Source of the DNA: a virus
Reading direction: 5' to 3' (one strand)
Virus record (IMG/VR): IMGVR_UViG_3300047311_000725
DNA: 64,000 bases
Shown here: positions 1-64,000 of the stretch, piece by piece
How the letters are laid out: each line of letters opens with the position of its first letter
How positions within the stretch are numbered: position 1 is the first letter of the stretch
Position numbers and translations under genes: made by a program
The notes under the pieces: model-generated
Databases searched by the model: none
Told to the model about the DNA's origin: nothing
Seen by the model: only the letters and a program-made list of their open reading frames with translations

Positions 1-109
1 GGTAGTCGTTCCTATGGATCCGGAACGGGACCTGCTGGATGTTCTTCTCCTTCTCGGAGAGGGCCACCGGGTTCTTGAGGCGTTCGAGATCCTTGTTCTT
101 GTCGTCCAC
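1..109 (-). CDS. partial CDS (N-terminal ~36 aa; gene continues beyond window start), hypothetical
   Basis: Protein-like minus-strand frame (..VDDKNKDLERLKNPVALSEKEKNIQQVPFRIHRNDY) with possible GTG start at 107-109 preceded by AGAGGG RBS-like sequence. Confidence 0.3.
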   Translation of the reverse strand, partial: MDDKNKDLERLKNPVALSEKEKNIQQVPFRIHRNDY

Positions 110-118
110 GGATCCCTC

Positions 119-595
119 TTACGCCTGGCTTGAGTAGGTTCCGAGGAAGGGAAGGTTCCCGATGCCGCCGCCCGCCACGACCGACGGCTTGATGCCGGCG
201 TCGAGCATGGGCTGCAGGTCGACCTTGTCCGAGGTCCAGCTGATGGTGTGCTGGCCGGGGAGCGGGTCACCGACGTACGGCAGGATGGGATCGATCCACG
301 GCTGGACCGGGGCGATCCAGATCGGGTGGGTGTAGCGCCACGGCTGGCAGACGGCGCATCCCACGCACATGCTGTGGAACTCGTACCGGACCGGCTGCTT
401 CTGGATCTCGTCCCGCATCAGCTGGCGGAACTGCTCCTTCTGCTCCTCGGTCAGGAGGATCTTCCTCTTGGACTTCGGGGCCGGGGACTCGTTGGCCGTG
501 TCGTGCTTCCTGGCCTTCTCGTAGCTGGCGATCTCTTCGGCGGTTCCCTCGACTACCTCTACGGATCCGTCGGGGAGAGTGATTGTCTTCTTCAT
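119..595 (-). CDS. hypothetical protein (Cys-rich segment CVGCAVCQPW)
   Basis: 158-aa ORF, balanced composition, ATG preceded by GAGGAG; no recognisable family. Confidence 0.55.
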   Translation of the reverse strand: MKKTITLPDGSVEVVEGTAEEIASYEKARKHDTANESPAPKSKRKILLTEEQKEQFRQLMRDEIQKQPVRYEFHSMCVGCAVCQPWRYTHPIWIAPVQPWIDPILPYVGDPLPGQHTISWTSDKVDLQPMLDAGIKPSVVAGGGIGNLPFLGTYSSQA

Positions 596-615
596 GGCTT
601 GCGATGCTCCTCAGG

Positions 616-623
616 TCTAAATA
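616..623 (-). promoter_or_regulatory. copy of recurring CTATTTAGA (plus-strand TCTAAATA) motif upstream of gene 119..595
   Basis: Same 8-9 nt motif recurs upstream of several structural genes (48106, 52997, 59080, 62192, 63098). Confidence 0.35.
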
Positions 624-640
624 GGAAGCTGCAGCCGGTT

Positions 641-1060
641 TTACCCGTCCAGCTTACGGATTTTGATACCTGCTGTGGCAAGCAGTTCCAGACCGTCCGT
701 CAGCCGGTACGGCTTCTGGTAGACGACCTCGGAGATGTTCGCGTTGACGATGGCCACGGCGCACTGGTAGCAGGGCTGGGTGGTCACGTACATCTTCTTC
801 TTCGCGACGCTGGTGTAGTTGGCCTTGATGAGGGCGTTCACCTCGGCGTGGAGATGGCCACAGAGGCCGGGTTCCAGGCTGAGGCAGTCGTTGGAGATCC
901 CCTTGGGACCTCCGTTGTAGCCGACCCCGAGGACCTGCTGGTTGTCCTCGGTGACGATCACGCAGCCGACCTGAAGCCGGGAGCAGGTGGACCGCTGGGA
1001 CAGCGTGAGAGCCAGCCCCATCCAGACGTCGTCCCAGGTGGGCCGATCAGTTGGACTCAT
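641..1060 (-). CDS. dCMP deaminase (cytidine/deoxycytidylate deaminase family)
   Basis: CGHLHAEVNA zinc-binding motif and PCYQC motif typical of dCMP/cytidine deaminases; 139 aa. Confidence 0.8.
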   Translation of the reverse strand: MSPTDRPTWDDVWMGLALTLSQRSTCSRLQVGCVIVTEDNQQVLGVGYNGGPKGISNDCLSLEPGLCGHLHAEVNALIKANYTSVAKKKMYVTTQPCYQCAVAIVNANISEVVYQKPYRLTDGLELLATAGIKIRKLDG

Positions 1061-1151
1061 AGAAGCGAACCTGTCTCCGGGTCCGTCTACGAACGTAGAA
1101 GGTACCGGCGATGGGCAGGGCGATGAGGGCCATGATCACGAAGAACTCCAT
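1047..1151 (-). CDS. small hydrophobic peptide (34 aa, MEFFVIMALIALPIAGTFYVRRRTRRQVRFYESN)
   Basis: ATG at 1149-1151 overlaps stop of the upstream small ORF (ATGA); single predicted TM helix plus basic tail; ends overlapping dCMP deaminase start. Confidence 0.3.
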   Translation of the reverse strand: MEFFVIMALIALPIAGTFYVRRRTRRQVRFYESN

Positions 1152-1225
1152 CAGGGTCTCCACTGTCTGTAGTTGATCGCCAGTAGCCAGACGATCAGCA
1201 GCACGACGACTGCCCAGGTCGGCAT
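1151..1225 (-). CDS. small hydrophobic peptide (24 aa, MPTWAVVVLLIVWLLAINYRQWRP)
   Basis: ATG 1223-1225 overlaps stop codon of dUTPase-like gene by 1 nt (TGATG); one TM helix. Confidence 0.25.
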   Translation of the reverse strand: MPTWAVVVLLIVWLLAINYRQWRP

Positions 1226-1581
1226 CACTCCAGCTCGAGGTCGTTGTTGTCCAGCACGAAGGCGCGGGCCAGGACGTCGCTCTGCTCGATGAGCTGGGTC
1301 TCCTTGCCCGTGTTCTTCACGATGAGGACCAGGTCCGTGTCGGCGTCCAACGTCGGACCGTTCGGCTCCAGCACCGTCAGACCCCTCTGCAGACACCCAC
1401 GGGTCCCGAAGACCTGGAGGGGGTAGTTGCAGCTTACCCCGAGAGGGACCCTCACCGACGCCCCCGCAGGGATGTTCAGGACGATGGGCGCCTTCAGATT
1501 GAAGACGCGGGCGGGTCCTACGCGGTTCGGCTTCACACCGTCGGTGACGAGGAAGCGAACGGATTCTTTCTTACGTGCCAT
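1225..1581 (-). CDS. dUTPase / dCTP deaminase superfamily protein (putative)
   Basis: 118 aa starting MARKKESVRF; segment TLDADTDLVLIVKNTG resembles dUTPase motif III pattern D.D..G...V...N.G; weak. Confidence 0.45.
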   Translation of the reverse strand: MARKKESVRFLVTDGVKPNRVGPARVFNLKAPIVLNIPAGASVRVPLGVSCNYPLQVFGTRGCLQRGLTVLEPNGPTLDADTDLVLIVKNTGKETQLIEQSDVLARAFVLDNNDLELE

Positions 1582-1582
1582 G

Positions 1583-2794
1583 TCAGGCTCCTTCTTTCTC
1601 GATAAGTAGGTCTTCACCCATGTCCACCACATCATTGGCCACGTCCTCGATTCTGTCGACGAAGTACCGGGCGTCCATGTGCTCGATCTGTTCGACGTTC
1701 TCTCTGCGGATGCGGTCCCGCTCCTTGAGGGGAAGTCCGGTCAGGGTCTTCACCACCTCGATCATGTCCCACCCGTCGCCGGCGATGAGGCCCGGCTGGA
1801 CGTAGGAAGAGATGCCGAGGTGAGAGCCGAGCCCCACCGGGATCGTACCGAACATGAGCGCCTCCCACGGACGCGGGGTGATGAACCCTGTCTCGAGGTA
1901 GCTCTGCTTCGCCAGGATCGGACAGGCCACCGCCGACCCGTAGACCCGGCGGAAGTCCGCCATGGTGATCCGGTCGTTGTAGCTCACGTTCGGCCAGAGC
2001 TTCTTGCACTCTTCGACCGTCCGCATCCAGTTGCCCCAGAACTCCACCTGCCCCGGGAAAGAGTCCGAGACGGGCTTCAGCCACTTGGTGATGACGTCGT
2101 CCCGCTCGTACCGGCTGCCGATGTAGACCAGCTTCCGGTTCTCGTCCGCCTCGAGGGTCGGGTGCTGCATGAGGTCCGCCACGATGGTGGGGAACTCCAC
2201 GCTGGTCCGCCTGGTGACCAGGTGCAGCGGCTTCTTCGAAGTCTCGAAGACCGCGTCTGGAGACCAGGTGATCTCGTCGTGGCCCAGGAGCTTGTGGTCC
2301 AGGTCCCAGAAGATGAGCTTGGTGCCCCGCTCCTTATAGTACCGCAGGATCTCGTACTGCCTGAAGAGGTCGGGCTGGAGCTCGATCTTCTTGTCGGCGT
2401 ACCCCGAGGCCATCATGGGCTGGCCGCTCTTCGCGTCGCTGGGGAAGCAGGGCGCGCCCTCCCACGAGCAGCAGTTCCGTCCGAAGATCGGGAACCTCCA
2501 CTCGACCAGCAGGACGTCCAGCTCGGGGAGGTCCACCCCGTTGGTCCGCTCGATGCCGAGGTAGGCCTCGGTCCGCTTCTCCTCACTGAACGAGGCGAAG
2601 AGGTCCCGGCCATACTTCATCCAGCCCTCGCGGTCGCGATCCTTCTGCATCGTGTAGACCGTGTAGTCCCGTTGCAGAAGCTCCCAGATGATGCTCCAGG
2701 AGTATGCGGCGTTCCCGTCCGGTGTGGAGACGGCCTCACCGCCCTCGCGTTTGTGATCTCCGAGGAAGCCCCAGTAGGAATATCCGATTCGCAT
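1583..2794 (-). CDS. T4 beta-glucosyltransferase (BGT, GT63)-like DNA hydroxymethyl-pyrimidine glucosyltransferase
   Basis: Collinear similarity to T4 BGT as remembered: MRIGYSYWGFLGD vs MKIAIINMGNNV; KLVYIGSRYERDDV vs LDVIYGGSFRSGQRE; FITPRPWEALMFGTIPV vs FITLRVWETMASDAVML. Confidence 0.75.
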   Translation of the reverse strand: MRIGYSYWGFLGDHKREGGEAVSTPDGNAAYSWSIIWELLQRDYTVYTMQKDRDREGWMKYGRDLFASFSEEKRTEAYLGIERTNGVDLPELDVLLVEWRFPIFGRNCCSWEGAPCFPSDAKSGQPMMASGYADKKIELQPDLFRQYEILRYYKERGTKLIFWDLDHKLLGHDEITWSPDAVFETSKKPLHLVTRRTSVEFPTIVADLMQHPTLEADENRKLVYIGSRYERDDVITKWLKPVSDSFPGQVEFWGNWMRTVEECKKLWPNVSYNDRITMADFRRVYGSAVACPILAKQSYLETGFITPRPWEALMFGTIPVGLGSHLGISSYVQPGLIAGDGWDMIEVVKTLTGLPLKERDRIRRENVEQIEHMDARYFVDRIEDVANDVVDMGEDLLIEKEGA

Positions 2795-2800
2795 AGACCT

Positions 2801-2811
2801 ATTATACCACA
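2801..2811 (-). promoter_or_regulatory. extended -10 promoter element TGTGGTATAAT, 6 nt upstream of ATG of BGT-like gene (leaderless transcript likely)
   Basis: Plus-strand attataccaca; same element recurs at 16877, 47474 and variants at 11391, 7238, 36712, 63913. Confidence 0.5.
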
Positions 2812-2812
2812 G

Positions 2813-3025
2813 TTAGCAGCGCATGAGAAGGTCTTTGCCAGGACCGTGGTGCGCCTGGTTGAGCTTGTCCTGCTCCTTCTTGCCGCCCATGGACGGGTCG
2901 ATCTCGTGGATGAACACGAGAGAGAGATGCTTCTTCACGGCCTCGAGCTGCTTCTCGTCCAGGGTCTTGGGATCCTGGATCTCGAAGAACCCCTGCAGCC
3001 AGAAACAGAAATCCCTAGAAGTCAT
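2813..3025 (-). CDS. hypothetical protein (~70 aa, MTSRDFCFWLQGFFEIQDPK..)
   Basis: ATG at 3023-3025; earlier part of the listed ORF overlaps upstream gene and is Ser/Arg-rich. Confidence 0.45.
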   Translation of the reverse strand: MTSRDFCFWLQGFFEIQDPKTLDEKQLEAVKKHLSLVFIHEIDPSMGGKKEQDKLNQAHHGPGKDLLMRC

Positions 3026-3494
3026 TTTGCCACTCCTCTTCTGCTTTGCGTCGTTCAAGAGCGTACGCAAGCGCTGCCTCACCGATGAGCCGCTTGAGTT
3101 CTTCCTCATTTTCCTCCGACCTTTCCGTGCGGAAGTCCGCGAGAGAGCGAACCTCGATGGGCCGCCCGTCGACGACGGCGTTCTTGATCCCGAGCTTCAT
3201 GCCTGACGAGATGCCCTTGTCGACGAAGAAGATCGAAGCCGAGGCCTGGGTGTTCCAGGCGAACCCTGCCTCGATGCCGAGGGTCCGCTCCGCGGGGACC
3301 TGGTCGTCGAGGACGCCGGGCTGGGTGTAGAGGGCGTGGCTGGCGTACGGCGCTTCTCCCTTGATCAGGCAGTCGTGCATGGCAGCCCGCAGGTAGCGGA
3401 GGTTCTCCTCCACCCCCTCGGGATCCCAGCTGCCGTCCGGCTTGCGGGCCGCGAACGGTGACTCGACGATGACCAGTCTTAGACGCTTCATCAT
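3015..3494 (-). CDS. hypothetical protein, possibly nucleoside 2-deoxyribosyltransferase-like fold (DUF1937-like)
   Basis: 160 aa from MMKRLRLVIVESPFAA..; N-terminal VIVESPF..H motif reminiscent of deoxyribosyltransferase-like phage proteins; uncertain. Confidence 0.4.
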   Translation of the reverse strand: MMKRLRLVIVESPFAARKPDGSWDPEGVEENLRYLRAAMHDCLIKGEAPYASHALYTQPGVLDDQVPAERTLGIEAGFAWNTQASASIFFVDKGISSGMKLGIKNAVVDGRPIEVRSLADFRTERSEENEEELKRLIGEAALAYALERRKAEEEWQNDF

Positions 3495-3499
3495 GTCTC

Positions 3500-4018
3500 C
3501 TATCTCATGAGGAGCGGGATGATGTAGTCCAGCTCCGACTTGGTGTCGTTCTTGTAGTAGTCCACGTTCACTGGAACGACGTCGCAGTTCGTCCACTCCA
3601 TGAAGTCGAAGTAGGCGTCGTGGATCTCTTTGAGCTTGTTCTTCGGGACCAGCTCGTCCTCCCGGTTCTTCGTGTAGTCTTCACGCCACGGGATGATGAT
3701 GCGGGCGCCGAGCTCACTCCACTCCCGGTCCAGCTGAGAGAGGACCGAGAAGTTCGTCTCCCTCTTGAAGACCATGGAGTATACCCACTCGCTCGGCCAG
3801 GCGCGGTCGATGATGACCGAGCACCCGGTCTGCTTGAGGAATTGGGTGAGGTACGTCTGGTCGAACTCCAGCGCCTCCTTGAACTTCCCCTTGCGCCAGT
3901 TGTCGTGCTCCGAGTTCATCTTGAAGTACGGGACGCCGATCTCTTTGGAGAGAGCCTTGGCGATGGTGGTCTTCCCCACGCCGTCCGGTCCTTCGAAGAG
4001 GATGATGTCTTGCTTCAT
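3500..4018 (-). CDS. deoxynucleoside monophosphate kinase / thymidylate-kinase-like P-loop kinase
   Basis: Walker A GPDGVGKTT near N-terminus, ~172 aa, start ATG verified at 4016-4018. Confidence 0.65.
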   Translation of the reverse strand: MKQDIILFEGPDGVGKTTIAKALSKEIGVPYFKMNSEHDNWRKGKFKEALEFDQTYLTQFLKQTGCSVIIDRAWPSEWVYSMVFKRETNFSVLSQLDREWSELGARIIIPWREDYTKNREDELVPKNKLKEIHDAYFDFMEWTNCDVVPVNVDYYKNDTKSELDYIIPLLMR

Positions 4019-4019
4019 G

Positions 4020-5153
4020 TCAGACTCCCGAAGTTCCGCCGCCGTGGCGCCGGAAGAGCTTGGACCAGATGACCATCGCTTCCCCCAGCCGCCTGAAGTA
4101 CTGGGCGTGTTCTGGGTACTCCGAATAGGCTCCGATGTGTTGCCCCATCTCGCCATAGCAGCCATCCAGGTCGAGCCCCGGAGAGATCTGAGCCTTGTCG
4201 ACGTGCTCCCAGAACTTCTCGTTGACCTCGATGCCGTTCGCTTCCTTCTTCAGGTTGGCGAACGGGTTGCTGGCCCGTTCGTGCCGGATGTAGGGCATGC
4301 CTGTCGAGACCTGAAGACGCTTCACGTCCGCGATCTTCTTCATCAGGATGCCGCACCAGATGTCGCCGAACCTGTCGAAGGCCAACTTCTCCAGCGCCAG
4401 GCCCGGAGAGTCCGGGACCGTGAGGAGAGTCCCCAGGGGCGGGGTGTAGATCTTGCTGTTCTCTCTGGAGTGGAGGACCTGGCCCATGAGCAGGTGGTAC
4501 ATGAGGACCGTCGCGTCCCGGCGCCACATGACGTTCATGCCGCACATCGGGAAGTACGAGCCGTTGGGCACGATCCGGTTGTCGAAGCTGAACTCCTCGG
4601 GGATCGGGTTGGCCAGCTGGAACGGGGCGTCGTAGTCCAGCACGTTGGTCCAGAGCCCGTGATTGACGATCACCTTGTCGTTGCGACCGAGGTTGTAGAA
4701 CGGGATGCCACGTGGCTTCACCTTGTTCAGGGTGTTGAACCACCGGGTCCGCTTCTCCAGGTACTGGAGGTGGGAGGCGACGAACGACTCCCCGTCCTCG
4801 TACTGAAGTCCATCCACATCCCTCGACGGCGGGTAGCAGTCGTCGTCGAGGGTGAGGATGAAATCGTAACCCATCTTCCAGGCGTAGTAGTACGCGTAGC
4901 TCCTGACCGTGTCCGAACGCCGGGGGATGATCCAGCTGTCTTTCCCGAGGTCAGCCTCGATGTCTTCCCAGCAGAGGTGGACCGCTCCCCACCGCTTGTC
5001 GACGCTGGAAACGTCGAAGGTCTTCTTCGGGTTGTCCTCCATCACGATCAGGTCGACTGCCTGATAGAGACCGAGGGCTTCCCACCGGGAGATGAAGTCC
5101 TTGAAGGAGTTCTCCCGGATGGTCGGAATGACGAGAGCGACGCGCATGGACAT
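4020..5153 (-). CDS. GT75-family protein, homolog of plant reversibly glycosylated polypeptide / UDP-arabinopyranose mutase
   Basis: Strong collinear matches to Arabidopsis RGP1 as remembered: LVIPTIREN, FILTLDDDCY (DxD), HGLWTNVLDYDAPFQL, FPMCGMN, MPYIRHERASNPFANLKKE. Confidence 0.85.
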   Translation of the reverse strand: MSMRVALVIPTIRENSFKDFISRWEALGLYQAVDLIVMEDNPKKTFDVSSVDKRWGAVHLCWEDIEADLGKDSWIIPRRSDTVRSYAYYYAWKMGYDFILTLDDDCYPPSRDVDGLQYEDGESFVASHLQYLEKRTRWFNTLNKVKPRGIPFYNLGRNDKVIVNHGLWTNVLDYDAPFQLANPIPEEFSFDNRIVPNGSYFPMCGMNVMWRRDATVLMYHLLMGQVLHSRENSKIYTPPLGTLLTVPDSPGLALEKLAFDRFGDIWCGILMKKIADVKRLQVSTGMPYIRHERASNPFANLKKEANGIEVNEKFWEHVDKAQISPGLDLDGCYGEMGQHIGAYSEYPEHAQYFRRLGEAMVIWSKLFRRHGGGTSGV

Positions 5154-5155
5154 AC

Positions 5156-5380
5156 CTAGATGTACTCCCCATCGACGATCTTGAGAGCTGCTCGGCGAAC
5201 TTCCGCCATCGAACCGTAGGGACCGTGCGGCTTCTGGACTCCCGCCTGGACGAAGAACCACTCGTCCTCGATGCGGGTGATGTGGCCAAGATAACTGTCC
5301 TTGGCCATCTTGGGACCGTTCTCGTGGATGCTATCGACGCCTGCTCCGTCACTCATCCAGGTGATCTTGATCTTGGCCAT
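5156..5380 (-). CDS. hypothetical protein (74 aa)
   Basis: ORF with balanced composition between GT75 gene and flotillin gene. Confidence 0.45.
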   Translation of the reverse strand: MAKIKITWMSDGAGVDSIHENGPKMAKDSYLGHITRIEDEWFFVQAGVQKPHGPYGSMAEVRRAALKIVDGEYI

Positions 5381-5389
5381 GTTGGCTCC

Positions 5390-7219
5390 TTAGTGGGACT
5401 CGGGAGTGCCGCCGCCGTTGCTGCCGTTCTTCGAGAGGCCGTCCTTGATGAGGCCGGCCAGGAGGACGTTCACCAGGCCGCCCTGGTTGTTGCCGTCGAG
5501 ACCGCCACCGGCCATGATCTCCGGGACCAGGGCGTGACCGGACGAGGAGAGGGCGCGTGCCACCTCGATGAGGGCGTAGTTGGCCTTGCCGTTCGCGTCG
5601 GTCTTCTTCTGGATGACCTCGGCCTCGGCCGTGCCGACCGCCGTGATCTTCTTGCCCTCGGCGTCACCGATGGCCACGAGCACCTCGGCATCCGCCTTGG
5701 CGTTGATGGTCTTGGACTGGGCGTCGCCTTCCGCCTTCTTGACCGCCGACTGGGCGTCGAACTCGGCGATCTGGACCTTCCGCTGGGACTCGACGACGTT
5801 GGCCTGGGTGGCCGCCATCGCCTTGGCCTGCTCGAACTCCTTGCGGGTCTCCTCGGCCATGCGCTGGGTGTCGAACGTGATCTTCTCCTGCTCGGCGATC
5901 TTCCGCTTCGTCAGGGTCTCCATGAGGGCGTCCGGCGGGGTGATGTCACCGATGAGGGTGTCCACCGCTCCGACGTTGTACTCCTTCAGGGCGTTGTTGA
6001 TGGAAGCCCGGGCGTCCTGCTGGCGCTTCTCGCGCTCCTTGAGGAAGGCGATGGCGTCCGAGCCCTGGGCCGCGTTCCTGAAGTAGTTGCCGATGGTCGG
6101 CTCCAGGACCTGGGTGACCAGGTTGGCCACGCTGCCAAAGCGGGCGATGACCTTGGGGGCGTCGGTCCGGGGGATGTGGATGATCTGGCTCACGTCCAGA
6201 TTGAACTTGAAGCCGTCGGAGCTACGCACCGTGATGGTGGACAGGTTGGCGTCCAGCTTGTGCGCCTCGGTCTTGCCGGTCGCCCAGTTGAGGACGACGT
6301 TGGCCGTCGGCACGACCTCGACCTTGTGGGTGTACGGGTTGATCGGGTACTTGCCCGGGTCCAGCGGCTCGACCCACACACCCTTCTGCCCACGGACCAC
6401 GAGGTTGCCGTGCTTGAAGGACTCACCCGTGACGTCCACACCGACCCCACCGACGTAGGCGATGACCACGCCAGCATTGGCGATGGGCACCTCGGTCATC
6501 GGCTTCACTTCCACGGTGGCGAAGAGCGGGTTGATGTAGTACAGGCCGGCCAGGATGACCTGCTCCTGCAGGCCCTTGTAGCCACCGGCGGTGATGAAGG
6601 CCTCGCCGTCCTGGTACATGTTGTGGCCGGGGAACTCTCCGCCGGCGATGTCACCGGTCGAGAGGGGCTTGCCGTCCTTGGTGGTGACCACGCCGACCAT
6701 GTTGTCGGGGATCTCGAGAGCCTCCACGATCCTCAGGGAGAAGAGGACCGTGTTGATGCGGTAGGTGCCGGGGGTGATGATGGCGATCTGGGGACCACGT
6801 TCTCCGCCTGCCTCGAGGAAGGCGCGGGCGTTCTGGAACGAGTCACACTCGACCTTTCGCGCGAGGACTCGACCGTTCACCGGAACCTGGCCACCTCGCG
6901 ACTCGATGAGCCCGACGTGGTTCTCCGGGATGTTCACGAACTTCTGGAGGGTGACCGCGTACTGCCACGGCCAGAGGCCGAAGTGGACGCCAGGGGCCAG
7001 CGTGTCCGCCTGGAAGCCGGCCTCACCCTTCAGGGCGATGACGGCACCGTCGGGCAGGGTCTTCGCGCCGAAGAGGGCGAACTTCTTGTCGACGATGCCG
7101 ACCTCGTCCTTCGAGACGGAGACCATCCCGAAGCAGAGCCGGAGCACGAACTTGTAGAGCACGAGGGTCAGGACGATGGGTACGACCCACCAGAACGCGA
7201 GCACGGTTGCGATGGTCAT
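5390..7219 (-). CDS. flotillin / SPFH (band-7) domain membrane protein
   Basis: N-terminal TM helix, SPFH-like core, long Ala/Lys/Glu/Gln coiled-coil (KAEGDAQSKTINAKADAEV..), Gly-rich C-terminus; 609 aa. Confidence 0.75.
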   Translation of the reverse strand: MTIATVLAFWWVVPIVLTLVLYKFVLRLCFGMVSVSKDEVGIVDKKFALFGAKTLPDGAVIALKGEAGFQADTLAPGVHFGLWPWQYAVTLQKFVNIPENHVGLIESRGGQVPVNGRVLARKVECDSFQNARAFLEAGGERGPQIAIITPGTYRINTVLFSLRIVEALEIPDNMVGVVTTKDGKPLSTGDIAGGEFPGHNMYQDGEAFITAGGYKGLQEQVILAGLYYINPLFATVEVKPMTEVPIANAGVVIAYVGGVGVDVTGESFKHGNLVVRGQKGVWVEPLDPGKYPINPYTHKVEVVPTANVVLNWATGKTEAHKLDANLSTITVRSSDGFKFNLDVSQIIHIPRTDAPKVIARFGSVANLVTQVLEPTIGNYFRNAAQGSDAIAFLKEREKRQQDARASINNALKEYNVGAVDTLIGDITPPDALMETLTKRKIAEQEKITFDTQRMAEETRKEFEQAKAMAATQANVVESQRKVQIAEFDAQSAVKKAEGDAQSKTINAKADAEVLVAIGDAEGKKITAVGTAEAEVIQKKTDANGKANYALIEVARALSSSGHALVPEIMAGGGLDGNNQGGLVNVLLAGLIKDGLSKNGSNGGGTPESH

Positions 7220-7237
7220 TGTTGCCTCCAGGATTGT

Positions 7238-7249
7238 TATTGTATCACA
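7238..7249 (-). promoter_or_regulatory. promoter-like CTGTGATACAAT (-10 TACAAT) followed by GGAGG RBS upstream of flotillin gene
   Basis: Resembles CTGTGATATAAT upstream of DnaE gene. Confidence 0.4.
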
Positions 7250-7547
7250 GTTTGCTGCCGTTGTGCCATTCTTTGAAGCGTTCCTTCTTCATCTGGTAGC
7301 GGGTGTACACGAACCCCGCGTCCAGCTGGCACTCCTCGATCACGAAAGAGCAGGCCGCCATCACGTCGGCGATCTCCTCCTCTAGGGCGCGTTTGAGGTC
7401 GGGGACGTTCCAGTGCTTGGTCTCTCCCCCGGTGCCAAGCAACTTGCCCACCACCTGGACGACCTCGCCGCACTCCTCGACGAGCTTCGAGAGCCCAGGC
7501 CAGAACGTCGACCCGATGCTGTACGGGCCGTTGTTGTCCTTGGTCAT
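7245..7547 (-). CDS. MazG-like nucleoside triphosphate pyrophosphohydrolase (paralog 1)
   Basis: EECGEVVQV ... EEEIADVMAA pattern (EExxE...ExxD) of all-alpha NTP-PPase fold; 100 aa. Confidence 0.65.
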   Translation of the reverse strand: MTKDNNGPYSIGSTFWPGLSKLVEECGEVVQVVGKLLGTGGETKHWNVPDLKRALEEEIADVMAACSFVIEECQLDAGFVYTRYQMKKERFKEWHNGSKL

Positions 7548-7844
7548 CTACTTCCTCGACCAGGTCATGATGAAACAGTGAGGCGCGGAGGCGTACTCCC
7601 GAGGGTCGCAGATGTCCACCTGAAGGCGGGTGTGCGGGTCCATGTCCAGCTCGGGGGCATCGACGTCGGCACCACAGCTGAAGGTGAGAGTGACCTTGGC
7701 CGGGACGCGGTTCTCGATCACGAACTGGGAGCAGGAGGCGACCTGCTTCTCCGAGATGATCGTCGGCTCTTCCTTCGGCTTGAGCTTGAGGGTGACGCCG
7801 CTCACGGCGAGGATCGAGGCGAGGAGTGCGATGAAGATCTTCAT
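7548..7844 (-). CDS. secreted small protein with N-terminal signal peptide and 4+ Cys
   Basis: MKIFIALLASILAVSGVT signal-like N-terminus; 98 aa. Confidence 0.5.
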   Translation of the reverse strand: MKIFIALLASILAVSGVTLKLKPKEEPTIISEKQVASCSQFVIENRVPAKVTLTFSCGADVDAPELDMDPHTRLQVDICDPREYASAPHCFIMTWSRK

Positions 7845-7856
7845 GGTGTTTTCTCC

Positions 7857-10800
7857 CTAGAGACTTATGTCGTCCACATTGATGAAGGCCTGCATCGTCG
7901 AATGCTGGCTCTGCGCCCACCCCGGCCGGCCGAGCTTCAGGCGCTCGGGGTCATCGTCGATGTCTCTGTTGAAGGTGGCGATGTAGACCGAGCCTTTGCG
8001 GATGACGGGTGAGATCCACTTCCACATGTTCGCGAAGGCCGGGACGTCGAACGTCTCCCCGTCTTCCGTGGCGAACTTGATGAAGGCGAACATCTGCCCG
8101 TTGCGCTGGGGCTTCTCCTTCCACTCCTTCACCACGACCGGGAGCATCGTCATCTCTTCCTCGCCGCCGAGGAACTCCTCCATCGTGGAGACCACCCCAT
8201 CGAACATGGCGGTGATCTTCTTCTTCCGGTCGAGGATCTCGAAGGGAGTACCCGCGAGGCTGAACTCCATGAGCTCGTTCTCGAGGAAGACCTTCTCGTG
8301 GAGCTTGAAGTCTTCGATCTTCTCATCCGTCATGATCCGGGAGTAGAGCTCGTCCCAGCGTGGACGGCCCTTGACCGACTGGACTCGGGCCAGCTTCGGA
8401 CCGCCTGACACCTTCTCGTCGACGATCTTCAGCTCCCCGTCGAGGGTGACGAGGACGTTGTCGGTCCACTTCCGGTATGCCTCCCAGAGCCGCTTGATGT
8501 TGCCGCAGCCGGGGAGAGACCCGAAGGCTCCCACCTGGATGAGCGCCTCGACCGCCGTCTTGTTGGCCTTGGACCTGTCGAGGAAGTCCTGGAACGAGGT
8601 GTATGGTTGGTTGGCCACGATCTTTTCGATCACGGACGGACCCACGCCGAGGACACGTCCGAGGGCCAGCCGGATGCACAGGCCCTCGATGATGTTGGCC
8701 GCCCGGCTCTTGTTGATGTCCACCGGGAGGATCTTGATCCCCGTCTTCTGGATGTCTGCCACCAGAGTCTGGATCGCGTTGGCCTGCGCCTTCGTCAGGG
8801 CCGCCGTGTAGAACTCCAGCGGGTAGTAGGTCGCCAGGTGCGCCGTCTGCATCGTGGTGAGGGAGTAGGCATCCGAGTGGCTCTTGTTGAAGGCGTAGCC
8901 GCCGAAGGCCTTGATGTCTTCCCAGAGCTTCAGGGTCTTGTCTTCGGGGAAGCCGTGCTCCATGCAGCCCTTGTGGAAGCTGGCGTAGAGGACGTCGTTC
9001 TCCTGCTTCAAGAACTCTTCCGTCTTGCTCTTGTCCTTCTTCAGCAGGACCTTGCGGACGCGGTTGACTTCCTTGCCCGTCATCTTGCCGAAGACGGAGC
9101 AGACCTTCATGAGCTGCTCCTGGAAGACGAGGCAGCCCTTGGTCGAACCGAGGATCTCGTCCAGCACCGGGTGACCGAGGGAGGCGATCTCCCCGTGCTT
9201 CGCCGTGACGTAGACCTTGTCATACCCACCCTTGAGCGGGCCGGGGCGGTAGAGAGAGCAGATGGCCGAGACGTCGACGAAGCTGTCCGGCTTGACCCGC
9301 TTGGCCAGCGCCCGGATGCCCGGGTTCGAGAACTGGAAGATGGCTCCGAAGTTCCCGTCCCAGAAGATGTTCTTCATGACCTTGATGTCATCGAGGTCCA
9401 TGTTGTGCGAACGCAGTCCCTCGTAGAGTTCGTCGAAGCTCTTGCCGGTCCGTGAGCTGATGTGTTCCAGGGCGCACCGGATGACGCGCAGGTTGGCCAG
9501 CCCGAGGATGTCCATCTTGACGAAGCCCATGGCCGAGAGGTTCTTGTTGACGATGCCCTCGGTGAACGAGCACTGGACGACCATCTCGCCTTCTTCGGCC
9601 AGTGTGTCGTCCTCCCCGTCTTCGTTGTCCTTGGTCTTCTTGCCCTTGGCCTTGGCGACGAAGCAGCTGGTCTCCGCCGGCAGGTTGTCGCCGATGATGA
9701 CACCAGCCGCGTGCCGGGTGACGTGCCTGATCCGGCCGTAGAGAGTCTTGATCTTGCTGCCCAGGTCGGGGTTCTCTTCCACGAAGGTGTTGAACGACGG
9801 GCTGACCCGGATGATGTCGTCCAGCTTGACCACGAGGGTGCTCTTGTCCTGGTCCACGTAGAGGACCTTGAGCTCCTTGTCGATCTGCCGGTTGAGCTTG
9901 TTGATGAGGTTGTGGTCGACGCCGTACACACGCCCCAGGTCCTTCAGCAGTCCCTTGATCTGGAACGTGCCGTACGAGCTGAGGGAGGCGACGTTGTCGT
10001 CCCCGAACATCTTCTGAAGCATCCGCTTGGCGGCCTTGGGATCCTCGAAGTCCGTGTCGATGTCGGGGAGCTCGGCGCGGTCGATGTCGAGGAAGCGTTC
10101 GAAGAGCAGGTCTCTCTTGATCGGGTCGAGGTCCGTGATGCCCAGGCACCAGCACACGAGGGAGCCGGCGGCTGAGCCGCGGCCTGGACCGACAAGCATG
10201 TACTTCTTGGCTTCCTCGATGATCTGCTGGCAGACGAGGAAGTAGTTCGAGATCCCCTTCTGCTTGATGACCCCGAGCTCGAAGAGGAGGCGGTCCTTGT
10301 AGATCTCGTTCTCCGCCAGTCCCAGCTTCTTCAGGCCGGCGATGGCCCGCATGCCCATCTCCTTGTAGGGATTGGCGAAGGGGAGGGTGGGCAGGCGCTG
10401 GTGAGTGTCGGGCTCGAAGTCCTCGATGAGGCTGTCGATGAGGAGCGTCCCCTGGAACGCCTCCATCGCGGTCTTCGGATCGATGCAGTGACCGGCCAGC
10501 TTCTCGTAGGTGAGCCACATCTCCTCGGGAGACTTCACAAAGAGCTGCTTGACCTGTGAGTCGAGCTTCTGTTCCGGCAGGTCGGCGACCGTCTTCTTGC
10601 TCCAGCCCATGAGGTGGAGAAGCTCTCGTGGCTCCCACTCCGCCTGGGTGGCGTAGTGTGAGTCCGTGGTCACCGTCAGCGGGACGCCCGTCTCCTTGTG
10701 GAGCTGGACGAGGGAGGTGTTGATGTAGTTCTGCTCCTTGTCCATCTCGTTGAACTGGAGCTCGAGGTAGAACCGGCCACGGCCGAAGATCCGGTCGTAG

Positions 10801-11384
10801 TCGAGGACCTCGTTCTTGACGTCCTCCCAGGTGCAGGACCCTTCCTTCAGGTCCCACAGCCGCTTGGAGATGACGCCGCCCATGCAGGCCGAGGTCGCGA
10901 TCAGGCCCTTGGCGTGCTCCTGGAGCATCACCTTATCCATGCGTGGCTTCTGGTAGAAGCCAAACTTGTGGGCCTTGAACGTGAGCTGGTAGAGGTTGCT
11001 GAGACCCTCCCGGTTGCTGGCGAGGATGACGAGGTGGCCCTTGCGTCGAAGGGCCTTGGGATCGACGACGTCACCGTCGGCGGTGTACTCGTTGTCTTCC
11101 TTCTTGGCGCCCTTCCGCTTCTGGGAGTCGATCTCCCCCTTCAGCGCCTTCCACTCCTTGAGGTCGTGGATGACGTAGGCTTCCACGCCGAAGACGGTCT
11201 TCACGCCCATCTTCTTCCCCATCAGGTACCAGTCGGCGTGACCGTGTGTCACACCGTGATCGGTGAGGGCGATGGACTTGAGACCCTTCTCCTTCGCGGC
11301 CTTCAGCAGCTCTTCCGGGAGGGAGAGGCCGTCGAAGACCGAGAAGTGAGAATGGTTGTGAAAGGAGGCGAACTCCTTGAGCAT
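7857..11384 (-). CDS. dnaE: DNA polymerase III alpha subunit (DnaE-type, PHP domain)
   Basis: N-terminal PHP motif FHNHSHFSVFDG..LTDHG, 1175 aa C-family polymerase architecture. Confidence 0.9.
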   Translation of the reverse strand: MLKEFASFHNHSHFSVFDGLSLPEELLKAAKEKGLKSIALTDHGVTHGHADWYLMGKKMGVKTVFGVEAYVIHDLKEWKALKGEIDSQKRKGAKKEDNEYTADGDVVDPKALRRKGHLVILASNREGLSNLYQLTFKAHKFGFYQKPRMDKVMLQEHAKGLIATSACMGGVISKRLWDLKEGSCTWEDVKNEVLDYDRIFGRGRFYLELQFNEMDKEQNYINTSLVQLHKETGVPLTVTTDSHYATQAEWEPRELLHLMGWSKKTVADLPEQKLDSQVKQLFVKSPEEMWLTYEKLAGHCIDPKTAMEAFQGTLLIDSLIEDFEPDTHQRLPTLPFANPYKEMGMRAIAGLKKLGLAENEIYKDRLLFELGVIKQKGISNYFLVCQQIIEEAKKYMLVGPGRGSAAGSLVCWCLGITDLDPIKRDLLFERFLDIDRAELPDIDTDFEDPKAAKRMLQKMFGDDNVASLSSYGTFQIKGLLKDLGRVYGVDHNLINKLNRQIDKELKVLYVDQDKSTLVVKLDDIIRVSPSFNTFVEENPDLGSKIKTLYGRIRHVTRHAAGVIIGDNLPAETSCFVAKAKGKKTKDNEDGEDDTLAEEGEMVVQCSFTEGIVNKNLSAMGFVKMDILGLANLRVIRCALEHISSRTGKSFDELYEGLRSHNMDLDDIKVMKNIFWDGNFGAIFQFSNPGIRALAKRVKPDSFVDVSAICSLYRPGPLKGGYDKVYVTAKHGEIASLGHPVLDEILGSTKGCLVFQEQLMKVCSVFGKMTGKEVNRVRKVLLKKDKSKTEEFLKQENDVLYASFHKGCMEHGFPEDKTLKLWEDIKAFGGYAFNKSHSDAYSLTTMQTAHLATYYPLEFYTAALTKAQANAIQTLVADIQKTGIKILPVDINKSRAANIIEGLCIRLALGRVLGVGPSVIEKIVANQPYTSFQDFLDRSKANKTAVEALIQVGAFGSLPGCGNIKRLWEAYRKWTDNVLVTLDGELKIVDEKVSGGPKLARVQSVKGRPRWDELYSRIMTDEKIEDFKLHEKVFLENELMEFSLAGTPFEILDRKKKITAMFDGVVSTMEEFLGGEEEMTMLPVVVKEWKEKPQRNGQMFAFIKFATEDGETFDVPAFANMWKWISPVIRKGSVYIATFNRDIDDDPERLKLGRPGWAQSQHSTMQAFINVDDISL

Positions 11385-11390
11385 AGGAGT

Positions 11391-11401
11391 ATTATATCAC
11401 A
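11391..11401 (-). promoter_or_regulatory. extended -10 promoter CTGTGATATAAT 6 nt upstream of dnaE ATG
   Basis: Plus-strand attatatcaca; no SD between element and ATG (leaderless configuration). Confidence 0.45.
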
Positions 11402-11405
11402 GCTG

Positions 11406-11606
11406 CTACTTCGCGTCCAGGTTTCTGTCGATCATCTCCTTGACGTCGTCGACCGCCTTGTCCGGTCTCGTGTTGAACGCCGTGCCTACCCGGCTGCTCG
11501 CCTTGTAGACCACCTTGCCATTCCCGTCGACGGTGTAGCCTTCTTCCTTGAAGCGGGGAGCCTCGTCGACCGAGATGTCTTCCCCGCGGTGCTTGAAGGC
11601 GCTCAC
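11406..11606 (-). CDS. hypothetical protein (66 aa)
   Basis: Small ORF overlapping GroES gene stop by 4 nt. Confidence 0.45.
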   Translation of the reverse strand: MSAFKHRGEDISVDEAPRFKEEGYTVDGNGKVVYKASSRVGTAFNTRPDKAVDDVKEMIDRNLDAK

Positions 11607-11908
11607 GCTTCCTCCGGCAGGTAGCGGCCGAGGATGTCCTCGTTCCGCACGACGAGGTACTCACGACGGTTGATGGTCGCCTTCATGCCGCCGAGGGCGT
11701 CGATGAGGACCGCGTCTCCGGGCTTGAACTTGCTGGTCACCGTCGCCCCGTTCACGAGGTAGGTCTCGCTGACCGCGACCACCTTGCCCTTCTTCGGGCC
11801 CTCCTGAGAGACGGTCTGCGGGACGTAGAGGCCGCTCTCCGTCTGGTCACCCACCTCGTCGAGGTCGATGGCGACGCGGTTGCCGTTCAGTTCGAGATTG
11901 AATCCCAT
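11603..11908 (-). CDS. groES: co-chaperonin GroES (Hsp10)
   Basis: GLYVP, GKVVAVSE, PGDAVLI motifs characteristic of GroES; 101 aa. Confidence 0.8.
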   Translation of the reverse strand: MGFNLELNGNRVAIDLDEVGDQTESGLYVPQTVSQEGPKKGKVVAVSETYLVNGATVTSKFKPGDAVLIDALGGMKATINRREYLVVRNEDILGRYLPEEA

Positions 11909-11921
11909 GTGCTGCTCCTTT

Positions 11922-12986
11922 TTAGAAAATCCACCAGAGGTTCTTACGGCTTTCCCGTCCGCTCGGCATCCCGAGGAACGTGCGCCAGATCCGAGTCGAA
12001 GACTCCACGAAGTCGTTCAGGGCTTCCTGCTGCACCTTGACCGTCTTGTGGCTGCTCTCCAGTGCGCGGATGGCCTCGGTTGCCGCCTCCGAGGTGTCGT
12101 CGATGTTGGACTGGTACCTTTCCGGCACCCAGCTGACGGCCTCTCCGACGATCACTGGCACCCCGCTGGACACGGCGTCCGCGGCCACCAGGCAGAAGGT
12201 CTCGGTGGCGGACAGCTGGAAGACCAGGTCCATCTCAGCGATGGTCTCCCGGAAGGTGGCCGCGTCCTGCCAGCTCACCTCGATCAGCTTCGCCCAGGGG
12301 AGACCAGCGAAGAGGTTCCGCATCGTGTTCCGGACGCTGTGACCTCCCGGGGTATTGTCGGTATTGACGTAGAACTCCAGCTGCCGGTCGAGGCGGACGG
12401 CGACCTGAAGGGCCGCCAGTGCCGCGGAAGAGTGGAGCTTCAGGAGCCGGGTGGCACCGAAAGAAGCCAGCCTGAGGATGCGATCGTGGCTGTGCTTCTT
12501 CGGGGGAGACCCGTCCCAGTCGAAGAGGTTCGGCAGGTAGAGCACGTCGCCGTAGACTTCCCCGAGAGAGTTGCAGAACTCCTGGTTGTTGCTGGAGAAA
12601 GAGATGTTCGGGTACTCTTCCCCGAGGTCGATGAGGGCCCGGATGACCGGGATGGCCTCGGGCTCGACCTGGAGGAACCCGATCTTGGAGTGCGCCCGCA
12701 CCACGATCTTGAGGTGGGGGTGGGCGTGGGACAGGAGGACGACCTCGGACGCCTTGACCCAGACCGCCTCGATGACGGCGTGGGTGATGTCCGGGTTGGC
12801 CCGAAGGTAGGCCGCCAGCTCGTCGAAGCTGGACACGGCGACGAGGTCTACGTCTACACCCTCCCGACGGAGGACGCCGACGGTGTGCAGCGCGTTCGCC
12901 GCCAGTCCGCCCGTGTGGTAGGGATTGTGACCCTGTCCTGAGGACTTGGACTTGTAGAAGATCCTGAGCTTTGTCGTGCGCTTCAT
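11922..12986 (-). CDS. GT-B fold glycosyltransferase, GT4-like
   Basis: C-terminal ETFCLVAADAVSSGVPVI matches GT4 E-x7-E donor-binding motif; 354 aa. Confidence 0.7.
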   Translation of the reverse strand: MKRTTKLRIFYKSKSSGQGHNPYHTGGLAANALHTVGVLRREGVDVDLVAVSSFDELAAYLRANPDITHAVIEAVWVKASEVVLLSHAHPHLKIVVRAHSKIGFLQVEPEAIPVIRALIDLGEEYPNISFSSNNQEFCNSLGEVYGDVLYLPNLFDWDGSPPKKHSHDRILRLASFGATRLLKLHSSAALAALQVAVRLDRQLEFYVNTDNTPGGHSVRNTMRNLFAGLPWAKLIEVSWQDAATFRETIAEMDLVFQLSATETFCLVAADAVSSGVPVIVGEAVSWVPERYQSNIDDTSEAATEAIRALESSHKTVKVQQEALNDFVESSTRIWRTFLGMPSGRESRKNLWWIF

Positions 12987-13002
12987 CGCGAGAGTCTCCA
13001 GG

Positions 13003-13557
13003 CTAAGCCTTGGGGTTGTTTACCTTCAGAGTGGTAAGTAGCTCGTCTAGATCTTCTCTTTGCGTCCCGCATCGGACAAGCGGGATCCGCAGGTCGGACA
13101 GCATCCCATAGACGCCGTTGTCGATCTGCTTGGCCTGCTCCTCGTTCTGGAACCGACCCTCCTGCTTGTACGGCTTGGTGCGCTCCAGGAAGACGTGGTG
13201 GTGCTGGTGGCCGTCCTCGGCCGCCTGCCGGTAGTAGGCGAGGGTCATGGCCCGGACTCCCTCACTGACCGAGAGGGGAGAGAACTTGCTGGCGTAGTAG
13301 ATGCCCAGCATGATCGGGGCGTCGGTGACGATCATGTCCACCTTCCCGTAGAGGAAGCTCTCCCGACGGACCTGCTTGCCGAGCAGGTAGATCTGGTCGT
13401 AGGTGGAGATCGTGCGACCCTCCCACGCCCAGTCCTTGACGTACTCCCGCACGAGCTCGGCGTTCTTCCCCTGCGACTTCAGCAGGTAGAAGAGGTAGGC
13501 CGCCGAGGTGGACTTGCCGGTGCCCGGTCCACCGTAGAGATTGATGACTACGCTCAT
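13003..13557 (-). CDS. P-loop NTPase/kinase (AAA_33 / polynucleotide-kinase-like)
   Basis: Walker A GGPGTGKST at N-terminus (MSVVINLYGGPGTGKST), ~184 aa. Confidence 0.6.
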   Translation of the reverse strand: MSVVINLYGGPGTGKSTSAAYLFYLLKSQGKNAELVREYVKDWAWEGRTISTYDQIYLLGKQVRRESFLYGKVDMIVTDAPIMLGIYYASKFSPLSVSEGVRAMTLAYYRQAAEDGHQHHHVFLERTKPYKQEGRFQNEEQAKQIDNGVYGMLSDLRIPLVRCGTQREDLDELLTTLKVNNPKA

Positions 13558-13823
13558 TAGTACCTCTGGTCGTAGATGATGTGTTCGATCTTCGCCCTGA
13601 CCAGGGGGAGACCGTTGCGATTGGCCAGTCTGATGGCGCCGCGCATCTCGTCTTCGATCACTCCCTGCGACCCGTGCCACGCCGTCCAGTAGCAGTAGAG
13701 TCGTTGGCCGAGGACGGGATCGCCCTCGATCCGGCTGAACTTCCAGCCGTAGGGACACGACGCCTCGGCGAGCTTCGCCTGTTCAGCGTCGAACGTCAGG
13801 TGGCACTCGTACCCTCTATCCAT
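13557..13823 (-). CDS. hypothetical protein (88 aa)
   Basis: ORF with protein-like composition, ATGA overlap with downstream P-loop gene. Confidence 0.5.
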   Translation of the reverse strand: MDRGYECHLTFDAEQAKLAEASCPYGWKFSRIEGDPVLGQRLYCYWTAWHGSQGVIEDEMRGAIRLANRNGLPLVRAKIEHIIYDQRY

Positions 13824-14034
13824 CCACCACCTTCTTCAGCTCTTCCAGTTCCCGCTCCATCTCCGGGATCGCCGCCGCCCGTTCCTTGGCGTGCTGGATC
13901 TGGCAGGTCAGGACGCAGACCTTGCAGTACATCTGGTACGCGCCGTGGATGTAGGCCATCGTACCCTCCGTCCAGATCTCCGTCCCCTGACGGGTCAGGC
14001 ACCTGGCGCAGATGTCTCCCGGCAACCGGCCCAT
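13816..14034 (-). CDS. small zinc-ribbon-like protein (72 aa, CARC...CKVC)
   Basis: Start ATG 14032-14034 overlaps MazG stop (TGATG); two CxxC pairs. Confidence 0.35.
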   Translation of the reverse strand: MGRLPGDICARCLTRQGTEIWTEGTMAYIHGAYQMYCKVCVLTCQIQHAKERAAAIPEMERELEELKKVVDG

Positions 14035-14411
14035 CAGTAGCCCTTGGCCAGTCTTTCCTTGACGGTCTTGTTCTTGCGGCAGTACTCCTCGTAGAGGTCG
14101 TCCGCCCCGATCCCGCTGAGGAGACAGATCTCGAGGAAGAACGCGAAGGCGTCCCCGAGCTCTTCCTTGTAGTGACCGAAGTCGAGGGTGCGATCGTCGG
14201 TCAGCCGGTGCATCTTGTTCTTGAGGGTGGCCATCGCCTCGTGGAGTTCGTCGGAGAGGTTGAAGGCCGTCTCCTTGATGAGGCGTTGGCCGGGCTTGGT
14301 GGTGAGGTCCACCGGCCACTCGGGAAGCTTGTCGTTCACGCGCAGGAGTTCCATGAACTCCTCTTGACGCTTGAAGACGTCGTACAACATGTCGGGGGGA
14401 AGTGCGCTCAT
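14034..14411 (-). CDS. MazG-like NTP pyrophosphohydrolase (paralog 2; candidate dCTPase/dUTPase as in T4 gp56)
   Basis: KEELGDAFAFFLEI and upstream ELHEAMATL acidic helices typical of MazG/dimeric dUTPase fold; 125 aa. Confidence 0.7.
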   Translation of the reverse strand: MSALPPDMLYDVFKRQEEFMELLRVNDKLPEWPVDLTTKPGQRLIKETAFNLSDELHEAMATLKNKMHRLTDDRTLDFGHYKEELGDAFAFFLEICLLSGIGADDLYEEYCRKNKTVKERLAKGY

Positions 14412-14413
14412 TC

Positions 14414-14454
14414 TGTGATCCTCCGCTGATTAAATATGGGAGCGGAGGTCACAG
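14414..14454 (-). promoter_or_regulatory. RNA hairpin (14/15-bp inverted repeat) whose 3' arm contains the GGAGG RBS of the MazG-like gene
   Basis: Plus-strand ctgtgatcctccgct ... agcggaggtcacag separated by 12 nt loop; SD 8 nt before AUG lies inside stem. Confidence 0.4.
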
Positions 14455-14460
14455 GGACAA

Positions 14461-14940
14461 TCAATCCTGGTAGGACGGATTGCCCTTGGCGTCGGTCATG
14501 ACGAGCGGACCGACGTTGGACTTGCAGTTCCACGACTGGGCCGTCGGGTAGTTCTTCTCGACGATCTCGTGGAACCCGGCGCGCAGCCCCTCGTCTTCCG
14601 AGAAGAAGCACACCAGTCCGTTGGCCGCGGTGAGCTGCACCGCCGCCGTGACCAACCGCTCGTCCAGGACGTTCTCCCGGGCGATGAAGATGCGGTCGAA
14701 GACCCGCTCCGCCGACAGGAGCTTCTCGAGCTCCCGCTTGTTCTTGACGGTCGTGATGGTGCGAACGTTGCGCTTCACCGAGGGGAAGTACGCGTTCGAC
14801 CCGATGTAGAGCAGATCCTGACCGCGTCGCAGGTCGGTGACCCGGGTGAAGTCGTCGAACCTCGAGTACTCCTTGGGCGGGTAGCTCGGGGCGACCTCGA
14901 TCTCGAGGTCCTTGATCTGATCGCGGATGTTCTGTCCCAT
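14461..14940 (-). CDS. hypothetical protein (159 aa, starts MGQNIRDQIKD)
   Basis: Upstream 120 codons of listed ORF are Arg/Pro/Gly-rich read-through into the TS-like gene; ATG verified at 14938-14940. Confidence 0.55.
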   Translation of the reverse strand: MGQNIRDQIKDLEIEVAPSYPPKEYSRFDDFTRVTDLRRGQDLLYIGSNAYFPSVKRNVRTITTVKNKRELEKLLSAERVFDRIFIARENVLDERLVTAAVQLTAANGLVCFFSEDEGLRAGFHEIVEKNYPTAQSWNCKSNVGPLVMTDAKGNPSYQD

Positions 14941-14942
14941 GT

Positions 14943-15896
14943 TCAGCCTGCTTTCTTGTCTCCCTTGAGGGACTCTTCGGCGTCCCTCTTTTGCCGGTGT
15001 ACATTCAACTCGTCGGCCAGCCACAGCTCCCCGCCCTCGTACTTGGAGAGCTGGATCTGGTCGATGTAACGCTTGCGAAGCTCTTCCTCGTCGTAGCCCA
15101 GCTTGTCCAGAGACTCGAGGCTGGTGAGGGCCGGCATGGCGTCGTAGCACCTGAAGCCCTCGTCGTAGAGCTTGATGACCTCTTCGGCCATCTCGAAGTG
15201 GCGCTCGTACAGGTGGAGCGAGCCGGCCGTGTGGTAGTACTGGCCGAGGCGCAGGTCCGCGAACTTCGGGTTCTGCCGCTTCAGGTCCAGGAACATGCAC
15301 TCCTGGAAGAGCGTGAAGCTGAAGAGGTCATTCGTCAGGCCCCAGATGGCGTCGTTGGACCGCATGTGGACGTGCAGGTGGAGCGCGCCGTCACGGATGA
15401 AGAACTGGAGCGAGAGGGTGCAGGGCACGTCCTTCGATCCCTGGTGCACCGCCACGTCCGCGTCGATCGGGGCGAAGATGGTCATGACCGCCCGTCGACT
15501 GTCCGAGTCCCCCGACAGGGTGGCGATGCAGTTGTTCCACTGGCTGTCCATGTCCAGCAGGTCGGACCCCGCCCGGAGCCGGTAGCCGTACGCCGAGTTC
15601 AGCGTGTGGCCGTCGTCCGAGAAGTCCTTCATCCGCCGGTTGTAGTAGAGCATCATCTCCAGATCCCGGCGACCCTGCCAGTACCAGAGGAACTCCCCGG
15701 CCGCGAACCCGTAGTTCGACTTCCGGGCCGGGTTGTGGATGAAGCGGGACCGCGGGTCCGTCAGGACGAGCGTGAGGGCCAGGTCTTCCTTGATCTTCTG
15801 TCCACGCGGGGCGCAGACGAAGTCGGGGTTCCGGCTCAGCTTCCGAAGGAGCTTGACGAAGATGTCGTCGAACGAGACTCCGAGGATATCAGCCAT
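14943..15896 (-). CDS. thymidylate synthase-family dNMP hydroxymethylase (candidate dCMP hydroxymethylase; canonical ThyA not excluded)
   Basis: DVPCTLSLQFF (catalytic Cys, PC motif) and HMRSNDAIWGLTNDLFSF aligning to E. coli ThyA QRSCDVFLGLPFNIASY; Asp aligns at the Asn177 specificity position. Confidence 0.7.
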   Translation of the reverse strand: MADILGVSFDDIFVKLLRKLSRNPDFVCAPRGQKIKEDLALTLVLTDPRSRFIHNPARKSNYGFAAGEFLWYWQGRRDLEMMLYYNRRMKDFSDDGHTLNSAYGYRLRAGSDLLDMDSQWNNCIATLSGDSDSRRAVMTIFAPIDADVAVHQGSKDVPCTLSLQFFIRDGALHLHVHMRSNDAIWGLTNDLFSFTLFQECMFLDLKRQNPKFADLRLGQYYHTAGSLHLYERHFEMAEEVIKLYDEGFRCYDAMPALTSLESLDKLGYDEEELRKRYIDQIQLSKYEGGELWLADELNVHRQKRDAEESLKGDKKAG

Positions 15897-16866
15897 AGAT
15901 GTGCTCCAGGATTACTTCGCTCAGATCCTGCGGAAGCCTGTGCCCCGCGGCGCCTTTGTGGCCGCCACCACCAAGTAGGCCGGCTATCCGGCCAACGTCC
16001 AGCTCGCCGGCACGTGAGCGGATCCCGACCGCCCCCTTCTCGATGCAGACGCTGACAGCCATCTGCACCTGGGGGTAGACTTCCAGGAGCCGGTTGAGGA
16101 GGAGAGAGATGTTGGGCTCGTTGGTGACGACGAACCCTCCGATCACCTGGGTCCCGTCGGAGAGCTTGATCTCCTTCACCGTGACCTTCTTCATGGCCTC
16201 CTCGATCGCCTCATCTCGACGCCTGTCGAGGATGTTGATGATGTCGTCCTCGAACTGCGTGAAGTAGACCTTGCCACGACCGAGCGCGATGTTCTGACAG
16301 ATCCGGTCCTTCGGGTCGGCGAAGCGGGTGATGAAGTCCTGCTGGCCGACGAAGACCATGAAGGTCGCCAGGTCCTCCGAGAACGGGAGCTTCTGGCGTA
16401 GCCAGCGGTCGTGGTCGTCGATGGACTCGGCGAAAATCCGGTAGCTCGTGCTCTTGAGCCGCCGCCCGAATCCGACCTTGTTCTCGTCGTCGATCCTGAT
16501 CAGGTAGTCCCTGAGCATCATCGTGCCGCAGCGCTGGTTCTTCTCTTCGATCTCCGCCCAGTGACGGCCCAGCAGGTGGAGCGACGTGTCGTGGTGGTCG
16601 ATGAGGACCAGGTTGCCACGACGCTCGAGGACCTCGGCGTACTTCGGGGTGTTGAGCCCGACGTCCGCGAAGATCAGGAACTTGTTCGACTGGAAGACGG
16701 GATCCTTCTTGACGAACCTCTCGACCATGCCGGCGGCGACGTAGTGGATGTTCTCACGCTTCCCGCCCGCCAACATGAACATGATCGCGCATCCCGCGCC
16801 GTCCATGCAACCCTTGTGGGTCACGAGGGCAGCGTCTTCCAGATTCTCTGGTACCGGGAGTGCCAT
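15889..16866 (-). CDS. DHH-family phosphoesterase (NrnA/RecJ-like, DHH + DHHA1)
   Basis: LIDHHD motif and C-terminal GGGGHKGAAG (DHHA1). First in-frame ATG (16876-16878) overlaps the TATAAT box, so start at second ATG (MALPVPE) proposed. Confidence 0.7.
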   Translation of the reverse strand: MALPVPENLEDAALVTHKGCMDGAGCAIMFMLAGGKRENIHYVAAGMVERFVKKDPVFQSNKFLIFADVGLNTPKYAEVLERRGNLVLIDHHDTSLHLLGRHWAEIEEKNQRCGTMMLRDYLIRIDDENKVGFGRRLKSTSYRIFAESIDDHDRWLRQKLPFSEDLATFMVFVGQQDFITRFADPKDRICQNIALGRGKVYFTQFEDDIINILDRRRDEAIEEAMKKVTVKEIKLSDGTQVIGGFVVTNEPNISLLLNRLLEVYPQVQMAVSVCIEKGAVGIRSRAGELDVGRIAGLLGGGGHKGAAGHRLPQDLSEVILEHIYG

Positions 16867-16876
16867 TGTGAAATCC

Positions 16877-16887
16877 ATTATACCACG
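16877..16887 (-). promoter_or_regulatory. extended -10 promoter CGTGGTATAAT overlapping first ATG of DHH gene
   Basis: Plus-strand attataccacg; identical core to elements at 2801 and 47474. Confidence 0.45.
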
Positions 16888-16907
16888 ACTTTCTGCCTGA
16901 GTACAGG

Positions 16908-18662
16908 CTAGATGTCACACGAACCGTCCTTGCACGCGTCCTTTGAATATGACATGAGGATCTTGTCCCCCTTCCCCTTGAGGGCCGCCAAGGCTTCCTC
17001 GATGGAGAGCGGGGTGAGGGGCTGGTCTTCTCGGCTCCCCTCGGGGTAGATGGTCACGCCCTTGAGCTCCGGGAAGTACTCCATGTAGAGGTCACTGAGC
17101 TCCTCTGCCGAGGTCCCGGGCATGACGTTGATGGTCTTGCTGACCGCGTTGTCGATGTGCTTCTGACAGGCCCGCTGCACCTCGAAGTGGTCCCGGAGCT
17201 TGAGGTCATACGCTCCTTGGAAGTGCTTCGTGCTCTTCCCCTCTTCGACGAACTGCTTGAAGAGCGGGTGGATGACGATCTCCTGGGCCAACAGGTCGCC
17301 CTTCCGGAACTTCCGGATGTGGGCCGGGGCAAAGAGCGGCTCGATCCCTGAGGAGCAGTCGCAGACCAGGGCCGTGGTCCCGGTTGGCGGGATGGTGAGG
17401 AGGGCGCAGTTCCGGATCCCGTGCTCCCGGATGAGAGCGCGGAGACTCGGCTTCAGAGTCTTGGCGAAGCCGCCCTTCAGGTACTTCTCCGCGTCGAAGG
17501 CGGGGAACGGTCCCTTCTCCTTGGCCAGCTCGATCGAGGCCTCGTAGGCGGAGACCTTGATGAAGTTCATGACCTTGTCGATCATCTCCAGCCCATGGGC
17601 CGAGGCGTACTTCAGCCCGAGGAGGAGGAGCATGTCGTGGAGACCGAGCACACCCAGGCCGATGCGCCGGATGTTCGAGCACATCTCCTTGATCTCCTGG
17701 AGCGGGTAGTTGTTCACCGTCAGGACGTTGTCCAGGAAGCGGACCGAGGTGGCCACCGACTTCTTCAGCAGGTCCCAGTCCACCTTCCCGTCCTTCACGA
17801 ACCGGGGGAGGACCATCGACCCGAGGCAGCAGCAGTCGTAGGCCGTCAGCCAGATCTCGCCGCAGGGGTTGGTGCTGAGCAGCTCGGCGTAGTAGCCGAT
17901 GTTGCTCATCTTGTTGGCGAGGTAGCCGTTGAGGATGCCGGGCTCACCGCCGTGGAGAGCGTTGGAGATCAGGCGCTCCCAGAGCTTGTCGGCCGGGATC
18001 TTTCCGTAGAGCTTGCCGCCGTGACGGAGCTCGACGTCTTCCTTGGCCTTCACCTTCTTGAAGAAGAGCTCCGGGTCCTCGTTAAAGTTCACCGAGACGT
18101 TGGCGTTGTTGAGCTGCTTGAGGTCGAGCTTCTTGTCGAGGAACTCGAGGATGTCCGGGTGGTTCAGGTTGAGGCAGAACATGAGGGCGACCCGTCGACC
18201 GCCCCCGCCCTTGATGACATTGCCCCAGGCGTTCTGCCCTTCCATCGGGCTGCAGGCTCCCGTGGCCTGACCGCGGTGGCCAGCGATGTCGGCGCCGTTC
18301 GGCCTGACCGGGGAGAAGTTCGTCCCGATGCCACCTCCCTTGGAGGAGATGACGATCATGTCGTTGGCGTTCTTGCCCCAGCCTTCCGAGCTGTCGGTGA
18401 TGGGGATGACGAAGCAGTTGAGGAGCTGCCCCTTGGGACGGCCCGCTCCGTACCAGATGCGGCCACCCGGCATGAAGTAGTTGTGCTTCAGGAGCTCCGA
18501 GAACTCCGCCCGGTACTTGACTACGTTGCCGTTGGTCTCGGCACCGGCCACCACGGTGGCGAGCCGGTCGCAGCCCTCGTGGAAGGTCTCCTCCCCGTGA
18601 AGGGCATAGCGATCCTTATAGATCTCCAAGGCAAAGCCTTGGGGCTCGTAGTAAGCGCTCAT
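16908..18662 (-). CDS. ribonucleotide reductase catalytic subunit, class II (NrdJ)-like
   Basis: STNPCGE catalytic cysteine motif, C-terminal redox CKDGSCDI pair, 584 aa, no adjacent beta subunit. Confidence 0.75.
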   Translation of the reverse strand: MSAYYEPQGFALEIYKDRYALHGEETFHEGCDRLATVVAGAETNGNVVKYRAEFSELLKHNYFMPGGRIWYGAGRPKGQLLNCFVIPITDSSEGWGKNANDMIVISSKGGGIGTNFSPVRPNGADIAGHRGQATGACSPMEGQNAWGNVIKGGGGRRVALMFCLNLNHPDILEFLDKKLDLKQLNNANVSVNFNEDPELFFKKVKAKEDVELRHGGKLYGKIPADKLWERLISNALHGGEPGILNGYLANKMSNIGYYAELLSTNPCGEIWLTAYDCCCLGSMVLPRFVKDGKVDWDLLKKSVATSVRFLDNVLTVNNYPLQEIKEMCSNIRRIGLGVLGLHDMLLLLGLKYASAHGLEMIDKVMNFIKVSAYEASIELAKEKGPFPAFDAEKYLKGGFAKTLKPSLRALIREHGIRNCALLTIPPTGTTALVCDCSSGIEPLFAPAHIRKFRKGDLLAQEIVIHPLFKQFVEEGKSTKHFQGAYDLKLRDHFEVQRACQKHIDNAVSKTINVMPGTSAEELSDLYMEYFPELKGVTIYPEGSREDQPLTPLSIEEALAALKGKGDKILMSYSKDACKDGSCDI

Positions 18663-18676
18663 GTCTGAGGATCTCC

Positions 18677-20074
18677 CTAGTTGGAGTCGGGCTTCTTGTT
18701 GTCGACCATGCCGAGCTTCTTGAAGCGTTCGGCCGTCTTCTTCTTCAGGTTGTCGTTGTTCTCCAGGAAGATCGCGAGCGGATCCTCGCCCTGGTTGAGC
18801 ACCGAGACCTTGACCGTCGCCGTGTTGAGCGTGAAGGGATAGACCACGCCGTCACGGCCGAGTCGGGACTTGGCGATGAAGAGGCGTCCGCAGTTCATCT
18901 GCTTGTCCTCCGTACGCCGGCTGATCGTCATGATGACGTCGCACACGGTGGCCTTGGCGTAGGCCTCGCCGATCTGACCGATGGAGACGACCTCCATGTC
19001 GAGACCCGCGCGGTTCGTCTGGTCCGCCGTGATGAGGACGACCTTGAACTCCTGGGCCATCGCCCGGAGCTCCTCGTACACGCCCTCGAGCTCGAACCGC
19101 TTCTGCTCGAACCCGCGGCTCGAACGGAGGAGGTCGGCGTAGTCGATGATGATCATGTCCGGGATGAAGTTCTTGGTGGCCGTCAGGCGCTGGATGTACG
19201 CCCTGATGGTCTGGACCGTGGCCGTCTTGGTCGGGAACTCCTTGATGAAGAGCCCTCCCTTCGCCTTGTCCTTGACTTCCGCCCGCACCTTCTCCTGCTC
19301 GTTGGGCACGTCATTGATGGCGACGCCCGAGTAGTAGGAGTCGAAACGGAGACCGATCTTGTAGTCCGCCATTTCGCAGGTGACGTACAGGACGTTGAGC
19401 CCCTGCGCCACCGCGGCCGCCCCGCAGTTCACCAGGAACATGGACTTGCCGGCGCCGGTGGGAGCGATGAAGGTCACCAGGATGCCGCGCTCCCAGCCGC
19501 CGTTCAGCTCCTTGTCGATGATCTGCCAGCCGGTCGGGATGGGCTTCCGGATGCTCGCCTTGGAGCGGGCCGCGAATCCCGAGTCGTCCATGTACTCGTG
19601 GCCGAGGTCACGGGTCGCGCCCTTGTTGAGGGCGTCCTTGATGATGGTGGAGATCGACTCGTAGTCGTTCTGTTCGATCTTGTCGATCGCACAGACCATC
19701 GCCTCCTTCAGCGTCTGACGACGGCAGAAGTCCAGGGACGTTCCTTCGACGTAGCCGATGTCCCCGCCGAGCGGGTTCTCCTTGGCACGCTTCAGGAACT
19801 CCTTGCACTGCTGGGCGACCAGGTCGTTGTCCAGCTCCTTCTGCACCATGATCTCGATGAGGTCCGGCGACGGGAAGGTCTTGAACTCCAGGCGGTGACG
19901 GAAGACCAGCTTGGCGATCTCTTCCAGGTACTTGAGATCGAAGAACTTCGGGTCCAGGACGTCGATCACTTGCTCTGCGAAGAGCGGGTCCTGGATGACG
20001 GCCTGAACCACCTTCTCTTGATAGGAGCGCCCCATCGGTCCGAAGGTGTCGTTGGCCGGTAGCTGGTCAGACAT
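18677..20074 (-). CDS. DnaB-like replicative DNA helicase
   Basis: Walker A FIAPTGAGKS, RecA-like C-terminal domain with IIIDYADLL; start at MSDQLPAND (ATG 20072-20074). Confidence 0.8.
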   Translation of the reverse strand: MSDQLPANDTFGPMGRSYQEKVVQAVIQDPLFAEQVIDVLDPKFFDLKYLEEIAKLVFRHRLEFKTFPSPDLIEIMVQKELDNDLVAQQCKEFLKRAKENPLGGDIGYVEGTSLDFCRRQTLKEAMVCAIDKIEQNDYESISTIIKDALNKGATRDLGHEYMDDSGFAARSKASIRKPIPTGWQIIDKELNGGWERGILVTFIAPTGAGKSMFLVNCGAAAVAQGLNVLYVTCEMADYKIGLRFDSYYSGVAINDVPNEQEKVRAEVKDKAKGGLFIKEFPTKTATVQTIRAYIQRLTATKNFIPDMIIIDYADLLRSSRGFEQKRFELEGVYEELRAMAQEFKVVLITADQTNRAGLDMEVVSIGQIGEAYAKATVCDVIMTISRRTEDKQMNCGRLFIAKSRLGRDGVVYPFTLNTATVKVSVLNQGEDPLAIFLENNDNLKKKTAERFKKLGMVDNKKPDSN

Positions 20075-21059
20075 TCTGGGAATCCTCTCTGGTATCCGCC
20101 GTGAAGCGACCGCGGTACTCGTTGAAGACCATGAAGAAATCTTGGTCGTGTATCTGGATGTTGTCCCGAAGGAGCGCCAGCTTGATGGCACTGACGTTCA
20201 CCGACCCCACGTCTTTCCCCACCTGGTGGCGGATCGAGTGCGTGGACTGCGGCGAGATGATCGGGTTGGCGAGCTGCATGAGACGAACGTTGGTGATAAT
20301 TACCTCCCACTGCTCCAAAAGCGCCTTCAGGAGCTCTTTCTCGCGCTTCCCTGTCGGTACCAAGGCTTGCGCAGCCGCCTTGATTTCCTCGAGATTGCTC
20401 TCGTGATCCGCCAAAAACGGGAAGAATTTGACGACCGTCTTGGGACCCAGGTTCGCGATACCCTGGATGTTGTCCGACTTGTCGCCGCTGATCGCCTTGA
20501 TATAGATGTAGTTGATGGGGAGGACGCCCGTCTCTTCCTTGATCTCGCCCGGACTGTAGTACACCTTGCGGGTGGGAGAGTACACGATCGTGTTCTTGTT
20601 GACGAGCTGCCAGAAGTCACGATCCGTCGAGACGATGACCTTCTGCACGTCGTGGTACATGCTGTAGCAGAGGTAGCTGATGACGTCATCCGCCTCGCAG
20701 TCCTCCACCTCCACCTGACAGACGCCCAGCATTTCGAGATACTTCCGGGTAAGAGCGTGCTGCTCCCACAGATTCTTCTGGCTTTCCTCGACGTTGTCCA
20801 TGTCGAGGTGCCGGTTCACCCGAGGCTTGCGCCCCGCCTTGTACTCCTTGTAGATGCCACGGCGCTTTCGGGACCCGCCCTTGCCGTCCCAGGCGATGAC
20901 CGCCCTGGTGCACTTGGTGTCTCTGACGAGGTTCTTGATGGAACGCAGACAGCCGATCATGCCGCCGACGTGACCGCCGTTCCCGTCCATGGTGGGATTG
21001 ACGCACCAGTTCCGGATGAAGGTATTGAGCCCGTCGATGATGAGAACCCTAGAGGGCAT
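20067..21059 (-). CDS. 5'-3' exonuclease / flap endonuclease (FEN, T4 RNase H / T5 D15-like)
   Basis: LIIDGLN, CEADDVI, ISGDKSDNIQG motifs of PIN-like 5' nuclease domain plus H3TH region. Confidence 0.8.
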   Translation of the reverse strand: MPSRVLIIDGLNTFIRNWCVNPTMDGNGGHVGGMIGCLRSIKNLVRDTKCTRAVIAWDGKGGSRKRRGIYKEYKAGRKPRVNRHLDMDNVEESQKNLWEQHALTRKYLEMLGVCQVEVEDCEADDVISYLCYSMYHDVQKVIVSTDRDFWQLVNKNTIVYSPTRKVYYSPGEIKEETGVLPINYIYIKAISGDKSDNIQGIANLGPKTVVKFFPFLADHESNLEEIKAAAQALVPTGKREKELLKALLEQWEVIITNVRLMQLANPIISPQSTHSIRHQVGKDVGSVNVSAIKLALLRDNIQIHDQDFFMVFNEYRGRFTADTREDSQNV

Positions 21060-21252
21060 TGTCCTTCTTCTCTCCGTCCCGCAAGCGGAACTTCTTCATG
21101 ACCCCACACCAGTCACACTTGAACGTGCCTGTCGGAGTACAGCCCCAGCTCCAGTTCTCTGGGTCGGGCGGAGGAGGAGACTTGATCCTCTGGGAGAATG
21201 TTCCGCCGCAGGAGTGGAGCCGGTCGTCAGCCATTGTGGGATACGTACCCAA
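21049..21252 (-). CDS. small Cys-rich protein (hypothetical)
   Basis: 67-aa ORF with C..C...CDWC pattern; start uncertain. Confidence 0.3.
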   Translation of the reverse strand: MGTYPTMADDRLHSCGGTFSQRIKSPPPPDPENWSWGCTPTGTFKCDWCGVMKKFRLRDGEKKDNAL

Positions 21253-21276
21253 TCCTTTGGGTCAGATCCCCAACGG

Positions 21277-21840
21277 TTACTTCTTGGCTTGCGCGCGCTG
21301 ACGAATGAGGTCCAGTCGGCTCTGGCCCTGCTTCGGCGCGGTCGGCTGGGTGGGAGCGGTCGGCTGCTTGGGCGGCGAGGGCTTGGACTCCACGCCGTGA
21401 AAGAGCGGCTTCGGGTTGGTGATCCGGCCACGGACGTCGGATTGCTTGACGATCGTGACGGCGGACATCTTGACCGGCGTGTAGGTCCGGTAGGCGTCCT
21501 TGTTCTTGAGGAAGACCTTCACGAACCGGGTGTAGAATCCGACCGGGTTCTTGATCTCCTGAAGAGGATCCATGCGCCGGAGGATGTCGTTCACCAGCGG
21601 GAACTTGTGGGGCTTCTTGCCGGCCTTGGCGGCGGCGACCTGCTTCTCGTCCAGGATGGCGTAGAGGACGTCCCGCTCCGCCTCGGTCAGCCTCTTCAGG
21701 TCGATCCCGTGGAGACGGCCGTGCCAGTGCGGGTGGAGGACCAGGACTTCCTTGTAGCGGTCACCCGTGTCCTCGTCCACTCCCTCTGGCGGGTGCTGGT
21801 ACGTGAACCTTATGATCTCACCTGGATCGATCTTGATCAC
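21277..21840 (-). CDS. hypothetical protein (187 aa, Pro/Thr/Gln-rich C-terminus)
   Basis: ORF with protein-like composition. Confidence 0.5.
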   Translation of the reverse strand: MIKIDPGEIIRFTYQHPPEGVDEDTGDRYKEVLVLHPHWHGRLHGIDLKRLTEAERDVLYAILDEKQVAAAKAGKKPHKFPLVNDILRRMDPLQEIKNPVGFYTRFVKVFLKNKDAYRTYTPVKMSAVTIVKQSDVRGRITNPKPLFHGVESKPSPPKQPTAPTQPTAPKQGQSRLDLIRQRAQAKK

Positions 21841-22316
21841 TTCGGAGCCCTCCGCAGGGATTCGAGGAAGCCTGCCAGGGTCTGACAGGGGACCGCCGTG
21901 CTGAAAGTGCAGAACGGACCGAACTCCCCGTCCCTCGCCTCCGCCCCGTTCTTCACGGTCTTGGAGGTGTGGACCCTGATATCTACGTAGGAGCGGGCCT
22001 CGAAATTGTCACAGAACGAGGTCACGTAAAACTTGTGGGGTCCGCTGAAGCAGGCGAGAGGGCGCGGCTTGATGACCACGCTGTCCCGCCACTTGTCCGA
22101 GGTCTTGCACTCCAGGAAGACGTGGTAGGCCGGAAGGAAGATGTCTCCTTCCAGCTGCTCCATGTCGTTGGCGTCCCGATCGGAGTAGCCCCGGTCGAGC
22201 AGGTGCGTCCGGAAGTCCCGGGCGTCCTCTCCCGCCTCTAGGAGGAGAGAGAGGACCCGGTCCTTGAAGCCGTCTCCGAGGAGAGCGTTCTTCGATCCTG
22301 CGACGTACTTACCCAC
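21837..22316 (-). CDS. putative PD-(D/E)xK nuclease
   Basis: GDIFLPAYHVFLECKT matches D-x(n)-E-x-K nuclease core; 159 aa. Confidence 0.4.
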   Translation of the reverse strand: MGKYVAGSKNALLGDGFKDRVLSLLLEAGEDARDFRTHLLDRGYSDRDANDMEQLEGDIFLPAYHVFLECKTSDKWRDSVVIKPRPLACFSGPHKFYVTSFCDNFEARSYVDIRVHTSKTVKNGAEARDGEFGPFCTFSTAVPCQTLAGFLESLRRAPK

Positions 22317-23601
22317 CCTGGGCGACTTCCAGCGCCGCCTCGACGTCCAGCAGGCTGTCGGAGTCTCCCCCGAAGTCCGCCGGCGTCTCGCCGTACTTCA
22401 CGATGAGGTGCTTCTCGAGGTCGTTCTGGACGTGGGTCTTGAAGTCGGGGAAGTCCTTGAGGGCCTTCTTCCACTCCTTCTCCCGGAACATGAGGCCGCG
22501 ATCGTACTCGACCTCCTTCTTCGGGTTGGTCGGGTCTTCCTTGAGGGACATCTTCCCCGACGGGTACTTCGAGTAGTAGCACCACCCCTTCTGCTTTTCG
22601 ATCTCGCCCCGCTCATGGAGCAGGGTGAACCAGCTCTCCTCGTCGTCGATGCCCGAGGAGAACGTGATGTCGAACCGGCACTGGCGGAGCGGGGGACCGA
22701 GGCGGCACTTGATCACCTTGGCGATTGTGTTGATGCCGTAGACCGCGCCCTTGGCCTCCTTCTTGCCTTCTCCCTCCGACGCGCCCTCCGTCCCCTCTTC
22801 CTTCTCCTCGCCCTTCTTCGGCTTGCCCTGGACGAGCTGGGTGGAGCGAGTGAGGCGGATGCGGAGGCTGGCCGCGTAGGGGACCGCCTTTCCTCCGGGG
22901 GTCGTCATCGGGTCGCCGTACATGACGCCGATCTTCGTCTTCAGCTGGTTCGTGAAGACGACGCAGATCCTTTCCTTGCCGAGCGTGTCCACCAGCTTCC
23001 TCATCATCTTGCTGAGGACCTTGGACTTCTCCAGCTGGAGGTTCATGTTCAGGTCGTAGCTCCCCTCGAGCTCCGCCTTGGTCGGGCAGTTCGCGATGGA
23101 GTCCCAGACGATGAGGACCAGCTTGTTCGGCGCCTTGGCCCGAGCCGTGAGGATGGTCTTGTCGATCGCCTCGCCCACCGCCTCGCAGCAGCCGGGCTGG
23201 AGGTAGACGAGCTCGTTGATGTTCACCCCGAGCTGCACGAGGAACTCCGGACTGGCCGCGTTCTCCGTATCGATGTAGACCGCGATGCCGCCCCGCTTCT
23301 GGCATTCCGCGATCAGGTGGGCCGCCAGGAGCGACTTGCCCGAGGCTTCCTCACCCACGATCTCCGTGATCTTGCCCACGGGTGCACCCCCGTTGCGTCG
23401 GTTGGTGCAGATGTAGTTGAGGAGGGTGGAACCAAAGGAGATGAACTCCTTCACCTCGGTGGGGTTGTCATGATCGGTCCCGAGGTTCCAGGCGATCTTG
23501 TCTTCCCCGTCGTTGAACTGCTTGACGAGGAGCTTGCTGAGCTTGAGGGAATCCGCCTCGTCCTTGGTCGACGGGGCTTCGTCCTTGTCCTTCTTTGCCA
23601 T
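22309..23601 (-). CDS. UvsX/RecA-family recombinase
   Basis: Walker A GEEASGKS, RecA-like core, 430 aa with acidic C-terminus as in UvsX. Confidence 0.8.
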   Translation of the reverse strand: MAKKDKDEAPSTKDEADSLKLSKLLVKQFNDGEDKIAWNLGTDHDNPTEVKEFISFGSTLLNYICTNRRNGGAPVGKITEIVGEEASGKSLLAAHLIAECQKRGGIAVYIDTENAASPEFLVQLGVNINELVYLQPGCCEAVGEAIDKTILTARAKAPNKLVLIVWDSIANCPTKAELEGSYDLNMNLQLEKSKVLSKMMRKLVDTLGKERICVVFTNQLKTKIGVMYGDPMTTPGGKAVPYAASLRIRLTRSTQLVQGKPKKGEEKEEGTEGASEGEGKKEAKGAVYGINTIAKVIKCRLGPPLRQCRFDITFSSGIDDEESWFTLLHERGEIEKQKGWCYYSKYPSGKMSLKEDPTNPKKEVEYDRGLMFREKEWKKALKDFPDFKTHVQNDLEKHLIVKYGETPADFGGDSDSLLDVEAALEVAQGG

Positions 23602-23604
23602 GGT

Positions 23605-24141
23605 CTATTCCTCTGCCCCAGCGTCCGGGACGAACTCGATCTCCTTCAGCTTCCTGAGATGGAAGATGAGGTCGTCGAGGTCGCCCATGCGGATCTCGTT
23701 CTCGATCAGGGTCTTCACCGTGTCGAGCCGATCCTTGAAACTCTGGGTGTAGCGGGTGTGGACGATGTCCCGCCCGCGGGTGTCGTTGTACTTTCCGTCT
23801 TCGTGCAAGTGTTCGAGCACGGAGACTGTCAGGCAACGCTCGTACTCTGCGACCACGACTTCGAGCTCGTGGCGCCGGTGGCGACTCTCGCAGACGAACT
23901 TGCCGTTCGGGTTCGTGGAATCGTACTCGCGGAGCTCTTCGTCGTAGGGCTCGAGGCACTCTTCGTTGATGAAGAGACAGCGCTCCGGCACCGGGAACGA
24001 GACATTCCGGTCACCGAAGACGGCGTTGTGGTTGATGATGCGGACGACCTCGTGGAGGCCGTTGGTGATGACGTGGCTGGACTCGATGACGAGGCCATCG
24101 AACCCACGCCCCATTCCCTTGATACGATAGAGAGAGCTCAT
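23605..24141 (-). CDS. hypothetical protein (178 aa); position between recombinase and SSB is where T4 places helicase loader gp59
   Basis: No motif match; synteny argument only. Confidence 0.45.
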   Translation of the reverse strand: MSSLYRIKGMGRGFDGLVIESSHVITNGLHEVVRIINHNAVFGDRNVSFPVPERCLFINEECLEPYDEELREYDSTNPNGKFVCESRHRRHELEVVVAEYERCLTVSVLEHLHEDGKYNDTRGRDIVHTRYTQSFKDRLDTVKTLIENEIRMGDLDDLIFHLRKLKEIEFVPDAGAEE

Positions 24142-24237
24142 GTGACTCCTTTAGAAAAAGAGTCCATCGGCCTGACAGTTGACAGACCGTACCGGACCAA
24201 ACCCGGTAGCGACGGACAAGCTAACTAGGGAGTCGGA

Positions 24238-25140
24238 TTACGAGGCGGCGTTCTCGTCGACGGTTTCGCCGAAGGCCTCGTCGATGGACTTGCCACCCTT
24301 GAGACCGCCGGTGTCCTCGCCGGAGTTCGCTTCGTACTTCTCGGTGCCGCCCTCCGACTTCGCCTCGGCCGAACCACCGCCGATGAACTTGTCGAGCAGG
24401 ATGGCGACTTCCTCGGAGCTCTGCTCCGGGTAGACCTCACCGATCGGCTTGATGGACGTGAGGAGCTTCTTGAGCTCTTCCTTGTCCTTCGTGACCGGAC
24501 GGCCCTTCATGCTGGCCTCGGTGATCTCGGTCATCGGGCGGTTCTTCTTGTTGCCCTTCGCCAGCGGCTTGCCCGCGGCGTCCGAGAAGCGGATGTGGAT
24601 GTCGAAGGCCTTGTTCATGTCGAACAGGACCTTGAACCCCGACGCGTCGTCGGTCGGATCGAGATCGAGCATCTCCATCCGCTCCGTGTTGCTCATCAGG
24701 TCGATGAGCTTGTTGTTGTTGGTGAAGCCCGGCGACCACCACTTGGGGCCGTCCGGAGAGAGGGTGCCGTCCTTCATGCGCTCGACCAGACGGACGAACG
24801 CCTTCTCGGTCGGCTGGATCTTCTTGAAGATCTCGAAGTCGGCCTTGCGATCTCCCTCGGCCTTGTCTTCGCCATCCGGGCCCTTCCAGGCGCGGAGCTT
24901 CTCGCAGAAGTCGCAAACCTTGCAGGGCTTGCCGAAGTTCTTCAGCGGGCAGAGACAGCTGGCCCCACCGAGCTCGTAGTGGAACACGAGGATCACGAAC
25001 GGGTCGTGCTCCGGTCCACGCGGATCGGGGAGAAGACGAACGTCGTGCTCGTCCTTTGCCTTCCAGATGTCGTTTTGCTTCTTGCCCGTGCGCTGATTCA
25101 GTTGCTGGAGACGGGCTCTCATTTCGGCGAGTGATGCCAT
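24238..25140 (-). CDS. single-stranded DNA-binding protein, T4 gp32-like
   Basis: N-terminal LAEMRARLQQLN..WKAK...VRLLPDPRG..PFVILVFHYE resembles gp32 N-terminus; Cys cluster CLCPLKNFGKPCKVCDFC; acidic C-terminal tail. Confidence 0.6.
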   Translation of the reverse strand: MASLAEMRARLQQLNQRTGKKQNDIWKAKDEHDVRLLPDPRGPEHDPFVILVFHYELGGASCLCPLKNFGKPCKVCDFCEKLRAWKGPDGEDKAEGDRKADFEIFKKIQPTEKAFVRLVERMKDGTLSPDGPKWWSPGFTNNNKLIDLMSNTERMEMLDLDPTDDASGFKVLFDMNKAFDIHIRFSDAAGKPLAKGNKKNRPMTEITEASMKGRPVTKDKEELKKLLTSIKPIGEVYPEQSSEEVAILLDKFIGGGSAEAKSEGGTEKYEANSGEDTGGLKGGKSIDEAFGETVDENAAS

Positions 25141-25272
25141 GGCGGGTGTTGCTCCTTTCGGTTGTGAGACTCTAAAGTTGTTGGCGCCTTTCGCGCGCCG
25201 TGTGTGCACCGGTCTCTAAATGTGCACCTAATACATAGGCGTCTCAGGACGCTGTCAACCCTAAAAAGGAGC
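25141..25272 (-). promoter_or_regulatory. 132-nt 5' leader of SSB gene with two TCTAAA(G/T) motif copies, a GGCGCGCGAAAGGCGCC hairpin and AGGAGC RBS
   Basis: Unusually long structured leader in a genome where most genes have <20 nt spacers. Confidence 0.3.
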
Positions 25273-25797
25273 TCAACGCGCTCGGTACTTTCGGTGAAGG
25301 TATCTAATTGCGCCAAAGAGCCGCGGGTTGCACCGCTTCATCTTGCGCTTCTGTTCGGGAGTGCCGCAGTAGTACGTCTCGAATCCGATCGCGATGTACT
25401 CGTCGACGTTCTTCCGGGCGTAGGTGTCGGGGAGGTAGCGGGCCTTCTTCTTCTTCTCGGTGATGATGTCGTCTCGTTCAGACAGACCTTCTTCATCGTC
25501 GATGTTGTGGGCCAGCTCGTGGATGAGGATGCGGGCGAGGATCTCTCGGGACTGGTTCGTGAAGCTGATGCGGATGAGACCGTTGAGGTGGTCTCCGTGG
25601 TCGGGCATCAGGGTGAAGTAGATCTCCTTGACCTTGTCGGCGTAGGAGAACGGGACGTTCAGCTCCTCCATCTCAGACATGAGCTGGGCGATGTCAGGCT
25701 GGCACCTTTCACTGAACCTGATGAGGGTGCGAGAAGCGTTCTTGAGAATGTAGTCCCCCTCGTCGGTGGGGCACCGGGCAGCGATCCAAGACTCCAT
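25273..25797 (-). CDS. putative zinc metallopeptidase (HExxH)
   Basis: ILIHELAHNID motif; 174 aa. Confidence 0.5.
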   Translation of the reverse strand: MESWIAARCPTDEGDYILKNASRTLIRFSERCQPDIAQLMSEMEELNVPFSYADKVKEIYFTLMPDHGDHLNGLIRISFTNQSREILARILIHELAHNIDDEEGLSERDDIITEKKKKARYLPDTYARKNVDEYIAIGFETYYCGTPEQKRKMKRCNPRLFGAIRYLHRKYRAR

Positions 25798-25819
25798 GCC
25801 ATGAGTCCCTCCCTGCTGG

Positions 25820-28800
25820 TTACTTCTGCTTCTTGAATGGGAACTTCTTCTTCGGATCGACCAGGCTGTAGGGAGAGGGAGTGACCTTCAGGGCCTTCAG
25901 CTCGGGGATGATCTCGTAACGACCGGTCCTGGATGCTACACGTACCCCCTTCCGTCCCGAGGTCACTTCGAACTGGGGGACGGGCGGATTGAGCTTGGAG
26001 AGACCGAACGGGTCCTCGTCTCCAAGAAGATAGAAGTCGTTGCCGAACTGCATGTACGGGGCGTTCTTGTACTTGTAGTGGGCGGCCACCAGCTGCTGCA
26101 CGTCCCCCGCCCCGACGTTCAGGTAGATGTAGCGGTTGCCCTTGCCTGCCGACTTCTTGTTGTCGATGAAGGCGTTGATCTCGTCCGGGGTCACGGCGTT
26201 CGGACTACGCTTCATGATGTCGGCGGGCTTCCCCTGCGACGGCATGGAGAGGACCTTGGGCACCGGAAGACCCTGCTCCTTGCGGCTCTTGGCCACGAAG
26301 GCGTGCAGTTCCTTCAGGAACTTCTGGGCGTCGGGGTTCGTCTCCAGGTCCTTGGCGATCCCGGCCGTGAAGCCGGTCTGCTCGCCCGATCCCTGCCACT
26401 TCCCGTCCACCAGCTTCATGCGGGCCGAGACGAGGTTGGCGCCGCCGGCCTCGGTGTACTTGGCCTCGATGTAGGCGCTCTTCCCGCCGATGGTCACCTC
26501 GACGTCCGCCTTCTTCGGATCGTTGCCACCGACGGCCTTGGCGTCGATGCCCTGGCTCTGGAGGGACTTGGCCACCAGGTGCTCGAACTGGTTGGAGGCG
26601 CGGTCAGACGTCTTGGCCTGAGTCTTCTCAAGGAGCCGCATGATCTCTTCCCCGATGGCCTTGGCCGTGTCGACACCCTTCAGCTTGTCGGACCAGAGCT
26701 CGAACTCTTCCGGCGCTTCCTGGTAGGCCGCGACGTCCTCGTCGGTGAACATGTTCTGCGGGCTGGACCAGCCGGAGCTTCCCGCCCTGAGACCTGCCTG
26801 AGTTCCGCCGGGGCCGCTTCCCGGGGTCATGGTGATGCCGATCTCGGAGATGATGGTCTCCATGATCTTCTCGAGCACGGGCGGTTCGCCGCCGTTGGTA
26901 CGGCCGCCCGGGTCAGAGAGCACGTACTCCCCGCCACGCTTCATGATGTTGTCGCCCTTGTAGTCGGCGAACATGATGTTGGCCTGCTTGAGCTCCGCCA
27001 TCATCTGGTCGATCTGGTACTTCTTCAGACCGCGCTCGATGTAGTCGATCTTCTGGTCGATCATCCGCTGGATCCGCTCGCGGTTCTTGGCGCCGGCAGA
27101 CACCAGGTCGCGAGAGAGCTCGTCACGGATCTTCTTCATGACCGTGTCGTAGTCCACGATGTGGGGCGCCCCGCCCGTGACTTCGGAGGAGCGGAGGTCA
27201 TCGACCAGGTCATCGACCTCGGTCTTCTCGGCCGGAGACAGGGGGTGTAGCTTCTCCCGGATGATTCCGTAGAGGGGCTTGTCGGGGTTTCGACGGTCGA
27301 TCATCCGGAAGACGTCATCGATCTTGACGACGTGCGGAAGGGTCTTTCCCTTGAGGGCGAGGCAGGACTTCGCCTCGTTGGGAGAGGTCGTCGCCTTGAA
27401 GACCTTGTTGTTGCCCATGTCGTAGGCCACGCCGACCTGTCCCGCTCCGAGGCGATGGAGCTGGTCGGCGTTGATGCCCTTGGCACGGAGCTTCTCCCCG
27501 TTGTTCTTGATGACGGCCATGATGGCGTTCTCGCCACCGAAGTCGGCGATGTCTTCCCGGAGCGGACCCTCGTTCTTGGCCAGCTCGTCCTTCAGATCCT
27601 TGTAGATGGACTCGAAGGTCGCCTGGTTCGAGGTGACATGCGGGTCGAGCATGCTCTTGACGGCGTTCCGGTCGTCCTTGGCCAGAGCCTGACGTAGACG
27701 GGTGCCGCTGATCCGGTCGGTGTCGTCGTCGTTCTTGACGCCCGGAAGCATCTTGACGACGGCCAGATCGGGATCGAAGTTGCTGTCTGCCGCCTTCCCC
27801 TGGGCCTTGTACTCCTTGGACCGGTCGATCTGCTGCTTCATCTGCTCGAAACGGTCGGGTCCGACCAGGATCTCGCAGGCCGTGTCGCCCTTCAGGGCGC
27901 TGCCCTTCCCGGCCACGTCGGAGAGGATGCCCGGGACGAAGCCGCTGTTCTTGCCGCCCGAGGTCGCCTTGTAGACCTCCAGCTTCCTCCAGACGTCCGG
28001 GAGGGACGCCTTCATGAGCTTGAGCCGGGTCTCGTAGGAGAACGGGTTCTTCTTGTCCGGCGTGTTGCCGGCCACCAGGACGATGGTCTTGGTGTGGGTA
28101 TTGGCGAGCTTCCGAATCACTTCGGCGTGACCCCGGTGGAACGGCTGGTAACGTCCTATGGTCACGCCCACCGTGTCAGCCTGGGCCTCCTCGATGTTTC
28201 GAGCGTACTTGTCGACCGTGCCGTCCTCGGTGTGATTCACGAGGCCGCCGTCTACGCCGACGTACTCCTGCTTGTCGTCCGTGTAGTCCGGCTTGCTCCG
28301 CTCTTCCAGGTCGTCGGCACGTCCCACCGGACCCTGGCCCTTGAGGCGCTGGGTACCGGAGAACTCCCGCATCAGGGTGTGGACGATCCGCTCGAGGACA
28401 GGGGGAGCCGCGCCCGGGCTCTGGCTGAGACCGAGGTCGATGACGACGTAGTCGTTGCCCCGCATCATCAGGTTCCCCTCGTGGTAGTCGAGGAACTCGA
28501 TACGCTGGCCCGCCAGCTCCTTGATGATCTCCGGAAGCTGGAACTCCTTCATCTGGGAGTCCATCAGCTTCTGGACGTCCTTGTCCTTGATGTGGAGCCG
28601 GACCTGGTCCATCACCTTGCCGTAGTCGCCCGAGAGGATGGCCTCGCCAGCCTTGCAGGCCTGCAGCAGGTCCGTCACCAGCTCGAACTCCTTCTTGTCG
28701 TAGGCCGACATCTGGGCGAGCTTTTCCTCGACGATGCCATAGAACTCCGACCCAGGGAGCTGGAAGACGTCGAAGATGTGGACCACGTGCTTGAGCTTCT

Positions 28801-31800
28801 TGTCCTTCAGATGGTTGGAGGACTTGGCTTCAAGGATGTCGTCCGTCACCTTCAGGACCCGACCTGCTCCGATGTCGAAGGCGATGCCGTGCGCCCCGTG
28901 TCCGAGCGGCTTGAGCGGTCCCTTCACGATCCCCTTCTTCTTGAGGAGAGGGAGCACGTCCCGGACCACGTCCATCATGGGACGGTCCTTCTGGGCCTTC
29001 TTACCGGCCTGAGCGGCCTTGAGGGCGGCCAGCCTGTTCGGCGGACCTTCGTCGAGGTACGGGACCTTGTTCTCCAGGACGGGCGGTTCCTTCCCGCCGG
29101 CGACCTTGGAGTAGCCGATGTCGATGAGAACGTAGACCCCGCCCTGGCGGACCATGATGTTGCCCGCGTGGTAGTCGTGGAACTTGATCCCCTTCGAGTT
29201 CAGCTCCTGCACCATCTCGTCGATATGCACCTTCTTCGTGATGATGTCCCACTGGACGTTCATCTTCTTGGCGTAGGCGATGGCGTACTTGTTGTCGATC
29301 TCGTCCGTCTTCCAGGTCGGGTACTTCTCGGCGATCTTCTTGAAAACGCCCTCCTGGCAGGCTTCCTTGGTCTTGTCCCAGTTGTAGCCCGAACGGTAGA
29401 TCGTCTCCTGAAGGTTGAAAGCGAGGATGGCGCGGTTCAGATCAGCCGCCTCTCCGCTGGCGTCCAGACCGCTGGGGTCCTTGCCCATGCCCGGGAACGG
29501 GGCGAGCTTCTCCTGGAGGATGCCGTAAACGGCGCCGACCAGTTCCTCGTCCTCACGGAAGCGGAAGACGTCCGAGAAGCGGGCGACGTGCTTCAGGTTG
29601 ACGTCCATCAGCTTGTAGGAAGCGACCGCCTCCTGCTCGTCGTTGGTGATCTTGAGGACCTTCCCTCCGACGTCGAACGCGACTCCACGTGTTCCCTTCC
29701 CGAGCGGGTGGGCCCCACGGACGTTGATCCCCCGCTTCGCCAGCTGGGGGATGTTCTTCTTGAGGATCTGCTGGGCCATCTCGGTCGTGACGCCGGTGGT
29801 GGCCTTGGGCGCGCCCTTGGTCTTGGTCTGGGCGACGCTGGTCTTGTCGAACCCCGAGGTCGGCTTCTGGCCGGTCTGCGGCTGGGTGGCCCCGTACGAA
29901 TCCACTCCGGGTGCTTCACGCATGACGGATTCCTCGGCCTCTTCCTCGCCGCCGCCCTGGAGCCTCTCCAGACGGTGCTGGCCGAGGAAGAGCTTCATGA
30001 TGGCTACCTTCTTGGTCAGGTCGCCCTTGAGCCCACCGATCGCCTCGGCGGCCTTCTGGAGCTCGTCCAGCGACTGGTGGGCCTGCTGGAAGTCCGTGTC
30101 CGTCCGCTGCATCACGAGCGGGTCCATCTTCCGGGTCTGCCCCTTGAGCTGGACGGTCGGCCCCTTCTTCTTCTCGGCGGCCCACTCGGCCTCGAGCTGC
30201 TTCATCTCGTTCTGAGCCTTGGTGATCTCGGCCTTGAAGGTCGCGACCGGGTCCTTTCCGCCGAAGGCCTTGTTCTTCTTCACCCACTGTCCGAGCAGGT
30301 AGTCGTTCTTCTTCTCGGGGGTGTCGGCTTCCTTCGGGTACTCTGTCTCGGAGTTCAGGGAAGAGAGCTGCCGGCCGAAGGCGGTGCTGGCCGCCTCAGG
30401 CTTCCCGATGACGTCGGTGGCCACCCGCTTCCTGAAGTCGGAGATGACGCCGTTCCGCCAGATGTTGTCGACCTTGGTCCCCTTGCCGATGAGACCGCGG
30501 TACTTCCAGTTGAACTGGTTGAGCTTCGTGAAGAGGTCCTTGTCGACGAGCTTGGTGAGCGCGCCGTTCTCCAGGTCACGGAAGACGATGCCTTCCACGT
30601 CCCCGCCTTCGGGACCGTAGGAGGACTTCTGCTTCCGGAGCTGTCCGACCAGCTTCTCCTTGACCGCCTTCTGGATCGCCGAGAAGCGCTCCATGGCCGC
30701 CTTGTACGGGCCCTTGCCCGCCGCCTTCAGCTTGTCCGGCTCGAGCTTCTTCAGCTCCTGGTAGATCTGTCCGAGGGAGGTGAACTCCTCCTTGACGTCC
30801 ACCATCACGTCTTCCGGGCTGATGACCCGCTTGTACTCGAACTTCCACGGGTCCTTGCCGTCCGTGAGCTGGCCGCCCGACTTCTTGATGAGGTCGTTGG
30901 CCACCTTCTTGGAGGCCTCGTCGGACAGGACCGCGTCGCCCTTGTGGACGCCGTGGATCATGATGACGTTCGGACCGTACTCGATGGAGTTCGGGATCTT
31001 GGTGTACAGGACCTCGGCCGTGAAGACGGTGTTCGGCGGGATGTTCTGTCCCACCGGCTTGGACTCGAGCGCCTTGTGGGCGTTCTTGAGAGCCGCGAAC
31101 ATCGGCTTGTCCGGCCACTCCTTCGAAGACTTCTTCGGAGTCCCGTTCTTGCTCTTGGTCCAGAGCTTTCCGTTCTCGGCACCGAACTCCATGCGGGCGG
31201 AGCCGTCCACCTTCTCGGAGACCTCGAGCCCGCCCTTGAGCGGCAGGTCCTTGTACTTCGCCAGGAACTGCAGGAACTCCTGGGGCTTCATGTCCTCGAG
31301 GTGAGAGATGCCGCCGCCCTCGTCGAGCTTGGCCGCCTTCAGCTGGCCCGGATCCGTCGACCACCAGATCTTGTCGATCCGGGTCTCGTGGGTGCCGGGG
31401 TTGAGCGCCTTGGCCGAACCCTTGGTCGCGGCGTCCGAACGCCCGCGGAGGATCGCCATGATGTTGCCCTTCCGTTCCGCAGTGGCCGCGGTGGTGGCAT
31501 AGACCATGGCCAGCTTCGGATTGGCGGACCAGTAGCCCTTCTTGTCGACCTTGCTGATCACCGCCGAGCCGTTCGGCTGGGACGGATTGCCGCCGAGCTT
31601 GGCGAGCTCCTGGGGAGTGAGACCACGGAGACCGCGGAAGACGACGCCCTCGGGCTCGTTCGCTTCACCGAGCTCCGACGGCTCGTCGTGCTTGGCTCCC
31701 TTGAGGAAGCCCTTCAGGTAGCCCTTGACCTTCTCCAGCTTCTTCGGATCCATGGTGGACTTGGCCTTGGCCCACACCTGCTCGAACGGCGCAGCCAGGT

Positions 31801-32725
31801 CCTTCACGGACCACGGCGTGCCGGTGCCCTTGGAGATGAGCTTGGCCACTTCCTCGGGATCACTGATGCTGGTGGCGTCCACACGGTCCGACTTGAACTC
31901 TTCCTCGCCCTTCTTGTTCTTGACCTTCCGACCGACCTTCTGGAAGACTCCCTTGGCCGGGCTGATGGACCAGAACTTGACCGAGCCGTCCGGCTGCGGT
32001 TCCTCGGTGGCGTACCGGAGGAGACCGAGGACGAGACCTGTGCGGGGAAGCGCCTTGTACTTAGACTCGCTCTCGCCAGGTCCATAATAGGAGAACTGGG
32101 TCCACGCCTCCGGACCGACCATCAGGTCGACCTGGGCGGAGAGCTTGGTGGGCTTGCCATCAGGGGTGTACTGCGGGAACTTGGAGTTGATCTCGCCCAG
32201 TCCCTTGGCGACCTTGTGCTCGATCCCCAGCTTCTTCAGGATGGCCGAGATCTCTTCGAGGGACAGTTCGGTGTCCAGGCCGAGGTCGATGTCCCCGCTG
32301 GACGCCTTCTTGCCGGTGGAACCCACGGGCTTCACGGACTTGTGCTTGACCTTGGAGAGGACCTGCTTCTTGTAGGCCTCGATCGTCGGTCCGACGTTCT
32401 CACGGGGGACACGGTCGGTCCCCATGGCGTTGCCGCCTTCGGTGAGATCGCTCTGGTCGGAGTAGGTGACGGTCGGCTCCTGTGCGGCGCCGGCATCGTC
32501 GGGGATGGGGGACTTGGCCAAGGGTGCCTCGCCTTCCTTCATGAAGGGGAACCGCTGCTCTTCGTCGTCCTCGAGACCGTCCGGCACCGGGTACCCGGGC
32601 TTGCCCGCACCACCGCCATGCCGGTTGTCGCCGGTCCCGCCGGCTGCACGCCCTGAGTAGTTTGGTTGAGACGCCCCGTAGATTGATCGGAGCGACTCTC
32701 GGATGATGTCGTCGAGCCGGGACAA
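25820..32725 (-). CDS. 2301-aa multidomain protein: ligase/capping-enzyme-like nucleotidyltransferase region + three tandem protein-kinase-like domains + HxGH (cytidylyltransferase-fold) nucleotidyltransferase domain
   Basis: KxDG motif SEKVDGSAR (~nt 31205-31225), later EGIVFR; three repeats each with Gly-loop/VxK (LGKGTRGVAFDVGGKVLK; LGHGAHGIAFDIGAGRVLK; LGAGQVGVAYDMGNNKVFK), catalytic D-x4-N (HDYHAGNIM; LDYHEGNLM; ADYKGDNIM) and DxG (DIG; DLG; DPG); TIGRYQPFHRGH HxGH motif (~nt 28130-28165). Confidence 0.85.
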   Translation of the reverse strand: MSRLDDIIRESLRSIYGASQPNYSGRAAGGTGDNRHGGGAGKPGYPVPDGLEDDEEQRFPFMKEGEAPLAKSPIPDDAGAAQEPTVTYSDQSDLTEGGNAMGTDRVPRENVGPTIEAYKKQVLSKVKHKSVKPVGSTGKKASSGDIDLGLDTELSLEEISAILKKLGIEHKVAKGLGEINSKFPQYTPDGKPTKLSAQVDLMVGPEAWTQFSYYGPGESESKYKALPRTGLVLGLLRYATEEPQPDGSVKFWSISPAKGVFQKVGRKVKNKKGEEEFKSDRVDATSISDPEEVAKLISKGTGTPWSVKDLAAPFEQVWAKAKSTMDPKKLEKVKGYLKGFLKGAKHDEPSELGEANEPEGVVFRGLRGLTPQELAKLGGNPSQPNGSAVISKVDKKGYWSANPKLAMVYATTAATAERKGNIMAILRGRSDAATKGSAKALNPGTHETRIDKIWWSTDPGQLKAAKLDEGGGISHLEDMKPQEFLQFLAKYKDLPLKGGLEVSEKVDGSARMEFGAENGKLWTKSKNGTPKKSSKEWPDKPMFAALKNAHKALESKPVGQNIPPNTVFTAEVLYTKIPNSIEYGPNVIMIHGVHKGDAVLSDEASKKVANDLIKKSGGQLTDGKDPWKFEYKRVISPEDVMVDVKEEFTSLGQIYQELKKLEPDKLKAAGKGPYKAAMERFSAIQKAVKEKLVGQLRKQKSSYGPEGGDVEGIVFRDLENGALTKLVDKDLFTKLNQFNWKYRGLIGKGTKVDNIWRNGVISDFRKRVATDVIGKPEAASTAFGRQLSSLNSETEYPKEADTPEKKNDYLLGQWVKKNKAFGGKDPVATFKAEITKAQNEMKQLEAEWAAEKKKGPTVQLKGQTRKMDPLVMQRTDTDFQQAHQSLDELQKAAEAIGGLKGDLTKKVAIMKLFLGQHRLERLQGGGEEEAEESVMREAPGVDSYGATQPQTGQKPTSGFDKTSVAQTKTKGAPKATTGVTTEMAQQILKKNIPQLAKRGINVRGAHPLGKGTRGVAFDVGGKVLKITNDEQEAVASYKLMDVNLKHVARFSDVFRFREDEELVGAVYGILQEKLAPFPGMGKDPSGLDASGEAADLNRAILAFNLQETIYRSGYNWDKTKEACQEGVFKKIAEKYPTWKTDEIDNKYAIAYAKKMNVQWDIITKKVHIDEMVQELNSKGIKFHDYHAGNIMVRQGGVYVLIDIGYSKVAGGKEPPVLENKVPYLDEGPPNRLAALKAAQAGKKAQKDRPMMDVVRDVLPLLKKKGIVKGPLKPLGHGAHGIAFDIGAGRVLKVTDDILEAKSSNHLKDKKLKHVVHIFDVFQLPGSEFYGIVEEKLAQMSAYDKKEFELVTDLLQACKAGEAILSGDYGKVMDQVRLHIKDKDVQKLMDSQMKEFQLPEIIKELAGQRIEFLDYHEGNLMMRGNDYVVIDLGLSQSPGAAPPVLERIVHTLMREFSGTQRLKGQGPVGRADDLEERSKPDYTDDKQEYVGVDGGLVNHTEDGTVDKYARNIEEAQADTVGVTIGRYQPFHRGHAEVIRKLANTHTKTIVLVAGNTPDKKNPFSYETRLKLMKASLPDVWRKLEVYKATSGGKNSGFVPGILSDVAGKGSALKGDTACEILVGPDRFEQMKQQIDRSKEYKAQGKAADSNFDPDLAVVKMLPGVKNDDDTDRISGTRLRQALAKDDRNAVKSMLDPHVTSNQATFESIYKDLKDELAKNEGPLREDIADFGGENAIMAVIKNNGEKLRAKGINADQLHRLGAGQVGVAYDMGNNKVFKATTSPNEAKSCLALKGKTLPHVVKIDDVFRMIDRRNPDKPLYGIIREKLHPLSPAEKTEVDDLVDDLRSSEVTGGAPHIVDYDTVMKKIRDELSRDLVSAGAKNRERIQRMIDQKIDYIERGLKKYQIDQMMAELKQANIMFADYKGDNIMKRGGEYVLSDPGGRTNGGEPPVLEKIMETIISEIGITMTPGSGPGGTQAGLRAGSSGWSSPQNMFTDEDVAAYQEAPEEFELWSDKLKGVDTAKAIGEEIMRLLEKTQAKTSDRASNQFEHLVAKSLQSQGIDAKAVGGNDPKKADVEVTIGGKSAYIEAKYTEAGGANLVSARMKLVDGKWQGSGEQTGFTAGIAKDLETNPDAQKFLKELHAFVAKSRKEQGLPVPKVLSMPSQGKPADIMKRSPNAVTPDEINAFIDNKKSAGKGNRYIYLNVGAGDVQQLVAAHYKYKNAPYMQFGNDFYLLGDEDPFGLSKLNPPVPQFEVTSGRKGVRVASRTGRYEIIPELKALKVTPSPYSLVDPKKKFPFKKQK

Positions 32726-32737
32726 GGAAGACCCTCC

Positions 32738-33133
32738 TTAGACCCGCGTCTTCTTGATTTCGGCGAGGACCTCGTCGATCTTCCTGGAGAGCTCTTCGGA
32801 GCTGGAGACGTTGTCCTTGCTCATGTCACGGAGAGCCTCGGCCATCTTCAGCTGGTTCTCCAGGGAGGAGCGGGGTGTGTAGACCATGGGGATGCCGTCG
32901 TTGTCCCGGATGCTGACGATCTCGTCCGTGTGCTTGGACTGCTCGTAGGTCTCCCGGATCATGCGCGACGGCTCGTCACCGAGCTCCACCTTTGTCGCGC
33001 CGTCCTTGCCGCCGCTGACCCTCTTGGTCACCCAGTCGAAGCACTTCTCGAGGACCTTGACGAGGACCAGGGCGATGGCCATGGCGGACGTAAACAACGC
33101 GTGGTCTGATGCGTTCATGGATCCGGGCTCCAT
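32738..33133 (-). CDS. small membrane protein (one N-terminal TM helix)
   Basis: ALFTSAMAIALVLVKVL hydrophobic segment followed by charged coiled region; 131 aa. Confidence 0.5.
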   Translation of the reverse strand: MEPGSMNASDHALFTSAMAIALVLVKVLEKCFDWVTKRVSGGKDGATKVELGDEPSRMIRETYEQSKHTDEIVSIRDNDGIPMVYTPRSSLENQLKMAEALRDMSKDNVSSSEELSRKIDEVLAEIKKTRV

Positions 33134-33499
33134 CTACTTCTTGAAGAGAGCGCCGCCGCCGTAGCCACCACCGGCCGGCGCGGACTCCTTCTCCATCGGT
33201 GCGGGCGGAAGCTTGACCTTCGCCAGCTCGCTCTTGAGCTGCTCGACGGCGGCTGCCACCTTGTCGAGAGCCGTGCCGAACCGGGGGTTCGTACGGGGCA
33301 CCTCGTGGTGGTGCGAGAAGTCCTGGAGCGCCTTGACGTGTGCCGAGGTCTCCGTGATGAACTCCCCGACTTCCTTGAGGTAGTCCTCGGGGTCGTGCAT
33401 CTTCTCGACGTCCAGGTCTTCCTTCAGGAGCTTGCCGTTGAGGCGCTCCTCTTGACCGAGCTGGAAGTCCTGCCATGCCTTGAACGGATCGTAGCTCAT
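33134..33499 (-). CDS. hypothetical protein (121 aa)
   Basis: ORF, ATGA overlap with upstream gene. Confidence 0.5.
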   Translation of the reverse strand: MSYDPFKAWQDFQLGQEERLNGKLLKEDLDVEKMHDPEDYLKEVGEFITETSAHVKALQDFSHHHEVPRTNPRFGTALDKVAAAVEQLKSELAKVKLPPAPMEKESAPAGGGYGGGALFKK

Positions 33500-34101
33500 G
33501 ATGCCTTCTTCCCGAAGACCCGGTTCAGGAACCCGGGCTTCTTCTGTGCCGGCATCTGGGCCGTCGGCCTGTTGGCCTCCGGTCCCTTGCCCTGAGTGCC
33601 GGACTGTTGCGACGCCTCTCCGGCTGCCCGGCTGAGCTCGTCGGCGAACTTGTTGAGCATCTTGAGGGGAAAGTCCATCTTGCCGAACGCCGCCTTCTGT
33701 GTGTCGTCGAGCTTGGTGGACTGCTTGTAGGTGCTGGCGAAGTGCTGGATCTGACCGGCGTCCTTCTTCACGTCACCGATGAACTTCTCGACGCCCTGGA
33801 CGAACTTGGCCGGGTCCCTGAGGAGGGCCATGTCGACCGTCTCGGTCATGTCGTCGTGGACGTTGTTGTCCTGGTACTCGTCGTTCCAGCAGGGGCTCGG
33901 AACGCAGTCGACCTTGGAGGGAGTCCCCGGCCCGTCGTGCTTCTCACCCTTCTTCTCGAAGACCTTCTTCATCTCGGGCATGTTCTCTGACTCCTTCTTG
34001 TCGGGGAGCTTCCCCTTCGGCGTTTCCTTCTCCCAGCGCTTCGCGATCTTCGGATGCTGGGAGTACATGAAGCGCCGCTGCGCCTGGCTCTTGAACGGCA
34101 T
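33496..34101 (-). CDS. hypothetical protein (201 aa, Lys-rich)
   Basis: ORF with protein-like composition. Confidence 0.5.
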   Translation of the reverse strand: MPFKSQAQRRFMYSQHPKIAKRWEKETPKGKLPDKKESENMPEMKKVFEKKGEKHDGPGTPSKVDCVPSPCWNDEYQDNNVHDDMTETVDMALLRDPAKFVQGVEKFIGDVKKDAGQIQHFASTYKQSTKLDDTQKAAFGKMDFPLKMLNKFADELSRAAGEASQQSGTQGKGPEANRPTAQMPAQKKPGFLNRVFGKKAS

Positions 34102-34104
34102 CGG

Positions 34105-34623
34105 CTAGATCTCGTTGTGCAGACCCTTGAAATAGTACTTCACCTGGCCACTCTTCGTGACCAGGATCTTCAGGGGGTCCGGCATCTGGTCGAACTGGAT
34201 GACGATCTCCATGGCGCCGGGCATCATCTTCGACTTCGGGTTGGCCGAGATGGACTGGATGGTCTTGCCGACCAGCTCGTCGGACACCTTCTCGGTGTCT
34301 TCCGGACCGGCCTCGTCGTCCTCTTCCTCGTCCGGGGCGCCCTCGTCGCCGACGGCCTGCTTCTCCAGGTCGTTGTCGGCCGGCTCGTCGCCGATGGGCT
34401 TCTCTTCGTCATCACCCGCCGGGGCCGCGTCCTGCTTGCCATGCGGCTTTCCCGCGGTGTTGTCGGGCTGCTTCTCGGAGGCCGAGGACATGTCGTCTTC
34501 GGTGCCACCTTCGGCGTCTTCCAGGTCGGGATGCTCCCCTTCCTTCTCCCGAAGCAGACCACCGACGTGGCGAGCGAGCTCCTCGCGGATGATCTTTTCC
34601 AGCTGCGCCTTCTTCATCTTCAT
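34105..34623 (-). CDS. hypothetical acidic protein (172 aa)
   Basis: Long Asp/Glu-rich low-complexity middle, structured termini. Confidence 0.5.
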   Translation of the reverse strand: MKMKKAQLEKIIREELARHVGGLLREKEGEHPDLEDAEGGTEDDMSSASEKQPDNTAGKPHGKQDAAPAGDDEEKPIGDEPADNDLEKQAVGDEGAPDEEEDDEAGPEDTEKVSDELVGKTIQSISANPKSKMMPGAMEIVIQFDQMPDPLKILVTKSGQVKYYFKGLHNEI

Positions 34624-34686
34624 TGGATCGTCTCCATCTGAGCGTAGATCTACAGATTAAGTAAGGAGACTCTCCGTCTTTGGACC

Positions 34687-35286
34687 CTAATCGAGCTTTT
34701 CCTGACGTGCCGACCAGTAGTCCGCCGTGTGGAGCAGGAACGCCAGTTCCGGTTCTCGCCCCCTGTAGGGCTTGTTCTCGTCTACGTACTGGCCATCGTT
34801 CAGACGGATTGCCAAATATTCGTCACTGGTTACCTTGATTTCGTGGTCCTGGAGGATGTACAGGCCACGTTCGGAGGTGGGCATCCACGGGCAGGCCTTG
34901 TTGATCTCGTAGAGACGGCCCCGGTTCCGCTGCCACGCGTCCTGGTTCGGGAGGTAAGATTCCTTTTCCCCGTCCCCGACCTTCCCGAGGTCGTGGAAGA
35001 GACCGACGAAGGCGAGCTGGTGGTCGGGGTATCTTCCCTTGCAGAGGGCGTCCGCGACCTTCTTCAGGTTCCGGACCACGTTGAGAGAGTGTTGGGCGAG
35101 ACCGCCCGGGTAGCAGGAGTGGTACTCCTCGTGGCTGGAGGCCGGAGCCGTGAAGTAGGTCAGTCCGACCGGCCCGTCCATCATCTTCAGGACCTGGTCT
35201 CGCCGGTCGTCCGGCATCAGCTCGATCAGCTTCTCTACCCGCTCGTGGTTCTTGAGGAGTTCCTCTTCAGTCGGTCGCGTCGCCAT
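34687..35286 (-). CDS. HD-domain phosphohydrolase
   Basis: H..(HSLNV), LFHDLGK, LLHTADY residues fit H...HD...H...D metal-binding pattern; 199 aa. Confidence 0.7.
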   Translation of the reverse strand: MATRPTEEELLKNHERVEKLIELMPDDRRDQVLKMMDGPVGLTYFTAPASSHEEYHSCYPGGLAQHSLNVVRNLKKVADALCKGRYPDHQLAFVGLFHDLGKVGDGEKESYLPNQDAWQRNRGRLYEINKACPWMPTSERGLYILQDHEIKVTSDEYLAIRLNDGQYVDENKPYRGREPELAFLLHTADYWSARQEKLD

Positions 35287-36706
35287 ACGTCCTGCCTCTC
35301 TTCAGGTTCGCCCTGAACGTGAATCCTTCTACTGGCGCCTCCATGAGAGACTTCACGACCAGCATCTCCTTCCCCTCTTCGGGGTGCATGTCGATGTCCA
35401 GCTCGTCGTGGACCGTGAAGATGACCTTGCTCCGCTTCTCGCGGAGGTAGGCCACCACCCGGACCAACGCCTGCTCGAAGACCCAGGAGCTGAACCCCTG
35501 GGCGTAGAGCCCGATGATCTTGCCGTCGTGGTCGTCCCCGGCCACCGGGATCTTCCGACCGCTCGGCAGCATGACGAACCCGTCCACCCGGGCCTGCACG
35601 GCCAGCTTCCGGCGGAAGTCCGCGATGGGACGGAGCTTCCGGTCCATCACCTGCTTCACCTGCTGGACCTTCATCATGCTCAGTCTGGTCTTCGAAGCGA
35701 GGGTCTCGTCCGACCCTCCATAGATGTACACGTAGGAGAAGTACTTGATGATGTCTCGACGGAGCTTCTCGGGCGGACCCGAGAGGATCATCTCGCAGGT
35801 CTTCACGTGGAAGTCGTCCACCCCGTCGTAGATCTTCCGGAAGTCCTTGTCGTCGAGCGAGGCCACGATGCTCCGGTAGTCGATGGCGTTGTAGTCGAAG
35901 GCCACGATCTCCCCGCCCTCGTGCCGGCTGACGATCCCCTTGCGGACCGTGCCGTGCGGGATGCCCATGCAGTTGAACCCCTCTTCGACCTTGATGCGGC
36001 CGGTCTTCCCGCCTGCCGGGTTGAAGAGGGTACGGACGTAACCGTCCGACTGCGCCATCTGAGAGATGAACTTGTGCTCGTGCTTCGGGAGGTCTTCCCG
36101 GAGCTTCTCCTTCGCGTAGCCCACGTCGACCTTGATGCCGACGACCTCGATCTGCCGGAGAGCCAGGGCGAACGGCCAGGTGTCCCTCTCATACTCTCCG
36201 AGGTCGCAGGACTCACCCCGGAGGGCCTTCTCAAACAACGCCATAGTTGCTATGGCCCGGACCTTGAGGAGTGACTGGACAGCCCTGGCGGGCATCAGCT
36301 TGAGAAGGGAGTGACGGGTGACGTCGATCCCCGCCGTCTTGCAGGCCTTGACGTGGGCGGTGTAGTTCTGTTCCCGGTCCAGGACGTTCCGGGCCATGTC
36401 CGGGTCGAGGTAGTCACGGGCCAGGTCGAAGAGCTTCCGCTCCCCGCCATAGAGGATCTTCACGTCATAGACCGTCTTGCCCGAGGTGCAGATGTCCTCG
36501 AGGTTCCGGTGCTCGAAGCAGACGACGTGGCTGGCTTCCCGGGCGACCTCGTTCACGAAGCCGACTGCCGGATCCAACACGAACTCGAACACCGTGCCGG
36601 CCAACATGGCCACGGCGCGCCCTCCGGCCTGATCCTTGAAAGGAACCAGGACGACCGGCTTCCCGTGAACCGCGTCGAGAACAGAGCTCAGGTCGAGTTC
36701 CTCCAT
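35267..36706 (-). CDS. family A (Pol I-like) DNA polymerase domain protein without recognisable 3'-5' exonuclease
   Basis: Motif A DYNAIDYR, motif B RRDIIKYFSYVYIYGG, motif C TVHDELDID; 480 aa starting MEELDLSSV (ATG 36704-36706). Confidence 0.6.
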   Translation of the reverse strand: MEELDLSSVLDAVHGKPVVLVPFKDQAGGRAVAMLAGTVFEFVLDPAVGFVNEVAREASHVVCFEHRNLEDICTSGKTVYDVKILYGGERKLFDLARDYLDPDMARNVLDREQNYTAHVKACKTAGIDVTRHSLLKLMPARAVQSLLKVRAIATMALFEKALRGESCDLGEYERDTWPFALALRQIEVVGIKVDVGYAKEKLREDLPKHEHKFISQMAQSDGYVRTLFNPAGGKTGRIKVEEGFNCMGIPHGTVRKGIVSRHEGGEIVAFDYNAIDYRSIVASLDDKDFRKIYDGVDDFHVKTCEMILSGPPEKLRRDIIKYFSYVYIYGGSDETLASKTRLSMMKVQQVKQVMDRKLRPIADFRRKLAVQARVDGFVMLPSGRKIPVAGDDHDGKIIGLYAQGFSSWVFEQALVRVVAYLREKRSKVIFTVHDELDIDMHPEEGKEMLVVKSLMEAPVEGFTFRANLKRGRTYGDATD

Positions 36707-36711
36707 TGCAT

Positions 36712-36722
36712 ATAATATCATG
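36712..36722 (-). promoter_or_regulatory. promoter-like CATGATATTAT element 5 nt upstream of family-A polymerase ATG
   Basis: Variant of TGnTATAAT family. Confidence 0.3.
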
Positions 36723-36747
36723 TGCAGGAGGAAAAGGGAAGGAAAAC

Positions 36748-38607
36748 TTACACTGGATTTGTGTTGCGATGCTGGGTGTCCTTGAGAACACCCTGGGTGT
36801 TGAGCGGATCCGTGCCGGTGGCGCGGACAGAGACGGTCGTGATGAAGTTGGAGGCGTCGATGGTGTCTTCCCGTTCCATCATGTGGAACGGTCCGTCCCA
36901 ACGCTTGACTCCGAACTCGAGCCAGATCCGGAGGAACGTGTCCCACACGAAGTTCCCGATCATGGTGATCCGGCCCGTGATGTTCGACGAGAGGAAGAGC
37001 TTACGGGGATCGATGCCGTCGGCAGCCTGGGCGGCGTGGGTCACGCCGACGGTCTGGTAGCGGTTGGGATCGACAGCACGTTCGATGGCGATGTGTTGCA
37101 TGTTCGCATCTTGTTCCATGCTGAAGTTGGCTTCCTGGATGTAGGAGAGCCCGTTCTTGAAGCTGACCAACGGGATGTTGTACTTCTTGAGCTTCTTGTG
37201 GATCTCGTCGACCTTGACGGACGGGTCCAGCCGGTCATCGAAGTCGATGCTGGCCGACAGCTGCTTCATGTCGTAGATGTACAGGCTGTAGACCAGCTTT
37301 CCCTTGTCCCGGGTGGTGGCCGTCTTCACCATGAGTTCCGGCGGGCTCTGGCGCTTCCTGAGGATCCTGGCCTCCTCCGTCGCCTGGAGCTTCTTGTTGA
37401 CCTGCCCGTTCTCGGTGGCCGCCTTCTCCGCCTGCTGCTTCTCGGCGTCCGTCAGGCCAGCTCCGGCCCAGTTCTCCTGGCGCTGGATGTAGTTGAGCAG
37501 GTTCTTGAAGACGGCCATGAGGTTCAGCTGCTGGCCGCTGGCCCGCTTGAACCCGAGGAGGTCCTTGAACCAGGACTCGGGGACCAGGAAGTCCCCGATG
37601 CTCTTGCCCTGCATCACGCCGCCGCAGTCCTTCCGAGCCGCTCCGATGTCGTGGTTGAACATCCCGAGGAAGAGCTGCACGTCGTCGTAGCCGACGGCCT
37701 TCACGGCGCTCGTCATCAGCGGGGCGAAGACCTTGTTCAGGATCTCGCTGAACGGGACCGCACGTCCGCCCTTCCCGCCGGGGGTTCCCTGTCCTCCACC
37801 GGACGGATTGTACAGGTCGTGGATGGTGTTCTGGAGCTTCTTGATGATCGCCTGGCCGTCGGGAGACCTGGTCTCCTTGATGGTGTTCTTCGTACCGACG
37901 GTGTAGGAAGTGCTGTTCTCCTGTCCCTGCGGGGCGGGGGAAGAGAAGTAGTCGAGGTCCGACAGGTGGACCTGGGCCAGGATGTTGTCTCCCGAGTCGA
38001 TCGCCTGGATGACAAAGGAAAGAGAACCGTCCGGGTTGATGCTGAAGTTCCAGGTGGTGGTCTGGAAGAGGACGTCGTGCTGGCCCTCGACGAAGTTGTT
38101 CTTGTCGACGATCCCGTTGCCGTTGAGCAGGTCGTTGCTGGACTGCCCGGTCCAGCCGTAGCGCAGGATGAAGTACGTCCCGGGACGGACGAGCGCCCAC
38201 CACTCGTCAAAGTCTTCGTTGGACTCGTCGAAGACCCGTTCGGGCTGGAAGACGGTGAACGTGAGCGTGATGAAGCGGTGGAGGATCGCACCCGTCTTCG
38301 TCAGGGCCCGCTTGACCACCACCCTCTCCAGCGCCACCGGGGCGCGCTCGGAGAACCTGTCCACCGAGGACCCGAAGGTCGGGGGCTGGATCAGAAGGTT
38401 GGTGATCGACTTCGAAGGATCGGGAGCGTTCTTGTTGTTCGGGTCCGGATGCACGGGCTTCCCGGCGTTGGTGACCTGCCAGATCTTGATGTACGGGACG
38501 GCCAACGCCTTGTCGGTGGCGGTGATCGTCTCGAGCAGGGCGAACGAGTCCTGGTTCCGGTCTCTCCAGGGAAGGTCCGTCTCCTGCATCTGCTTGAAAT
38601 CTGCCAC
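36748..38607 (-). CDS. hypothetical virion/baseplate-region protein (619 aa)
   Basis: Large ORF downstream of tape measure module. Confidence 0.5.
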   Translation of the reverse strand: MADFKQMQETDLPWRDRNQDSFALLETITATDKALAVPYIKIWQVTNAGKPVHPDPNNKNAPDPSKSITNLLIQPPTFGSSVDRFSERAPVALERVVVKRALTKTGAILHRFITLTFTVFQPERVFDESNEDFDEWWALVRPGTYFILRYGWTGQSSNDLLNGNGIVDKNNFVEGQHDVLFQTTTWNFSINPDGSLSFVIQAIDSGDNILAQVHLSDLDYFSSPAPQGQENSTSYTVGTKNTIKETRSPDGQAIIKKLQNTIHDLYNPSGGGQGTPGGKGGRAVPFSEILNKVFAPLMTSAVKAVGYDDVQLFLGMFNHDIGAARKDCGGVMQGKSIGDFLVPESWFKDLLGFKRASGQQLNLMAVFKNLLNYIQRQENWAGAGLTDAEKQQAEKAATENGQVNKKLQATEEARILRKRQSPPELMVKTATTRDKGKLVYSLYIYDMKQLSASIDFDDRLDPSVKVDEIHKKLKKYNIPLVSFKNGLSYIQEANFSMEQDANMQHIAIERAVDPNRYQTVGVTHAAQAADGIDPRKLFLSSNITGRITMIGNFVWDTFLRIWLEFGVKRWDGPFHMMEREDTIDASNFITTVSVRATGTDPLNTQGVLKDTQHRNTNPV

Positions 38608-38610
38608 GTG

Positions 38611-38925
38611 CTACCTCACGACCTTGTCGACAACGTCCTTTGGATCTAGCGGGATCTTGATGGTTCGTCCGGGAGCGAAGCCACCGGAGGCGAACGGGTA
38701 GATGATGCCGTTCCCCAGCGCGATCACCCACCAGAGGTTTTCGTCGTTGAGGTAGCGGGCGGCGAGATGGTCGATCCGGTCGCCGACCTTGATCGTGTAT
38801 TCGAACGTCCGGACGCCTTCCAGGAGCTTCTGCTCGCGGTAACCCTTCGAGAGGACCGGAAGCGAGAAGGTCCCGTAGTGGTGGTTGTTGATGATCGGTG
38901 TGGAAGCGTACCTGCTCTTGGACAT
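38611..38925 (-). CDS. hypothetical protein, possibly LysM-like tail protein X-type
   Basis: 104 aa; DRIDHLAARYLNDENLWWVIALGN weakly LysM-like. Confidence 0.35.
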   Translation of the reverse strand: MSKSRYASTPIINNHHYGTFSLPVLSKGYREQKLLEGVRTFEYTIKVGDRIDHLAARYLNDENLWWVIALGNGIIYPFASGGFAPGRTIKIPLDPKDVVDKVVR

Positions 38926-38934
38926 GGGTACCTC

Positions 38935-41565
38935 TTACTTCTTGGCGTAGGTGTTCAGCTTGTTTCCGGTGCCGCCGGAGTAGCTGTCGATGGAGTGCTC
39001 GTCCATGTCGGGAGCGTTCTGAGAACTGCCGCCCGATGACTGGGAGCTCTGGTTGCTCTGCGGTGGGCTCCACTTGCCGGTGCCCGGGTCGATCCGCCCG
39101 ATTCCTCCGAACTGGCCATCCACACCGATGCCGAGCGGCTTCTCGTGGAGGACCAGGAAAGACATGGAGACCTTGAAGCCCATGGGGACCTTGTTCCCCT
39201 TCTGGAGCTCCCACACCACGTCGTTGTAGTCGAACGACAGGCTCTCGATGATCCCGGGCAGACCGAAGCCGCCGGTCGTCTTCAGGAGGTCACCCACCCG
39301 GAGGCGGACGATCGGTCCCGACTTGAAGAGCATGTCCTTGTCGTAGCTCGGGTAGCACATGGAGACCAGCCAGTTCTTCTTCTGGTAGATCAGTTCCAGG
39401 TCCTCGGGAGCGAAGGCGTGCACGCTGAAGCCGAGGTTGATCGTGCGGCCGGTCGCCATGTAGGTAGCGATCGCGTCCGTACGTCCGTAGAAGTTCTGCT
39501 TGTTCCACTCCGGGGTGATCTCTTCGGTCAGGCTCGAGATGAACGGCCGGAAGTAGACCGTCCTGACTTCGTTCGAGCCGTTCATGGGCCTGAGGTCCAT
39601 GAAGGAGAGCGGGACGTAGGCGTCGTCGTCGTCCACCTTCGTGGACGGGTCGTCACGCCGGATCACCGTCTTGATGAAGCCGTTCGTCTCCCCGTCGAAC
39701 CCCGACGGGACGATGCCCGAGGAGTAGTAGGCACGGGCCAGCTTGTCTCCCGTCCCCGGCAGGGTCTCGTCGGTGGCGATCCTGGTGTTCGTCGGAGGGT
39801 TGAACTTCGCGCCCTTCGGTGTCAGGGAGACCATGTTCGGAGAGTAGAGGCCGGCGATGTTCGACTTCTGGATGGGAAGCGTGACGACCTGGGTCGCGTC
39901 GGTGACTGGAGCATCGAGGTCGCTGTCCTTCAGCATCCGGATGGAGGCCGGGTCGTTTCCCTTCCCGGTGGCGAAGTCCACCATGCCGCCGATGCTGAAG
40001 AAGGTTCCCGCGTTGTCGGCGTTGTACGGATTGTCCGCCGTGTACGGGTTCGCCGAGGTCTGCTCCCCGAAGGACGCCAGCTGTTCGATCTTGGCGATGG
40101 CATCTCCCTGGGTGGTCCCGGCGGCGACCAGGTCCTCGTGGGTGACGAAGTCGTCGATACCGATCGGAGCCCATCCGGCTGAACCGGGAGGCGGAGCGAT
40201 GGTAAGAGGATTCCAGATCCTTCCGTTGACGTTCATCGCCATCAGGGTGAACTGGAGGGCGGAGAACTGGCTGATCCCGAAGGGTCCGACCTGGATGGCC
40301 AACCGCTTCAGGTTCTTGGCGTAGAGCAACGGGTCAAAGGCGTGGCTACCCGGCGCCCCTCCGCCGTTCTCTCCGAACGGGATGAGAAGCCGCAGGGACT
40401 CCTTGACGGCGTCGTCCACCAGGTTCAGACGTCCGAGGACGTCCTTCGAGGCTGGGACCTGTCCACCCGGAGCGTACTCCTGCGGGGTGACGAAGTTCGG
40501 AGGCGCAGGCAGCACGGCGTTCGGTTGCGGACTGAAGTCCGGCGGTGCCGGAAGCTTCGCGTTCGGCTGCGAAGGAGGAGCCGGCATCGGAGGCAGCACT
40601 GCGGGAGACCCCGGAGGCGGAGCCGGCATCGGAGGAAGCGACGCGTTCACGTTCGGGACGAACGCCGGCGGAGGCGGAAGGGTAGCGTTCACGCCCGGCG
40701 GAGGCGCGGGCATGGGCGGCAACACCGCGTTCACTCCCGGAGGGGGAGCTGGCATCGGCGGGAGAACGGCGTTCACTCCCGGCGGAGGCGCGGGCATGGG
40801 CGGCAGGATCGCGTTCGGCGCGGGCGGGGGAGCCGGCATCGGAGGTAGCACGGCATTCGGCTGCGGAGGAGGAGCCGGCATCGGTGGGAGGACCGACGGC
40901 TGTCCCAGTGTCACGGCCGGAGGAGCCGGCAGGGTGGCCGGCAGGGACGGGACGACCGGGACATCCTGGAACTTGGCCGGCTGGGTCTCGACCGTCTGGA
41001 CCTCCGGCGGAGGCGGGAGGACAGACGGGCCGTTGAGCGTCACGACCGGAGGAGCCGGAAGCTCGGCTGGCGCAACCGGAGTAAAGACCGGAGGATCGGG
41101 CAGCACCGCGTTCGCCTTCGGCGTGAACTCCGGAGGAGGCGGGAGGACGGCCGGGGTCGACAGCTGCGGCGGCGGCATGTCCGGCAACGTGGCCGGAGCC
41201 TGCGGGGCGAAGCCCGTGTCTACCGGTTCGGCCGGCGGCTTGGAAGTCTGGATGGAGACCGGCTGCGGTTCGAACGGCGGAGCGGGAGTCCCGGGAGTCT
41301 GGGACGGCTGCTGGGCCGCTACCTTGGTCTCCTGTGGGGAGAAGGTCACCACCGGTTCTGCCGGAGGGGCGCTCGGGTTCACCGCCTGTGACGGTTGGGG
41401 CGCAGCTTCCTTGGTGGTAGAGATAGGTGGGGCCGGCTGCTCAGGAAGGTCGGAGGGCTTCGAGAGCACGGGCGCGGGCTGGAGCTCTTCTTCCGGCTCG
41501 TGTGGTGGCTGCAGCTGGACGTTGTCCTCTACCTGCAGCTTGTCCTTGTCTTCCTTGTTTGCCAT
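38935..41565 (-). CDS. proline-rich repeat-containing tail/baseplate-region protein (876 aa)
   Basis: N-terminal ~350 aa extremely Pro-rich with ~10 tandem 14-aa repeats (AVLPPMPAPPPGVN); globular C-terminal half. Confidence 0.55.
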   Translation of the reverse strand: MANKEDKDKLQVEDNVQLQPPHEPEEELQPAPVLSKPSDLPEQPAPPISTTKEAAPQPSQAVNPSAPPAEPVVTFSPQETKVAAQQPSQTPGTPAPPFEPQPVSIQTSKPPAEPVDTGFAPQAPATLPDMPPPQLSTPAVLPPPPEFTPKANAVLPDPPVFTPVAPAELPAPPVVTLNGPSVLPPPPEVQTVETQPAKFQDVPVVPSLPATLPAPPAVTLGQPSVLPPMPAPPPQPNAVLPPMPAPPPAPNAILPPMPAPPPGVNAVLPPMPAPPPGVNAVLPPMPAPPPGVNATLPPPPAFVPNVNASLPPMPAPPPGSPAVLPPMPAPPSQPNAKLPAPPDFSPQPNAVLPAPPNFVTPQEYAPGGQVPASKDVLGRLNLVDDAVKESLRLLIPFGENGGGAPGSHAFDPLLYAKNLKRLAIQVGPFGISQFSALQFTLMAMNVNGRIWNPLTIAPPPGSAGWAPIGIDDFVTHEDLVAAGTTQGDAIAKIEQLASFGEQTSANPYTADNPYNADNAGTFFSIGGMVDFATGKGNDPASIRMLKDSDLDAPVTDATQVVTLPIQKSNIAGLYSPNMVSLTPKGAKFNPPTNTRIATDETLPGTGDKLARAYYSSGIVPSGFDGETNGFIKTVIRRDDPSTKVDDDDAYVPLSFMDLRPMNGSNEVRTVYFRPFISSLTEEITPEWNKQNFYGRTDAIATYMATGRTINLGFSVHAFAPEDLELIYQKKNWLVSMCYPSYDKDMLFKSGPIVRLRVGDLLKTTGGFGLPGIIESLSFDYNDVVWELQKGNKVPMGFKVSMSFLVLHEKPLGIGVDGQFGGIGRIDPGTGKWSPPQSNQSSQSSGGSSQNAPDMDEHSIDSYSGGTGNKLNTYAKK
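40530..40905 (-). repeat. ~42-nt imperfect tandem repeat (approx. 9 copies) encoding PAPPP repeats
   Basis: Repeating ggcggaggcgcgggcatgggcggca-like units visible on plus strand. Confidence 0.7.
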
Positions 41566-44500
41566 TTACGGTTGGACCATGCCCTTTACGGTGGCGCGGC
41601 CGAGGACGTCTCCGTCCGGAGTCAGAACTGTCACGTGGGTGTCTCCGCTCTTGCCGCCCTTCCCGGCTCCGCCCGACCCGGCCTGAGGCTGGGCGACAGG
41701 CGAGGTGTCGGCGGCTCCGATGGCCTTGGAACTGCGGGCCTGCGCCTTGACGTAACCGAGGGTCTCGGAAGAGACCTTGCCGCCTTCCGCGCCGTACTTG
41801 TCCAGCGCCTTGACGTAGTCGCCGCCGGCGTCCTTGAGGATCGCCTGGAAGCCAGAGTTGTACTTCTCCAGGCTCTCCAGCTCGAGGCGGGCCTGCGTCT
41901 GCTTGTTCTGCTCGATGCCGATCTTGAGTGCGTCCGTCTCCACGTTGTTGCGCTTCGCCTGAAGCTGCTGCAGCTTGGACTCGGCCAGGTCAGAGGCGTA
42001 CTTCGTGTCCGCCAGGGACTTCTGCCAGGCCTTGGAGTTCTCGTTCGCCAGACCGACGGAGTCGACGAGCTCTGCCGTCGAGCCGAGGACCGAGTCGTAC
42101 CAGTGAGCCTGGTCCTGCGCGTTCTTCTGCTGCTTCTCGGCGAGCTGGACCTCGGCGTCGATCTGGGCCTTCGCGGCGTCTGCCTTCTTCTTCTCGATGT
42201 CCAGCTGGTTCGTCTGGAACAGGTTGTCGAGGTACTTCTTGGACTCTGCGTCGAGGCTGCTGATCGTCTTCTGATAGACGTCTCCAGCTTCCTTCAGCTT
42301 CTGGAACTGGTCCTTGGTCAGCTTGATCGGACCTGCGGAAGGGTCTCCGAGCTTGGCGAGGGTGTCCGCGCTGAGGTTGGTCTGGATGCCGAGGTTGGAG
42401 TAGTCCTTGAGCCGCTCCTGGACCGAGAGCTTCTCTTCCCCGTCCAGCTGGATCGTGCCCTTCTTCCCCTGCCGGATGACCTTGTTCATGGCCTCATCGG
42501 CCCGGTCGTGTCTGTCCTTCAGGGCGGCGTTCTTGACCCGCTGGAGGTTGAGGGCCGCCTCGGACTCCTCGAACTTGTCCTGGGTCTGTGAGAGGCGCTT
42601 CATGGACGCCTCGAGCTCCTTGGACTCCGGGGTCTCGAGGAGCTTCTGGACGCCGATTCCGATGGCGGTGCCGAGGGCCGTGCCAACCGCGGTCCCGATC
42701 GGACCAAAGAGCGAACCGATCGCGCCACCAGCTCCACCGCCGATGCCGCCGCCGGCCGTCGCTCCGAAGAGCGAACCCACACCGGCGCCGACACCAGCGC
42801 CGACCGCGCCGCCCATGGCCATCTTTCCCATGGCTCCCATGCCACCGCCGCCGGCCTGCGCCGAGTAGCCAGGTCCGCCCTGCATCGAGTTGGCGATGCC
42901 GCCCTTGGCGTTGGCGATGGTCCCGCCGATCCCGCCGAGAGACTTGAGGTTCTTGTACAGCTCCACTCCGCCGGCGACACCCTGTCCGACCTTCATGAGG
43001 CCCCAGATGCCGACGATGCTGGCCGAGATCACGGCGAACTTCTTCAGGGCGTCGATGATCTTCTGGATGTTGCGGCCGAGGTTGTTCGGCGAGAAGAAGT
43101 CCGCGATCTTGGAGGCCACCTCCTTGACGAACTTCGCTCCCATCTTCATGAAGTTCTGGAAGTCCTCGTTCTTTCCGAGGGCCTCGAAGAAGGCGATGAT
43201 CTTCTTGGTGATGCCTTCCATCACCTGACCAAAGCTCTTCCATTCCTTGTCACTGGACTTGGTCAGCCCGAGCAGGTCGGTGAACGGCTTGATCGCCTTG
43301 GCGATCGCGACCGTGATGCGGTCAGCCGCGGCTCCGAAGTTGTACAGCGTCTTCGCCGTCGCCTGAAGCTGCTGCTTCATCATCTTGTCGGCGTCGATGG
43401 CCTTCCGCTTGTTCTTCTCATCCTCCTTCATGAAGTCCTGGTAGGTCTTACCAGCGTCCGCCGCCTTGAGGAGGGCGGCCGACTGCTCTTCCGTGAGGTC
43501 CAGCGTCTGGGACACCACCTTGCGTTCCTGCCGGGAGAGGTGTTCCCAGTCCTTGCCCTGGTCGAGGAGCGAGCCGCGGATCGTTTCGAACCGCTTGGCC
43601 GGGTCCTGCTCTAGCATCATGTTGAGGGCGTCGACGGACGTACCGAAGACCGAGTTGAACTTGCCGATGCTGGTGGCCGCGTCCTCGAAGCTGTCGAACT
43701 TGTCCATCATCTTCTCCGTGTCCTTCAGAGAGATGTTGAACGACTTCAGGTAGGCTGCCGACTTGACGAGGGCCTTGGCGCCCTCCTTGCCGAACTGGGT
43801 GATGAAGCCCGTGGCCTCGGAGAAGTCCTTGGCCAGCGCGTTGGTAGAGACACCGGCGGTCTGGGCACCGACGACGATCTCCTTCATGTACTCGGAGACT
43901 TCCTTCTTGTGTTCGTCGAACCCGAGGTTGTCGAGGGAACGGGTGAACTTTCCGGCCGCCTCCCCGCCCATGTCAAAACCCTGGGCGAGTGTCACACCGA
44001 TCTTGGCGAGCCCCTTGACGTCCATCTTGCCGAAGCCCTGGACGAAGTCGGCAAACATCTTGGTGCCTTCACCGAGCTCTCCGCCGAGTCCACGGATGGC
44101 AGACTCAGCCTGACGGGACTCCTTCCAGAAAGTCTTCATGCTCGGGCTAAGCTTGCCGAGCTTCTGGTTCACCTCGCCCGTGACCTTGGCCCACCGCTCC
44201 TCCAGGTCGTACACCCGCTGGATGCCCTCGACAAGGAGGTTGATGCCCTTGGCTGCCCCCGTACCCCAGATCTTGAGCAGGCCCTTGCCCACCTTGTCCA
44301 GGGTGTCTCCCATCTTTCCCCAGATGCTGGTGAGCTTGTTCGCCTGGATCGCCAGCTTCTCCATCTTCCTGACCATGTCGTTGGCCAGGTCGACGTCCTT
44401 CTGGTCGATGATCTGCATGTTGGCCTTGGCCGACTGCATCTTCTGGACCTGAGCGTCCAGGTCTCGGGCCAGGTCCTTGTAGCTGTCGTTGGTGTCCCGG

Positions 44501-44613
44501 ACGTTGTCGGCGTACTTCTTTGAAGACGCAACTATGGCGTCCAGCTTGTTGGCGATGTCGTCAAGCCGGCCCTGCTGGTCCTTTAGATCGTCGAGTCCAG
44601 GTATCCTAGGCAA
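41566..44613 (-). CDS. tail tape measure protein
   Basis: 1015 aa, long coiled-coil stretches, central Gly/Ala-rich hydrophobic segment, position between chaperone-like gene and baseplate-region genes. Confidence 0.8.
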   Translation of the reverse strand: MPRIPGLDDLKDQQGRLDDIANKLDAIVASSKKYADNVRDTNDSYKDLARDLDAQVQKMQSAKANMQIIDQKDVDLANDMVRKMEKLAIQANKLTSIWGKMGDTLDKVGKGLLKIWGTGAAKGINLLVEGIQRVYDLEERWAKVTGEVNQKLGKLSPSMKTFWKESRQAESAIRGLGGELGEGTKMFADFVQGFGKMDVKGLAKIGVTLAQGFDMGGEAAGKFTRSLDNLGFDEHKKEVSEYMKEIVVGAQTAGVSTNALAKDFSEATGFITQFGKEGAKALVKSAAYLKSFNISLKDTEKMMDKFDSFEDAATSIGKFNSVFGTSVDALNMMLEQDPAKRFETIRGSLLDQGKDWEHLSRQERKVVSQTLDLTEEQSAALLKAADAGKTYQDFMKEDEKNKRKAIDADKMMKQQLQATAKTLYNFGAAADRITVAIAKAIKPFTDLLGLTKSSDKEWKSFGQVMEGITKKIIAFFEALGKNEDFQNFMKMGAKFVKEVASKIADFFSPNNLGRNIQKIIDALKKFAVISASIVGIWGLMKVGQGVAGGVELYKNLKSLGGIGGTIANAKGGIANSMQGGPGYSAQAGGGGMGAMGKMAMGGAVGAGVGAGVGSLFGATAGGGIGGGAGGAIGSLFGPIGTAVGTALGTAIGIGVQKLLETPESKELEASMKRLSQTQDKFEESEAALNLQRVKNAALKDRHDRADEAMNKVIRQGKKGTIQLDGEEKLSVQERLKDYSNLGIQTNLSADTLAKLGDPSAGPIKLTKDQFQKLKEAGDVYQKTISSLDAESKKYLDNLFQTNQLDIEKKKADAAKAQIDAEVQLAEKQQKNAQDQAHWYDSVLGSTAELVDSVGLANENSKAWQKSLADTKYASDLAESKLQQLQAKRNNVETDALKIGIEQNKQTQARLELESLEKYNSGFQAILKDAGGDYVKALDKYGAEGGKVSSETLGYVKAQARSSKAIGAADTSPVAQPQAGSGGAGKGGKSGDTHVTVLTPDGDVLGRATVKGMVQP

Positions 44614-44624
44614 CTAGGGAGTCC

Positions 44625-44835
44625 TCACTTGTGCTGGCGGCCGAAGGGGTCGGTGTGTCCGGGTCCCGTCGGGGTGTTCGCCTTCTTATGGTCCTCTCTC
44701 ATCTTCTCGACTTGCTGGAACCACCAGTGCCTCATGAACACCGGCATGTCCCATGCTTCCGTGAAATCGATCCGGCAGTGCTGAACGAGTGAGAAGATCT
44801 CGCCCCAGACTACCTCCTTGAAGGCGCCGGTCGTA
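44625..44835 (-). CDS. possible frameshift extension of upstream chaperone-like gene, or short independent ORF
   Basis: Protein-like 70 codons in the +1 frame immediately after stop of 44836..45675; AAGGAGGT present nearby; no ATG/GTG start. Confidence 0.25.
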
Positions 44836-53064: not shown

Positions 53065-53919
53065 CTATTCTGGCTCGTCCGGGAACATCTTCTTGAACTC
53101 TGCCCGGGATACCAGCTTCTCCTTGAAACCGACGGAGTAGGCCGTCTTGGTGATCTTGACGGAGGGCTTTTCCCCTTCCGTATCAAGGGTCAGGTTGGCC
53201 GGGACCCTGAAAGACGTGCTGTACCGGACGATCCTCTCCTGGTCCGTGAACTCCTCGAAGTTGGAGGAGTCCGACATGGAAGAATCGAAGAACCCGACAA
53301 AGTACCCTCCCTTGAAGGGCTTGCGATCTTCGAACTCTTCCCCGTTTTCGGAGTGTCGTCCGTCGTTGATGATGGGAGCCACGAAGGTCTTCCGGATGTC
53401 CAGCTCCCGGAAGAGCTTCTCGAGGACCCGGTTCATCTGCTTCGTGTAGCTCGTCTGGATGACTAGCTCGTAGTTGAAGATGTTCCGGTCGGGGAAGGGG
53501 ACCTGCGTCACCTGGTAGACCGCCCCGGGCCCGGGACCCATGATCGGGATGCCTGCCGAGGTGACCCGCTGGATGTTGTTCTTGAGCTGGTTGGTCTTCG
53601 GATCGATCCTCTTGGCGATCGTCAGGTTTCCCGTCTGAGTACCGAGGGCCTGCATGCTCGGGTCGGCGTCCATGCCGGTACGCCGGATCGAGATGAGAGG
53701 GAGGATGAGGACGCCCGCCTGGTCCCGGATGCCCTTCCTCTTGATGGCGTAGCGTTCTCCGGAGCTGAAGATGACGGGGACCTTGGCGCGCTCAGAGGTC
53801 GGCGTTTCGACGGCGACGTCGACGGTACGGTCGAACCAGTCACGCACGGCGCGGTCCACCGTCTCGATCGTGATCGGCTCGAACTCTACTTCCTGACGTG
53901 CGTCGTCGTACTTGTTCAC
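53065..53919 (-). CDS. hypothetical tail/neck-region protein (284 aa)
   Basis: ORF directly upstream of sheath. Confidence 0.5.
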   Translation of the reverse strand: MNKYDDARQEVEFEPITIETVDRAVRDWFDRTVDVAVETPTSERAKVPVIFSSGERYAIKRKGIRDQAGVLILPLISIRRTGMDADPSMQALGTQTGNLTIAKRIDPKTNQLKNNIQRVTSAGIPIMGPGPGAVYQVTQVPFPDRNIFNYELVIQTSYTKQMNRVLEKLFRELDIRKTFVAPIINDGRHSENGEEFEDRKPFKGGYFVGFFDSSMSDSSNFEEFTDQERIVRYSTSFRVPANLTLDTEGEKPSVKITKTAYSVGFKEKLVSRAEFKKMFPDEPE

Positions 53920-54728
53920 GGCTTCCAGAGGCTCCTTGCCTTCTTGATGGCGTCCCTGAGCGGGGCGTCTCCTTCAATTATGACGATCTCCTGGAACTCT
54001 TCTCGGATCCTTGACATGACCCCGAAGAGCTTGCCCCGGTAGAACACCCCACCGCCGGAGCACCCGTGCGTCCCTGGAAGGGCCACGGTGTCCGAGTGGG
54101 GATGGTCCTTGTACTGCTGGGCGCCGACGTACCGACCGTCCGTGACGAAGGCTCGGTGATAGTTCAGGAAGCCATGGGGGCTGCCGACGGCCGTGACTCT
54201 CGCTCCGATGGGCGGGTCCTGGGTCGCCACTTCCACCACGTCTCCCGGAACCCCGAGGACCCGCATGACGCAGACGTCGTTCAGCTCGTCGATGACCAGC
54301 GCCTGGGCGGCCATCTGGTCGAGCTCCATGTTCCAGATCAAAAAGTCTTCCCCGAGGACCGGAGCGTCCACCCCGACTTCCTTGGTCAGCTGGACGTGGA
54401 CGGTGTCCTGGGGCTTGCAGACGTGGGCCGCCGTGACGATGAGGCTTTCCTTGCCCCTCACGGCGACGACCACTCCCGTTCCCTGGGCGACCATCGCGGC
54501 CGGCTTCAGCTTCAGTCCGTCCTTCTCGTTGGACTTCTCCATGTCGGGGATGAGGGTGATCATCCGGTGGTCGATCTGGACCGTGGCCCGCATGAGGTGC
54601 TGGGCGTAGGCCGCGTCATCGTCCCCCATGGTGTCCCACAGCTTCGGCTTCGTGTGCGCGCAGGACGTACAACCGAACGAGAAGAGAGAGATCAGAAGCA
54701 AGGCGTAGATCGTCGGAAAAATTTTCAT
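53916..54728 (-). CDS. trypsin-like serine protease with lipoprotein-type signal peptide
   Basis: MKIFPTIYALLLISLFSFGCTSC (signal + lipobox), TAAHV (His), GCSGGGV (GxSGG Ser); start ATG 54726-54728. Confidence 0.65.
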   Translation of the reverse strand: MKIFPTIYALLLISLFSFGCTSCAHTKPKLWDTMGDDDAAYAQHLMRATVQIDHRMITLIPDMEKSNEKDGLKLKPAAMVAQGTGVVVAVRGKESLIVTAAHVCKPQDTVHVQLTKEVGVDAPVLGEDFLIWNMELDQMAAQALVIDELNDVCVMRVLGVPGDVVEVATQDPPIGARVTAVGSPHGFLNYHRAFVTDGRYVGAQQYKDHPHSDTVALPGTHGCSGGGVFYRGKLFGVMSRIREEFQEIVIIEGDAPLRDAIKKARSLWKP

Positions 54729-54744
54729 CGCATGTTCCTTCCTT

Positions 54745-56406
54745 TTAGAATATCTGTAGCGAGGCGAATGCCCCGCCTTCCCAATTTTCGTTGACGCTTT
54801 CCCAGATCCGCATGGGGATCTGTACCCCGAAGTGATTCGTGACCGTGATCGTAGCCACGATGTGGACCGGCTGCTGGTTGAAGTCAAACTGGAAAAACGG
54901 GGTCCCGTACGAGATGGGGATCGCGTAGTAGTACCTGAACCCGGCCGGGACCTGGATGAAACCGGGATTGATCTGCCTGCTGCTCTCGAGCAGAGATCCG
55001 GGAAGAGCGAGGACGAAGGCCTCATCGAAGACGAGAGGGTTCGAGGCCACGTTCGACCCCTGAATGACTTGGACCTGGTCTACCACTACGCAGATGGGGT
55101 CGATGCCGATCCGATCGTCGACCACCTGGAAGTAGACCCGGCAGACCGTCCCGATGTACGGGGTCAGGTCGAGGTCGAACTGCTGGTAGGGACCGGGAGA
55201 GTTCACCGAGAACAGCGTCTGCAACAGCTGGTCCGGCATGTTCATGCTGCTGGCGTCCTGCGCGTAGACGTTGAAGTTGACGAACTTGATAGTGTCGTTC
55301 GTCGCCCCGTTCGCGATGAACTGGAGGTGGACTCCCTTGTCAGGAGGGACCAACGTCAGGTCGAAGTCCCGGTAGACGAGACAGAACCCGCTGTACCCGG
55401 GGAGCGTGTTGCTCGACGGCGGAGCCTGGTACGGTCCGGGAAGCGATCCCAGGAACATCTGGAAGCTTCCGCTGGGGGTGGCCAGGTCAAAGAAGCCGTT
55501 CCCGTCGCATGTCCCCTGGATCTCCCCGATGCGTTGGGGACCCGTCCCGCCGGGACCGAGGGGTGGATTGATGATGTTCCAGGCCGGGTCGAGGCCCATG
55601 TTGGTCATGCTGTCCGTCTCGAAGTCATCCGAGTAGAGGACAGTCTCTGGAGTGAAAACGAACGTCTGCTGTTGGACGGCACCGAAGTACACCCGGGGAT
55701 TGAAGGCGATCCCGGAAATCTGTGTCGCCGGGGCGGGAGAGGCCGCGTCCTGGACGATGAGCTCGAACCCGACCGACGTCGGGCCGGATCCCTGGGAAGT
55801 GAACGCCCCAGTGACGGTCGCCACTCCGAAGGTGCTGGGGTTCGGGACGTTCGTCGTCGTGAAGTCCTGGCTGTTCACGATCGCGAAGGTCCCGGGAACG
55901 AAGCCCGAGAACCCCCGCGCCCCGAACGGAAGTCGGGTGACATCGTAGAAGAACTGCGGATCGACGATCTGGTCCCCCAGCTCGAGGCTGGCCGGACCGT
56001 TGAGCTCGAAGTCAAAGATCTGGATGTCCTGGGCCAGGACGTCGGACGTCAGCTTGGTCCAGATGAACTCCCCGACGGGGTGCTCGATGAGCAGGGCGCC
56101 ATCCTCTCCCAGGGGTGGGGGAACATAGGGGGGAGTTCCCAGGAGGGCGCCGAGGGGTTCGGGGATGCCGTAGGTGGGTGTCAGTGGCCGACAGTCGAAG
56201 TTGATCACCCCGCTCCACACGTAGCCCAGCGAAGACGAGAGCCGCTGCTGCTCCATCTGGTAGAAGTCCTGGACGGTGGAGCCGCCCAGGTAGCTGGTCA
56301 CGTTGAAGTAGAGGAGGCTGGACGTCGACGGGCTCGGGGGCACCGTGACGGGGATCCCGAAGATCTTGATCGGCGAGCTGCCGGTATTGAACGCGAGAAG
56401 AGGCAT
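54745..56406 (-). CDS. hypothetical structural protein (553 aa)
   Basis: Pro/Gly/Ser/Thr-rich beta-type composition. Confidence 0.5.
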   Translation of the reverse strand: MPLLAFNTGSSPIKIFGIPVTVPPSPSTSSLLYFNVTSYLGGSTVQDFYQMEQQRLSSSLGYVWSGVINFDCRPLTPTYGIPEPLGALLGTPPYVPPPLGEDGALLIEHPVGEFIWTKLTSDVLAQDIQIFDFELNGPASLELGDQIVDPQFFYDVTRLPFGARGFSGFVPGTFAIVNSQDFTTTNVPNPSTFGVATVTGAFTSQGSGPTSVGFELIVQDAASPAPATQISGIAFNPRVYFGAVQQQTFVFTPETVLYSDDFETDSMTNMGLDPAWNIINPPLGPGGTGPQRIGEIQGTCDGNGFFDLATPSGSFQMFLGSLPGPYQAPPSSNTLPGYSGFCLVYRDFDLTLVPPDKGVHLQFIANGATNDTIKFVNFNVYAQDASSMNMPDQLLQTLFSVNSPGPYQQFDLDLTPYIGTVCRVYFQVVDDRIGIDPICVVVDQVQVIQGSNVASNPLVFDEAFVLALPGSLLESSRQINPGFIQVPAGFRYYYAIPISYGTPFFQFDFNQQPVHIVATITVTNHFGVQIPMRIWESVNENWEGGAFASLQIF

Positions 56407-57149
56407 TAGCCCACGATGTTCCCCTGCTCGTCCCTCCAGTACAGGCCGTCAGAGACCTGTTCCTGGCTGGCGTCGGAGTTGAAGATCTCCAGACCCTTGA
56501 CCTTGTTCGCCGGCGGGCGCGTCACGTTGGAATAGATAGGAAGTTCTTCCCGTCCAGGTTGCGTCCCAGGTTCGTCCACGAAGGCGGGAACCGACAGGCT
56601 CCCTGAGTGGTAGGTGGACCTGGTCTGTTCCGGAAGCTGACGGGTGAAGCTCGGCTTGTTGTCCAACGGGTGGGTGCGGTCCACGTTCTGGTTGGAGTTC
56701 GCCCCGTTGGAGAACTGCTGCTCCCGGGCGACGACCAGCTTGCACTTGGTCATGAGCTTGTTGTTGACCTGCCCGAAGATGAGCTGGGGCTTGGTCACCG
56801 AGGTGATCTCGTAGTACTGCTGGCCGTACTCGATGAAGTCGCCTTCCCTCGGCTTGAGGTTCCGCTCGTTCAGCTCCTGAGTGTGGAAGTACACCTCGCT
56901 GGCGTAGTCGCTGTCCGACCCCCAGAGGCCGCTCTTGGTCGTGGGGTTGTCGTAGAGGACCCGGGCGGTGCAGCGGACGGGGGCGGCCCACGTCTTCTTG
57001 ATGGCCTCGTTGTAGAGGTCGTCGGTCTTCGTCTTGTCCAGGAGCACCGCGTAGTACATCACCTCCTCGTCCACGACGTGCTGATGCAGCTCGCGGATGA
57101 TCGAGTTGACGAAGGCGATCTCTCTGGTGCCGACGAACTTGCGTGCCAT
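56406..57149 (-). CDS. hypothetical structural protein (247 aa)
   Basis: ORF, start overlaps upstream gene stop. Confidence 0.5.
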   Translation of the reverse strand: MARKFVGTREIAFVNSIIRELHQHVVDEEVMYYAVLLDKTKTDDLYNEAIKKTWAAPVRCTARVLYDNPTTKSGLWGSDSDYASEVYFHTQELNERNLKPREGDFIEYGQQYYEITSVTKPQLIFGQVNNKLMTKCKLVVAREQQFSNGANSNQNVDRTHPLDNKPSFTRQLPEQTRSTYHSGSLSVPAFVDEPGTQPGREELPIYSNVTRPPANKVKGLEIFNSDASQEQVSDGLYWRDEQGNIVG

Positions 57150-58324
57150 TAGCCGATGTAGATCCCGAGGGGAACGTTCTTGATGACGTTGTCGAGGTCA
57201 GCCGCCATCTGAGCTTCCCGGGCGATGAGCTTGTCGTAGGTGGTGTCTTCCAGGATCTCCTTGAGCTCCGCGCGCAGGCTGTCCTGCTCCGCCTTGGAGT
57301 CGGTGAGGAGCTCGTTGCCGTCCAGCTGCAGGTCCCCGTTCGGGATCGGGATGGTCTGCATCTTTCCACGGACGCGGCCGAGGACCTCCTTCGAGAGGGC
57401 CACGGTCATCTTCCTGATCCACTGCTTGCCGATGGAGTTCAGCTCGGAGTACTTGATGTTGTCGAACGGGACGTTCGACATGTTCGCCACGCCGTCGACC
57501 GTCTTGTCCCCCTCCACCGACGGGGCATAGGGATCCTGCGCCACGGTGTAGGTGAAGAACAGCGGGATGTTCGTCTGCGGGTGCGGGTAGAGGGTCAGCT
57601 CGTTGTGGTGCAGGTCGTAGCTGTAGTTCGACCGGCGGACCTTGTTGCTCATCTTGAACTGCATGCCACGGAGGACGTCCTCCCAGATGGGCAGCAGGTA
57701 GAAGATGGTCTCCGGGGTGAACGACTCGAAGCTGAACTCGTTGTTCAGGTAGTTGATGGCGGAGGTCGTGCCGAAGAACCGGTAGGCCGACAGCGGGTCC
57801 GGGTGGAAGATCTCCTTGATGTAGAGACGCATGGGCTTGCCGTCGGAGCCGGTCGGGAAGACGGCCGGGACCTGCGGGCTGCCGCCGCCGGTGAAGGAGC
57901 CTGTGCCCACCACGAGCGGGTTCAGGTCGTACTTGGAGACGCCGGCCTGGGTCATGATGGAGGCCGACATGATGTTCGCGTCGCCTACACCGACCTCGTT
58001 CGAGAACGGCGCGGACAGCCGCTTGGCCAGCTCCAGGCTCCGGTTCGGGTACTGGTTCTCCCGACCCGTGAGCGATCCCGTGGGGGTGCCGAGGAGCGTG
58101 CTGAGGACGCTCTTGGCCTGGTACATGTTGATGATGGCGGAGTACTCGAGGACGGCTTCCTCGAACGACTCATAGACGTTGTCCGGCGTGAGCTCCACCT
58201 GCATGACAGGGTCGCCCAGCTTCCTGAACACGAAGTCCAGCATCTTGTCGGCATCGATCTGGAACTGCGGGTCCTGATCGTAGATGCCGAAGGCGGTCTG
58301 CCCGGTGTTCGGAACGAACGGCAT
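57149..58324 (-). CDS. hypothetical structural protein (391 aa; neck/connector-region by position)
   Basis: ORF between capsid module and tail module. Confidence 0.5.
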   Translation of the reverse strand: MPFVPNTGQTAFGIYDQDPQFQIDADKMLDFVFRKLGDPVMQVELTPDNVYESFEEAVLEYSAIINMYQAKSVLSTLLGTPTGSLTGRENQYPNRSLELAKRLSAPFSNEVGVGDANIMSASIMTQAGVSKYDLNPLVVGTGSFTGGGSPQVPAVFPTGSDGKPMRLYIKEIFHPDPLSAYRFFGTTSAINYLNNEFSFESFTPETIFYLLPIWEDVLRGMQFKMSNKVRRSNYSYDLHHNELTLYPHPQTNIPLFFTYTVAQDPYAPSVEGDKTVDGVANMSNVPFDNIKYSELNSIGKQWIRKMTVALSKEVLGRVRGKMQTIPIPNGDLQLDGNELLTDSKAEQDSLRAELKEILEDTTYDKLIAREAQMAADLDNVIKNVPLGIYIG

Positions 58325-58327
58325 CGC

Positions 58328-58687
58328 TTACTTCTCCCCGGTGCTTCCCGCGGGCGGTCCTCCCGCGTCGAGCTCGGCCGGGTCTTCTCCCTCGGCCTTC
58401 TCCATGTCGTGGCTGAACTTGCGGAGGATGTCTTCGACTTCGTCCAGTCCGACCCCACGCTTGGAGACGATCTCCTGGGCGTACTGCTGGACGATCTTGT
58501 CGAGCTCCGGCTTCATGGCCTCGGACATCTTGCCCTTGCCGATGTTCGAGCCGTATTGGCGCGGACCGAGGTTCTGCTTGTTGGGGAACCCGCCTTCACG
58601 CTTGAGGCTGTAGGCCGACCCGACGTTGATCGGGCGGCCGCCGGAGCTGATGAAGACTTCGTTGAGGGTGGGGAGCTTCTTGGCCAT
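58328..58687 (-). CDS. hypothetical protein (119 aa)
   Basis: ORF. Confidence 0.45.
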   Translation of the reverse strand: MAKKLPTLNEVFISSGGRPINVGSAYSLKREGGFPNKQNLGPRQYGSNIGKGKMSEAMKPELDKIVQQYAQEIVSKRGVGLDEVEDILRKFSHDMEKAEGEDPAELDAGGPPAGSTGEK

Positions 58688-58767
58688 CTTTCTGGTCTCC
58701 TAGGTAAGGCTCTACCAGATAGGTATGCGCGTCCAGGAAGACGCGTCCCCAGAAAGAGGAACTGAGA

Positions 58768-59076
58768 CTAGTGGAGGATGGAGCCGGTCAGGAGGAAGAC
58801 CATGTTCGCCAGACGGTCGAGGGCCTGCTTGACCGTCGTGGGAGCGGGGGCCTGCCATTGGCTGGCGCTGATCGGGGTGTAGACCGACGACCCGCTGACC
58901 GCCGAGGCGACGGATCCGCTGAGGGTTCCTGCCGAGGCGTCGACCAGCGCGAAGGCGGCGTCGATCTCTCTCCGAAGCCGGATGTCACCGTCGGCCGAGA
59001 GCTCCGCCTGGCTACGCGGGTCGTGGGCCGCGTCGATGTTGTCGAAGATCTGGATTCCGATGTTCTTTGTGGCCAT
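58768..59076 (-). CDS. hypothetical protein (102 aa), possible head decoration/completion protein
   Basis: First ORF after capsid terminator; CTATTTAGA motif 3 nt upstream of ATG. Confidence 0.45.
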   Translation of the reverse strand: MATKNIGIQIFDNIDAAHDPRSQAELSADGDIRLRREIDAAFALVDASAGTLSGSVASAVSGSSVYTPISASQWQAPAPTTVKQALDRLANMVFLLTGSILH

Positions 59077-59079
59077 GGT

Positions 59080-59087
59080 TCTAAATA
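59080..59087 (-). promoter_or_regulatory. CTATTTAGA motif copy immediately upstream of gene 58768..59076
   Basis: ccatggttctaaatagcagg. Confidence 0.35.
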
Positions 59088-59094
59088 GCAGGCC

Positions 59095-59122
59095 AAAAAG
59101 AAAAGGGGGCCGTTTGGCCCCC
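59095..59122 (-). terminator. rho-independent terminator downstream of major capsid gene
   Basis: Hairpin gggggcc-gttt-ggccccc followed on minus strand by UUUUCUUUUU. Confidence 0.6.
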
Positions 59123-59153
59123 TTCTCATCTTAGCTTAGGCTAAGGTCTTGGG

Positions 59154-60860
59154 TTAGATGACGTTCATGTCCTCGACGGTCACGGTCCCGTAGAAGTCGC
59201 TGCGGACCAGCTTCTTCGCGTACCGGGTCATGACGCCCTTCCGAGGAGTGAAGTCCTCCGGGGCGTAGATCGTCGGGGTGACGATGAGCGGCACGTACGG
59301 GGCGTACACGTAGCCGGTCTCGAGGAAGCTACCACCCTTGAACCCGATGAGGACTCGGTTGCGGGGGAAGTAGGGGTCCTTGTAGACCGTGAACCGGTTG
59401 TTCAGGGTCCCGACCTTCTCGGTGCCGACCGTGAACATGGTCTCCTTCGGATCCATCGAGAGGATCGGCTTGTAGAGCACCGAGGCCTCGAGGATGGTGG
59501 CCACGTCCGGGCTGGTCACCATGAAGTTGGCCGCGCCACGCAGCGTCTTGCGGTGGATGTTGTTCGCCACATCGATGCAGGTCTCGATGAGGGTCTCGTA
59601 CCACTCGCGGACGGTGCCGGTGAAGCTTGCTCCCGAGACGCCCAGGCCCGTGGTCTTGTCCACGAAGTTGCCCGGCTTGCGGCTCCAGAAGAAGTTCGCG
59701 CCGGTCGCGAAGTAGAGCAGGTCGCTCAGGATCTCGCGGTCGATCTCGAGTGCGATCGCCTCCGAGAGGACCTGGGTGAGCTCCACCTCGGCGTCCAGGT
59801 TCTGGTACGCGGCCAGATCCTGAGCGAGCTCCGGCGTCCACTTGGCGCGCAGCTTGCGGGTGTTGGTGACAACCGCGGTGCTCTGGATCTTGAGGTTGAT
59901 CTCCGGGATGACCGGGGTCGGGGTCGCGCCGAAGTCCGACTCGAAGTTCGGCAGGACGAGGGTGCCCGTGGTCGACGCCACGATCGTCGAACCGACCGTG
60001 TAGCTGACCTTCGCCTGCGGAACCGCATCGACGGTGCCCGAGACGATGAAGACCAGGTCCTGGCCGTTCGGCGCCACCTTGGTGTGCCGGCGGTAGACGA
60101 TCAGCGCGTTGCCGGTGCCCTGGCCGCTGCCGTCAGCAACCGGGACGCCGTCCGTGGTCGCAGCCCACGAAGTCGAGGAGCCCGAGAGCGGCATCCACTG
60201 CTTGATCGCCGCGATGTCCGACGCCGCTTCGCCGAGGGCGGAGAGGGTCGTGTACGCGCCGGTCAGGGTCAGCTTGGTGAGCTGGCCTGCAGCGATGGTG
60301 CCCGAGAGGTCCGGGTCGTAGGCCACGTCAGCCAGGGTGGCCGCCGAGAGTCCCTGCGCGAAGGTCTGGGTCGAGACCTTTTCACGCATGGAGTACGACG
60401 TACCCAGGTTGTACATACCCTTGGTCGCAAGGTTCTGCGTGCCCGGGGCCGTCTGGTCACCGAAGAGCGAACCGCCCGACGAGAAGTCGTCGTTCTTGTT
60501 GCCCGCCTTGACGTTGGCGTACTGGTAGTCGAGGTAGAACAGGAGGCCCGACGGCAGCGAGAGCGGCTGCACCGAGACGAGCTCGTTGGCGATGAGGCCA
60601 CCGAACACGCGCCGGACGATCGGGAATGCCACGTTCTGGAAGCCCTGGAGGTCGCCACCGACCGAGTTGGACTCGGTGAGCAGCTGGGCCGCCTGGGACT
60701 CCAGGAGGCGCGCCATGTTCGACTTCGCCTTGTTGCGCGGCGAGTCGGCCAGGCCCTCGAGGAGGCCGGTGCGCTCCCACTTCTTGACGAGACGGGCGGA
60801 CTCCTTCAGCATGTCCTGCCGGGAGATGCCCTCCGTCAGTTCCTTCATATCGAATGCCAT
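59154..60860 (-). CDS. major capsid protein, T4 gp23-like
   Basis: FPIVRRVFGGLIANELVSVQPLSLPSG resembles gp23 MVRRAIPNLIAFDICGVQPMNSPTG; 568 aa; followed by strong terminator. Confidence 0.75.
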   Translation of the reverse strand: MAFDMKELTEGISRQDMLKESARLVKKWERTGLLEGLADSPRNKAKSNMARLLESQAAQLLTESNSVGGDLQGFQNVAFPIVRRVFGGLIANELVSVQPLSLPSGLLFYLDYQYANVKAGNKNDDFSSGGSLFGDQTAPGTQNLATKGMYNLGTSYSMREKVSTQTFAQGLSAATLADVAYDPDLSGTIAAGQLTKLTLTGAYTTLSALGEAASDIAAIKQWMPLSGSSTSWAATTDGVPVADGSGQGTGNALIVYRRHTKVAPNGQDLVFIVSGTVDAVPQAKVSYTVGSTIVASTTGTLVLPNFESDFGATPTPVIPEINLKIQSTAVVTNTRKLRAKWTPELAQDLAAYQNLDAEVELTQVLSEAIALEIDREILSDLLYFATGANFFWSRKPGNFVDKTTGLGVSGASFTGTVREWYETLIETCIDVANNIHRKTLRGAANFMVTSPDVATILEASVLYKPILSMDPKETMFTVGTEKVGTLNNRFTVYKDPYFPRNRVLIGFKGGSFLETGYVYAPYVPLIVTPTIYAPEDFTPRKGVMTRYAKKLVRSDFYGTVTVEDMNVI

Positions 60861-60894
60861 TTTTCGTTTCTCCTAGTTCGTCTTTGGGTCTGGG

Positions 60895-62157
60895 TTACTT
60901 GAGCAGGCCCGCAAGCTGACGCATGCGGTCGTACTTGCCCTGCCCCTCTGCCCGATCCACCGACTCACGGAGGATTTCCGGCTTGGGCGCTCCCGACGTG
61001 CGGGGGCGCTGGGCGTTGCCTGTCGGCTTGCGAGACTTGGACTCGCTGAGCGGACCGGCCGATGCCTTGAAGGAGCTCACGATGGCCTCGTAGACCATCT
61101 TCACCTGGGCGACCGACTTTGCCTTGTCGATCGATTCGAGGACGACCTGCTTCTGCTCCTTCGTGAGCCGGCCGTGGGTGTTCAGGATGCGGTTGACGTG
61201 CAGGACCTTGCTGTTGAACAGGTTGGTCTCGTGCAGCGTCTGGCCGAGGCGCTTGATCAGGGTGACCGCTTCCTTGAGCTTGCCGCGGAGCATCTTGTTC
61301 TCCGCGAGGCCAGCCTTGAGCGCCTCCTTGATCTGGTAGTCGACGTGGTCCGGCGGGACCTCGGTCTCCCAGTGCTTCTCGCCCGTCTTCTTGTCGGCGA
61401 TGCCGGTTTCCTTGGACGCCTGGTCGAGCTCGCCTCCACCGACGATGTCCTTGAAGCCCTTCGACACCTGGGCCTCGGTCTGGAGGGCAGCCTCGTAGAC
61501 CTTGTGGAGCTCCGATTCGGAGATCTCGACTTCCTCGTCCATTTCGTCCTTCTCCTTGTCCTTGCCCTCCTTCATGTCGGGCTCGGCTTCGGCATCTTCG
61601 CCGAGGTGAGGAATGGACATGCCGCCCATCCCCTCGTCTTCCATACCTTCGGCGCCTTCGGCACCGTCACCACCGGCTTCCATCTCGTGGCCGCACTTGG
61701 GGCACTCGAGGTGTTCGCCTTCTTCGACGCCGTGCTCGTGGGCACCGGTCGCACTCTCGGGATTCTCATCCTCGCCGTGCTCACCCGGAAGCTCCATGTG
61801 CTCCTCGCCGTCTTCGGAAAGCTGCGGGAAGAACCCTGACAGCGACTCGAGGTCGAGCTCCTTCTCCTTGTCGTCCTTCGCTTCGGCCATGTCCTTGTCT
61901 CCCATGTTCTTGCCTTCCTGGTACTTCTTTTCCTTCTCCCGCTTCGCCGGAGAGTAGTAGTCAGCTCCCTGGTCGTTCACGCGGTCGACGCTCTCGCCGG
62001 CAAGGGCGGAGCGGATCTGCTTCTCGAGGAGTGCCTTCACGCCGGGAGCCATCTGCTCCACGATCTCGTTCTTGGCGGCTTCGAGCGCGGCGGCCTTCAG
62101 GGCCTTCGCGTCCTTTACTGCCTCCTTCACGAGCTCTCGTCCTTCCTTTGCGGCCAT
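60895..62157 (-). CDS. prohead scaffolding protein (gp22-like)
   Basis: 420 aa, highly acidic, coiled-coil, immediately upstream of major capsid gene. Confidence 0.6.
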   Translation of the reverse strand: MAAKEGRELVKEAVKDAKALKAAALEAAKNEIVEQMAPGVKALLEKQIRSALAGESVDRVNDQGADYYSPAKREKEKKYQEGKNMGDKDMAEAKDDKEKELDLESLSGFFPQLSEDGEEHMELPGEHGEDENPESATGAHEHGVEEGEHLECPKCGHEMEAGGDGAEGAEGMEDEGMGGMSIPHLGEDAEAEPDMKEGKDKEKDEMDEEVEISESELHKVYEAALQTEAQVSKGFKDIVGGGELDQASKETGIADKKTGEKHWETEVPPDHVDYQIKEALKAGLAENKMLRGKLKEAVTLIKRLGQTLHETNLFNSKVLHVNRILNTHGRLTKEQKQVVLESIDKAKSVAQVKMVYEAIVSSFKASAGPLSESKSRKPTGNAQRPRTSGAPKPEILRESVDRAEGQGKYDRMRQLAGLLK

Positions 62158-62191
62158 GTCGTCCTTTCCTCTCCGGGCGGAAACTTCTACA

Positions 62192-62199
62192 TCTAAATA
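62192..62199 (-). promoter_or_regulatory. CTATTTAGA motif copy 35 nt upstream of scaffold ATG
   Basis: ctacatctaaataaagac. Confidence 0.35.
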
Positions 62200-62229
62200 A
62201 AGACGCCCAGAATAATTTCGCTCTTTTTT

Positions 62230-62481
62230 TTAGTTTCTCGATTCTCCGCGCTTGAGTTCCAAGCGTCGGTTGAAGTCTGCCCTTGCGCGCTTCCTCCGGT
62301 TCTTTACCGAAGGCTTCTCGTAGCCTCTACGCTGGTAGACTTCCTGTATGATGCCCTCATTCCTCACCTTCTTCATGAACCGCTTGATCATTCTTTCCGG
62401 CGATTCGTCCTTCCGGGGAGCCACCTCTACGTGTCTTGCCCGAACAGGTTCGTGCGAGGAATCCTTGCCCTTCTTCATCAA
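62230..62481 (-). CDS. rpsU: ribosomal protein bS21 homolog
   Basis: MIKRFMKKVRNEGIIQEVYQRRGYEKPSVKNRRKRARA aligns with E. coli S21 [36 protein letters not shown]. Confidence 0.8.
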   Translation of the reverse strand: MMKKGKDSSHEPVRARHVEVAPRKDESPERMIKRFMKKVRNEGIIQEVYQRRGYEKPSVKNRRKRARADFNRRLELKRGESRN

Positions 62482-62486
62482 ATCAC

Positions 62487-64000: not shown

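Follow-up and report, generated by a model that had tools for sequence, protein, structure and literature searches.

Why should a phage carry a homologue of plant UDP-L-arabinopyranose mutases in the midst of its replication genes? How readily restriction enzymes, CRISPR and modification-dependent nucleases attack a phage depends on its DNA hypermodifications, which have also yielded tools for epigenetic sequencing. The stretch of DNA analysed here (64,000 nucleotides; the window) is part of the genome of an uncultured far-T4-like myovirus. Its GT75 protein is also present, identical, on contigs of up to 204,762 bp, and the closest cultured capsid shows merely 35–37% identity. The modification cluster is located within the replication module, with the DnaE gene as context (Table 1); a ThyX gene lies about 5 kb outside the window start. 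Independent gene calling places the 403-aa, 172-aa and 377-aa reading frames on the minus strand, exactly where a sequence-only reading of the window had put them.

Table 1. Genes of the predicted modification cluster and its surroundings.
Feature	Coordinates	Strand	Product	Basis
dCMP deaminase	641..1060	-	139 aa	Pfam PF00383, 1.8e-22
GT-B glycosyltransferase, distant T4 beta-glucosyltransferase (BGT) relative	1583..2794	-	403 aa	
DUF7768/nucleoside 2-deoxyribosyltransferase-like protein	3015..3491	-	158 aa	Pfam PF24963, 1.8e-23; PHROG 355
Thymidylate-kinase-like P-loop nucleotide kinase	3500..4018	-	172 aa	PHROG 761 thymidylate kinase, 3.9e-13
GT75/RGP-family metal-dependent NDP-sugar pyranose-furanose mutase	4020..5153	-	377 aa	Pfam PF03214; PDB matches
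DnaE-type replicative polymerase	7857..11384	-		Translation; Pfam PHP/DNA_pol3_alpha on identical gene
GT4-type retaining GT-B glycosyltransferase, accessory second transferase	11922..12986	-	354 aa	
Second P-loop kinase (AAA_28/thymidylate-kinase-like)	13003..13560	-	185 aa	Pfam AAA_28, 8.8e-10; PHROG 2107
MazG-like all-alpha NTP pyrophosphatase, predicted dCTPase/dUTPase	14034..14411	-	125 aa	Pfam dUTPase_2, 1e-4; PHROG 12184 nucleotide pyrophosphohydrolase, 4.9e-13
Thymidylate-synthase (TS) homologue, predicted dCMP hydroxymethylase	14943..15896	-	317 aa	PDB matches; active-site residues

Judged by its sequence, the 377-aa protein is a bona fide member of the GT75/RGP family. It matches the Pfam RGP family over the full length of the model with an E-value of 2.5e-35 (122.7 bits; cutoff 23.8) and, as a single sequence, the structures of a UDP-arabinopyranose mutase (8cid; 1.3e-14) and of MtdL (7yua/7xpr; 5e-11); a family profile strengthens these matches to 1.2e-24 and 7.4e-21, respectively. 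The motifs noted earlier (DDDC, HGLWTNVLDYDAP, FPMCGMN and ASNPFANLKKE) are all found in the translation. In an alignment of 44 phage homologues (56–83% identity), D103-D104-D105, R148, D173-Y174-D175, C204-G-M-N207, R261, D264, H291 and R293 are invariant. They correspond to MtdL D109–D111, R159, D195, R257, D260, H287 and R289, the last four being the counterparts of R261, D264, H291 and R293; R148, in KPRGIPF, aligns with MtdL PRGFPF and is also the counterpart of OsUAM1 R158. Mutagenesis has shown matching residues to be essential in both MtdL and OsUAM1. The DDD motif marks active class 1 proteins and DDN inactive class 2 proteins, and the central DxD binds Mn2+; MtdL R257, D260 and H287 are phosphate- and metal-binding and are lost in inactive AtRGP5. 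The phage enzyme is predicted to be catalytically intact and under constraint.

GT75 had been called essentially unknown in phages. This holds for the literature and for GenBank phages, where a search gave a single match, but not for metagenomes (70 IMG/VR loci; 1167 database homologues). The enzyme has no earlier link to phage DNA modification. Homologues in MAGs share about 36–43% identity with the window protein, and the cellular ones have GT2, GT1 and epimerase genes as neighbours. Distant viral GT75 genes neighbour a 4,6-dehydratase-like SDR, a methyltransferase and GT2, and that of LR756511 neighbours sulfotransferases. GT75 genes elsewhere are thus found mostly in polysaccharide-type clusters, and the family has no intrinsic tie to DNA.

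The likely base is indicated by the TS homologue, whose PDB matches are MilA CMP hydroxymethylase (1.1e-41) and T4 gp42 (6.8e-15). In E. coli ThyA numbering, C146 and D169 are retained, accompanied by N177D and L143D, and the protein equals gp42 at all seven tabulated sites at which gp42 differs from ThyA (143/147/165/168/169/173/177). This signature (N177D with D169) predicts 5-hydroxymethyl-dCMP as the product, not the 5-hydroxy-dCMP of RB69, whose gp48 has N at position 169 in the same alignment; a 5-hydroxy-dCMP synthase of the gp48 type is very unlikely, as D169N is absent.

The MazG-like gene adjoins the TS homologue in relatives too. The 172-aa kinase, predicted to act on the modified dCMP, shares 30% identity (E 8e-8) with gp45, the modification-cluster kinase of RB69; assignment to the T4 gp1 type was rejected. 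The second kinase gave no detectable similarity to gp45. The dCMP deaminase, kept downstream of the cluster in relatives, supplies dUMP for the dTMP branch, and the DUF7768 gene, not found in relatives' clusters, is a lineage-specific insertion. Pfam/PHROG and PDB matches agree with the earlier descriptions of the GT4, dCTPase-like (MazG-like) and hydroxymethylase (TS-homologue) genes.

The 403-aa protein adopts the GT-B fold. T4 BGT is within its top five structural neighbours, and both T4 DNA glucosyltransferases are among its nearest solved neighbours. A profile comparison with T4 BGT (hhalign) gives a probability of 77.5% and an E-value of 1.9e-5, with motif-level matches and an ambiguous register at the phosphate loop; it spans the nucleotide-binding (UDP-binding, C-terminal) half, and no sequence alignment to T4 BGT was obtained for the N-terminal domain. 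The protein matches no Pfam family at E ≤0.01, and in a test for the GT63 sequence family neither tblastn nor phmmer gave a match. Only one of its 329 homologues has a Pfam domain. From its context and distant BGT resemblance, which suggest the acceptor, the enzyme is predicted to be a DNA hydroxymethylcytosine furanosyltransferase. The GT4 enzyme, previously counted as part of the same system, is no fixed partner; with 50 homologues against 329, and present in just two of 13 close loci, it is an accessory in only part of the clade.

Gene order ties the mutase to this transferase. The order GT75, kinase, BGT-like transferase is found in 13 of 13 close-relative loci examined, and its occurrences in L003, L005 and L009–L017/L020 cover a GC range of 0.34–0.66. 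Of ten IMG/VR relatives, six have the kinase immediately downstream of the mutase gene, as do L003, L005 and L006; in the other four it follows after a gap of 0.4–1.0 kb. The top-120 homologue lists of the two genes have at least 33 contigs in common, five of them shorter than 6 kb and thus too short to put more than a few kilobases between the GT75 and BGT-like genes. An unrelated 53-kb low-GC PolA phage (L028) has the three genes on an independent backbone, in the order dCMP deaminase, TS, MazG-like, kinase, GT75, UDG-like gene, BGT-like transferase, PolA. No further homologue of the window transferases was seen in this cassette, the remaining ORFs being partly scanned.

In three other phages, GT75 is replaced by Glf, the flavin-type UDP-galactopyranose mutase. 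A Glf–kinase–BGT-like transferase array fills the slot of GT75 in L149; L150 and L152 have a TS homologue as well as Glf near a member of the BGT-like family. No BGT-like family locus examined had both Glf and GT75. In 13 of 16 loci, no more than about 2 kb separates the BGT-like gene from one or the other mutase gene (L152 alone has the two side by side), and in the other three neither occurs within 10 kb. Hydroxymethylase-type TS homologues accompany the family in 13 of the 16 loci, and those adjoining the transferase all have D169 and N177D.

The donor probably has UDP as its nucleotide and either galactofuranose or L-arabinofuranose as its sugar. The arabinofuranosyl group suggested by the sequence-only reading is one of the candidates; however, genes for UDP-arabinose precursors were not found in the window or in the 10 kb past its start, which leaves the host or the rest of the genome as the source of the substrate. 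The substitution of Glf for GT75 argues for galactofuranose with at least equal force, and this sugar is no less likely than arabinofuranose.

The core of the earlier proposal, a hydroxymethyl-pyrimidine DNA bearing a non-glucose sugar by way of GT75, is supported by the TS signature, GT75 conservation, synteny and the Glf swap. As far as sequences can tell, the most likely role of GT75 is to provide the nucleotide-furanose donor with which hydroxymethylcytosine in DNA would be glycosylated. Family signatures suggest that the MazG-like pyrophosphatase would remove dCTP, the gp42-like enzyme would convert dCMP to 5-hydroxymethyl-dCMP, the thymidylate-kinase-like kinase would phosphorylate the latter, and the phage DnaE replicase would incorporate the modified nucleotide. 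Synteny and the displacement by an analogous enzyme suggest that GT75, Mn2+-dependent and cofactor-free, would turn a host NDP-pyranose into the NDP-furanose, and that the BGT-like GT-B transferase, two genes downstream of GT75, would place the furanose on 5-hydroxymethylcytosine of replicated DNA. Where GT4 is present, in the window phage and a minority of relatives, it may attach a further sugar. This explanation as a whole, T4-style cytosine replacement coupled to GT75 furanose supply and BGT-like transfer, appears reasonably probable. The chances seem about even for a broader reading, in which far-T4-like phages of about 200 kb, forming a large clade that is widespread in the environment, and one or more small, unrelated PolA phages replace cytosine by galactofuranosyl- or arabinofuranosyl-5-hydroxymethylcytosine, using BGT-related transferases and a GT75 donor enzyme recruited from glycan metabolism and interchangeable with Glf. 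We know of no observation of either furanosyl-5-hydroxymethylcytosine as a DNA base.

This picture has to be weighed against others. The BGT-like enzyme could be an ordinary UDP-glucose:5hmC glucosyltransferase, with the GT75 furanose going to another transferase, GT4 or one encoded elsewhere in the genome, as a second DNA sugar or for some other use. The resemblance detected to T4 BGT in its UDP-binding half fits this, GT4 is available in the window phage as an alternative furanose user, and the three BGT-like loci without a nearby mutase imply that the family can presumably work with a common donor. Nevertheless, this is unlikely, since most GT75-bearing relatives lack GT4, 13 of the 16 loci have a mutase close to the BGT-like gene, and the compact L028 shows no other window-type transferase among the ORFs scanned. 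GT75 and the 403-aa transferase might instead modify a non-DNA acceptor (a virion protein, host envelope glycan or small molecule) and lie in the replication module by coincidence, as the glycan-type clusters around cellular and most viral GT75 homologues would allow. This too is improbable: the genes around the pair in the two unrelated backbones encode DnaE, a nucleotide kinase, dCMP deaminase and a TS homologue, a hydroxymethylase-type TS travels with the transferase family in most loci, and the transferase has both T4 DNA glucosyltransferases as near structural neighbours.

Far less credible is an RB69/DLP3-type system yielding arabinosyl-5-hydroxycytosine. The cluster logic is alike (TS homologue, thymidylate-kinase-like kinase, GT-B transferases), but the window TS has D169 whereas all tested 5-hydroxy-dCMP synthases are D169N (PMC13326640), homologues of RB69 gp51, gp52:53 and gp55 were not found in the window, and RB69 lacks GT75. 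That GT75 is a degenerate, non-catalytic relic, or merely a self-glycosylating protein, is likewise very unlikely. Plant class-2 RGPs do lack mutase activity, but the phage protein has the class-1 DDD, and its equivalents of R257 and H287 are invariant throughout the phage family; the DxD and arginine residues whose loss had been proposed as the mark of a relic are kept in all 44 homologues.

If the furanosyl-hydroxymethylcytosine reading is true, a new sugar chemistry, furanose on 5hmC, joins the known repertoire, GT75 gains its first role beyond plant cell walls and antibiotic pathways, and the 329 homologues constitute a DNA glycosyltransferase family without current annotation. The GT75/Glf swap would then be a simple genomic rule to spot furanose-modified phage genomes in metagenomes. 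The four-gene cassette is small and suited to heterologous expression.

Among known systems, the plant class-1 UDP-L-arabinopyranose mutases (OsUAM1, AtRGP1-3) share the Pfam family, the DDD metal motif and the conserved arginine with phage GT75. At the position of MtdL S228-Q229, the phage enzyme has G-M, presumably the same as in class-1 plant RGPs and resembling G-I of the plant class-2 structure 8cid. Its third motif is DYD, which a review finds in all plant sequences; the bacterial counterpart is DLD and the archaeal one DVD. At the first DxD it has EDN rather than the DGD of plant class-1 mutases, and S80-D81 is like MtdL S86-D87, while plant enzymes have D-S. Plant class-1 mutases serve cell-wall synthesis, whereas phage GT75 sits among nucleotide metabolism genes; UDP-L-Ara is, to our knowledge, uncommon as a bacterial metabolite. 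MtdL/Hyg20, the GDP-L-galactose/GDP-L-fucose pyranose-furanose mutases, belong to the same fold family and share the essential residues D87, DDD, R159, D195, R257, D260 and H287. They are less similar to phage GT75 than 8cid is, and belong to an antibiotic pathway, unlike the phage gene. Besides the change of the sugar-binding S228-Q229 to G-M, the guanine-contacting T13 is Pro in the phage enzyme, favouring UDP.

RB69 DNA carries D-arabinosyl-5-hydroxycytosine, made with a D169N TS homologue, an arabinose-5-phosphate isomerase, a kinase/uridylyltransferase and a phosphatase (PMC13326640). The parallel once drawn with arabinosyl-hmC in RB69 is thus outdated: the base is 5-hydroxycytosine, the window TS keeps D169, and no RB69-type arabinose genes were found. 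Searches of the window with RB69 gp55, gp52:53 and gp51 (tblastn) gave nothing below E 0.07. Pfam families of the isomerase, the AfhE kinase/uridylyltransferase and the AfhF phosphatase were absent from the ORFs submitted from window 1–22.3 kb, a set without six replication ORFs including RNR, DnaB and DnaE; precomputed assignments for the 10 kb past the window start showed no such RB69/DLP3/HY126-type families. RB69/DLP3 use these three enzymes to make UDP-D-arabinofuranose from ribulose-5-phosphate. The homologous thymidylate-kinase-like kinase and a MazG-like dCTPase are common to both systems, and the RB69/DLP3 GT-B transferases have BshA and sucrose-phosphate synthase as structural neighbours, as does the window's GT4.

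The cluster of Rhizobium phage RL38J1 and the Pootjesviridae (TS homologue, kinase, glycosyltransferases and Glf) follows the kinase–GT–TS logic of the window, and the RL38J1 Glf is the proposed source of UDP-galactofuranose for DNA glycosylation (PMC13326640). No sequence similarity was found between the first RL38J1 transferase and the 403-aa protein. The base is 5-hydroxycytosine (D169N TS) in RL38J1 and, as predicted, 5-hydroxymethylcytosine in the window phage, and the mutase is a flavin-dependent Glf in the former and a metal-dependent GT75 in the latter. Both phages encode a pyranose-furanose mutase for NDP-sugars, with a proposed role in glycosylating cytosine in DNA.

The window, which has a G+C content of 62%, derives from an uncultured, distant T4-like myovirus. 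It encodes DnaE, DnaB, UvsX, a class II RNR, tail sheath, tape measure and a gp23-like capsid protein, whose closest cultured counterparts (Flavobacterium phage immuto, Microcystis phage Mel-JY01 and Rhodothermus phage RM378) are 35–37% identical; rIIA/rIIB are found in relatives. Megablast of window positions 1–20 kb against GenBank phages gave no match, and the longest contig carrying an identical GT75 protein measures 204,762 bp.

All plausible genes in the first 25 kb lie on the minus strand. The modification genes of the sequence-only reading are real at their coordinates. When genes were called independently on an identical contig, the boundaries agreed for GT75 (377 aa), the kinase (172 aa), the DUF7768 protein (158 aa), a 70-aa ORF and the 403-aa protein. 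These five genes are separated by gaps of 1–18 bp or overlap by a few bases, and are therefore probably co-transcribed.

Features of the modification region and of selected further ORFs in the window
Feature	Coordinates	Strand	Remark
dCMP deaminase	641-1060		
403-aa transferase, BGT-like	1583-2794	-	
DUF7768 / nucleoside 2-deoxyribosyltransferase-like	3015-3491	-	between kinase and transferase, in window phage only
Thymidylate-kinase-like kinase	3500-4018	-	
GT75 (RGP family)	4020-5153	-	
SPFH/Band-7 protein, 609 aa, hydrophobic N-terminus	5390-7219	-	between DnaE and GT75
GT4	11922-12986	-	
MazG-like	14034-14411	-	
159-aa ORF without family match	14461-14940	-	between TS homologue and MazG
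TS homologue	14943-15896	-	
2301-aa ORF	25820-32725	-	structural region

The DUF7768 protein might, by analogy with DNPH1-type N-hydrolases, act on modified nucleotides, which is speculation. The SPFH/Band-7 gene is not present in the relatives examined. In a mechanical ORF list the 159-aa ORF appears only as 279 aa, lengthened by a spurious upstream stretch that runs into the TS gene; in relatives this gap is occupied by a 134-aa ORF that looks unrelated (for example at 4434-4838 of relative L005).

The GT75 protein matches the Pfam RGP family (E 2.5e-35) as well as GT75 enzymes of solved structure, namely 8cid (UDP-arabinopyranose mutase) and MtdL; a family profile built from 44 sequences improves the latter two matches to 1.2e-24 and 7.4e-21, respectively. 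Its defining residues were taken from the MtdL structure paper (PMC9937993) and a review of plant UAMs (PMC6861824). A degenerate relic, raised as the alternative in the sequence-only reading, would have lost conserved DxD or Arg residues in alignments; none is lost. Across the phage family, the DDD metal motif (103–105), the catalytic/autoglycosylated arginine R148, D173-Y174-D175, R261 and D264, and H291 and R293 are all invariant. DDD is the active class-1 form, DDN being the inactive class 2, and for plants DYD is reported as the third motif (PMC6861824). The phage enzyme shares S-D with MtdL (S86-D87), whereas active plant GT75 enzymes have D-S at this position. G-M stands where MtdL has S228-Q229, presumably as in the plant enzymes, and FPMCGMN and ASNPFxNLKKE are probably identical in plant class-1 RGPs, given the Pfam match and the motif description in the review. 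Judged by these residues, the protein appears to be an intact mutase closest to the plant class-1 type, and it is very probably active. Its sugar pocket is not identical to that of plant class-1 enzymes, so UDP-L-arabinose cannot be assumed. In MtdL, T13 contacts guanine (PMC9937993); the phage protein has a proline (Pro10) in its place, which would favour a UDP-sugar. Nucleotide specificity is read from Pro10 only, since the HMMER alignments start at about residue 74 and so do not reach the base-contacting residues D40/N42 of MtdL.

The 403-aa protein has no match in Pfam, PHROG, PDB sequences (phmmer) or GenBank phages (tblastn), and structure prediction was therefore needed. T4 alpha-glucosyltransferase ranks eighth among the solved structural neighbours of the predicted model; against viral predicted structures, Foldseek gave moderate matches only (TM about 0.55–0.6). 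A Pfam domain occurs in only one of 329 metagenomic homologues. The protein represents a transferase family that lacks annotation and is a distant relative of T4 BGT. The GT4 gene cited in the sequence-only reading encodes an ordinary retaining GT4 enzyme and is present in only a minority of relatives.

The nature of the modified base can be approached through the TS homologue, which is most similar to the CMP hydroxymethylase MilA (1.1e-41) and T4 gp42. It was aligned with T4 gp42, RB69 gp48 and E. coli ThyA, the numbering of the last being self-consistent in the alignment. In ThyA numbering, the window protein keeps Cys146 and Asp169 and has Asp, which is cytosine-specific, at 177. A 5-hydroxymethyl-dUMP product was considered since the SPO1 and SP10 enzymes are among the tblastn matches; it was rejected, residue 177 being Asp and not Asn. 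The phages RB69, DLP3 and RL38J1 make glycosylated 5-hydroxycytosine, and their TS homologues are all D169N (Lee et al. 2026, PMC13326640). RB69 gp48 indeed has Asn at 169 in the alignment and the window protein does not; since Asp169 is kept, the predicted product is 5-hydroxymethyl-dCMP. An RB69-type 5-hydroxycytosine pathway was rejected on D169 together with the lack of arabinose genes in the window. With ThyX encoded past the window and a dCMP deaminase within it, the ThyA-like enzyme is not needed for dTMP synthesis, which is also the situation in T4.

ThyX, an HD-domain protein and an NT5C-type 5'-nucleotidase lie 5–8.5 kb past position 1 on a contig extending beyond the window start (L079:15417-19006), and lengthen the nucleotide-metabolism module. 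Another viral locus (L151:7679-9287) has tandem TS homologues, both D177 and D169, one gp42-like and the other, with N143, more divergent. In GenBank, the TS homologue has its closest relative in gp319 of Bacillus phage G (36% identity). Near it (L002:193-5326) are an annotated alpha-glucosyltransferase, glucose-1-phosphate thymidylyltransferase, HAD hydrolase and thymidylate kinase, a cluster that hints at dTDP-sugar-based DNA modification.

Mutase, kinase and transferase are kept together. Their order is the same in 13 close-clade loci (GT75 48–100% identical, G+C 0.34–0.66), usually with the TS homologue, MazG and DnaE just upstream, and the top-120 homologue lists of GT75 and the transferase have at least 33 contigs in common, of which five are below 6 kb in length. 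The kinase shares 30% identity with gp45, its counterpart in the modification cluster of RB69. In L028 (7749-14738), from a low-GC phage of 53 kb that has a family-A polymerase, the order is dCMP deaminase, TS homologue, MazG-like, kinase, GT75, UDG-superfamily protein, BGT-like transferase, PolA. The UDG-superfamily gene of L028 occupies 10947-11699, between GT75 and transferase; L151 has a weak UDG-like match in the equivalent place.

The transferase family was searched for in IMG/VR and occurs in 16 loci found there, whose contents were scored within 10 kb. A TS homologue is present in 13, and all are D169 and N177D. GT75 lies upstream of the transferase, within about 2 kb, in ten loci. Among the six without GT75, three have Glf, the flavin-dependent UDP-galactopyranose mutase, beside the transferase (L149, L150 and L152); three of the 16 have no mutase within 10 kb, and no locus has both Glf and GT75. 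In L149 (8488-11113), the order Glf, kinase, transferase places Glf in the exact slot held by GT75 in the window, while L150 (9989-15636) and L152 (9500-14312) have transferase, Glf, then kinase or dCMP deaminase and TS homologue. Two mechanistically unrelated enzymes that convert NDP-pyranoses to NDP-furanoses thus replace each other beside the same transferase. This exchange takes place inside a hydroxymethylcytosine cassette, and no other evidence at hand speaks as strongly for a mutase that would supply the transferase donor and a transferase that would act on DNA. That GT75 feeds DNA glycosylation via the 403-aa enzyme is considered moderately likely. The three Glf-bearing loci are from low-GC phages, and the Glf of L152 is a fusion protein of 685 aa with a further C-terminal half.

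DNA modification is not a family-wide property of GT75. In 60 MAG loci, chosen by scanning homologues for the FPMCGMN or SDTVRS motif (28–43% identical), GT75 neighbours GT2 and GT1 transferases and epimerases, and a 403-aa-type transferase, the kinase and TS are missing from the surroundings of all of them. In 37 distant viral loci (26–41% identical), GT75 often has methyltransferases and GT2 transferases for neighbours. Among the IMG/VR loci L042-L058 and L070 (26–30% identical), a subset of low-GC contigs has an NDP-hexose 4,6-dehydratase-like SDR immediately upstream; eight such ORFs were confirmed against NCBIfam. These clusters are probably 6-deoxyhexofuranose pathways. The sole GenBank phage match to GT75 is LR756511, a 595-kb uncultured phage. 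Around the gene lie a methyltransferase, two sulfotransferases and an F5/8-type-C domain protein (L008:8450-13133), which points to a pathway for a sulfated or methylated glycan.

Any single sugar can be named only tentatively, each being at best somewhat less probable than its competitors combined. The plant-like motifs in GT75 suggest arabinofuranose. Galactofuranose is suggested by the substitution of Glf for GT75, and by the fact that UDP-galactose occurs more widely in bacteria than NDP-arabinose does. It is also suggested by the lack of precursor genes nearby (no epimerase, dehydrogenase, decarboxylase or nucleotidyltransferase in window 1–25 kb and 10 kb past its start) and by the weak cross-activities reported for OsUAM1 on UDP-Gal and Glf on UDP-Ara (PMC6861824). 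NDP-arabinose is not known in Enterobacteriaceae (PMC13326640). A third possibility is a 6-deoxyhexofuranose: GDP-L-fucose is a substrate of MtdL and of Hyg20, and the 4,6-dehydratase-like enzyme is encoded next to many of the distant viral GT75 genes.

In outline, the sequence-only reading is supported; its parallel with arabinosylated hydroxymethylcytosine in RB69 is superseded. RB69 makes UDP-D-arabinofuranose from ribulose-5-phosphate and attaches the sugar to 5-hydroxycytosine (PMC13326640), and the window encodes none of the enzymes of that route. The literature searched holds no link between GT75/RGP enzymes and phages. A phage mutase feeding DNA glycosylation has one earlier proposal, the Glf of Rhizobium phage RL38J1 (PMC13326640). 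There, Glf is paired with 5-hydroxycytosine, whereas the window phage combines a GT75 mutase with predicted 5hmC and an unannotated, BGT-related transferase family.

Follow-up and report, generated by a model that had tools for sequence, protein, structure and literature searches.

Several genes in the DNA analysed here (64,000 nucleotides, hereafter the window) are closely preceded by short AT-rich elements that resemble extended -10 promoters, which raises the question of whether leaderless transcripts start at these elements. The window comes from an uncultivated, T4-like soil phage of ~205 kb, a gp23-type myovirus whose genome has a GC content of 62%, and a search for nucleotide matches between the window and deposited phages returned none. 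A sequence-only reading had placed such elements before at least seven early/middle genes. All seven sequences were recovered on the minus (coding) strand, each at or no more than 1 nt from its assigned position, with two corrections: site 16877 reads CGTGGTATAAT rather than TGTGGTATAAT, and the hexamer at site 7238 is TACAAT at 7239-7244. Six sites were retained (2801, 7238, 11391, 16877, 36712 and 47474; Table 1) and 63913 was discarded, so seven was an over-count. The six retained elements are probably extended -10 promoters, five of which would lie at or near leaderless starts.

Table 1 Coordinates and parts of the candidate promoters, the rejected site and similar elements in relatives. 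Parts are listed 5' to 3' on the coding strand; SD duplex, pairing energy with the anti-Shine-Dalgarno sequence.
Site	Coordinates	Strand	Parts	SD duplex (kcal/mol)	Downstream gene
P2801, candidate promoter	2792..2829	-	-35-like TTCTCA 2829-2824; TGTGG 2811-2807; TATAAT 2806-2801; 6-nt discriminator AGGTCT; ATG 2794-2792; predicted +1, A of ATG	-3.0	403-aa protein of unassigned function
P7238, candidate promoter, leadered	7217..7249	-	TGTGA 7249-7245; TACAAT 7244-7239; 19-nt spacer; GGAGG SD 7229-7225; ATG 7219-7217	-9.3	SPFH/Band 7 protein (609 aa)
P11391, candidate promoter	11382..11419	-	-35-like TGGACG 11419-11414; TGTGA 11401-11397; TATAAT 11396-11391; 6-nt discriminator ACTCCT; ATG 11384-11382; predicted +1, A of ATG	+0.6	DnaE (DNA pol III alpha, 1175 aa)
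P16877, candidate promoter	16864..16905	-	-35-like TGTACT 16905-16900; CGTGG 16887-16883; TATAAT 16882-16877; ten nt GGATTTCACA; ATG 16866-16864	-3.1	DHH/DHHA1 phosphoesterase
P36712, candidate promoter	36704..36720	-	TGA 36720-36718; TATTAT 36717-36712; ATGCA (5 nt); ATG 36706-36704	+0.6	Family A DNA polymerase (PolA, 479 aa)
P47474, candidate terminator-promoter cassette	47461..47534	-	Intrinsic terminator hairpin + T-run 47534-47509; -35-like TGTACT 47501-47496; TGTGG 47484-47480; TATAAT 47479-47474; ten nt TCTATTCACG; ATG 47463-47461	-2.8	167-aa orphan gene between tail tube and baseplate hub genes
63913, rejected site	63906..63918	-	GGGTATAAT; 4 nt; GTG 63908-63906		
L098	19853		element-to-start spacing 7 nt		
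L110	15549		element-to-start spacing 7 nt		
L111	1687		element-to-start spacing 6 nt		

The retained elements share the form T/C-G-T-G-n-TA(T/C)(A/T)AT. Four hexamers read TATAAT, one TACAAT and one TATTAT, all conforming to TAnnnT with the A in second and the T in sixth place, and the TG one base upstream of the hexamer (-15/-14) occurs at all six sites and is invariant in all orthologs. The best -35-like hexamers agree with TTGACA in 3-4 of 6 positions with 16-17 nt spacing, a degree of match typical of extended -10 promoters, and the elements at 11391 and 2801 are the best sigma70 matches of their region (10/12 plus TG). The sequence contexts of the elements read TATAATAG, TATAATAC, TATAATGG and TATAATTC. 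P47474 is paralogous to P16877, with CTGTAC, GTGGTATAAT and TTCACR-ATG in common, and P7238 and P2801 share the upstream spacer GCWGCWAACTGTG. Within long same-strand gene arrays, the elements occupy intergenic gaps of 18-41 nt or lie behind a terminator, and the genes downstream encode DnaE, PolA, the DHH and SPFH proteins and neighbouring members of a nucleotide-metabolism cluster. A different motif, TATTTAGA, accompanies structural genes; this, together with the replication and nucleotide-metabolism targets, fits an early/middle role for the elements.

The elements constitute a real, strand-specific and intergenic family. On the coding strand, TGNTATAAT was observed four times against 0.04 expected, a count reached in 0 of 100 shuffles, and TATAAT occurs there in only five copies, each in non-coding DNA or at a gene edge. 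When the motif was relaxed to TGn followed by a hexamer with at least a 5/6 match and searched in ~5.2 kb of non-coding DNA plus margins, seven coding-strand occurrences were found against 0.33 expected (Poisson P ~7e-8). Equal frequency of the motif inside coding regions, which the sequence-only reading had named as counting against it, was not seen: the relaxed motif has no occurrence in the 58.8 kb of coding interior in the 64-kb window. The single TATAAT on the antisense strand is the palindromic overlap of site 36712, so none is truly antisense, and identical 9-11-mers recur among the sites. Similar elements were also present in distant relatives, in non-orthologous places and at independently called gene starts (Table 1). 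Pooled over six relatives, an ATG followed the element by 5-7 nt in 6/35 cases compared with 5.5% expected (P = 0.011), a modest result from which the antisense control (2/14) does not separate and in which two of the ATGs open ORFs of merely 15 and 30 codons. A second arrangement, in which the motif lies 19-24 nt from the start and upstream of a normal Shine-Dalgarno (SD) sequence, is represented by site 7238 and by positions 13507 in L110 and 870 and 20259 in L111.

A stop/start junction accounts better for site 63913 than membership of this family does. The site lacks the TG and thus falls outside the extended -10 class, a conserved ORF upstream, in the head (late) module, ends with the TAA at 63916-63914 inside the hexamer, and the 4-nt spacing of the site would put +1 inside or beyond the GTG. 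In the relative L002 (86% identical), where the upstream ORF is conserved at the codon level, the locus reads GCGTAATAATAGGTG with the junction GCG TAA TAA TAG GTG, and TATAAT is not kept.

As had been claimed, the genes adjoining the elements lack an SD sequence: anti-SD duplex energies of the five genes range from +0.6 to -3.1 kcal/mol, compared with a window median of -6.55, and all five (5/5) are among the 21 weak-SD genes of 62 (hypergeometric P ~0.003 by our own arithmetic). All five starts are ATG, and conserved N-termini fix the start codons of DnaE, PolA, the 403-aa protein and the DHH protein. The DnaE start is set by M[LI]KEFAS[FL]HNHSHF, kept in 30 homologs, and that of the 403-aa protein by MR[IL]GYS, conserved in L096, L097, L098 and L100-L102. 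For PolA, the N-terminus MEE[LF]DL is conserved to 54% identity; together with an in-frame TAA inside the L113 hexamer, which excludes an upstream start, it rules out the in-frame ATG at 36721. The first in-frame ATG of the DHH gene (16878-16876) overlaps the hexamer, and the earlier proposal that the second ATG is the true start is borne out by the L098 ortholog, whose MLPKPE aligns with MALPVPE, and by the JGI gene call.

Conservation in relatives is clearest at PolA, where the element persists in four lineages, down to 71% amino acid identity, as TGaTAT(A/T)(A/G)T + 5 nt + ATG. It reads TGATATAAT in L113 (89%), TGATATTAT in L114 (85%) and TGATATAGT in L115 (71%), lies 5 nt before the ATG in every ortholog and has the invariant columns TGATAT..T. 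Variation is confined to hexamer positions 4-5, the TG and the spacing are always kept, and the remaining spacer drifts. A PolA search in IMG/VR returned no loci. The 16877 element is retained in L083 and L084 (RNR 93% identical) as GTCGTGtTATAATGGAcTTCACAATG, flanked by coding sequence with many synonymous changes. At the same site, a 5-bp hairpin without a T-run (GCCTG-TACT-CAGGC, 16907-16894) overlaps the -35-like hexamer. The locus equivalent to 47474 in L105 and L106 (87% amino acid identity) has an unrelated upstream gene and no terminator, and there the block from TGTAC to ATG is kept, with TGTGGTATAAT and the 10-nt spacing intact; in L105 the synteny break falls at the -35 edge of the element.

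The elements at 2801 and 11391 show a narrower distribution. The former is absent from the relatives at 51-55% identity, and DnaE in the 63-76% relatives overlaps or abuts its upstream gene, indicating that P11391 is specific to this lineage. Across the 51-76% relatives, the genes of both sites are overlapped or abutted to the upstream gene or bear an SD sequence. A degenerate DNA pattern for the DnaE N-terminus had 0 matches in IMG/VR, which leaves 2801 and 11391 without a close-relative conservation comparison, and a metagenome scan with DnaE gave two short spurious matches only.

These features lead us to infer promoter activity, transcription start positions, early/middle timing and a mode of translation, as follows. 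The holoenzyme of the host RNA polymerase with its primary sigma factor would read the six elements while relying little or not at all on a -35 region, providing replication and nucleotide-metabolism genes with transcription starts of their own. Three classes are predicted. At 2801, 11391 and 36712 (leaderless), the distance from hexamer to ATG is 6, 6 and 5 nt, which would place the A of the verified ATG at the expected +1 and yield truly leaderless mRNA, on which the 70S ribosome and fMet-tRNA would bind the 5' AUG directly, without an SD sequence. At 16877, counted to the second ATG, and at 47474 (near-leaderless), the distance is 10 nt, and the conserved CA that lies 7-8 nt past the hexamer would give a predicted leader of ~3 nt rather than none: ACA at 16877, where +1 would be the A of the CA 8 nt downstream of the hexamer, and ACG at 47474. 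At 7238 (leadered), 19 nt separate hexamer and ATG, and a normal short leader with an SD sequence would result. The sequence-only reading had put the start 4-6 nt after the hexamer, or overlapping it at 16877, and the transcript start at or within a few nt of the start codon. The spacing stands at the first three sites and the overlap was confirmed; the 4 nt at 63913 belong to the rejected site. The transcript prediction likewise suits the first three, needs the ~3-nt leader at 16877 and 47474, and does not apply to 7238. In E. coli, 2-4 extra 5' nucleotides, as predicted for the 10-nt-spaced sites, lower leaderless-type initiation. Predicted 5'-end structures of the five mRNAs were no less structured than the 5' ends of other genes. 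Since the five genes lack an SD sequence, read-through transcripts, including late ones crossing PolA, should be translated poorly, and protein output would thereby be tied to the firing of each gene's own promoter.

A variant of this reading, possible though unlikely, is that the host polymerase is first remodelled by a phage factor, either an AsiA- or gp39-like protein displacing sigma region 4 or a phage sigma, so that extended -10 promoters would escape host shut-off and act as middle rather than early promoters. T4 AsiA spares promoters of the extended -10 type. The elements here have weak -35 regions, and the window shows no enrichment of classical -35/-10 promoters. Phage P23-45 offers a parallel, as its gp39 and gp76 inhibit -10/-35 promoters and spare TG(TG)-extended -10 phage promoters (PMC5758890). 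However, the window proteins (64 of ~205 kb) include no homolog of AsiA, MotA, gp39, gp76 or sigma, a search of ~45 of them with PHROGs and Pfam returned no sigma, anti-sigma, MotA, AsiA, gp33 or gp55 homolog, and no MotA-box-like motif is conserved at -30.

It is rather unlikely that the promoters are real but minor, with polycistronic mRNA and termination-reinitiation or 70S scanning dominating and leaderless mRNA as a minor species. Upstream stop codons do lie near the ATG, at 18-21 nt for 2801 and 11391 and 41 nt for 16877 and 36712, and several other SD-less genes of the window sit at stop/start overlaps. Because relatives have their DnaE and 403-aa orthologs overlapping or abutting the gene upstream, coupling would be the ancestral mode. 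However, gaps of 18-41 nt without an SD sequence are long for efficient coupling, and 47474 lies behind a strong terminator in a 98-nt gap. Furthermore, coupling does not need a conserved element, a TG or an exact spacing, all of which are kept while neighbouring bases drift.

Action of the AT-rich block within polycistronic RNA, as an unstructured S1/ribosome landing site or a translational repressor operator, is quite improbable. The idea draws on T4, which regulates replication genes translationally, RegA and the gp43 operator being the analogy, and on the position of the block exactly in the initiation regions of SD-less replication genes, where, at a genomic GC content of 62%, an AU-rich patch would stay unstructured. 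However, the conserved letters TG-n-TA...T form a sigma-contact pattern and not general AU-richness, hexamer position 5 also accepting G (TATAGT in L115), and weak -35-like hexamers lie 16-17 nt upstream. The same motif is also found ahead of a normal SD sequence, at 19-24 nt from starts, and directly behind the terminator at 47474.

Finally, AT-rich patches that stop codons and gene junctions create by chance in GC-rich DNA would account for 63913 and for a further weak relaxed match at 63137-63142 (TGgAATAAT), which were rejected as promoters and both contain the TAA of the upstream gene in the late module, and at 7238 the TGA within TGTGA is the stop codon of an upstream MazG-like gene, but for the six retained sites this origin is extremely improbable and is refuted by the enrichment (7 against 0.33 expected in non-coding DNA), the recurring identical 9-11-mers, the strand-specific pattern and the retention of elements across relatives, even over a synteny break.

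The preferred reading, extended -10 promoters at or near leaderless starts, would have several consequences. Baseplate (late) genes immediately precede PolA on the same strand, and with a promoter of its own this DNA polymerase gene could follow a schedule different from that of its neighbours. Annotation rules for such phages would also be affected, as starts behind the elements are missed or called differently by gene callers: the JGI and Logan calls differ for the DHH start, and a 90-codon ORF behind TGTGATATAAT in L110 is uncalled. A gene for the ribosomal protein bS21 also lies among the phage's late head genes (window 62230-62481). This protein props up the anti-SD, and in E. coli and mycobacteria leaderless translation is favoured when it is absent. 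An improbable extension of the model is that this phage family has two translation regimes, with promoter-gated leaderless mRNAs for early/middle replication genes, whose read-through transcripts carry no SD sequence, and SD-led late structural genes served by the phage bS21, the host ribosome being switched from one mode to the other during infection. An Rfam search of the window returned tRNAs only.

Leaderless starts would also be a clue to the host, suggesting ribosomes that handle leaderless mRNA well. A comparison of the major capsid protein (MCP) with 185,579 species genomes gave mis-binned MAGs only; the bS21 homologs were all unnamed metagenomic proteins, and PDB bS21 matches were weak and uninformative. 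As the host was not identified by these searches, the link to actinobacteria drawn in the sequence-only reading is only an analogy.

Among known systems, T4 itself shares the genome type. Its middle promoters have a good -10 box (often with TGn) and no -35 box and precede replication genes, which resembles the arrangement here. The MotA box of T4 has the consensus TGCTTtA and is centred at -30; no shared motif of that kind was found at -30 in the aligned sites. T4 transcripts differ further in carrying SD leaders. A T4-like late promoter of the TATAAATA type was considered and rejected, as the hexamer contexts here do not match TATAAATA, the downstream genes are replication genes, and structural genes carry TATTTAGA.

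Leaderless transcription from a phage promoter is exemplified by the lambda PRM-cI mRNA, in which +1 is the A of the AUG and the 70S ribosome translates from the 5' AUG (PMC10491246). The start at the A of AUG, predicted here, is common to both. However, PRM is an activator-dependent -10/-35 promoter that drives just one regulatory gene in a temperate phage, whereas here a family of extended -10 elements precedes replication genes.

In the T4-type phages RB49 and phi1, PeSL cassettes combine an intergenic sigma70-like promoter with a terminator stem-loop, often at orphan genes or synteny breaks (PMC2839356). This is exactly the anatomy of site 47474, at whose -35 edge the L105 synteny break lies. 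Nevertheless, the family as a whole is not one of T4-type PeSL cassettes. PeSLs are repeats of ~100 bp in ~50 copies, with both promoter boxes (-35 and -10), AT-rich DNA upstream and an SD sequence before the ATG. In contrast, a stem-loop terminator is present here at one of six sites (47474) and at none of the other five, similarity extends over ~15-40 nt, the -35 is weak, five of six sites lack an SD sequence, and most precede core replication genes.

Cellular leaderless genes are also comparable. In D. radiodurans, a -10 motif ~6-7 bp upstream of ORFs drives leaderless genes (PMC12340547), and a TANNNT signal located ~10 bp before the start is a mark of leaderless genes (PMC3160421). The leaderless genes of Deinococcus-Thermus and Actinobacteria resemble those described here in having a TANNNT-type -10 adjoining the start without an SD sequence, and in coexisting with GGAG-type SD genes in one genome. 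They are cellular genes with a degenerate TANNNT, usually without TG, whereas the phage elements have a near-consensus TATAAT with TGTG, two members lying 10 nt upstream.

The nearest sequence-level precedent is the promoters of Thermus phages. Middle and late promoters of P23-45 are of the extended -10 type; they carry TG(TG) at -17 to -14 and lack a functional -35 (PMC5758890), and middle and late mRNAs of phiYS40 are mostly leaderless (review, PMC3594737). The likeness lies in the TGTG-extended -10 form and in the use, predicted here, of the host polymerase for non-early genes. In contrast, the Thermus phages are unrelated to this gp23-type T4-like phage, their promoter class serves late genes, whereas here it would serve replication genes and the late motif is TATTTAGA, and no gp39 or gp76 homolog was found in the 64-kb window. 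The strategy is thus already documented for Thermus phages and for genes of Deinococcus and Actinobacteria, and this phage would represent a further case without a new mechanism. If the reading is true, leaderless expression from extended -10 promoters would reach a widespread family of ~200 kb T4-like environmental phages.

All seven listed sequences of the extended -10 (TGnTATAAT-like) family proposed by the sequence-only reading were found on the coding strand, although the element at 16877 actually reads CGTGGTATAAT and the TACAAT hexamer actually occupies 7239-7244. TGNTATAAT occurred four times against 0.04 expected, and the 64 kb contained just five coding-strand copies of TATAAT, always outside coding sequence or at its edge, the lone antisense copy being the palindromic overlap of site 36712. 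Under a relaxed definition (TG, one base and a hexamer with A2, T6 and at least 5/6 matches), seven coding-strand sites were counted versus 0.33 expected in ~5.2 kb of non-coding sequence plus margins (Poisson P ~7e-8), a conservative estimate because some "non-coding" segments contain small uncalled genes. The 58.8 kb of coding interior held none, which rejected the counter-case named by that reading, a motif equally common within genes. No Rfam family overlapped the sites. Six members of the family held, and these are likely host-type extended -10 promoters, with predicted mRNAs comprising three leaderless, two with a ~3-nt leader and one with a Shine-Dalgarno (SD) leader. The seventh, 63913, failed: it lacks TG, and its TATAAT includes the TAA that terminates an upstream ORF conserved at the codon level (GCG TAA TAA TAG GTG at this position in the related contig L002, 86% amino acid identity). 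It was rejected as a stop/start junction whose 4-nt gap would put +1 within the gene; a weak hit at 63137 was discarded as the same kind of junction.

The proposed start spacing of 4-6 nt stood for 2801, 11391 and 36712, whereas 16877 exceeds it when the second ATG is counted. With the -10 hexamer spanning -12 to -7, a gap of 6 nt makes the A of the ATG position +1; at 2801 and 11391 this A is preceded by T, and pyrimidine-purine is the preferred transcription start. Sites 16877 and 47474 are paralogous, with a common CTGTAC at -35, GTGGTATAAT and TTCAC(A/G) abutting the ATG, and CA at positions 7-8 past their hexamers would yield the 3-nt leader. The -35 regions retained just 3-4/6 matches to TTGACA. 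A strong intrinsic terminator lies immediately upstream of 47474. Upstream of the hexamer, a spacer (GCWGCWAACTGTG) was common to 2801 and 7238 and partly to 11391; this sharing goes beyond sigma-contact needs and could reflect common origin or an extra binding site.

Coordinates of promoter-like elements and other features of the window (spacing, hexamer end to start codon)
Feature	Position	Strand	Spacing (nt)	Downstream gene or description
-10 site	2801	minus	6	403-aa protein, function not assigned
-10 site	7238	minus	19, GGAGG inside	SPFH/Band 7
-10 site	11391	minus	6	DnaE
-10 site	16877	minus	10, to second ATG	DHH/DHHA1 phosphoesterase
-10 site	36712	minus	5	family A DNA polymerase (PolA)
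-10 site	47474	minus	10	167-aa orphan
-10 site (rejected)	63913	minus	4, to GTG	256-aa protein, function not assigned
Shared spacer	2807-2825, 7245-7263, 11397-11413	minus		GCWGCWAACTGTG
(C/T/G)TATTTAGA copies	616-624, 48106-48114, 52997-53005, 59080-59088, 62192-62200, 63097-63105	minus		
Terminator	59127-59100			terminator scan
Hairpin	53012-53029	scan: plus only		
Intergenic region	25123-25272	minus		150 nt; perfect TTGACA, then hairpin GCGTCCTGAGACGC; two TTTAGAG late-like motifs (CACATTTAGAGAC, CAACTTTAGAGTC) upstream of gene starting 25140
Giant ORF	25820-32725	minus		~2255-2301 aa, between replication and baseplate regions
tRNA cluster	45795-46029	minus		three genes; ARAGORN: two tRNA-Ile(AAT), third without type call; two confirmed by Rfam
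Strong terminator	45794-45762			follows tRNA cluster
Coding-like stretch	44614-44948	minus		contains 107-aa ORF 44625-44948
Coding-like stretch	48051-48634	minus		ORF 48177-48905, out of frame with the 539-aa virion protein gene whose end it overlaps
bS21 ORF	62230-62481	minus		head module; PF01165, 46.5 bits (cutoff 27)

Most genes of the window carry a GGAG-type SD (median anti-SD duplex -6.55 kcal/mol). The predicted lack of an SD held for the five genes directly behind elements (+0.6 to -3.1 kcal/mol) but not for the gene behind 7238, which has a strong one (-9.3). Weak-SD genes numbered 21 of 62 when uncorrected gene starts were used, and included all five element genes (hypergeometric P ~0.003, our own arithmetic). 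By predicted 5' structure, the five element mRNAs were not distinguishable. The start codons were supported by homologs. DnaE begins M[LI]KEFAS[FL]HNHSHF in 30/30 homologs inspected, with short extensions in a few, the 403-aa protein opens with MR[IL]GYS in every relative, and PolA homologs start MEE[LF]DL down to 54% identity; an in-frame TAA within the hexamer of the related locus L113 excludes an upstream PolA start there. For the DHH gene the calls differ (JGI, second ATG; Logan, first ATG), and the earlier preference for the second ATG is backed by the JGI call and by the ortholog in the relative L098, whose MLPKPE aligns with it (MALPVPE).

The clearest case of conservation was site 36712, which reads TGATATTAT in the window and L114 (85% amino acid identity), TGATATAAT in L113 (89%) and TGATATAGT in L115 (71%), always with the same spacing to the ATG. 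Its invariant intergenic columns are TGATAT..T plus the ATG, and the pyrimidine-rich upstream portion drifts. Variation only at hexamer positions 4-5, with TG, T1, A2, T3 and T6 fixed, is the pattern predicted for sigma-DNA contacts. Two relatives (RNR 93% identical) kept site 16877, differing by 3 changes over 47 nt, alongside many synonymous changes in adjacent coding sequence. Site 47474 was likewise kept in two contigs (87%) despite an unrelated upstream gene and a missing terminator, the homology starting at the -35-like TGTAC. Searches returned no close relative for comparison at 2801 and 11391; in 51-76% relatives the genes behind them either overlap the upstream gene, abut it or carry an SD, which makes these putative promoters look like recent gains.

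In more distant relatives, TGTGrTAnnAT elements occurred at other coding-strand positions. Three matched independent source-pipeline gene starts (L098 19853, 7 nt; L110 15549, 7 nt, Metallophos; L111 1687, 6 nt), and others were leadered with an SD. A pooled ATG-offset test gave a modest signal (6/35 vs 5.5% expected, P = 0.011), diluted by AT-rich relatives and with an uninformative antisense control. A TGTGATATAAT-type element at L110 5741 (locus 5728-6013) is followed 6-7 nt on by the ATG of an uncalled 90-codon ORF, and leaderless genes of this phage family may be missed by SD-trained gene finders. Similar elements at L111 5944 and 20621 have unannotated ATGs 6-7 nt on, opening 15- and 30-codon ORFs. 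Within the window, the two coding-like stretches were called non-coding, yet show coding-like GC3 in one frame, and may represent either genes missed by the call or a frameshift.

A second promoter-like motif, (C/T/G)TATTTAGA, had six coding-strand copies, all intergenic (8 matches vs 1.56 expected with one mismatch on both strands), upstream of tail sheath, tail tube and head-module genes. The 59080 copy comes after a terminator and leaves only 3 nt to the ATG of a 102-aa ORF; for the 52997 copy, the intergenic sequence shows a hairpin just ahead of it. This motif is probably a late promoter class, the counterpart of T4 TATAAATA. Genes behind the TGTGnTATAAT class serve replication and nucleotide metabolism, apart from one orphan located between those for the tail tube and the baseplate hub. 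Motif class by gene module therefore supports a putative early/middle versus late division, with timing that we infer. Same-strand baseplate genes immediately precede the PolA gene; a promoter of its own, together with the missing SD, would make its expression independent of late read-through. Searches of the window proteins detected no phage transcription factor.

The window (GC 62%; 62/62 genes on the minus strand and GC3 ~0.9 by our own gene call) is part of a ~204.7 kb contig (JGI 3300046533 Ga0495640_0000011), and its nucleotide-level search against deposited phages gave no match. The phage belongs to a large environmental family of ~200 kb phages carrying a DnaE-type polymerase, with homologs from 76% down to 43% identity, one from farmland soil. 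Its major capsid protein is gp23-like, with 35-39% identity to its counterparts in a metagenomic jumbo phage, Flavobacterium phage immuto and Rhodothermus phage RM378. On this evidence the phage is a divergent T4-like myovirus rather than an evident actinophage; probes with the major capsid protein and bS21 homologs indicated no host, and the suggested actinobacterial link of the elements is not established by these analyses. Family contigs up to 197 kb sit in bacterial MAGs (L111, GCA_054637615.1 JBTSRE010000006.1, and L116-L119) labeled Acidiferrobacterales, Gammaproteobacteria, Flavobacteriales and Planctomycetes; these placements are probably binning artefacts, unusable as host evidence. 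The 23.4-kb contig L096 (Logan ERR14949452) encodes a DnaE 76% identical to that of the window at 39.5% versus 61.7% genomic GC, an unusually large shift given similar core proteins, and its orthologous sites showed no leaderless-type elements.

The ribosomal protein bS21, which supports the anti-SD, is encoded by an ORF absent from our gene call and is conserved in the phage family, including P0206, a homologous protein on a 197,068-bp contig. E. coli ribosomes without bS21 favour leaderless mRNA (PMC10491246), mycobacteria are without bS21 (PMC6101614, PMC5876184), and phage bS21 has been associated with late-stage expression (PMC9723584). A link between bS21 and the balance of SD-led and leaderless initiation is speculative.

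We know of no description of leaderless extended -10 promoters in this phage lineage; the promoter kind is already known, and the lineage is, as far as we know, new for it. Leaderless genes are marked by TANNNT ~10 bp ahead of the start, chiefly in Actinobacteria and Deinococcus-Thermus, and also in Acidobacteria and delta-proteobacteria (PMC3160421); in Deinococcus-Thermus, a -10 motif 6-7 bp ahead of ORFs drives leaderless genes (PMC12340547). Middle and late mRNAs of phage phiYS40 are mostly leaderless (PMC3594737). The retention of 47474 across a change of upstream gene is similar to the behaviour of promoter-early stem-loop cassettes in T4-type phages (PMC2839356), and the window elements are like the middle/late promoters of P23-45, which have a TG(TG)-extended -10 without a -35 (PMC5758890).

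What the first reader, a model, noticed from the sequence alone, without database searches (positions are those of the whole stretch)
14034..15896. MazG-like pyrophosphatase plus TS-family hydroxymethylase with Asp at the base-specificity position
Aligning HMRSNDAIWGLTNDLFSF to E. coli ThyA QRSCDVFLGLPFNIASY puts an Asp where ThyA has Asn177. dCMP hydroxymethylases carry Asp there; dUMP-specific enzymes carry Asn. This favours a dCMP hydroxymethylase making 5-hm-dCMP. The adjacent MazG-like gene would then be the dCTPase that excludes unmodified dCTP, as T4 gp56 does. A dCMP deaminase (641..1060) and a dNMP kinase (3500..4018) complete a T-even-like hmC pathway. The alignment was done by eye and could be off by one.
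Basis: partly seen in the sequence, partly recalled or inferred. Interest (0 to 1): 0.6.

Follow-up and report, generated by a model that had tools for sequence, protein, structure and literature searches.

The report
Phage dCMP hydroxymethylase with NTP pyrophosphatase
An uncultivated, high-GC tailed phage carries a thymidylate-synthase relative whose active-site residues all match enzymes that make 5-hydroxymethyl-dCMP, together with a gp56-like nucleotide pyrophosphatase, kinases and sugar transferases, so it very probably replaces cytosine in its DNA with (possibly sugar-decorated) hydroxymethylcytosine: a known anti-restriction strategy seen here in a phage lineage with no cultured member.

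Summary
14943..15896(-) encodes a 317-aa thymidylate-synthase-family protein and 14034..14411(-) a 125-aa all-alpha NTP pyrophosphatase. They are not strictly adjacent: a 159-aa methyltransferase-fold ORF (14461..14940) lies between them.

Alignments that recover the published residue numbers of T4 gp42 and MilA put Asp190 at E. coli ThyA Asn177. Every other published discriminator agrees:
- Asp156, three residues before catalytic Cys159, and Ser101-x-Tyr103 mark hydroxymethylation rather than methylation.
- Asp182 (not Asn) argues against an RB69-type 5-hydroxy-dCMP synthase.
- Arg134 and Ser180 indicate a deoxyribo substrate, unlike MilA.

These residues are invariant in the 120 closest homologues.

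The pyrophosphatase falls in the same Pfam family as RB69 dCTPase gp56 (PF08761) and matches gp56's PHROG (phrog_173) as its second-best hit. It keeps the acidic metal motif and follows the TS gene in seven related contigs. Its dCTP specificity is inferred, not shown.

Other parts of the pathway are present: a dCMP deaminase, two P-loop kinases (one RB69 gp45-like), a GT4-like glycosyltransferase and a conserved RGP/GT75-like protein.

Verdict: a new member of a known kind, a dCMP hydroxymethylase pathway in an uncultured myovirus clade. Interest is moderate.

The parts
14943..15896 (-). Thymidylate-synthase-family protein, 317 aa; predicted dCMP 5-hydroxymethylase. Key residues: E68, S101-A-Y103, R134, R135, D156, C159, T160, R179, S180, D182, D190, H228, Y230.
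   Evidence: PF00303 E=1e-20. Best solved relative is MilA CMP hydroxymethylase, E=1e-41, then T4 gp42 at 7e-15 and ThyA at about 1e-10. Residue mapping. Invariance in homologues.
14461..14940 (-). 159-aa ORF between the TS homologue and the pyrophosphatase, with a class I SAM-methyltransferase-like fold; function unknown.
14412..14460 (-). Spacer containing a stable hairpin whose 3' arm contains the GGAGG ribosome-binding site of the pyrophosphatase gene.
   Evidence: Folding energy -23.1 kcal/mol, z=-4.8. A hairpin with altered stem sequence is kept in L010, L011 and L012.
14034..14411 (-). 125-aa all-alpha NTP pyrophosphohydrolase (MazG-like, dimeric dUTPase/gp56 family); candidate dCTPase/dUTPase.
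   Evidence: PF08761 at 23.0 bits. phrog_12184 E=5e-13 and phrog_173 E=1.2e-5. RB69 gp56 is also in PF08761 and phrog_173. hhalign to RB69 gp56: E=5.6e-5, with a shared C-terminal KN..R..GY. AF2 pLDDT 92, four helices. Foldseek top hits are DR2231 dUTPase and mouse/human dCTPase. Invariant E55, E58, E83, E84, D87.
15889..16878 (-). DHH/DHHA1 phosphoesterase, 329 aa. Its stop overlaps the TS start by 8 nt, and it is the conserved upstream neighbour.
   Evidence: phrog_4771 E=6e-23; DHHA1 and DHH Pfam hits fall just below cut-off. DHH-TS adjacency is seen in L005-L008, L010 and L012.
13003..13560 (-). P-loop nucleotide kinase, 185 aa (AAA_28; PHROG annotated 'thymidylate kinase'); candidate kinase for the modified dNMP.
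   Evidence: PF13521 E=9e-10; phrog_2107 E=4e-10. Present with the GT4 gene only in the closest relative, L011.
11922..12986 (-). GT4-like (GT-B) glycosyltransferase, 354 aa; candidate DNA hmC glycosyltransferase.
   Evidence: PF20706 GT4-conflict at 27.2 bits (cut-off 26), with weaker matches to Glycos_transf_1 and BshA. A weak PDB hit to 3mbo BaBshA; 3mbo is also the top Foldseek template of the DLP3 DNA arabinosyltransferases in PMC13326640.
4020..5153 (-). RGP/GT75-like protein (family of UDP-arabinopyranose mutase and reversibly glycosylated polypeptide); candidate sugar-nucleotide mutase or glycosyltransferase.
   Evidence: PF03214 E=3.6e-35. PDB 8cid UDP-arabinopyranose mutase, E=1.7e-14. 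DDDC and PRGIPF motifs are conserved. Conserved after DnaE in L005 and L007. The start is probably M37 or M39 of the long ORF 4020..5261.
3500..4018 (-). P-loop nucleotide kinase of the RB69 gp45 type.
   Evidence: phrog_761 E=2e-13. RB69 gp45 is in phrog_761, E=1.6e-45. blastp to RB69 gp45 E=2e-6 and to phage G gp315 E=1e-6.
1583..2794 (-). 403-aa conserved protein, orthologue of the L007 gene that carries a faint Glyco_trans_1_2 hit; possible second glycosyltransferase.
   Evidence: 55% identity to the L007 378-aa protein, whose precomputed Pfam hit is Glyco_trans_1_2 (faint). No direct family or PDB hit here.
641..1060 (-). dCMP deaminase, 139 aa.
   Evidence: phrog_174 E=5e-47; ComEB-type NCBIfam hit E=2e-22.

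Best explanation
The 317-aa protein is a folate-dependent deoxycytidylate 5-hydroxymethylase. Cys159 attacks C6 of dCMP and Asp190 reads the cytosine N3/N4 face. The methylene of CH2-THF is transferred to C5. Asp156 with Ser101 and Tyr103 then positions and activates a water that hydrates the exocyclic methylene, giving 5-hm-dCMP and THF instead of a methyl product and DHF. The 125-aa all-alpha pyrophosphatase one gene downstream most likely hydrolyses dCTP, and probably dUTP, to the monophosphate. That would both remove the canonical competitor and feed the hydroxymethylase, as T4/RB69 gp56 does. Phage P-loop kinases plus host NDP kinase would raise hm-dCMP to hm-dCTP, and the phage DnaE-type polymerase would incorporate it. 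The GT4-like and RGP/GT75-like proteins would then decorate hmC in DNA with sugar. The dCMP deaminase balances the dTTP supply. What is shown by computation: family membership, every published active-site discriminator, conservation across the clade, and synteny. What is inferred: catalytic activity, the dCTP specificity of the pyrophosphatase, which kinase acts on hm-dCMP, and whether glycosylation occurs and with what sugar.
For: TS-family membership and closest solved relatives: MilA CMP hydroxymethylase 146 bits, T4 dCMP hydroxymethylase 58 bits, ThyA 42 bits. Residues in ThyA numbering: N177->D190, L143->D156, C146->C159, H147->T160, D169->D182, R126->R134, S167->S180, Y94->Y103 with S101 two residues before it. 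The meaning of these residues comes from PMC13326640, PMC6400193, PMC5175136 and the MetaGPA study PMC8670742, where Asp177 tracks cytosine-modified viral contigs. Alignment controls recover the published numbering of T4 and MilA and the N169 of RB69 gp48. All 120 closest homologues carry D143/C146/T147/S167/D169/D177. 152 of 157 aligned sequences (diverse representatives plus the query and reference enzymes) have Asp at Cys-3. All seven NCBIfam thymidylate-synthase equivalog models score far below cut-off, for example 59 against 327 bits. For the pyrophosphatase: the same Pfam family as the experimentally known dCTPase RB69 gp56, and a second-best match (E=1.2e-5) to gp56's PHROG; an hhalign match to gp56; an intact ExxE...EExxD acidic motif; and a confident four-helix model matching MazG-like dUTPase and DCTPP1 dCTPase. 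Synteny DHH-TS-(0 or 1 small gene)-pyrophosphatase holds in seven contigs whose TS proteins are 52-96% identical to the query. Kinase plus glycosyltransferase next to a TS homologue is the layout of the proven RB69, DLP3 and RL38J1 hypermodification clusters. No second TS homologue occurs in the window.
Against: No biochemical or nucleoside data exist for this protein or any member of its clade. The D169N rule for 5-hydroxy-dCMP synthases rests on Straboviridae plus nine diverse tested enzymes, so an exception is conceivable. The enzyme is only about 26% identical to T4 gp42 (tblastn), and it carries a roughly 75-residue C-terminal extension of unknown role. The pyrophosphatase only just passes the Pfam threshold. 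Its best Foldseek hit, DR2231, is a dUTP-specific enzyme, the Foldseek E-values are weak (0.05-0.2), and it has no sequence match in the PDB. Neither kinase is a T4 gp1 homologue. The GT4 and orf403 assignments are weak. Only 64 kb of a genome that, judging from related contigs of up to about 200 kb, is much larger is visible, so a separate dCTPase, dUTPase or thymidylate synthase elsewhere cannot be excluded.
Confidence: 0.72

Rival explanations
1. The TS homologue is a flavin- and O2-dependent 5-hydroxy-dCMP synthase like RB69 gp48, DLP3 gp80 and RL38J1 gp216. The phage would then make glycosylated 5-hydroxycytosine rather than hydroxymethylcytosine.
For: Like those enzymes it has Asp at 177 and an acidic residue at 143. 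MilA is also their best structural match, and they too sit beside nucleotide kinases and glycosyltransferases. The window has an RB69 gp45-type kinase and a protein of the UDP-arabinopyranose-mutase family.
Against: The diagnostic D169N substitution is absent. The query has Asp182, as do all 120 close homologues and nearly all 150 representatives, while RB69 gp48 shows Asn in the same alignment. The query scores 49 bits to RB69 gp48 against 145 bits to MilA. Gly186 (ThyA G173) is also retained, unlike in gp48.
Confidence: 0.08
2. The TS homologue is a dCMP methyltransferase that makes 5-methyl-dCMP, as proposed for Xanthomonas phage XP12-type systems, using hydride transfer like ThyA.
For: Asp at position 177 alone is enough to turn ThyA into a dCMP methylase (work cited in PMC8670742).
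Against: Methylating enzymes keep a bulky hydrophobic residue at ThyA-143. Here it is Asp156 paired with Ser101-x-Tyr103, the hydroxymethylase signature, and T4 D145N abolishes hm-dCMP formation. The ThyA C-terminal tail needed for closure over the cofactor does not align in the query; its C-terminal extension is unrelated to the ThyA C-terminus.
Confidence: 0.05
3. The TS homologue is an ordinary thymidylate synthase or a SPO1-type dUMP hydroxymethylase, and the MazG-like protein is simply a dUTPase supplying dUMP.
For: Source databases annotate the homologues as 'thymidylate synthase'. SPO1 gp29 and SP10 dUMP hydroxymethylases are fairly close relatives at 104-105 bits. The best structural hit of the pyrophosphatase is a dUTPase. 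A dCMP deaminase that makes dUMP is present.
Against: Asn177 is replaced by Asp190, invariantly, whereas SPO1 and SP10 keep Asn in the same alignment. His147 is Thr. All NCBIfam TS equivalog scores are far below cut-off.
Confidence: 0.04
4. The TS homologue is a dCMP hydroxymethylase, but the neighbouring pyrophosphatase is a house-cleaning dUTPase (or acts on another non-canonical dNTP) and does not exclude dCTP. Replacement of C would then be partial, or would depend on another enzyme outside the window.
For: PF08761 is mainly a dUTPase family. The top Foldseek hit is DR2231, a dUTP-specific enzyme. No residue-level rule for dCTP against dUTP could be applied. Phage G and RsoM2USA carry Asp177 TS homologues with no recognisable MazG-like neighbour.
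Against: gp56 itself is in PF08761 and phrog_173 and hydrolyses both dCTP and dUTP. The tight, conserved linkage is to an enzyme whose substrate is dCMP. Mouse and human dCTPase are equally good structural matches (probability 0.99).
Confidence: 0.3

Closest known systems
Bacteriophage T4 gp42 deoxycytidylate 5-hydroxymethylase (PDB 1b49, 6a9a)
   Same: Same superfamily and the same full set of functional residues: E60/E68, S94-x-Y96/S101-x-Y103, R123/R134, D145/D156, C148/C159, T149/T160, S169/S180, D171/D182, D179/D190, H216/H228, Y218/Y230 (T4/query). It is likewise accompanied by a gp56-family pyrophosphatase, a dCMP deaminase and glycosyltransferase candidates.
   Different: Only 58 bits and about 26% identity. 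The query is 71 residues longer, with a C-terminal extension, and belongs to a different branch of hydroxymethylases. The kinases are not gp1 homologues. The polymerase is DnaE-type, not family B. The glycosyltransferase candidates are unrelated to T4 alpha- and beta-GT.
Streptomyces rimofaciens MilA, CMP 5-hydroxymethylase (PDB 5b6d, 5jnh)
   Same: Closest solved relative (E=1e-41, residues 8-243). Same Asp at the cytosine-specificity position, same Asp at Cys-3, same Thr after the Cys.
   Different: MilA has Lys133' and Ala176, which give it a preference for ribo-CMP. The query has Arg134 and Ser180, the deoxyribo state, which is equivalent to the MilA A176S/K133R double mutant that switches to dCMP. 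MilA serves antibiotic biosynthesis in a bacterium, not phage DNA modification.
Bacillus phage G gp319 and Ralstonia phage RsoM2USA_10 (uncharacterised TS homologues of jumbo phages)
   Same: Closest proteins in isolated phages (36% and 34% identity), with the same D143/C146/T147/D169/D177 signature. Phage G also has a glucosyltransferase, a kinase, a dCMP deaminase and DnaE nearby.
   Different: Neither has been characterised. No MazG-like neighbour was recognised next to them. The genomes are otherwise unrelated to the window.
RB69 gp48 / DLP3 gp80 5-hydroxy-dCMP synthases with their kinase-glycosyltransferase clusters (PMC13326640)
   Same: A TS homologue with Asp177 and acidic 143, clustered with an RB69 gp45-type nucleotide kinase and GT-B glycosyltransferases, plus a gp56 dCTPase.
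   Different: Those enzymes carry D169N and use flavin and O2 to make 5-hydroxy-dCMP. The query keeps Asp182. The sugar-activation genes (arabinose-5-P isomerase, HAD phosphatase, kinase/uridylyltransferase) were not found among the window ORFs scanned; an RGP/GT75-like gene is present instead.
T4/RB69 gp56 dCTPase-dUTPase (PF08761, phrog_173)
   Same: The window protein also hits PF08761 and, as its second-best PHROG, gp56's phrog_173. All-alpha fold, acidic metal-binding motif, identical C-terminal KN..R..GY ending.
   Different: 125 aa against 173 aa. Only the C-terminal 57 residues align (hhalign probability 66%). Substrate preference is unknown.

Membership tests
Thymidylate synthase superfamily (PF00303) | Significant match to the family profile above the curated threshold | tested here: met
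   74.4 bits against a cut-off of 24.3, E=1.1e-20.
Thymidylate synthase superfamily (PF00303) | Catalytic Cys nucleophile plus phosphate- and ribose-binding residues (ThyA C146, R166, R126', R127', H207, Y209, E58, Y94) | tested here: met
   C159, R179, R134, R135, H228, Y230, E68 and Y103 are all present and invariant in 120 homologues.
Canonical thymidylate synthase ThyA (dUMP to dTMP) | Asn at position 177, Leu at 143, His at 147, and a score above the NCBIfam equivalog cut-offs | tested here: not met
   The query has D190, D156 and T160. The best NCBIfam TS equivalog scores 59 bits against a cut-off of 327.
dCMP 5-hydroxymethylase (T4 gp42 function) | Asp at the ThyA-177 / T4-179 position (cytosine specificity) | tested here: met
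   D190, from HMMER and MAFFT alignments with a numbering control.
dCMP 5-hydroxymethylase (T4 gp42 function) | [quoted passage not shown] | tested here: met
   D156...C159 and S101-A-Y103. Asp at Cys-3 in 152 of 157 sequences, and S101 invariant in the close homologues.
dCMP 5-hydroxymethylase (T4 gp42 function) | Arg126' and Ser167 (2'-deoxyribose preference; PMC5175136) | tested here: met
   R134 and S180.
dCMP 5-hydroxymethylase (T4 gp42 function) | CH2-THF-dependent conversion of dCMP to 5-hm-dCMP, and hmC in virion DNA | not testable with these tools
   Needs an enzyme assay or nucleoside LC-MS. No isolate of this phage clade exists in the phage collection searched.
5-hydroxy-dCMP synthase (RB69 gp48 type) | Asn replacing ThyA Asp169 (D169N) | tested here: not met
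   The query has D182, while RB69 gp48 shows N in the same alignment. Asp is invariant in the homologues.
CMP 5-hydroxymethylase (MilA/BcmA type) | Lys133' and Ala176 in the ribose pocket | tested here: not met
   The query has R134 and S180. Only a few distant representatives have the K/A combination.
dUMP hydroxymethylase (SPO1 gp29 type) | Asn at ThyA-177 with Asp at Cys-3 | tested here: not met
   SPO1 gp29 and SP10 have N and the query has D.
gp56-type dCTPase / dimeric dUTPase family (PF08761, all-alpha NTP pyrophosphatase) | Profile match above the Pfam threshold, and a shared family with gp56 | tested here: met
   23.0 bits against a cut-off of 22.9, which is marginal. phrog_173 E=1.2e-5. 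RB69 gp56 is in the same Pfam family and in phrog_173. hhalign E=5.6e-5.
gp56-type dCTPase / dimeric dUTPase family (PF08761, all-alpha NTP pyrophosphatase) | Four-helix all-alpha fold with an acidic ExxE...ExxD metal-binding motif | tested here: met
   AF2 pLDDT 92 with four helices. Foldseek hits to DR2231, DCTPP1 and iMazG. E55, E58, E83, E84 and D87 are invariant.
gp56-type dCTPase / dimeric dUTPase family (PF08761, all-alpha NTP pyrophosphatase) | Hydrolysis of dCTP (and dCDP) to dCMP | not testable with these tools
   No sequence rule for dCTP against dUTP specificity could be applied. The assignment is inferred from synteny with a dCMP-using enzyme.

The most novel reading that the evidence does not exclude
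A large, uncultured clade of high-GC myoviruses (related contigs of roughly 10 to 200 kb recovered here) uses a MilA-like dCMP hydroxymethylase as the entry point to a cytosine hypermodification not yet described. In this reading the conserved RGP/GT75-like protein is either a new class of DNA-base glycosyltransferase or a phage UDP-sugar (arabinose) pyranose-furanose mutase that supplies the sugar. No member of this protein family has been linked to phage DNA modification: it matched a single uncultured record in the phage collection and no paper in the literature search. It would act with an RB69 gp45-type kinase and GT-B enzymes. In a subclade, the methyltransferase-fold orf159 inserted between the hydroxymethylase and the pyrophosphatase would add a further chemical step.
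Probability: 0.25. Interest if true: 0.65.

Novelty: new member of a known kind. Interest (0 to 1): 0.38.

Why it matters
If correct, this extends pre-replicative hydroxymethylcytosine replacement beyond T-even phages. It would place the pathway in a widespread environmental myovirus lineage with a DnaE-type replisome and no cultured representative. It also shows that the MilA-like branch of the TS family is dominated by deoxy-specific, cytosine-specific enzymes. Practically, such DNA resists many restriction enzymes, is read differently by methylation-sensitive and bisulfite-type assays and may be under-represented in libraries made with restriction enzymes, so metagenomic studies of these phages could be biased. 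The enzyme set (hydroxymethylase, gp56-like pyrophosphatase, compact kinases, candidate glycosyltransferases) is a source of tools for making modified DNA. The chemistry itself is textbook, so the interest lies in the lineage and in the unexplored accessory genes (RGP/GT75-like, orf159).

Tried and rejected
- Megablast of 13000..19000 against 50,697 phage records found nothing. tblastn with DnaE gave at most 30% identity. No cultured relative was therefore available to supply experimental data.
- phmmer of the pyrophosphatase against the PDB found nothing, and a profile search gave only a marginal MazG-like hit, 1vmg at E=0.015. The fold assignment had to come from AF2 and Foldseek.
- I considered and rejected the 5-hydroxy-dCMP synthase, dCMP methylase, dUMP hydroxymethylase, ThyA and ribo-CMP hydroxymethylase readings on residue evidence (see the rival explanations).
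- I looked for a MazG-like neighbour next to the Asp177 TS homologues of phage G and RsoM2USA and found none. The TS-pyrophosphatase linkage is therefore specific to this clade.
- Two literature searches on the PDB 'transglycosylase' relatives of the RGP-like protein (7xpr; GT75) returned nothing useful. A search for 'reversibly glycosylated' together with bacteriophage returned no paper.
- orf403 (1583..2794) gave no PDB or family hit. Its glycosyltransferase label rests only on a faint precomputed hit in an orthologue.
- A fast MAFFT alignment of 150 representatives misaligned the loop before the catalytic Cys and RB69 gp48. I replaced it with a direct count of the residue at Cys-3.
- I did not model the TS protein, because fold search returns no residue-level alignment and the sequence alignments were already validated by the numbering controls.

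Full report
**What is there.** The window is 62% G+C, and all credible genes lie on the minus strand. It is part of a contractile-tailed phage genome. It encodes a sheath, tube, baseplate and major head protein, a DnaE-type polymerase, DnaB, a RecA/UvsX-like recombinase and a class II ribonucleotide reductase.

The transcription order around the finding is:
- ribonucleotide reductase, 16908..18662
- DHH/DHHA1 phosphoesterase, 15889..16878
- thymidylate-synthase (TS) homologue, 14943..15896, whose start overlaps the DHH stop by 8 nt
- orf159, 14461..14940, which starts 2 nt after the TS stop
- a 49-nt spacer with a hairpin
- a MazG-like pyrophosphatase, 14034..14411
- small ORFs
- a P-loop kinase, 13003..13560
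- a GT4-like glycosyltransferase, 11922..12986
- GroES

. The coordinates given in the finding are therefore right. The two genes are one gene apart, not adjacent.

**The observation.** The TS homologue matches PF00303 well above threshold. Against all PDB sequences its best relatives are MilA, the CMP 5-hydroxymethylase of mildiomycin biosynthesis (E=1e-41), and then T4 dCMP hydroxymethylase (E=7e-15). Ordinary thymidylate synthases come later, at about 1e-10.

Both the HMMER alignments and independent MAFFT alignments put the Asp of 'LTND' (Asp190) on E. coli ThyA Asn177, T4 Asp179 and MilA Asp186.
- The alignment reproduces the residue numbers printed in the structural papers: T4 E60, R123, D145, C148, S169, D179, H216, Y218, and MilA E68, K133, C155, A176, D186, H216, Y218.
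- RB69 gp48, added as a control, shows exactly the published E143/N169/D177 pattern.

**Which chemistry.** Four papers supply sequence rules that I could test.
- Asp at ThyA-177 selects cytosine. In metaviromes it tracks contigs whose cytosines are modified, together with a change at His147 (PMC8670742). The query has D190 and T160.
- Hydroxymethylation rather than methylation needs Asp or Glu three residues before the catalytic Cys. It also needs a Ser/Thr-x-Tyr that holds the substrate water. T4 D145N, S94N and Y96F are inactive (PMC6400193). The query has D156...C159 and S101-A-Y103.
- RB69-type enzymes, which make 5-hydroxy-dCMP with flavin and O2, carry Asn at ThyA-169 (PMC13326640). The query has Asp182.
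- MilA prefers ribo-CMP because of Lys133' and Ala176, and the A176S/K133R mutant switches to dCMP (PMC5175136). The query has Arg134 and Ser180.

Every rule points to 5-hydroxymethyl-dCMP from dCMP.

The residues are not idiosyncratic.
- All 120 closest database homologues (51-96% identity) have the same seven residues, and S101 is invariant in them.
- Among 150 diverse representatives of 50%-identity clusters, essentially all full-length sequences have D169 and D177. A handful carry the MilA-like K/A pair.
- 152 of 157 aligned sequences (the representatives plus the query and reference enzymes) have Asp at Cys-3.
- The seven NCBIfam thymidylate-synthase equivalog models all score far below their cut-offs.
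- No second TS homologue is present in the window.

By score the protein is closest to Bacillus phage G gp319 (161 bits) and MilA (145 bits). SPO1 and SP10 dUMP hydroxymethylases follow at about 104 bits. T4 gp42 (58), RB69 gp48 (49) and ThyA (42) are much further away. It is therefore a hydroxymethylase of the MilA/phage G branch with the T4 functional signature, not a close T4 relative.

**The pyrophosphatase.**
- The 125-aa protein just passes the PF08761 (dUTPase_2) threshold. It hits phrog_12184 and, more weakly, phrog_173.
- RB69 gp56, the T-even dCTPase/dUTPase, also falls in PF08761 and defines phrog_173.
- A profile of 55 homologues aligns to the C-terminal 57 residues of gp56 (E=5.6e-5). 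Both proteins end in KN..R..GY.
- The family keeps invariant E55, E58, E83, E84 and D87, the acidic metal-binding pattern of MazG-like enzymes.
- An AlphaFold model (pLDDT 92) is a four-helix protein. Its best Foldseek matches are the Deinococcus MazG-like dUTPase DR2231 and mouse/human dCTPase DCTPP1.

So 'MazG-like' is right at the fold level, and 'gp56-family' is more precise. Whether it prefers dCTP, dUTP or both cannot be read from the sequence.

The argument for dCTP is contextual. In seven contigs whose TS proteins are 52-96% identical to the query, the order DHH, TS, zero or one small gene, pyrophosphatase is conserved. The product of a dCTPase is the substrate of the neighbouring enzyme. 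I put this sub-claim at about 0.6.

**The rest of the pathway.**
- The dCMP deaminase at 641..1060 is solid.
- The kinase at 3500..4018 belongs to phrog_761, as does RB69 gp45, and matches gp45 directly. It is not a T4 gp1-type dNMP kinase.
- In RB69, DLP3 and RL38J1 this kinase type sits next to DNA glycosyltransferases and the TS homologue. Here it sits next to an RGP/GT75-like protein (PF03214 E=4e-35; PDB UDP-arabinopyranose mutase E=2e-14; DDD and RG-x-PF motifs retained). It also lies near orf403, whose orthologue has a faint glycosyltransferase hit. This DnaE, small gene, RGP, kinase block is conserved in distant relatives.
- A second kinase (AAA_28) and a GT4-like glycosyltransferase lie just downstream of the pyrophosphatase. 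This pair occurs only in the window and its closest relative, which looks like an accessory module. The GT4 protein's weak PDB match is 3mbo BshA. That is also the top Foldseek template reported for the DLP3 DNA arabinosyltransferases.
- Phage G, the closest isolate for the TS protein, also has a glucosyltransferase, a kinase, a dCMP deaminase and DnaE around its Asp177 homologue.

**Mechanism proposed.** Each step is marked as shown or inferred.
- The pyrophosphatase converts dCTP to dCMP (inferred). The DHH phosphoesterase may also supply dNMPs from oligonucleotides (speculative; the only evidence is the conserved overlap with the TS gene).
- dCMP and CH2-THF give 5-hm-dCMP through Cys159, Asp190, Asp156, Ser101 and Tyr103. 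The residues are shown; the activity is inferred.
- Phage kinases and host NDP kinase give hm-dCTP (inferred).
- The DnaE-type replisome incorporates hm-dCTP (inferred).
- GT4-like and/or RGP-like proteins add sugar to hmC in DNA (inferred, low confidence).
- The dCMP deaminase diverts part of the dCMP to dUMP for host thymidylate synthesis (inferred by analogy with T4 cd).

**Comparison with what is known.** The system works like the T-even pathway and passes every sequence-level membership test for a dCMP hydroxymethylase. It fails the tests for ThyA, dUMP hydroxymethylase, ribo-CMP hydroxymethylase and 5-hydroxy-dCMP synthase. The differences from T4 are the lineage of the enzyme, the kinases, the replisome and the candidate sugar enzymes.

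No cultured phage in a 50,697-record collection is related at the DNA level. The best protein identities there are 30-36%. The RGP-like protein has a single hit in that collection, in an uncultured 595-kb phage.

**Verdict.** I score it as a new member of a known kind, with moderate interest (0.38). The most novel reading still open is that the conserved RGP/GT75-like gene and the methyltransferase-fold orf159 mark an undescribed cytosine hypermodification built on hmC in this uncultured clade.

Noticed in passing
window 14412..14460 (-): The 49-nt spacer before the pyrophosphatase gene folds into a stable hairpin (-23.1 kcal/mol, z=-4.8) whose 3' arm contains the GGAGG ribosome-binding site. 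Hairpins with altered stem sequences occur at the same place in L010, L011 and L012. This may be translational control or an RNA processing site.
   Followed up: partly
[not shown]
   Followed up: partly
window 4020..5261 (-), probable start near 5153: A protein of the plant 'reversibly glycosylated polypeptide' / UDP-arabinopyranose mutase family (GT75). It is conserved directly after DnaE in distant relatives and nearly absent from sequenced phage isolates.
   Followed up: partly
window 25820..32725 (-): A 2301-aa protein with an aminoglycoside-phosphotransferase-like kinase segment (about residues 1150-1207) and a cytidylyltransferase-like domain (1522-1679). A 2206-aa homologue lies at the same position in L007 and L008. 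This domain pair resembles sugar-activating enzymes.
   Followed up: no
window 15889..16878 (-): A DHH/DHHA1 phosphoesterase whose stop overlaps the hydroxymethylase start by 8 nt. The arrangement is conserved in all related contigs examined. It may supply mononucleotides from oligonucleotides.
   Followed up: partly
window 45795..46029 (-): ARAGORN calls three clustered tRNA genes: two tRNA-Ile with the unusual anticodon AAT, and one with an undetermined anticodon.
   Followed up: no
window 35267..36946 (-) and 7857..11384 (-): Two DNA polymerases occur in one phage window: a family A polymerase domain protein (559 aa) in addition to the 1175-aa DnaE-type polymerase.
   Followed up: no
window 13816..14034 (-): A possible 72-aa Cys-rich (CxxC...CxxC) ORF that starts at an ATG overlapping the pyrophosphatase stop codon (TGATG). 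Relatives have a shorter called gene at this position.
   Followed up: no
L001 3402..4397 (Bacillus phage G gp315): The phage G 'thymidylate kinase' near its Asp177 TS homologue is a fusion of a P-loop kinase with a uracil-DNA-glycosylase-superfamily domain.
   Followed up: no
representatives (e.g. P0283, P0288, P0292, P0340): Many diverse Asp177 TS homologues are 460-550 aa long, which implies fusion to an extra C-terminal domain of unknown identity.
   Followed up: no

What the first reader, a model, noticed from the sequence alone, without database searches (positions are those of the whole stretch)
25820..32725. 2301-aa protein combining a ligase-like nucleotidyltransferase, three tandem protein-kinase-like domains and an HxGH nucleotidyltransferase
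Reading the translation shows four recognisable regions in order. (1) SEKVDGSAR, later FTAEVLY and EGIVFR, fit the KxDG / motif III / motif IV signature of ATP-dependent ligases and capping enzymes. (2-4) Three paralogous modules each carry a Gly-loop, a VxK lysine, a D-x4-N catalytic loop (HDYHAGNIM, LDYHEGNLM, ADYKGDNIM) and a DxG. That is the eukaryotic-like kinase / aminoglycoside-phosphotransferase fold, repeated three times. (5) TIGRYQPFHRGH is the HxGH motif of the cytidylyltransferase / NMNAT / sugar-phosphate nucleotidyltransferase superfamily. I know of no characterised protein with this architecture. Two hypotheses, both inference. (a) A sugar-1-kinase plus sugar-1-P nucleotidyltransferase assembly line supplying an unusual NDP-sugar to the DNA glycosylation enzymes elsewhere in the window (anomeric sugar kinases such as NahK have this kinase fold; HldE-type transferases have the HxGH fold). 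(b) An RNA-repair or NAD-salvage anti-defence factor (ligase + NMNAT-like).
Basis: partly seen in the sequence, partly recalled or inferred. Interest (0 to 1): 0.85.

Follow-up and report, generated by a model that had tools for sequence, protein, structure and literature searches.

The report
Giant phage multi-enzyme counter-defence protein
A real 2301-residue gene of an uncultured tailed phage strings together an RNA-sealing enzyme, a nucleotide-adding enzyme, three stripped-down kinases, an NAD-making-type enzyme and a nuclease-like tail, most likely a toolkit for undoing host defences that cut RNA or destroy NAD+.

Summary
The ORF (25820..32725, minus strand, TTG start with a GGAGGG Shine-Dalgarno) is real and is identical in two independent assemblies. 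The domain order is different and there are more domains: conserved N-peptide; PolX-like Pol-beta nucleotidyltransferase (missed); about 115 unassigned residues; RNA ligase plus helical extension; kinase 1; kinase 2; NadM-like HxGH nucleotidyltransferase; kinase 3; conserved linker; PD-(D/E)xK-like C-terminus (missed).

About 45 metagenomic protein clusters share the syntax ligase, 0-5 kinases, HxGH domain. Some swap in 2H phosphoesterase, SLT, pyrophosphatase, Nudix or ART-PolyVal domains. A small zincin-like gene follows in all six loci examined.

Best reading: a new family of phage "polyvalent" counter-defence proteins centred on RNA-end repair and NAD+ re-synthesis. The NDP-sugar hypothesis is not supported. 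The RNA-repair/NAD-salvage hypothesis is. Substrates, proteolytic processing and virion delivery remain inference.

The parts
25820..32725 (-). Whole gene, 2301 codons plus stop. TTG start at 32725 with GGAGGG 6 nt upstream.
32450..32725 (-). Residues 1-92: conserved Gly/Pro-rich N-terminal peptide (GxGxPGYPVP). It ends at the conserved L-T-E-G-G junction (94-98). Function unknown.
31670..32449 (-). Residues 93-352: Pol-beta-superfamily nucleotidyltransferase with a PolX-like palm and thumb. G135-S136, D145-x-D147 and D200 are invariant.
31316..31669 (-). Residues 353-470: unassigned insert present in only a few members. It aligns weakly to the N-terminal half of the 2H domain of P0002/P0012 but has no HxT motif. 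It ends in L-D-E-G-G-G.
30446..31315 (-). Residues 471-760: ATP-dependent RNA-ligase-type adenylyltransferase domain. Motif I K505-x-D-G, motif III E571, motif IV E711-G-I-V-F-R, motif V K725/K729.
29921..30445 (-). Residues 761-935: helical extension that always accompanies the ligase domain.
29042..29773 (-). Residues 985-1228: kinase module 1. G-loop 1008-1017, VLK K1025, D1185-x4-N1190, D1202-x-G, then PPVLE.
28382..28963 (-). Residues 1255-1448: kinase module 2. G-loop 1274-1283, K1292, D1414-x4-N1419, D1430-x-G.
27551..28228 (-). Residues 1500-1725: HIGH-superfamily (HxGH) nucleotidyltransferase, NadM/archaeal-NMNAT-like. GRYQPFHRGH 1524-1533, NPFSYETR 1560-1567, RISGTRLR 1671-1678.
   Evidence: Pfam CTP_transf_like above cut-off. 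PHROG cytidyltransferase 1e-18. NCBIfam NMNAT models, far below cut-offs. PDB profile search 2qjt 8e-12, 1f9a 2e-11.
26861..27505 (-). Residues 1741-1955: kinase module 3. G-loop 1759-1768, K1777, D1921-x4-N1926, and S-D1938-P-G-G in place of IDLG.
26726..26869 (-). Residues 1953-2000: conserved linker with AGSSxWSS (1981-1988), present in nearly all family members. Function unknown.
25823..26695 (-). Residues 2011-2301: C-terminal domain with a PD-(D/E)xK-like motif set (FE2048..LV, D2074-V-E-V, Y-I-E2087-A-K2089).
   Evidence: Pfam Mrr_cat weak (0.054 in the query, 0.0014 in P0004). PDB Hjc-type resolvase 7bgs E 0.026. Alignment.
25273..25797 (-). Downstream neighbour, 174 aa: zincin-like metallopeptidase (HELAHNID). 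A gene of this size sits in this position in all six loci examined, with a Pfam ATLF hit on record in five.
   Evidence: Pfam ATLF 2e-5, M90, M91. Synteny.

Best explanation
The gene encodes a phage 'polyvalent' multi-enzyme, a single polypeptide that carries several unrelated enzymes used against host defences.

Shown by computation:
- a PolX-like nucleotidyltransferase followed by an RNA-ligase-type adenylyltransferase with a helical extension;
- three paralogous protein-kinase-fold modules that keep the ATP-binding and catalytic residues but end about 16 residues after the DxG motif, so they lack the kinase C-lobe;
- a HIGH-superfamily nucleotidyltransferase closest to NadM/archaeal NMN adenylyltransferase;
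- a PD-(D/E)xK-like C-terminal domain.

Inferred mechanism:
- The N-terminal pair fills in and reseals RNA, most plausibly tRNA cut by host anticodon nucleases. In some relatives a 2H cyclic phosphodiesterase takes the place of the filling enzyme.
- The HxGH domain re-makes NAD+ from NMN and ATP when host NADase defences deplete it.
- The kinases phosphorylate host proteins in the manner of T7 gp0.7, or possibly repair substrates.
- The nuclease-like tail acts on nucleic acid.
- The small zincin-like peptidase encoded immediately downstream probably cuts the polyprotein at inter-domain junctions, several of which carry conserved [LIVM]-x-E motifs.

Whether the protein is packaged in the virion and injected is open.
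For: Domain identities:
- Kinases: mutual hhalign probability is 100% with E < 1e-57. G27, K41, D200, N205 and D218 are invariant in 29 modules. The profile matched 172 PDB sequences, and the 60 shown are all protein kinases. Pfam APH/ABC1, NCBIfam Bud32 and the PHROG T7-kinase family also match.
- HxGH domain: best PDB relatives are NadM and archaeal NMNAT (8e-12, 2e-11).

Family and polyvalent character:
- Fifteen close and about 39 more distant multidomain clusters share Lig-Ext-K(0-5)-CT-K-LNK. CT is present in 37/39 and at least one kinase in 35/39.
- Modules are swapped in and out: 2H replaces D1, and SLT replaces a kinase.
- More distant relatives carry InPase in 7/24 and single cases of Nudix and ART-PolyVal.
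- A small gene follows the giant gene in all six loci, with a Pfam ATLF (zincin) hit on record in five. In the window it has Asp three residues after HExxH, the variant described for phage polyvalent proteins (PMC5512222). That paper also describes C-lobe-less kinases with intact active sites in polyvalent proteins.
- In jumbo phage Atu_ph07 a ligase homologue and a D1 homologue are adjacent, overlapping genes. This supports a ligase-NTase partnership independent of the fusion.
- Conserved [LIVM]xE sits at the domain junctions 94, 352, 1216, 1511, 1722 and 1954-1959.
Against: - No substrate has been tested.
- The kinase catalytic loop (D-Y-H-x-G-N) lacks the Lys of canonical Ser/Thr kinases and resembles APH/RIO/Bud32-type atypical kinases, so small-molecule or RNA substrates are not excluded.
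- The NMNAT similarity covers only the first ~60 residues plus the ISGTxxR motif. NCBIfam scores (about 32 bits) are far below the equivalog cut-offs of 127-449.
- No Nampt or clear NR kinase was found among the window ORFs scanned; a number of smaller ORFs were not scanned.
- The near-constant ligase-HxGH pairing suggests functional coupling rather than independent effectors.
- The gene lies in the replication module (DNA pol A ... SSB, RecA), not beside head genes. No MuF or portal fusion was seen, which weakens the 'injected' part of the polyvalent concept.
- The C-terminal nuclease assignment rests on weak matches (E 0.0014-0.05).
- The PPVLE motif after each kinase could be a structural remnant of the kinase APE motif rather than a cleavage site.
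- Standalone D1 homologues in three large phage contigs sit near Nudix, SIR2 or NadM-Nudix genes rather than ligases.
Confidence: 0.55

Rival explanations
1. Integrated Trl1-like 'heal and seal' RNA-repair machine. All modules serve one pathway. A 2H or other phosphoesterase opens the 2',3'-cyclic phosphate, the protein-kinase-fold modules act as polynucleotide 5'-kinases, and the PolX-like enzyme restores lost nucleotides. The ligase then seals the break, and the NMNAT-like domain supplies NAD+ for Tpt1/KptA-type removal of the junction 2'-phosphate.
Against: To my knowledge no protein-kinase-fold enzyme is known to phosphorylate polynucleotide 5'-OH ends. Kinase number varies from 0 to 5 and four ligase-CT proteins have none, which is odd for an obligatory step. 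No KptA/Tpt1 domain was detected in the protein or among the ORFs scanned. The query itself has no intact 2H domain. SLT and ART-PolyVal modules in relatives have no role in RNA repair.
Confidence: 0.2
2. NDP-sugar assembly line. The kinase modules are anomeric sugar kinases and the HxGH domain is a sugar-1-phosphate nucleotidyltransferase. Together they feed the phage's DNA glycosylation enzymes.
For: The window does encode glycosyltransferase-like proteins (RGP/GT75-like at 4020..5261, GT4-conflict at 11922..12986) and a thymidylate-synthase-like enzyme. Pfam APH, the family that holds NahK and MTR kinase, matches 8/15 members with a best E of 3e-9. The catalytic loop DxHxGN is APH-like. HldE-type transferases belong to the same HIGH superfamily (established knowledge).
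Against: None of the 52 PDB matches of the HxGH profile is a sugar- or alcohol-phosphate transferase. The best are NMNATs, sharing the signature GRFQPFHxGH and NPFSFxxR. The 60 best kinase-profile PDB matches shown are all protein kinases. The domain set is fused to an RNA ligase, a PolX-like NTase and a nuclease-like domain, and in relatives to 2H, Nudix, ART and SLT. None of these belongs to sugar-nucleotide synthesis. The glycosyltransferase genes lie 13-21 kb away.
Confidence: 0.07
3. Mainly structural internal virion or ejection protein, whose enzyme-like regions are decayed relics.
For: It is very large. SLT lytic-transglycosylase domains sit inside some relatives, as in ejection proteins such as T7 gp16. 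It has conserved low-complexity N-terminal and linker peptides.
Against: All catalytic residues of five or six enzyme domains are invariant or nearly so across a family with only 35-60% overall identity. The gene lies in the replication module. No virion-protein family matched.
Confidence: 0.05

Closest known systems
Polyvalent proteins of phages and conjugative elements (Iyer, Burroughs, Anand, de Souza, Aravind 2017, PMC5512222)
   Same: One giant polypeptide combines biochemically unrelated enzyme domains. Modules are shuffled between relatives. C-lobe-less Ser/Thr/Tyr-type kinase domains keep intact active sites. Pol-beta NTases, 2H, SLT and ART-PolyVal domains are in the repertoire. A zincin-like metallopeptidase with Asp three residues after HExxH is linked to the protein.
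   Different: The paper states that the 2H domains of polyvalent proteins were never seen with RNA ligases. Here an RNA ligase plus an NMNAT-like HIGH NTase is the constant core. The peptidase is a separate neighbouring gene, not a fused domain. The gene is in the replication module with no MuF, portal or head linkage, so injection is unproven.
Fungal/plant tRNA ligase Trl1 (LIG-KIN-CPD)
   Different: The Trl1 kinase is a P-loop enzyme; here the kinases have the protein-kinase fold and vary in number. Domain order differs, and the extra PolX-like, NMNAT-like and nuclease-like domains are absent from Trl1.
Phage T4 tRNA repair (Rnl1 + Pnkp) and jumbo-phage RNA-repair sets (PMC7824862)
   Same: A phage-encoded ATP-dependent RNA ligase works with end-modifying enzymes and a Pol-beta-type NTase (RlaP) to reverse anticodon-nuclease damage.
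   Different: Those are separate small proteins. The NTase here is not detectably RlaP (no Pfam hit) and is structurally PolX-like. No P-loop Pnk or HAD phosphatase is present.
Phage NAD+ salvage enzymes NadM-Nudix and NadR (PMC7824862, PMC9503650)
   Same: A HIGH-superfamily adenylyltransferase with the GRFQPFHxGH signature. One distant relative also carries a Nudix domain.
   Different: It is fused to an RNA ligase and kinases rather than to Nudix or a P-loop NR kinase. No Nampt was found among the window ORFs scanned. The domain diverges after the first ~60 residues.
Phage T7 gp0.7 protein kinase
   Same: A small phage kinase of the protein-kinase superfamily used for host takeover. The PHROG family holding it matches module 2 (E 4e-4).
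   Different: gp0.7 is a single-domain early protein. Here there are three paralogous truncated modules inside a polyprotein.
ASFV Pol X + ligase repair pair
   Different: The ASFV pair repairs DNA. The ligase here is nearest to RNA ligases.

Membership tests
ATP-dependent RNA/DNA ligase - capping enzyme (covalent nucleotidyltransferase) superfamily | Motif I KxDG with the nucleotide-accepting lysine | tested here: met
   S-E-K505-V-D-G-S. K, D and G are invariant in 14 sequences and in 24 distant relatives.
ATP-dependent RNA/DNA ligase - capping enzyme (covalent nucleotidyltransferase) superfamily | Motifs III, IV and V (acidic residue, EGhhh, and lysines) | tested here: met
   AE571VLY, E711-G-I-V-F-R and K725-L-V-D-K729 are all invariant or nearly invariant. 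Motif V has the spacing KxxxK rather than KxK.
ATP-dependent RNA/DNA ligase - capping enzyme (covalent nucleotidyltransferase) superfamily | Adenylyltransferase-domain fold | tested here: met
T4 Rnl1 family (Pfam PF09511) | Profile score above Pfam's gathering cut-off | tested here: not met
RNA ligase (function) | Ligase-AMP formation and sealing of RNA ends | not testable with these tools
   Needs biochemistry.
Pol-beta superfamily nucleotidyltransferase / family X polymerase-like | hG[GS]-x9-13-DxD plus a third carboxylate on a later strand | tested here: met
   G135-S136...D145-I-D147 and Q198-V-D200 are invariant in 50 homologues. They align onto pol beta's GSFRRGAESSGDMDVLL.
Pol-beta superfamily nucleotidyltransferase / family X polymerase-like | Palm (plus thumb) fold | tested here: met
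RlaP (RNA-ligase-associated Pol-beta NTase, Pfam PF10127) | Match to the family profile | tested here: not met
   No PF10127 hit in the query at E <= 1 or in 15 members at E <= 0.1. Sixty-five standalone homologues carry no Pfam domain. The function may be analogous: it is fused to a ligase here and adjacent to one in Atu_ph07.
Protein-kinase-like (ePK/APH) fold | Gly-rich loop, beta3 Lys, alphaC Glu, D-x4-N catalytic loop, DxG metal-binding Asp | tested here: met
   All are present in the three modules. G27, K41, D200, N205 and D218 are invariant and E48 nearly so in 29 modules.
Protein-kinase-like (ePK/APH) fold | Statistically significant profile match | tested here: inconclusive
   In the query the matches are marginal (APH 1.7e-4, below cut-off; Bud32 6e-6; PHROG kinases 9e-5 and 4e-4). 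Relatives reach APH 3e-9 and ABC1 7e-9. The profile matched 172 PDB sequences at E >= 1e-3, and the 60 shown are all protein kinases. No structure model was made for a kinase module.
Canonical eukaryotic-type protein kinase | C-terminal lobe beyond DFG (activation segment, APE, helices F-I) | tested here: not met
   Each module ends about 16 residues after DxG (1202 to 1218, 1430 to 1445, 1938 to 1952).
Polyvalent-protein kinase clade (PMC5512222) | Loss of the C-terminal subdomain with the active site intact; Gln in the last N-lobe strand; insert between the conserved His and Asp | tested here: inconclusive
   The first feature is met. The Gln is present in module 1 and in the consensus (GIVQEKL) but is E or R in modules 2 and 3. 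The paper's alignment was not available for direct comparison.
HIGH-superfamily nucleotidyltransferase | HxGH motif and C-terminal ISxTxxR-type motif in a Rossmann-like domain | tested here: met
   PFH1530-R-G-H1533 and R-I-S1673-G-T-R-L-R1678 are present. Pfam CTP_transf_like scores 34.5 bits against a cut-off of 21 and TIGR00125 scores 36.7 against 27.7.
NMN adenylyltransferase (NadM/archaeal type) | Family-level profile score and NMN-binding residues | tested here: inconclusive
   The best PDB relatives are NadM (2qjt, 8e-12) and the M. jannaschii enzyme (1f9a, 2e-11), sharing GRFQPFHxGH...NPFSFE.R. Only about 60 residues align. NCBIfam NMNAT models score about 30 bits against cut-offs of 127-449.
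PD-(D/E)xK nuclease fold (Mrr/Hjc-like) | E...(P)D...(D/E)xK motif set on the core alpha-beta-beta-beta topology | tested here: inconclusive
   E2048 and E2087-x-K2089 are invariant in the four class-A C-termini; D2074 is kept in three of the four as aligned. Supporting matches are weak: Mrr_cat E 0.054 and 0.0014 and Hjc 7bgs E 0.026. No structure model was made.
Polyvalent proteins (PMC5512222) | Several domains of disparate biochemical activity in one polypeptide, with modular shuffling among relatives | tested here: met
Polyvalent proteins (PMC5512222) | Association with a zincin-like metallopeptidase | tested here: met
   It is an adjacent gene rather than a fused domain. A small gene follows in all six loci, with an ATLF hit in five. 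The window copy carries the HExxHxxD variant.
Polyvalent proteins (PMC5512222) | Virion packaging and injection with the DNA (MuF/portal fusion or head-gene neighbourhood) | tested here: not met
   No MuF or portal domain was found and the gene sits between DNA pol A and SSB/RecA. The only indirect hint is SLT domains in relatives. Actual packaging cannot be tested with these tools.

The most novel reading that the evidence does not exclude
The near-invariant fusion of a divergent RNA ligase with an NMNAT-like HIGH nucleotidyltransferase may mark a single coupled pathway rather than a bag of independent effectors. Protein-kinase-fold modules, and often a pyrophosphatase or 2H domain, usually accompany the pair. 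In this reading the protein is a self-contained RNA heal-and-seal machine. The protein-kinase-fold domains would serve as polynucleotide 5'-kinases, an activity I do not know for this fold. The HxGH domain would make, on site, the dinucleotide the pathway consumes: NAD+ for 2'-phosphate removal, or even as the ligase's AMP donor. The whole polyprotein would be cut at conserved [LIVM]xE junctions by its partner zincin peptidase, and possibly delivered pre-made from the virion.
Probability: 0.18. Interest if true: 0.85.

Novelty: new variant of a known kind. Interest (0 to 1): 0.62.

Why it matters
Host defences that cut tRNA or burn NAD+ are widespread. Known phage counter-measures are small separate enzymes: T4 Rnl1/Pnkp, NadM/Nampt and NARP pathways.

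This family puts RNA sealing, nucleotide addition, NAD-type nucleotidyl transfer and up to five minimal kinases on one chain. It occurs in a clade of uncultured myoviruses with no isolate counterpart.

It extends the polyvalent-protein concept to RNA repair, a combination the defining survey explicitly did not find. It offers compact, probably self-sufficient enzymes as reagents or study objects: a roughly 200-residue kinase core, a 260-residue PolX-like transferase and a new RNA-ligase lineage. It also gives a testable link between RNA-repair and NAD+-restoration counter-defence.

Tried and rejected
- tblastn against 50,697 phage records found no protein with this architecture. It returned only piecewise hits to hypothetical proteins of jumbo phages and to cytidyltransferase genes.
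- The annotations around the RsoM2USA and Atu_ph07 hits were all 'hypothetical'.
- Literature searches for '2H-SAK' and 'Swiss Army Knife' together with RNA ligase found nothing. The key RNA-repair survey (Burroughs and Aravind 2016) is not held.
- I considered that the 353-470 insert is an R-S-E ADP-ribosyltransferase. There is no Pfam support, and its only detectable similarity is a weak alignment to a 2H half-domain lacking the catalytic His. It is left unassigned.
- I considered that the head-module protease is a T4 gp21-type enzyme, which would match the [LIVM]xE junctions. It is trypsin-like instead.
- I looked for NAD-salvage partners such as Nampt or an NR kinase. Only generic P-loop/AAA_28 proteins turned up.
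- The class-A C-terminal domain has only one standalone homologue, so no deeper profile could be built.
- I looked for a ligase next to standalone D1 homologues in three large contigs and found none within 4 kb.
Full report
**1. The observation**

The ORF listing returns a 2301-aa ORF at 25820..32725 on the minus strand, starting with TTG. The start is credible because GGAGGG lies 6 nt upstream, directly after the stop of the preceding gene. Homologues also share the first residues.

The identical protein was called on two contigs from different sequencing runs, one of 76 kb and one of 19 kb. It is therefore not an assembly artefact. The 1520-aa ORF on the opposite strand gave no match anywhere and is a shadow ORF typical of 62% GC DNA.

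What needs correcting is the anatomy. The HxGH domain sits between kinase modules 2 and 3, and two further domains were missed.

**2. Anatomy**

A family alignment of 15 proteins and a conservation profile delimit the following blocks:

| Residues | Block |
|---|---|
| 1-92 | N-terminal peptide |
| 93-352 | D1 |
| 353-470 | poorly conserved insert |
| 471-760 | ligase |
| 761-935 | helical extension |
| 985-1228 | kinase K1 |
| 1255-1448 | kinase K2 |
| 1500-1725 | HxGH domain |
| 1741-1955 | kinase K3 |
| 1953-2000 | conserved linker (AGSSxWSS) |
| 2011-2301 | C-terminal domain |

*Kinases.* The three modules are paralogues, with hhalign probability 100% and E < 1e-57. Across 29 modules the Gly-loop Gly, the beta3 Lys, the D-x4-N loop and the DxG Asp are invariant. 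The joint profile matched 172 PDB sequences at marginal E-values, and the 60 shown are all protein kinases. Pfam APH/ABC1, NCBIfam Bud32 and the PHROG family of T7 gp0.7 also match. Each module stops about 16 residues after DxG, so the kinase C-lobe is missing.

*HxGH domain.* It passes the Pfam and TIGR00125 cut-offs. Its profile is closest to NadM and archaeal NMN adenylyltransferases (8e-12, 2e-11). It shares GRFQPFHxGH and NPFSFxxR with them and has ISGTxxR near the C-terminus. No sugar- or alcohol-phosphate transferase appears among the 52 matches.

*C-terminus.* A conserved E...D...ExK set matches weakly to Mrr_cat and to an Hjc-type resolvase. A second, longer C-terminal class in other members has an analogous GRGE...YDL...WEVKE pattern.

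**3. Context**

All genes in the window read on the minus strand. Upstream lie the structural genes of a myovirus:
- major head protein, 59154..60860
- head-tail adaptor (57149..58324)
- trypsin-like protease
- tail sheath, 50597..52939
- tail tube, baseplate hub and tape measure (41566..44613)

A replication block follows: split DNA pol A, an HD protein, four small ORFs, the giant gene, a 174-aa zincin-like protein, a putative SSB (read from its sequence; no family match), RecA/UvsX, a 5'-3' exonuclease, DnaB and RNR. After that come a DHH protein, a ThyA-like enzyme, glycosyltransferases, Pol III alpha and an SPFH protein.

The local order [quoted passage not shown] is the same in six loci from five different phages. 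The small gene after the giant gene has a Pfam ATLF (zincin) hit in five of the six loci.

**4. The family**

A word-indexed search found 15 proteins. An exhaustive HMM search with the ligase profile found 435 cluster representatives, 59 of them at E <= 1e-30. Mapping my own domain HMMs onto them gave 39 further multidomain proteins of 900-2500 aa. They share the syntax Lig-Ext-K(0-5)-CT-(K)-LNK-(Cterm).

The HxGH domain is present in 37/39 and at least one kinase in 35/39. Many standalone ligases of roughly 450-800 aa also turned up.

Modules are exchanged between relatives:
- 2H phosphoesterase replaces D1 in P0002 and P0012.
- SLT replaces a kinase in P0004 and P0014.
- A kinase can sit between D1 and the ligase.
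- P0015 has no kinase and P0012 has no ligase.

A Pfam scan of 24 diverse members adds InPase pyrophosphatase (7), 2H variants including Acb1-like (5), SLT (4), Nudix (1) and ART-PolyVal (1).

**5. Interpretation**

The pattern is that of the "polyvalent proteins" described by Iyer et al. (PMC5512222). Those are giant phage or plasmid proteins combining unrelated enzymes for early conflict with the host. They are typically linked to a zincin peptidase and include a kinase clade that has lost the C-terminal subdomain while keeping the active site. The neighbour gene here carries the HExxH-xx-D variant that paper describes for phage-type polyvalent proteins.

The same paper states that 2H domains of polyvalent proteins were never found with RNA ligases. 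Neither it nor two later surveys describes an RNA-ligase/NMNAT core. I therefore read this as a new family within a known concept.

The mechanistic assignments are inferred from family knowledge:
- PolX-like NTase plus RNA ligase (with 2H in relatives) repairs RNA ends after host anticodon-nuclease attack.
- The NadM-like domain re-synthesises NAD+.
- The kinases modify host proteins, as T7 gp0.7 does.

Independent support for the NTase-ligase partnership comes from Atu_ph07. There a ligase homologue (LEKLDGS...EGVVFE) and a D1 homologue are adjacent, overlapping genes.

**6. Open points and rivals**

The constancy of the ligase-HxGH pair, and the frequent pyrophosphatase, suggest coupling. 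This motivates the Trl1-like integrated-repair rival and the novel case. Against it stand the variable kinase number, the absence of any KptA/Tpt1 domain, and the presence of SLT and ART modules in relatives.

Conserved [LIVM]xE motifs sit at six inter-domain junctions within otherwise variable flanks, and L-x-E-G-G precedes both D1 and the ligase. They may be processing sites. However, the PPVLE after each kinase could equally be an APE-motif remnant.

Injection from the virion is suggested only by the SLT modules and by analogy. The gene's position in the replication module argues against it.

The NDP-sugar hypothesis is disfavoured.

**7. Verdict**

Domain identities are well supported for the ligase, D1 and HxGH domains. 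Support is good for the kinases and weak for the C-terminal nuclease. Function is inferred throughout.

Noticed in passing
window 45795-46029 (-): A cluster of three tRNA-like genes lies between the tail tube and baseplate genes. Rfam confirms two of them (58 and 41 bits). The middle one has a 5-bp anticodon stem with only a 6-nt loop (UUUUAA). The two outer ones share an enlarged 9-nt loop (AGUAAUGAC). None looks like a standard decoder. TAA is the commonest stop (25/51 genes), so an ochre-suppressor reading is unattractive. They could be decoys or repair-related RNAs, but this is untested.
   Followed up: partly
window 5390-7219 (-): A 609-aa protein carries an SPFH/Band-7 domain (Pfam 2e-29). 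From memory of Burroughs and Aravind 2016 (paper not held here), SPFH modules have been proposed as scaffolds of RNA-repair systems together with a tRNA-like RNA. Its co-occurrence with the odd tRNA-like genes and the RNA-ligase polyprotein may not be accidental.
   Followed up: no
window 53916-55025 (-): The protease in the head-morphogenesis block is trypsin-like (Pfam Trypsin_2, 4e-12) rather than a usual prohead protease family (S77/S78/U35). Glu-specific proteases have this fold, which is of interest given the conserved [LIVM]xE junctions in the giant protein.
   Followed up: partly
window 7857-11384 (-) and 35267-38607 (-): The phage encodes both a full Pol III alpha (PHP, NTPase, finger and HHH domains; 1175 aa) and a family A polymerase. 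The family A polymerase may be split into a 619-aa gene (no family match) followed by a 484-aa polymerase gene.
   Followed up: no
window 4020-5261, 11922-12986, 14943-15896 (-): The window contains an RGP/GT75-like glycosyltransferase (4e-35), a 'GT4-conflict' glycosyltransferase and a thymidylate-synthase-like enzyme.
   Followed up: partly
L009 4001-4942, L010 4001-4921, L011 4001-4963: Standalone homologues of the PolX-like domain (about 310 aa, no Pfam family) on 94-350 kb phage-like contigs lie within 1-4 kb of Nudix, SIR2, isochorismatase and NadM-Nudix genes. This hints at a link to NAD/ADP-ribose metabolism rather than, or in addition to, RNA ligation.
   Followed up: partly
window 26762-26785 and about 32582-32608 (-): Two short peptide motifs of the giant protein are conserved across nearly the whole family although their flanks vary: AGSSxWSS (residues 1981-1988) and GxGxPGYPVP (about residues 40-48). 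They could be docking, packaging or cleavage signals.
   Followed up: no
window 28094-32656 (+): A 1520-aa ORF lies antisense to the giant gene. It has no matches and is a GC-rich shadow ORF, not a gene.
   Followed up: yes
window 34687-35286 (-): A 199-aa HD-domain phosphohydrolase lies a few genes upstream of the giant gene, with a gene of the same size and position in the related loci. It is a candidate 3'-phosphate or cyclic-phosphate end-healing partner.
   Followed up: no
L004 4043-5840 (Atu_ph07 52163-53137 and 51340-52173): Two genes annotated 'hypothetical' in jumbo phage Atu_ph07 (AUZ94878, AUZ94877) are respectively a divergent RNA-ligase homologue and a PolX-like NTase homologue. 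The two genes overlap.
   Followed up: yes
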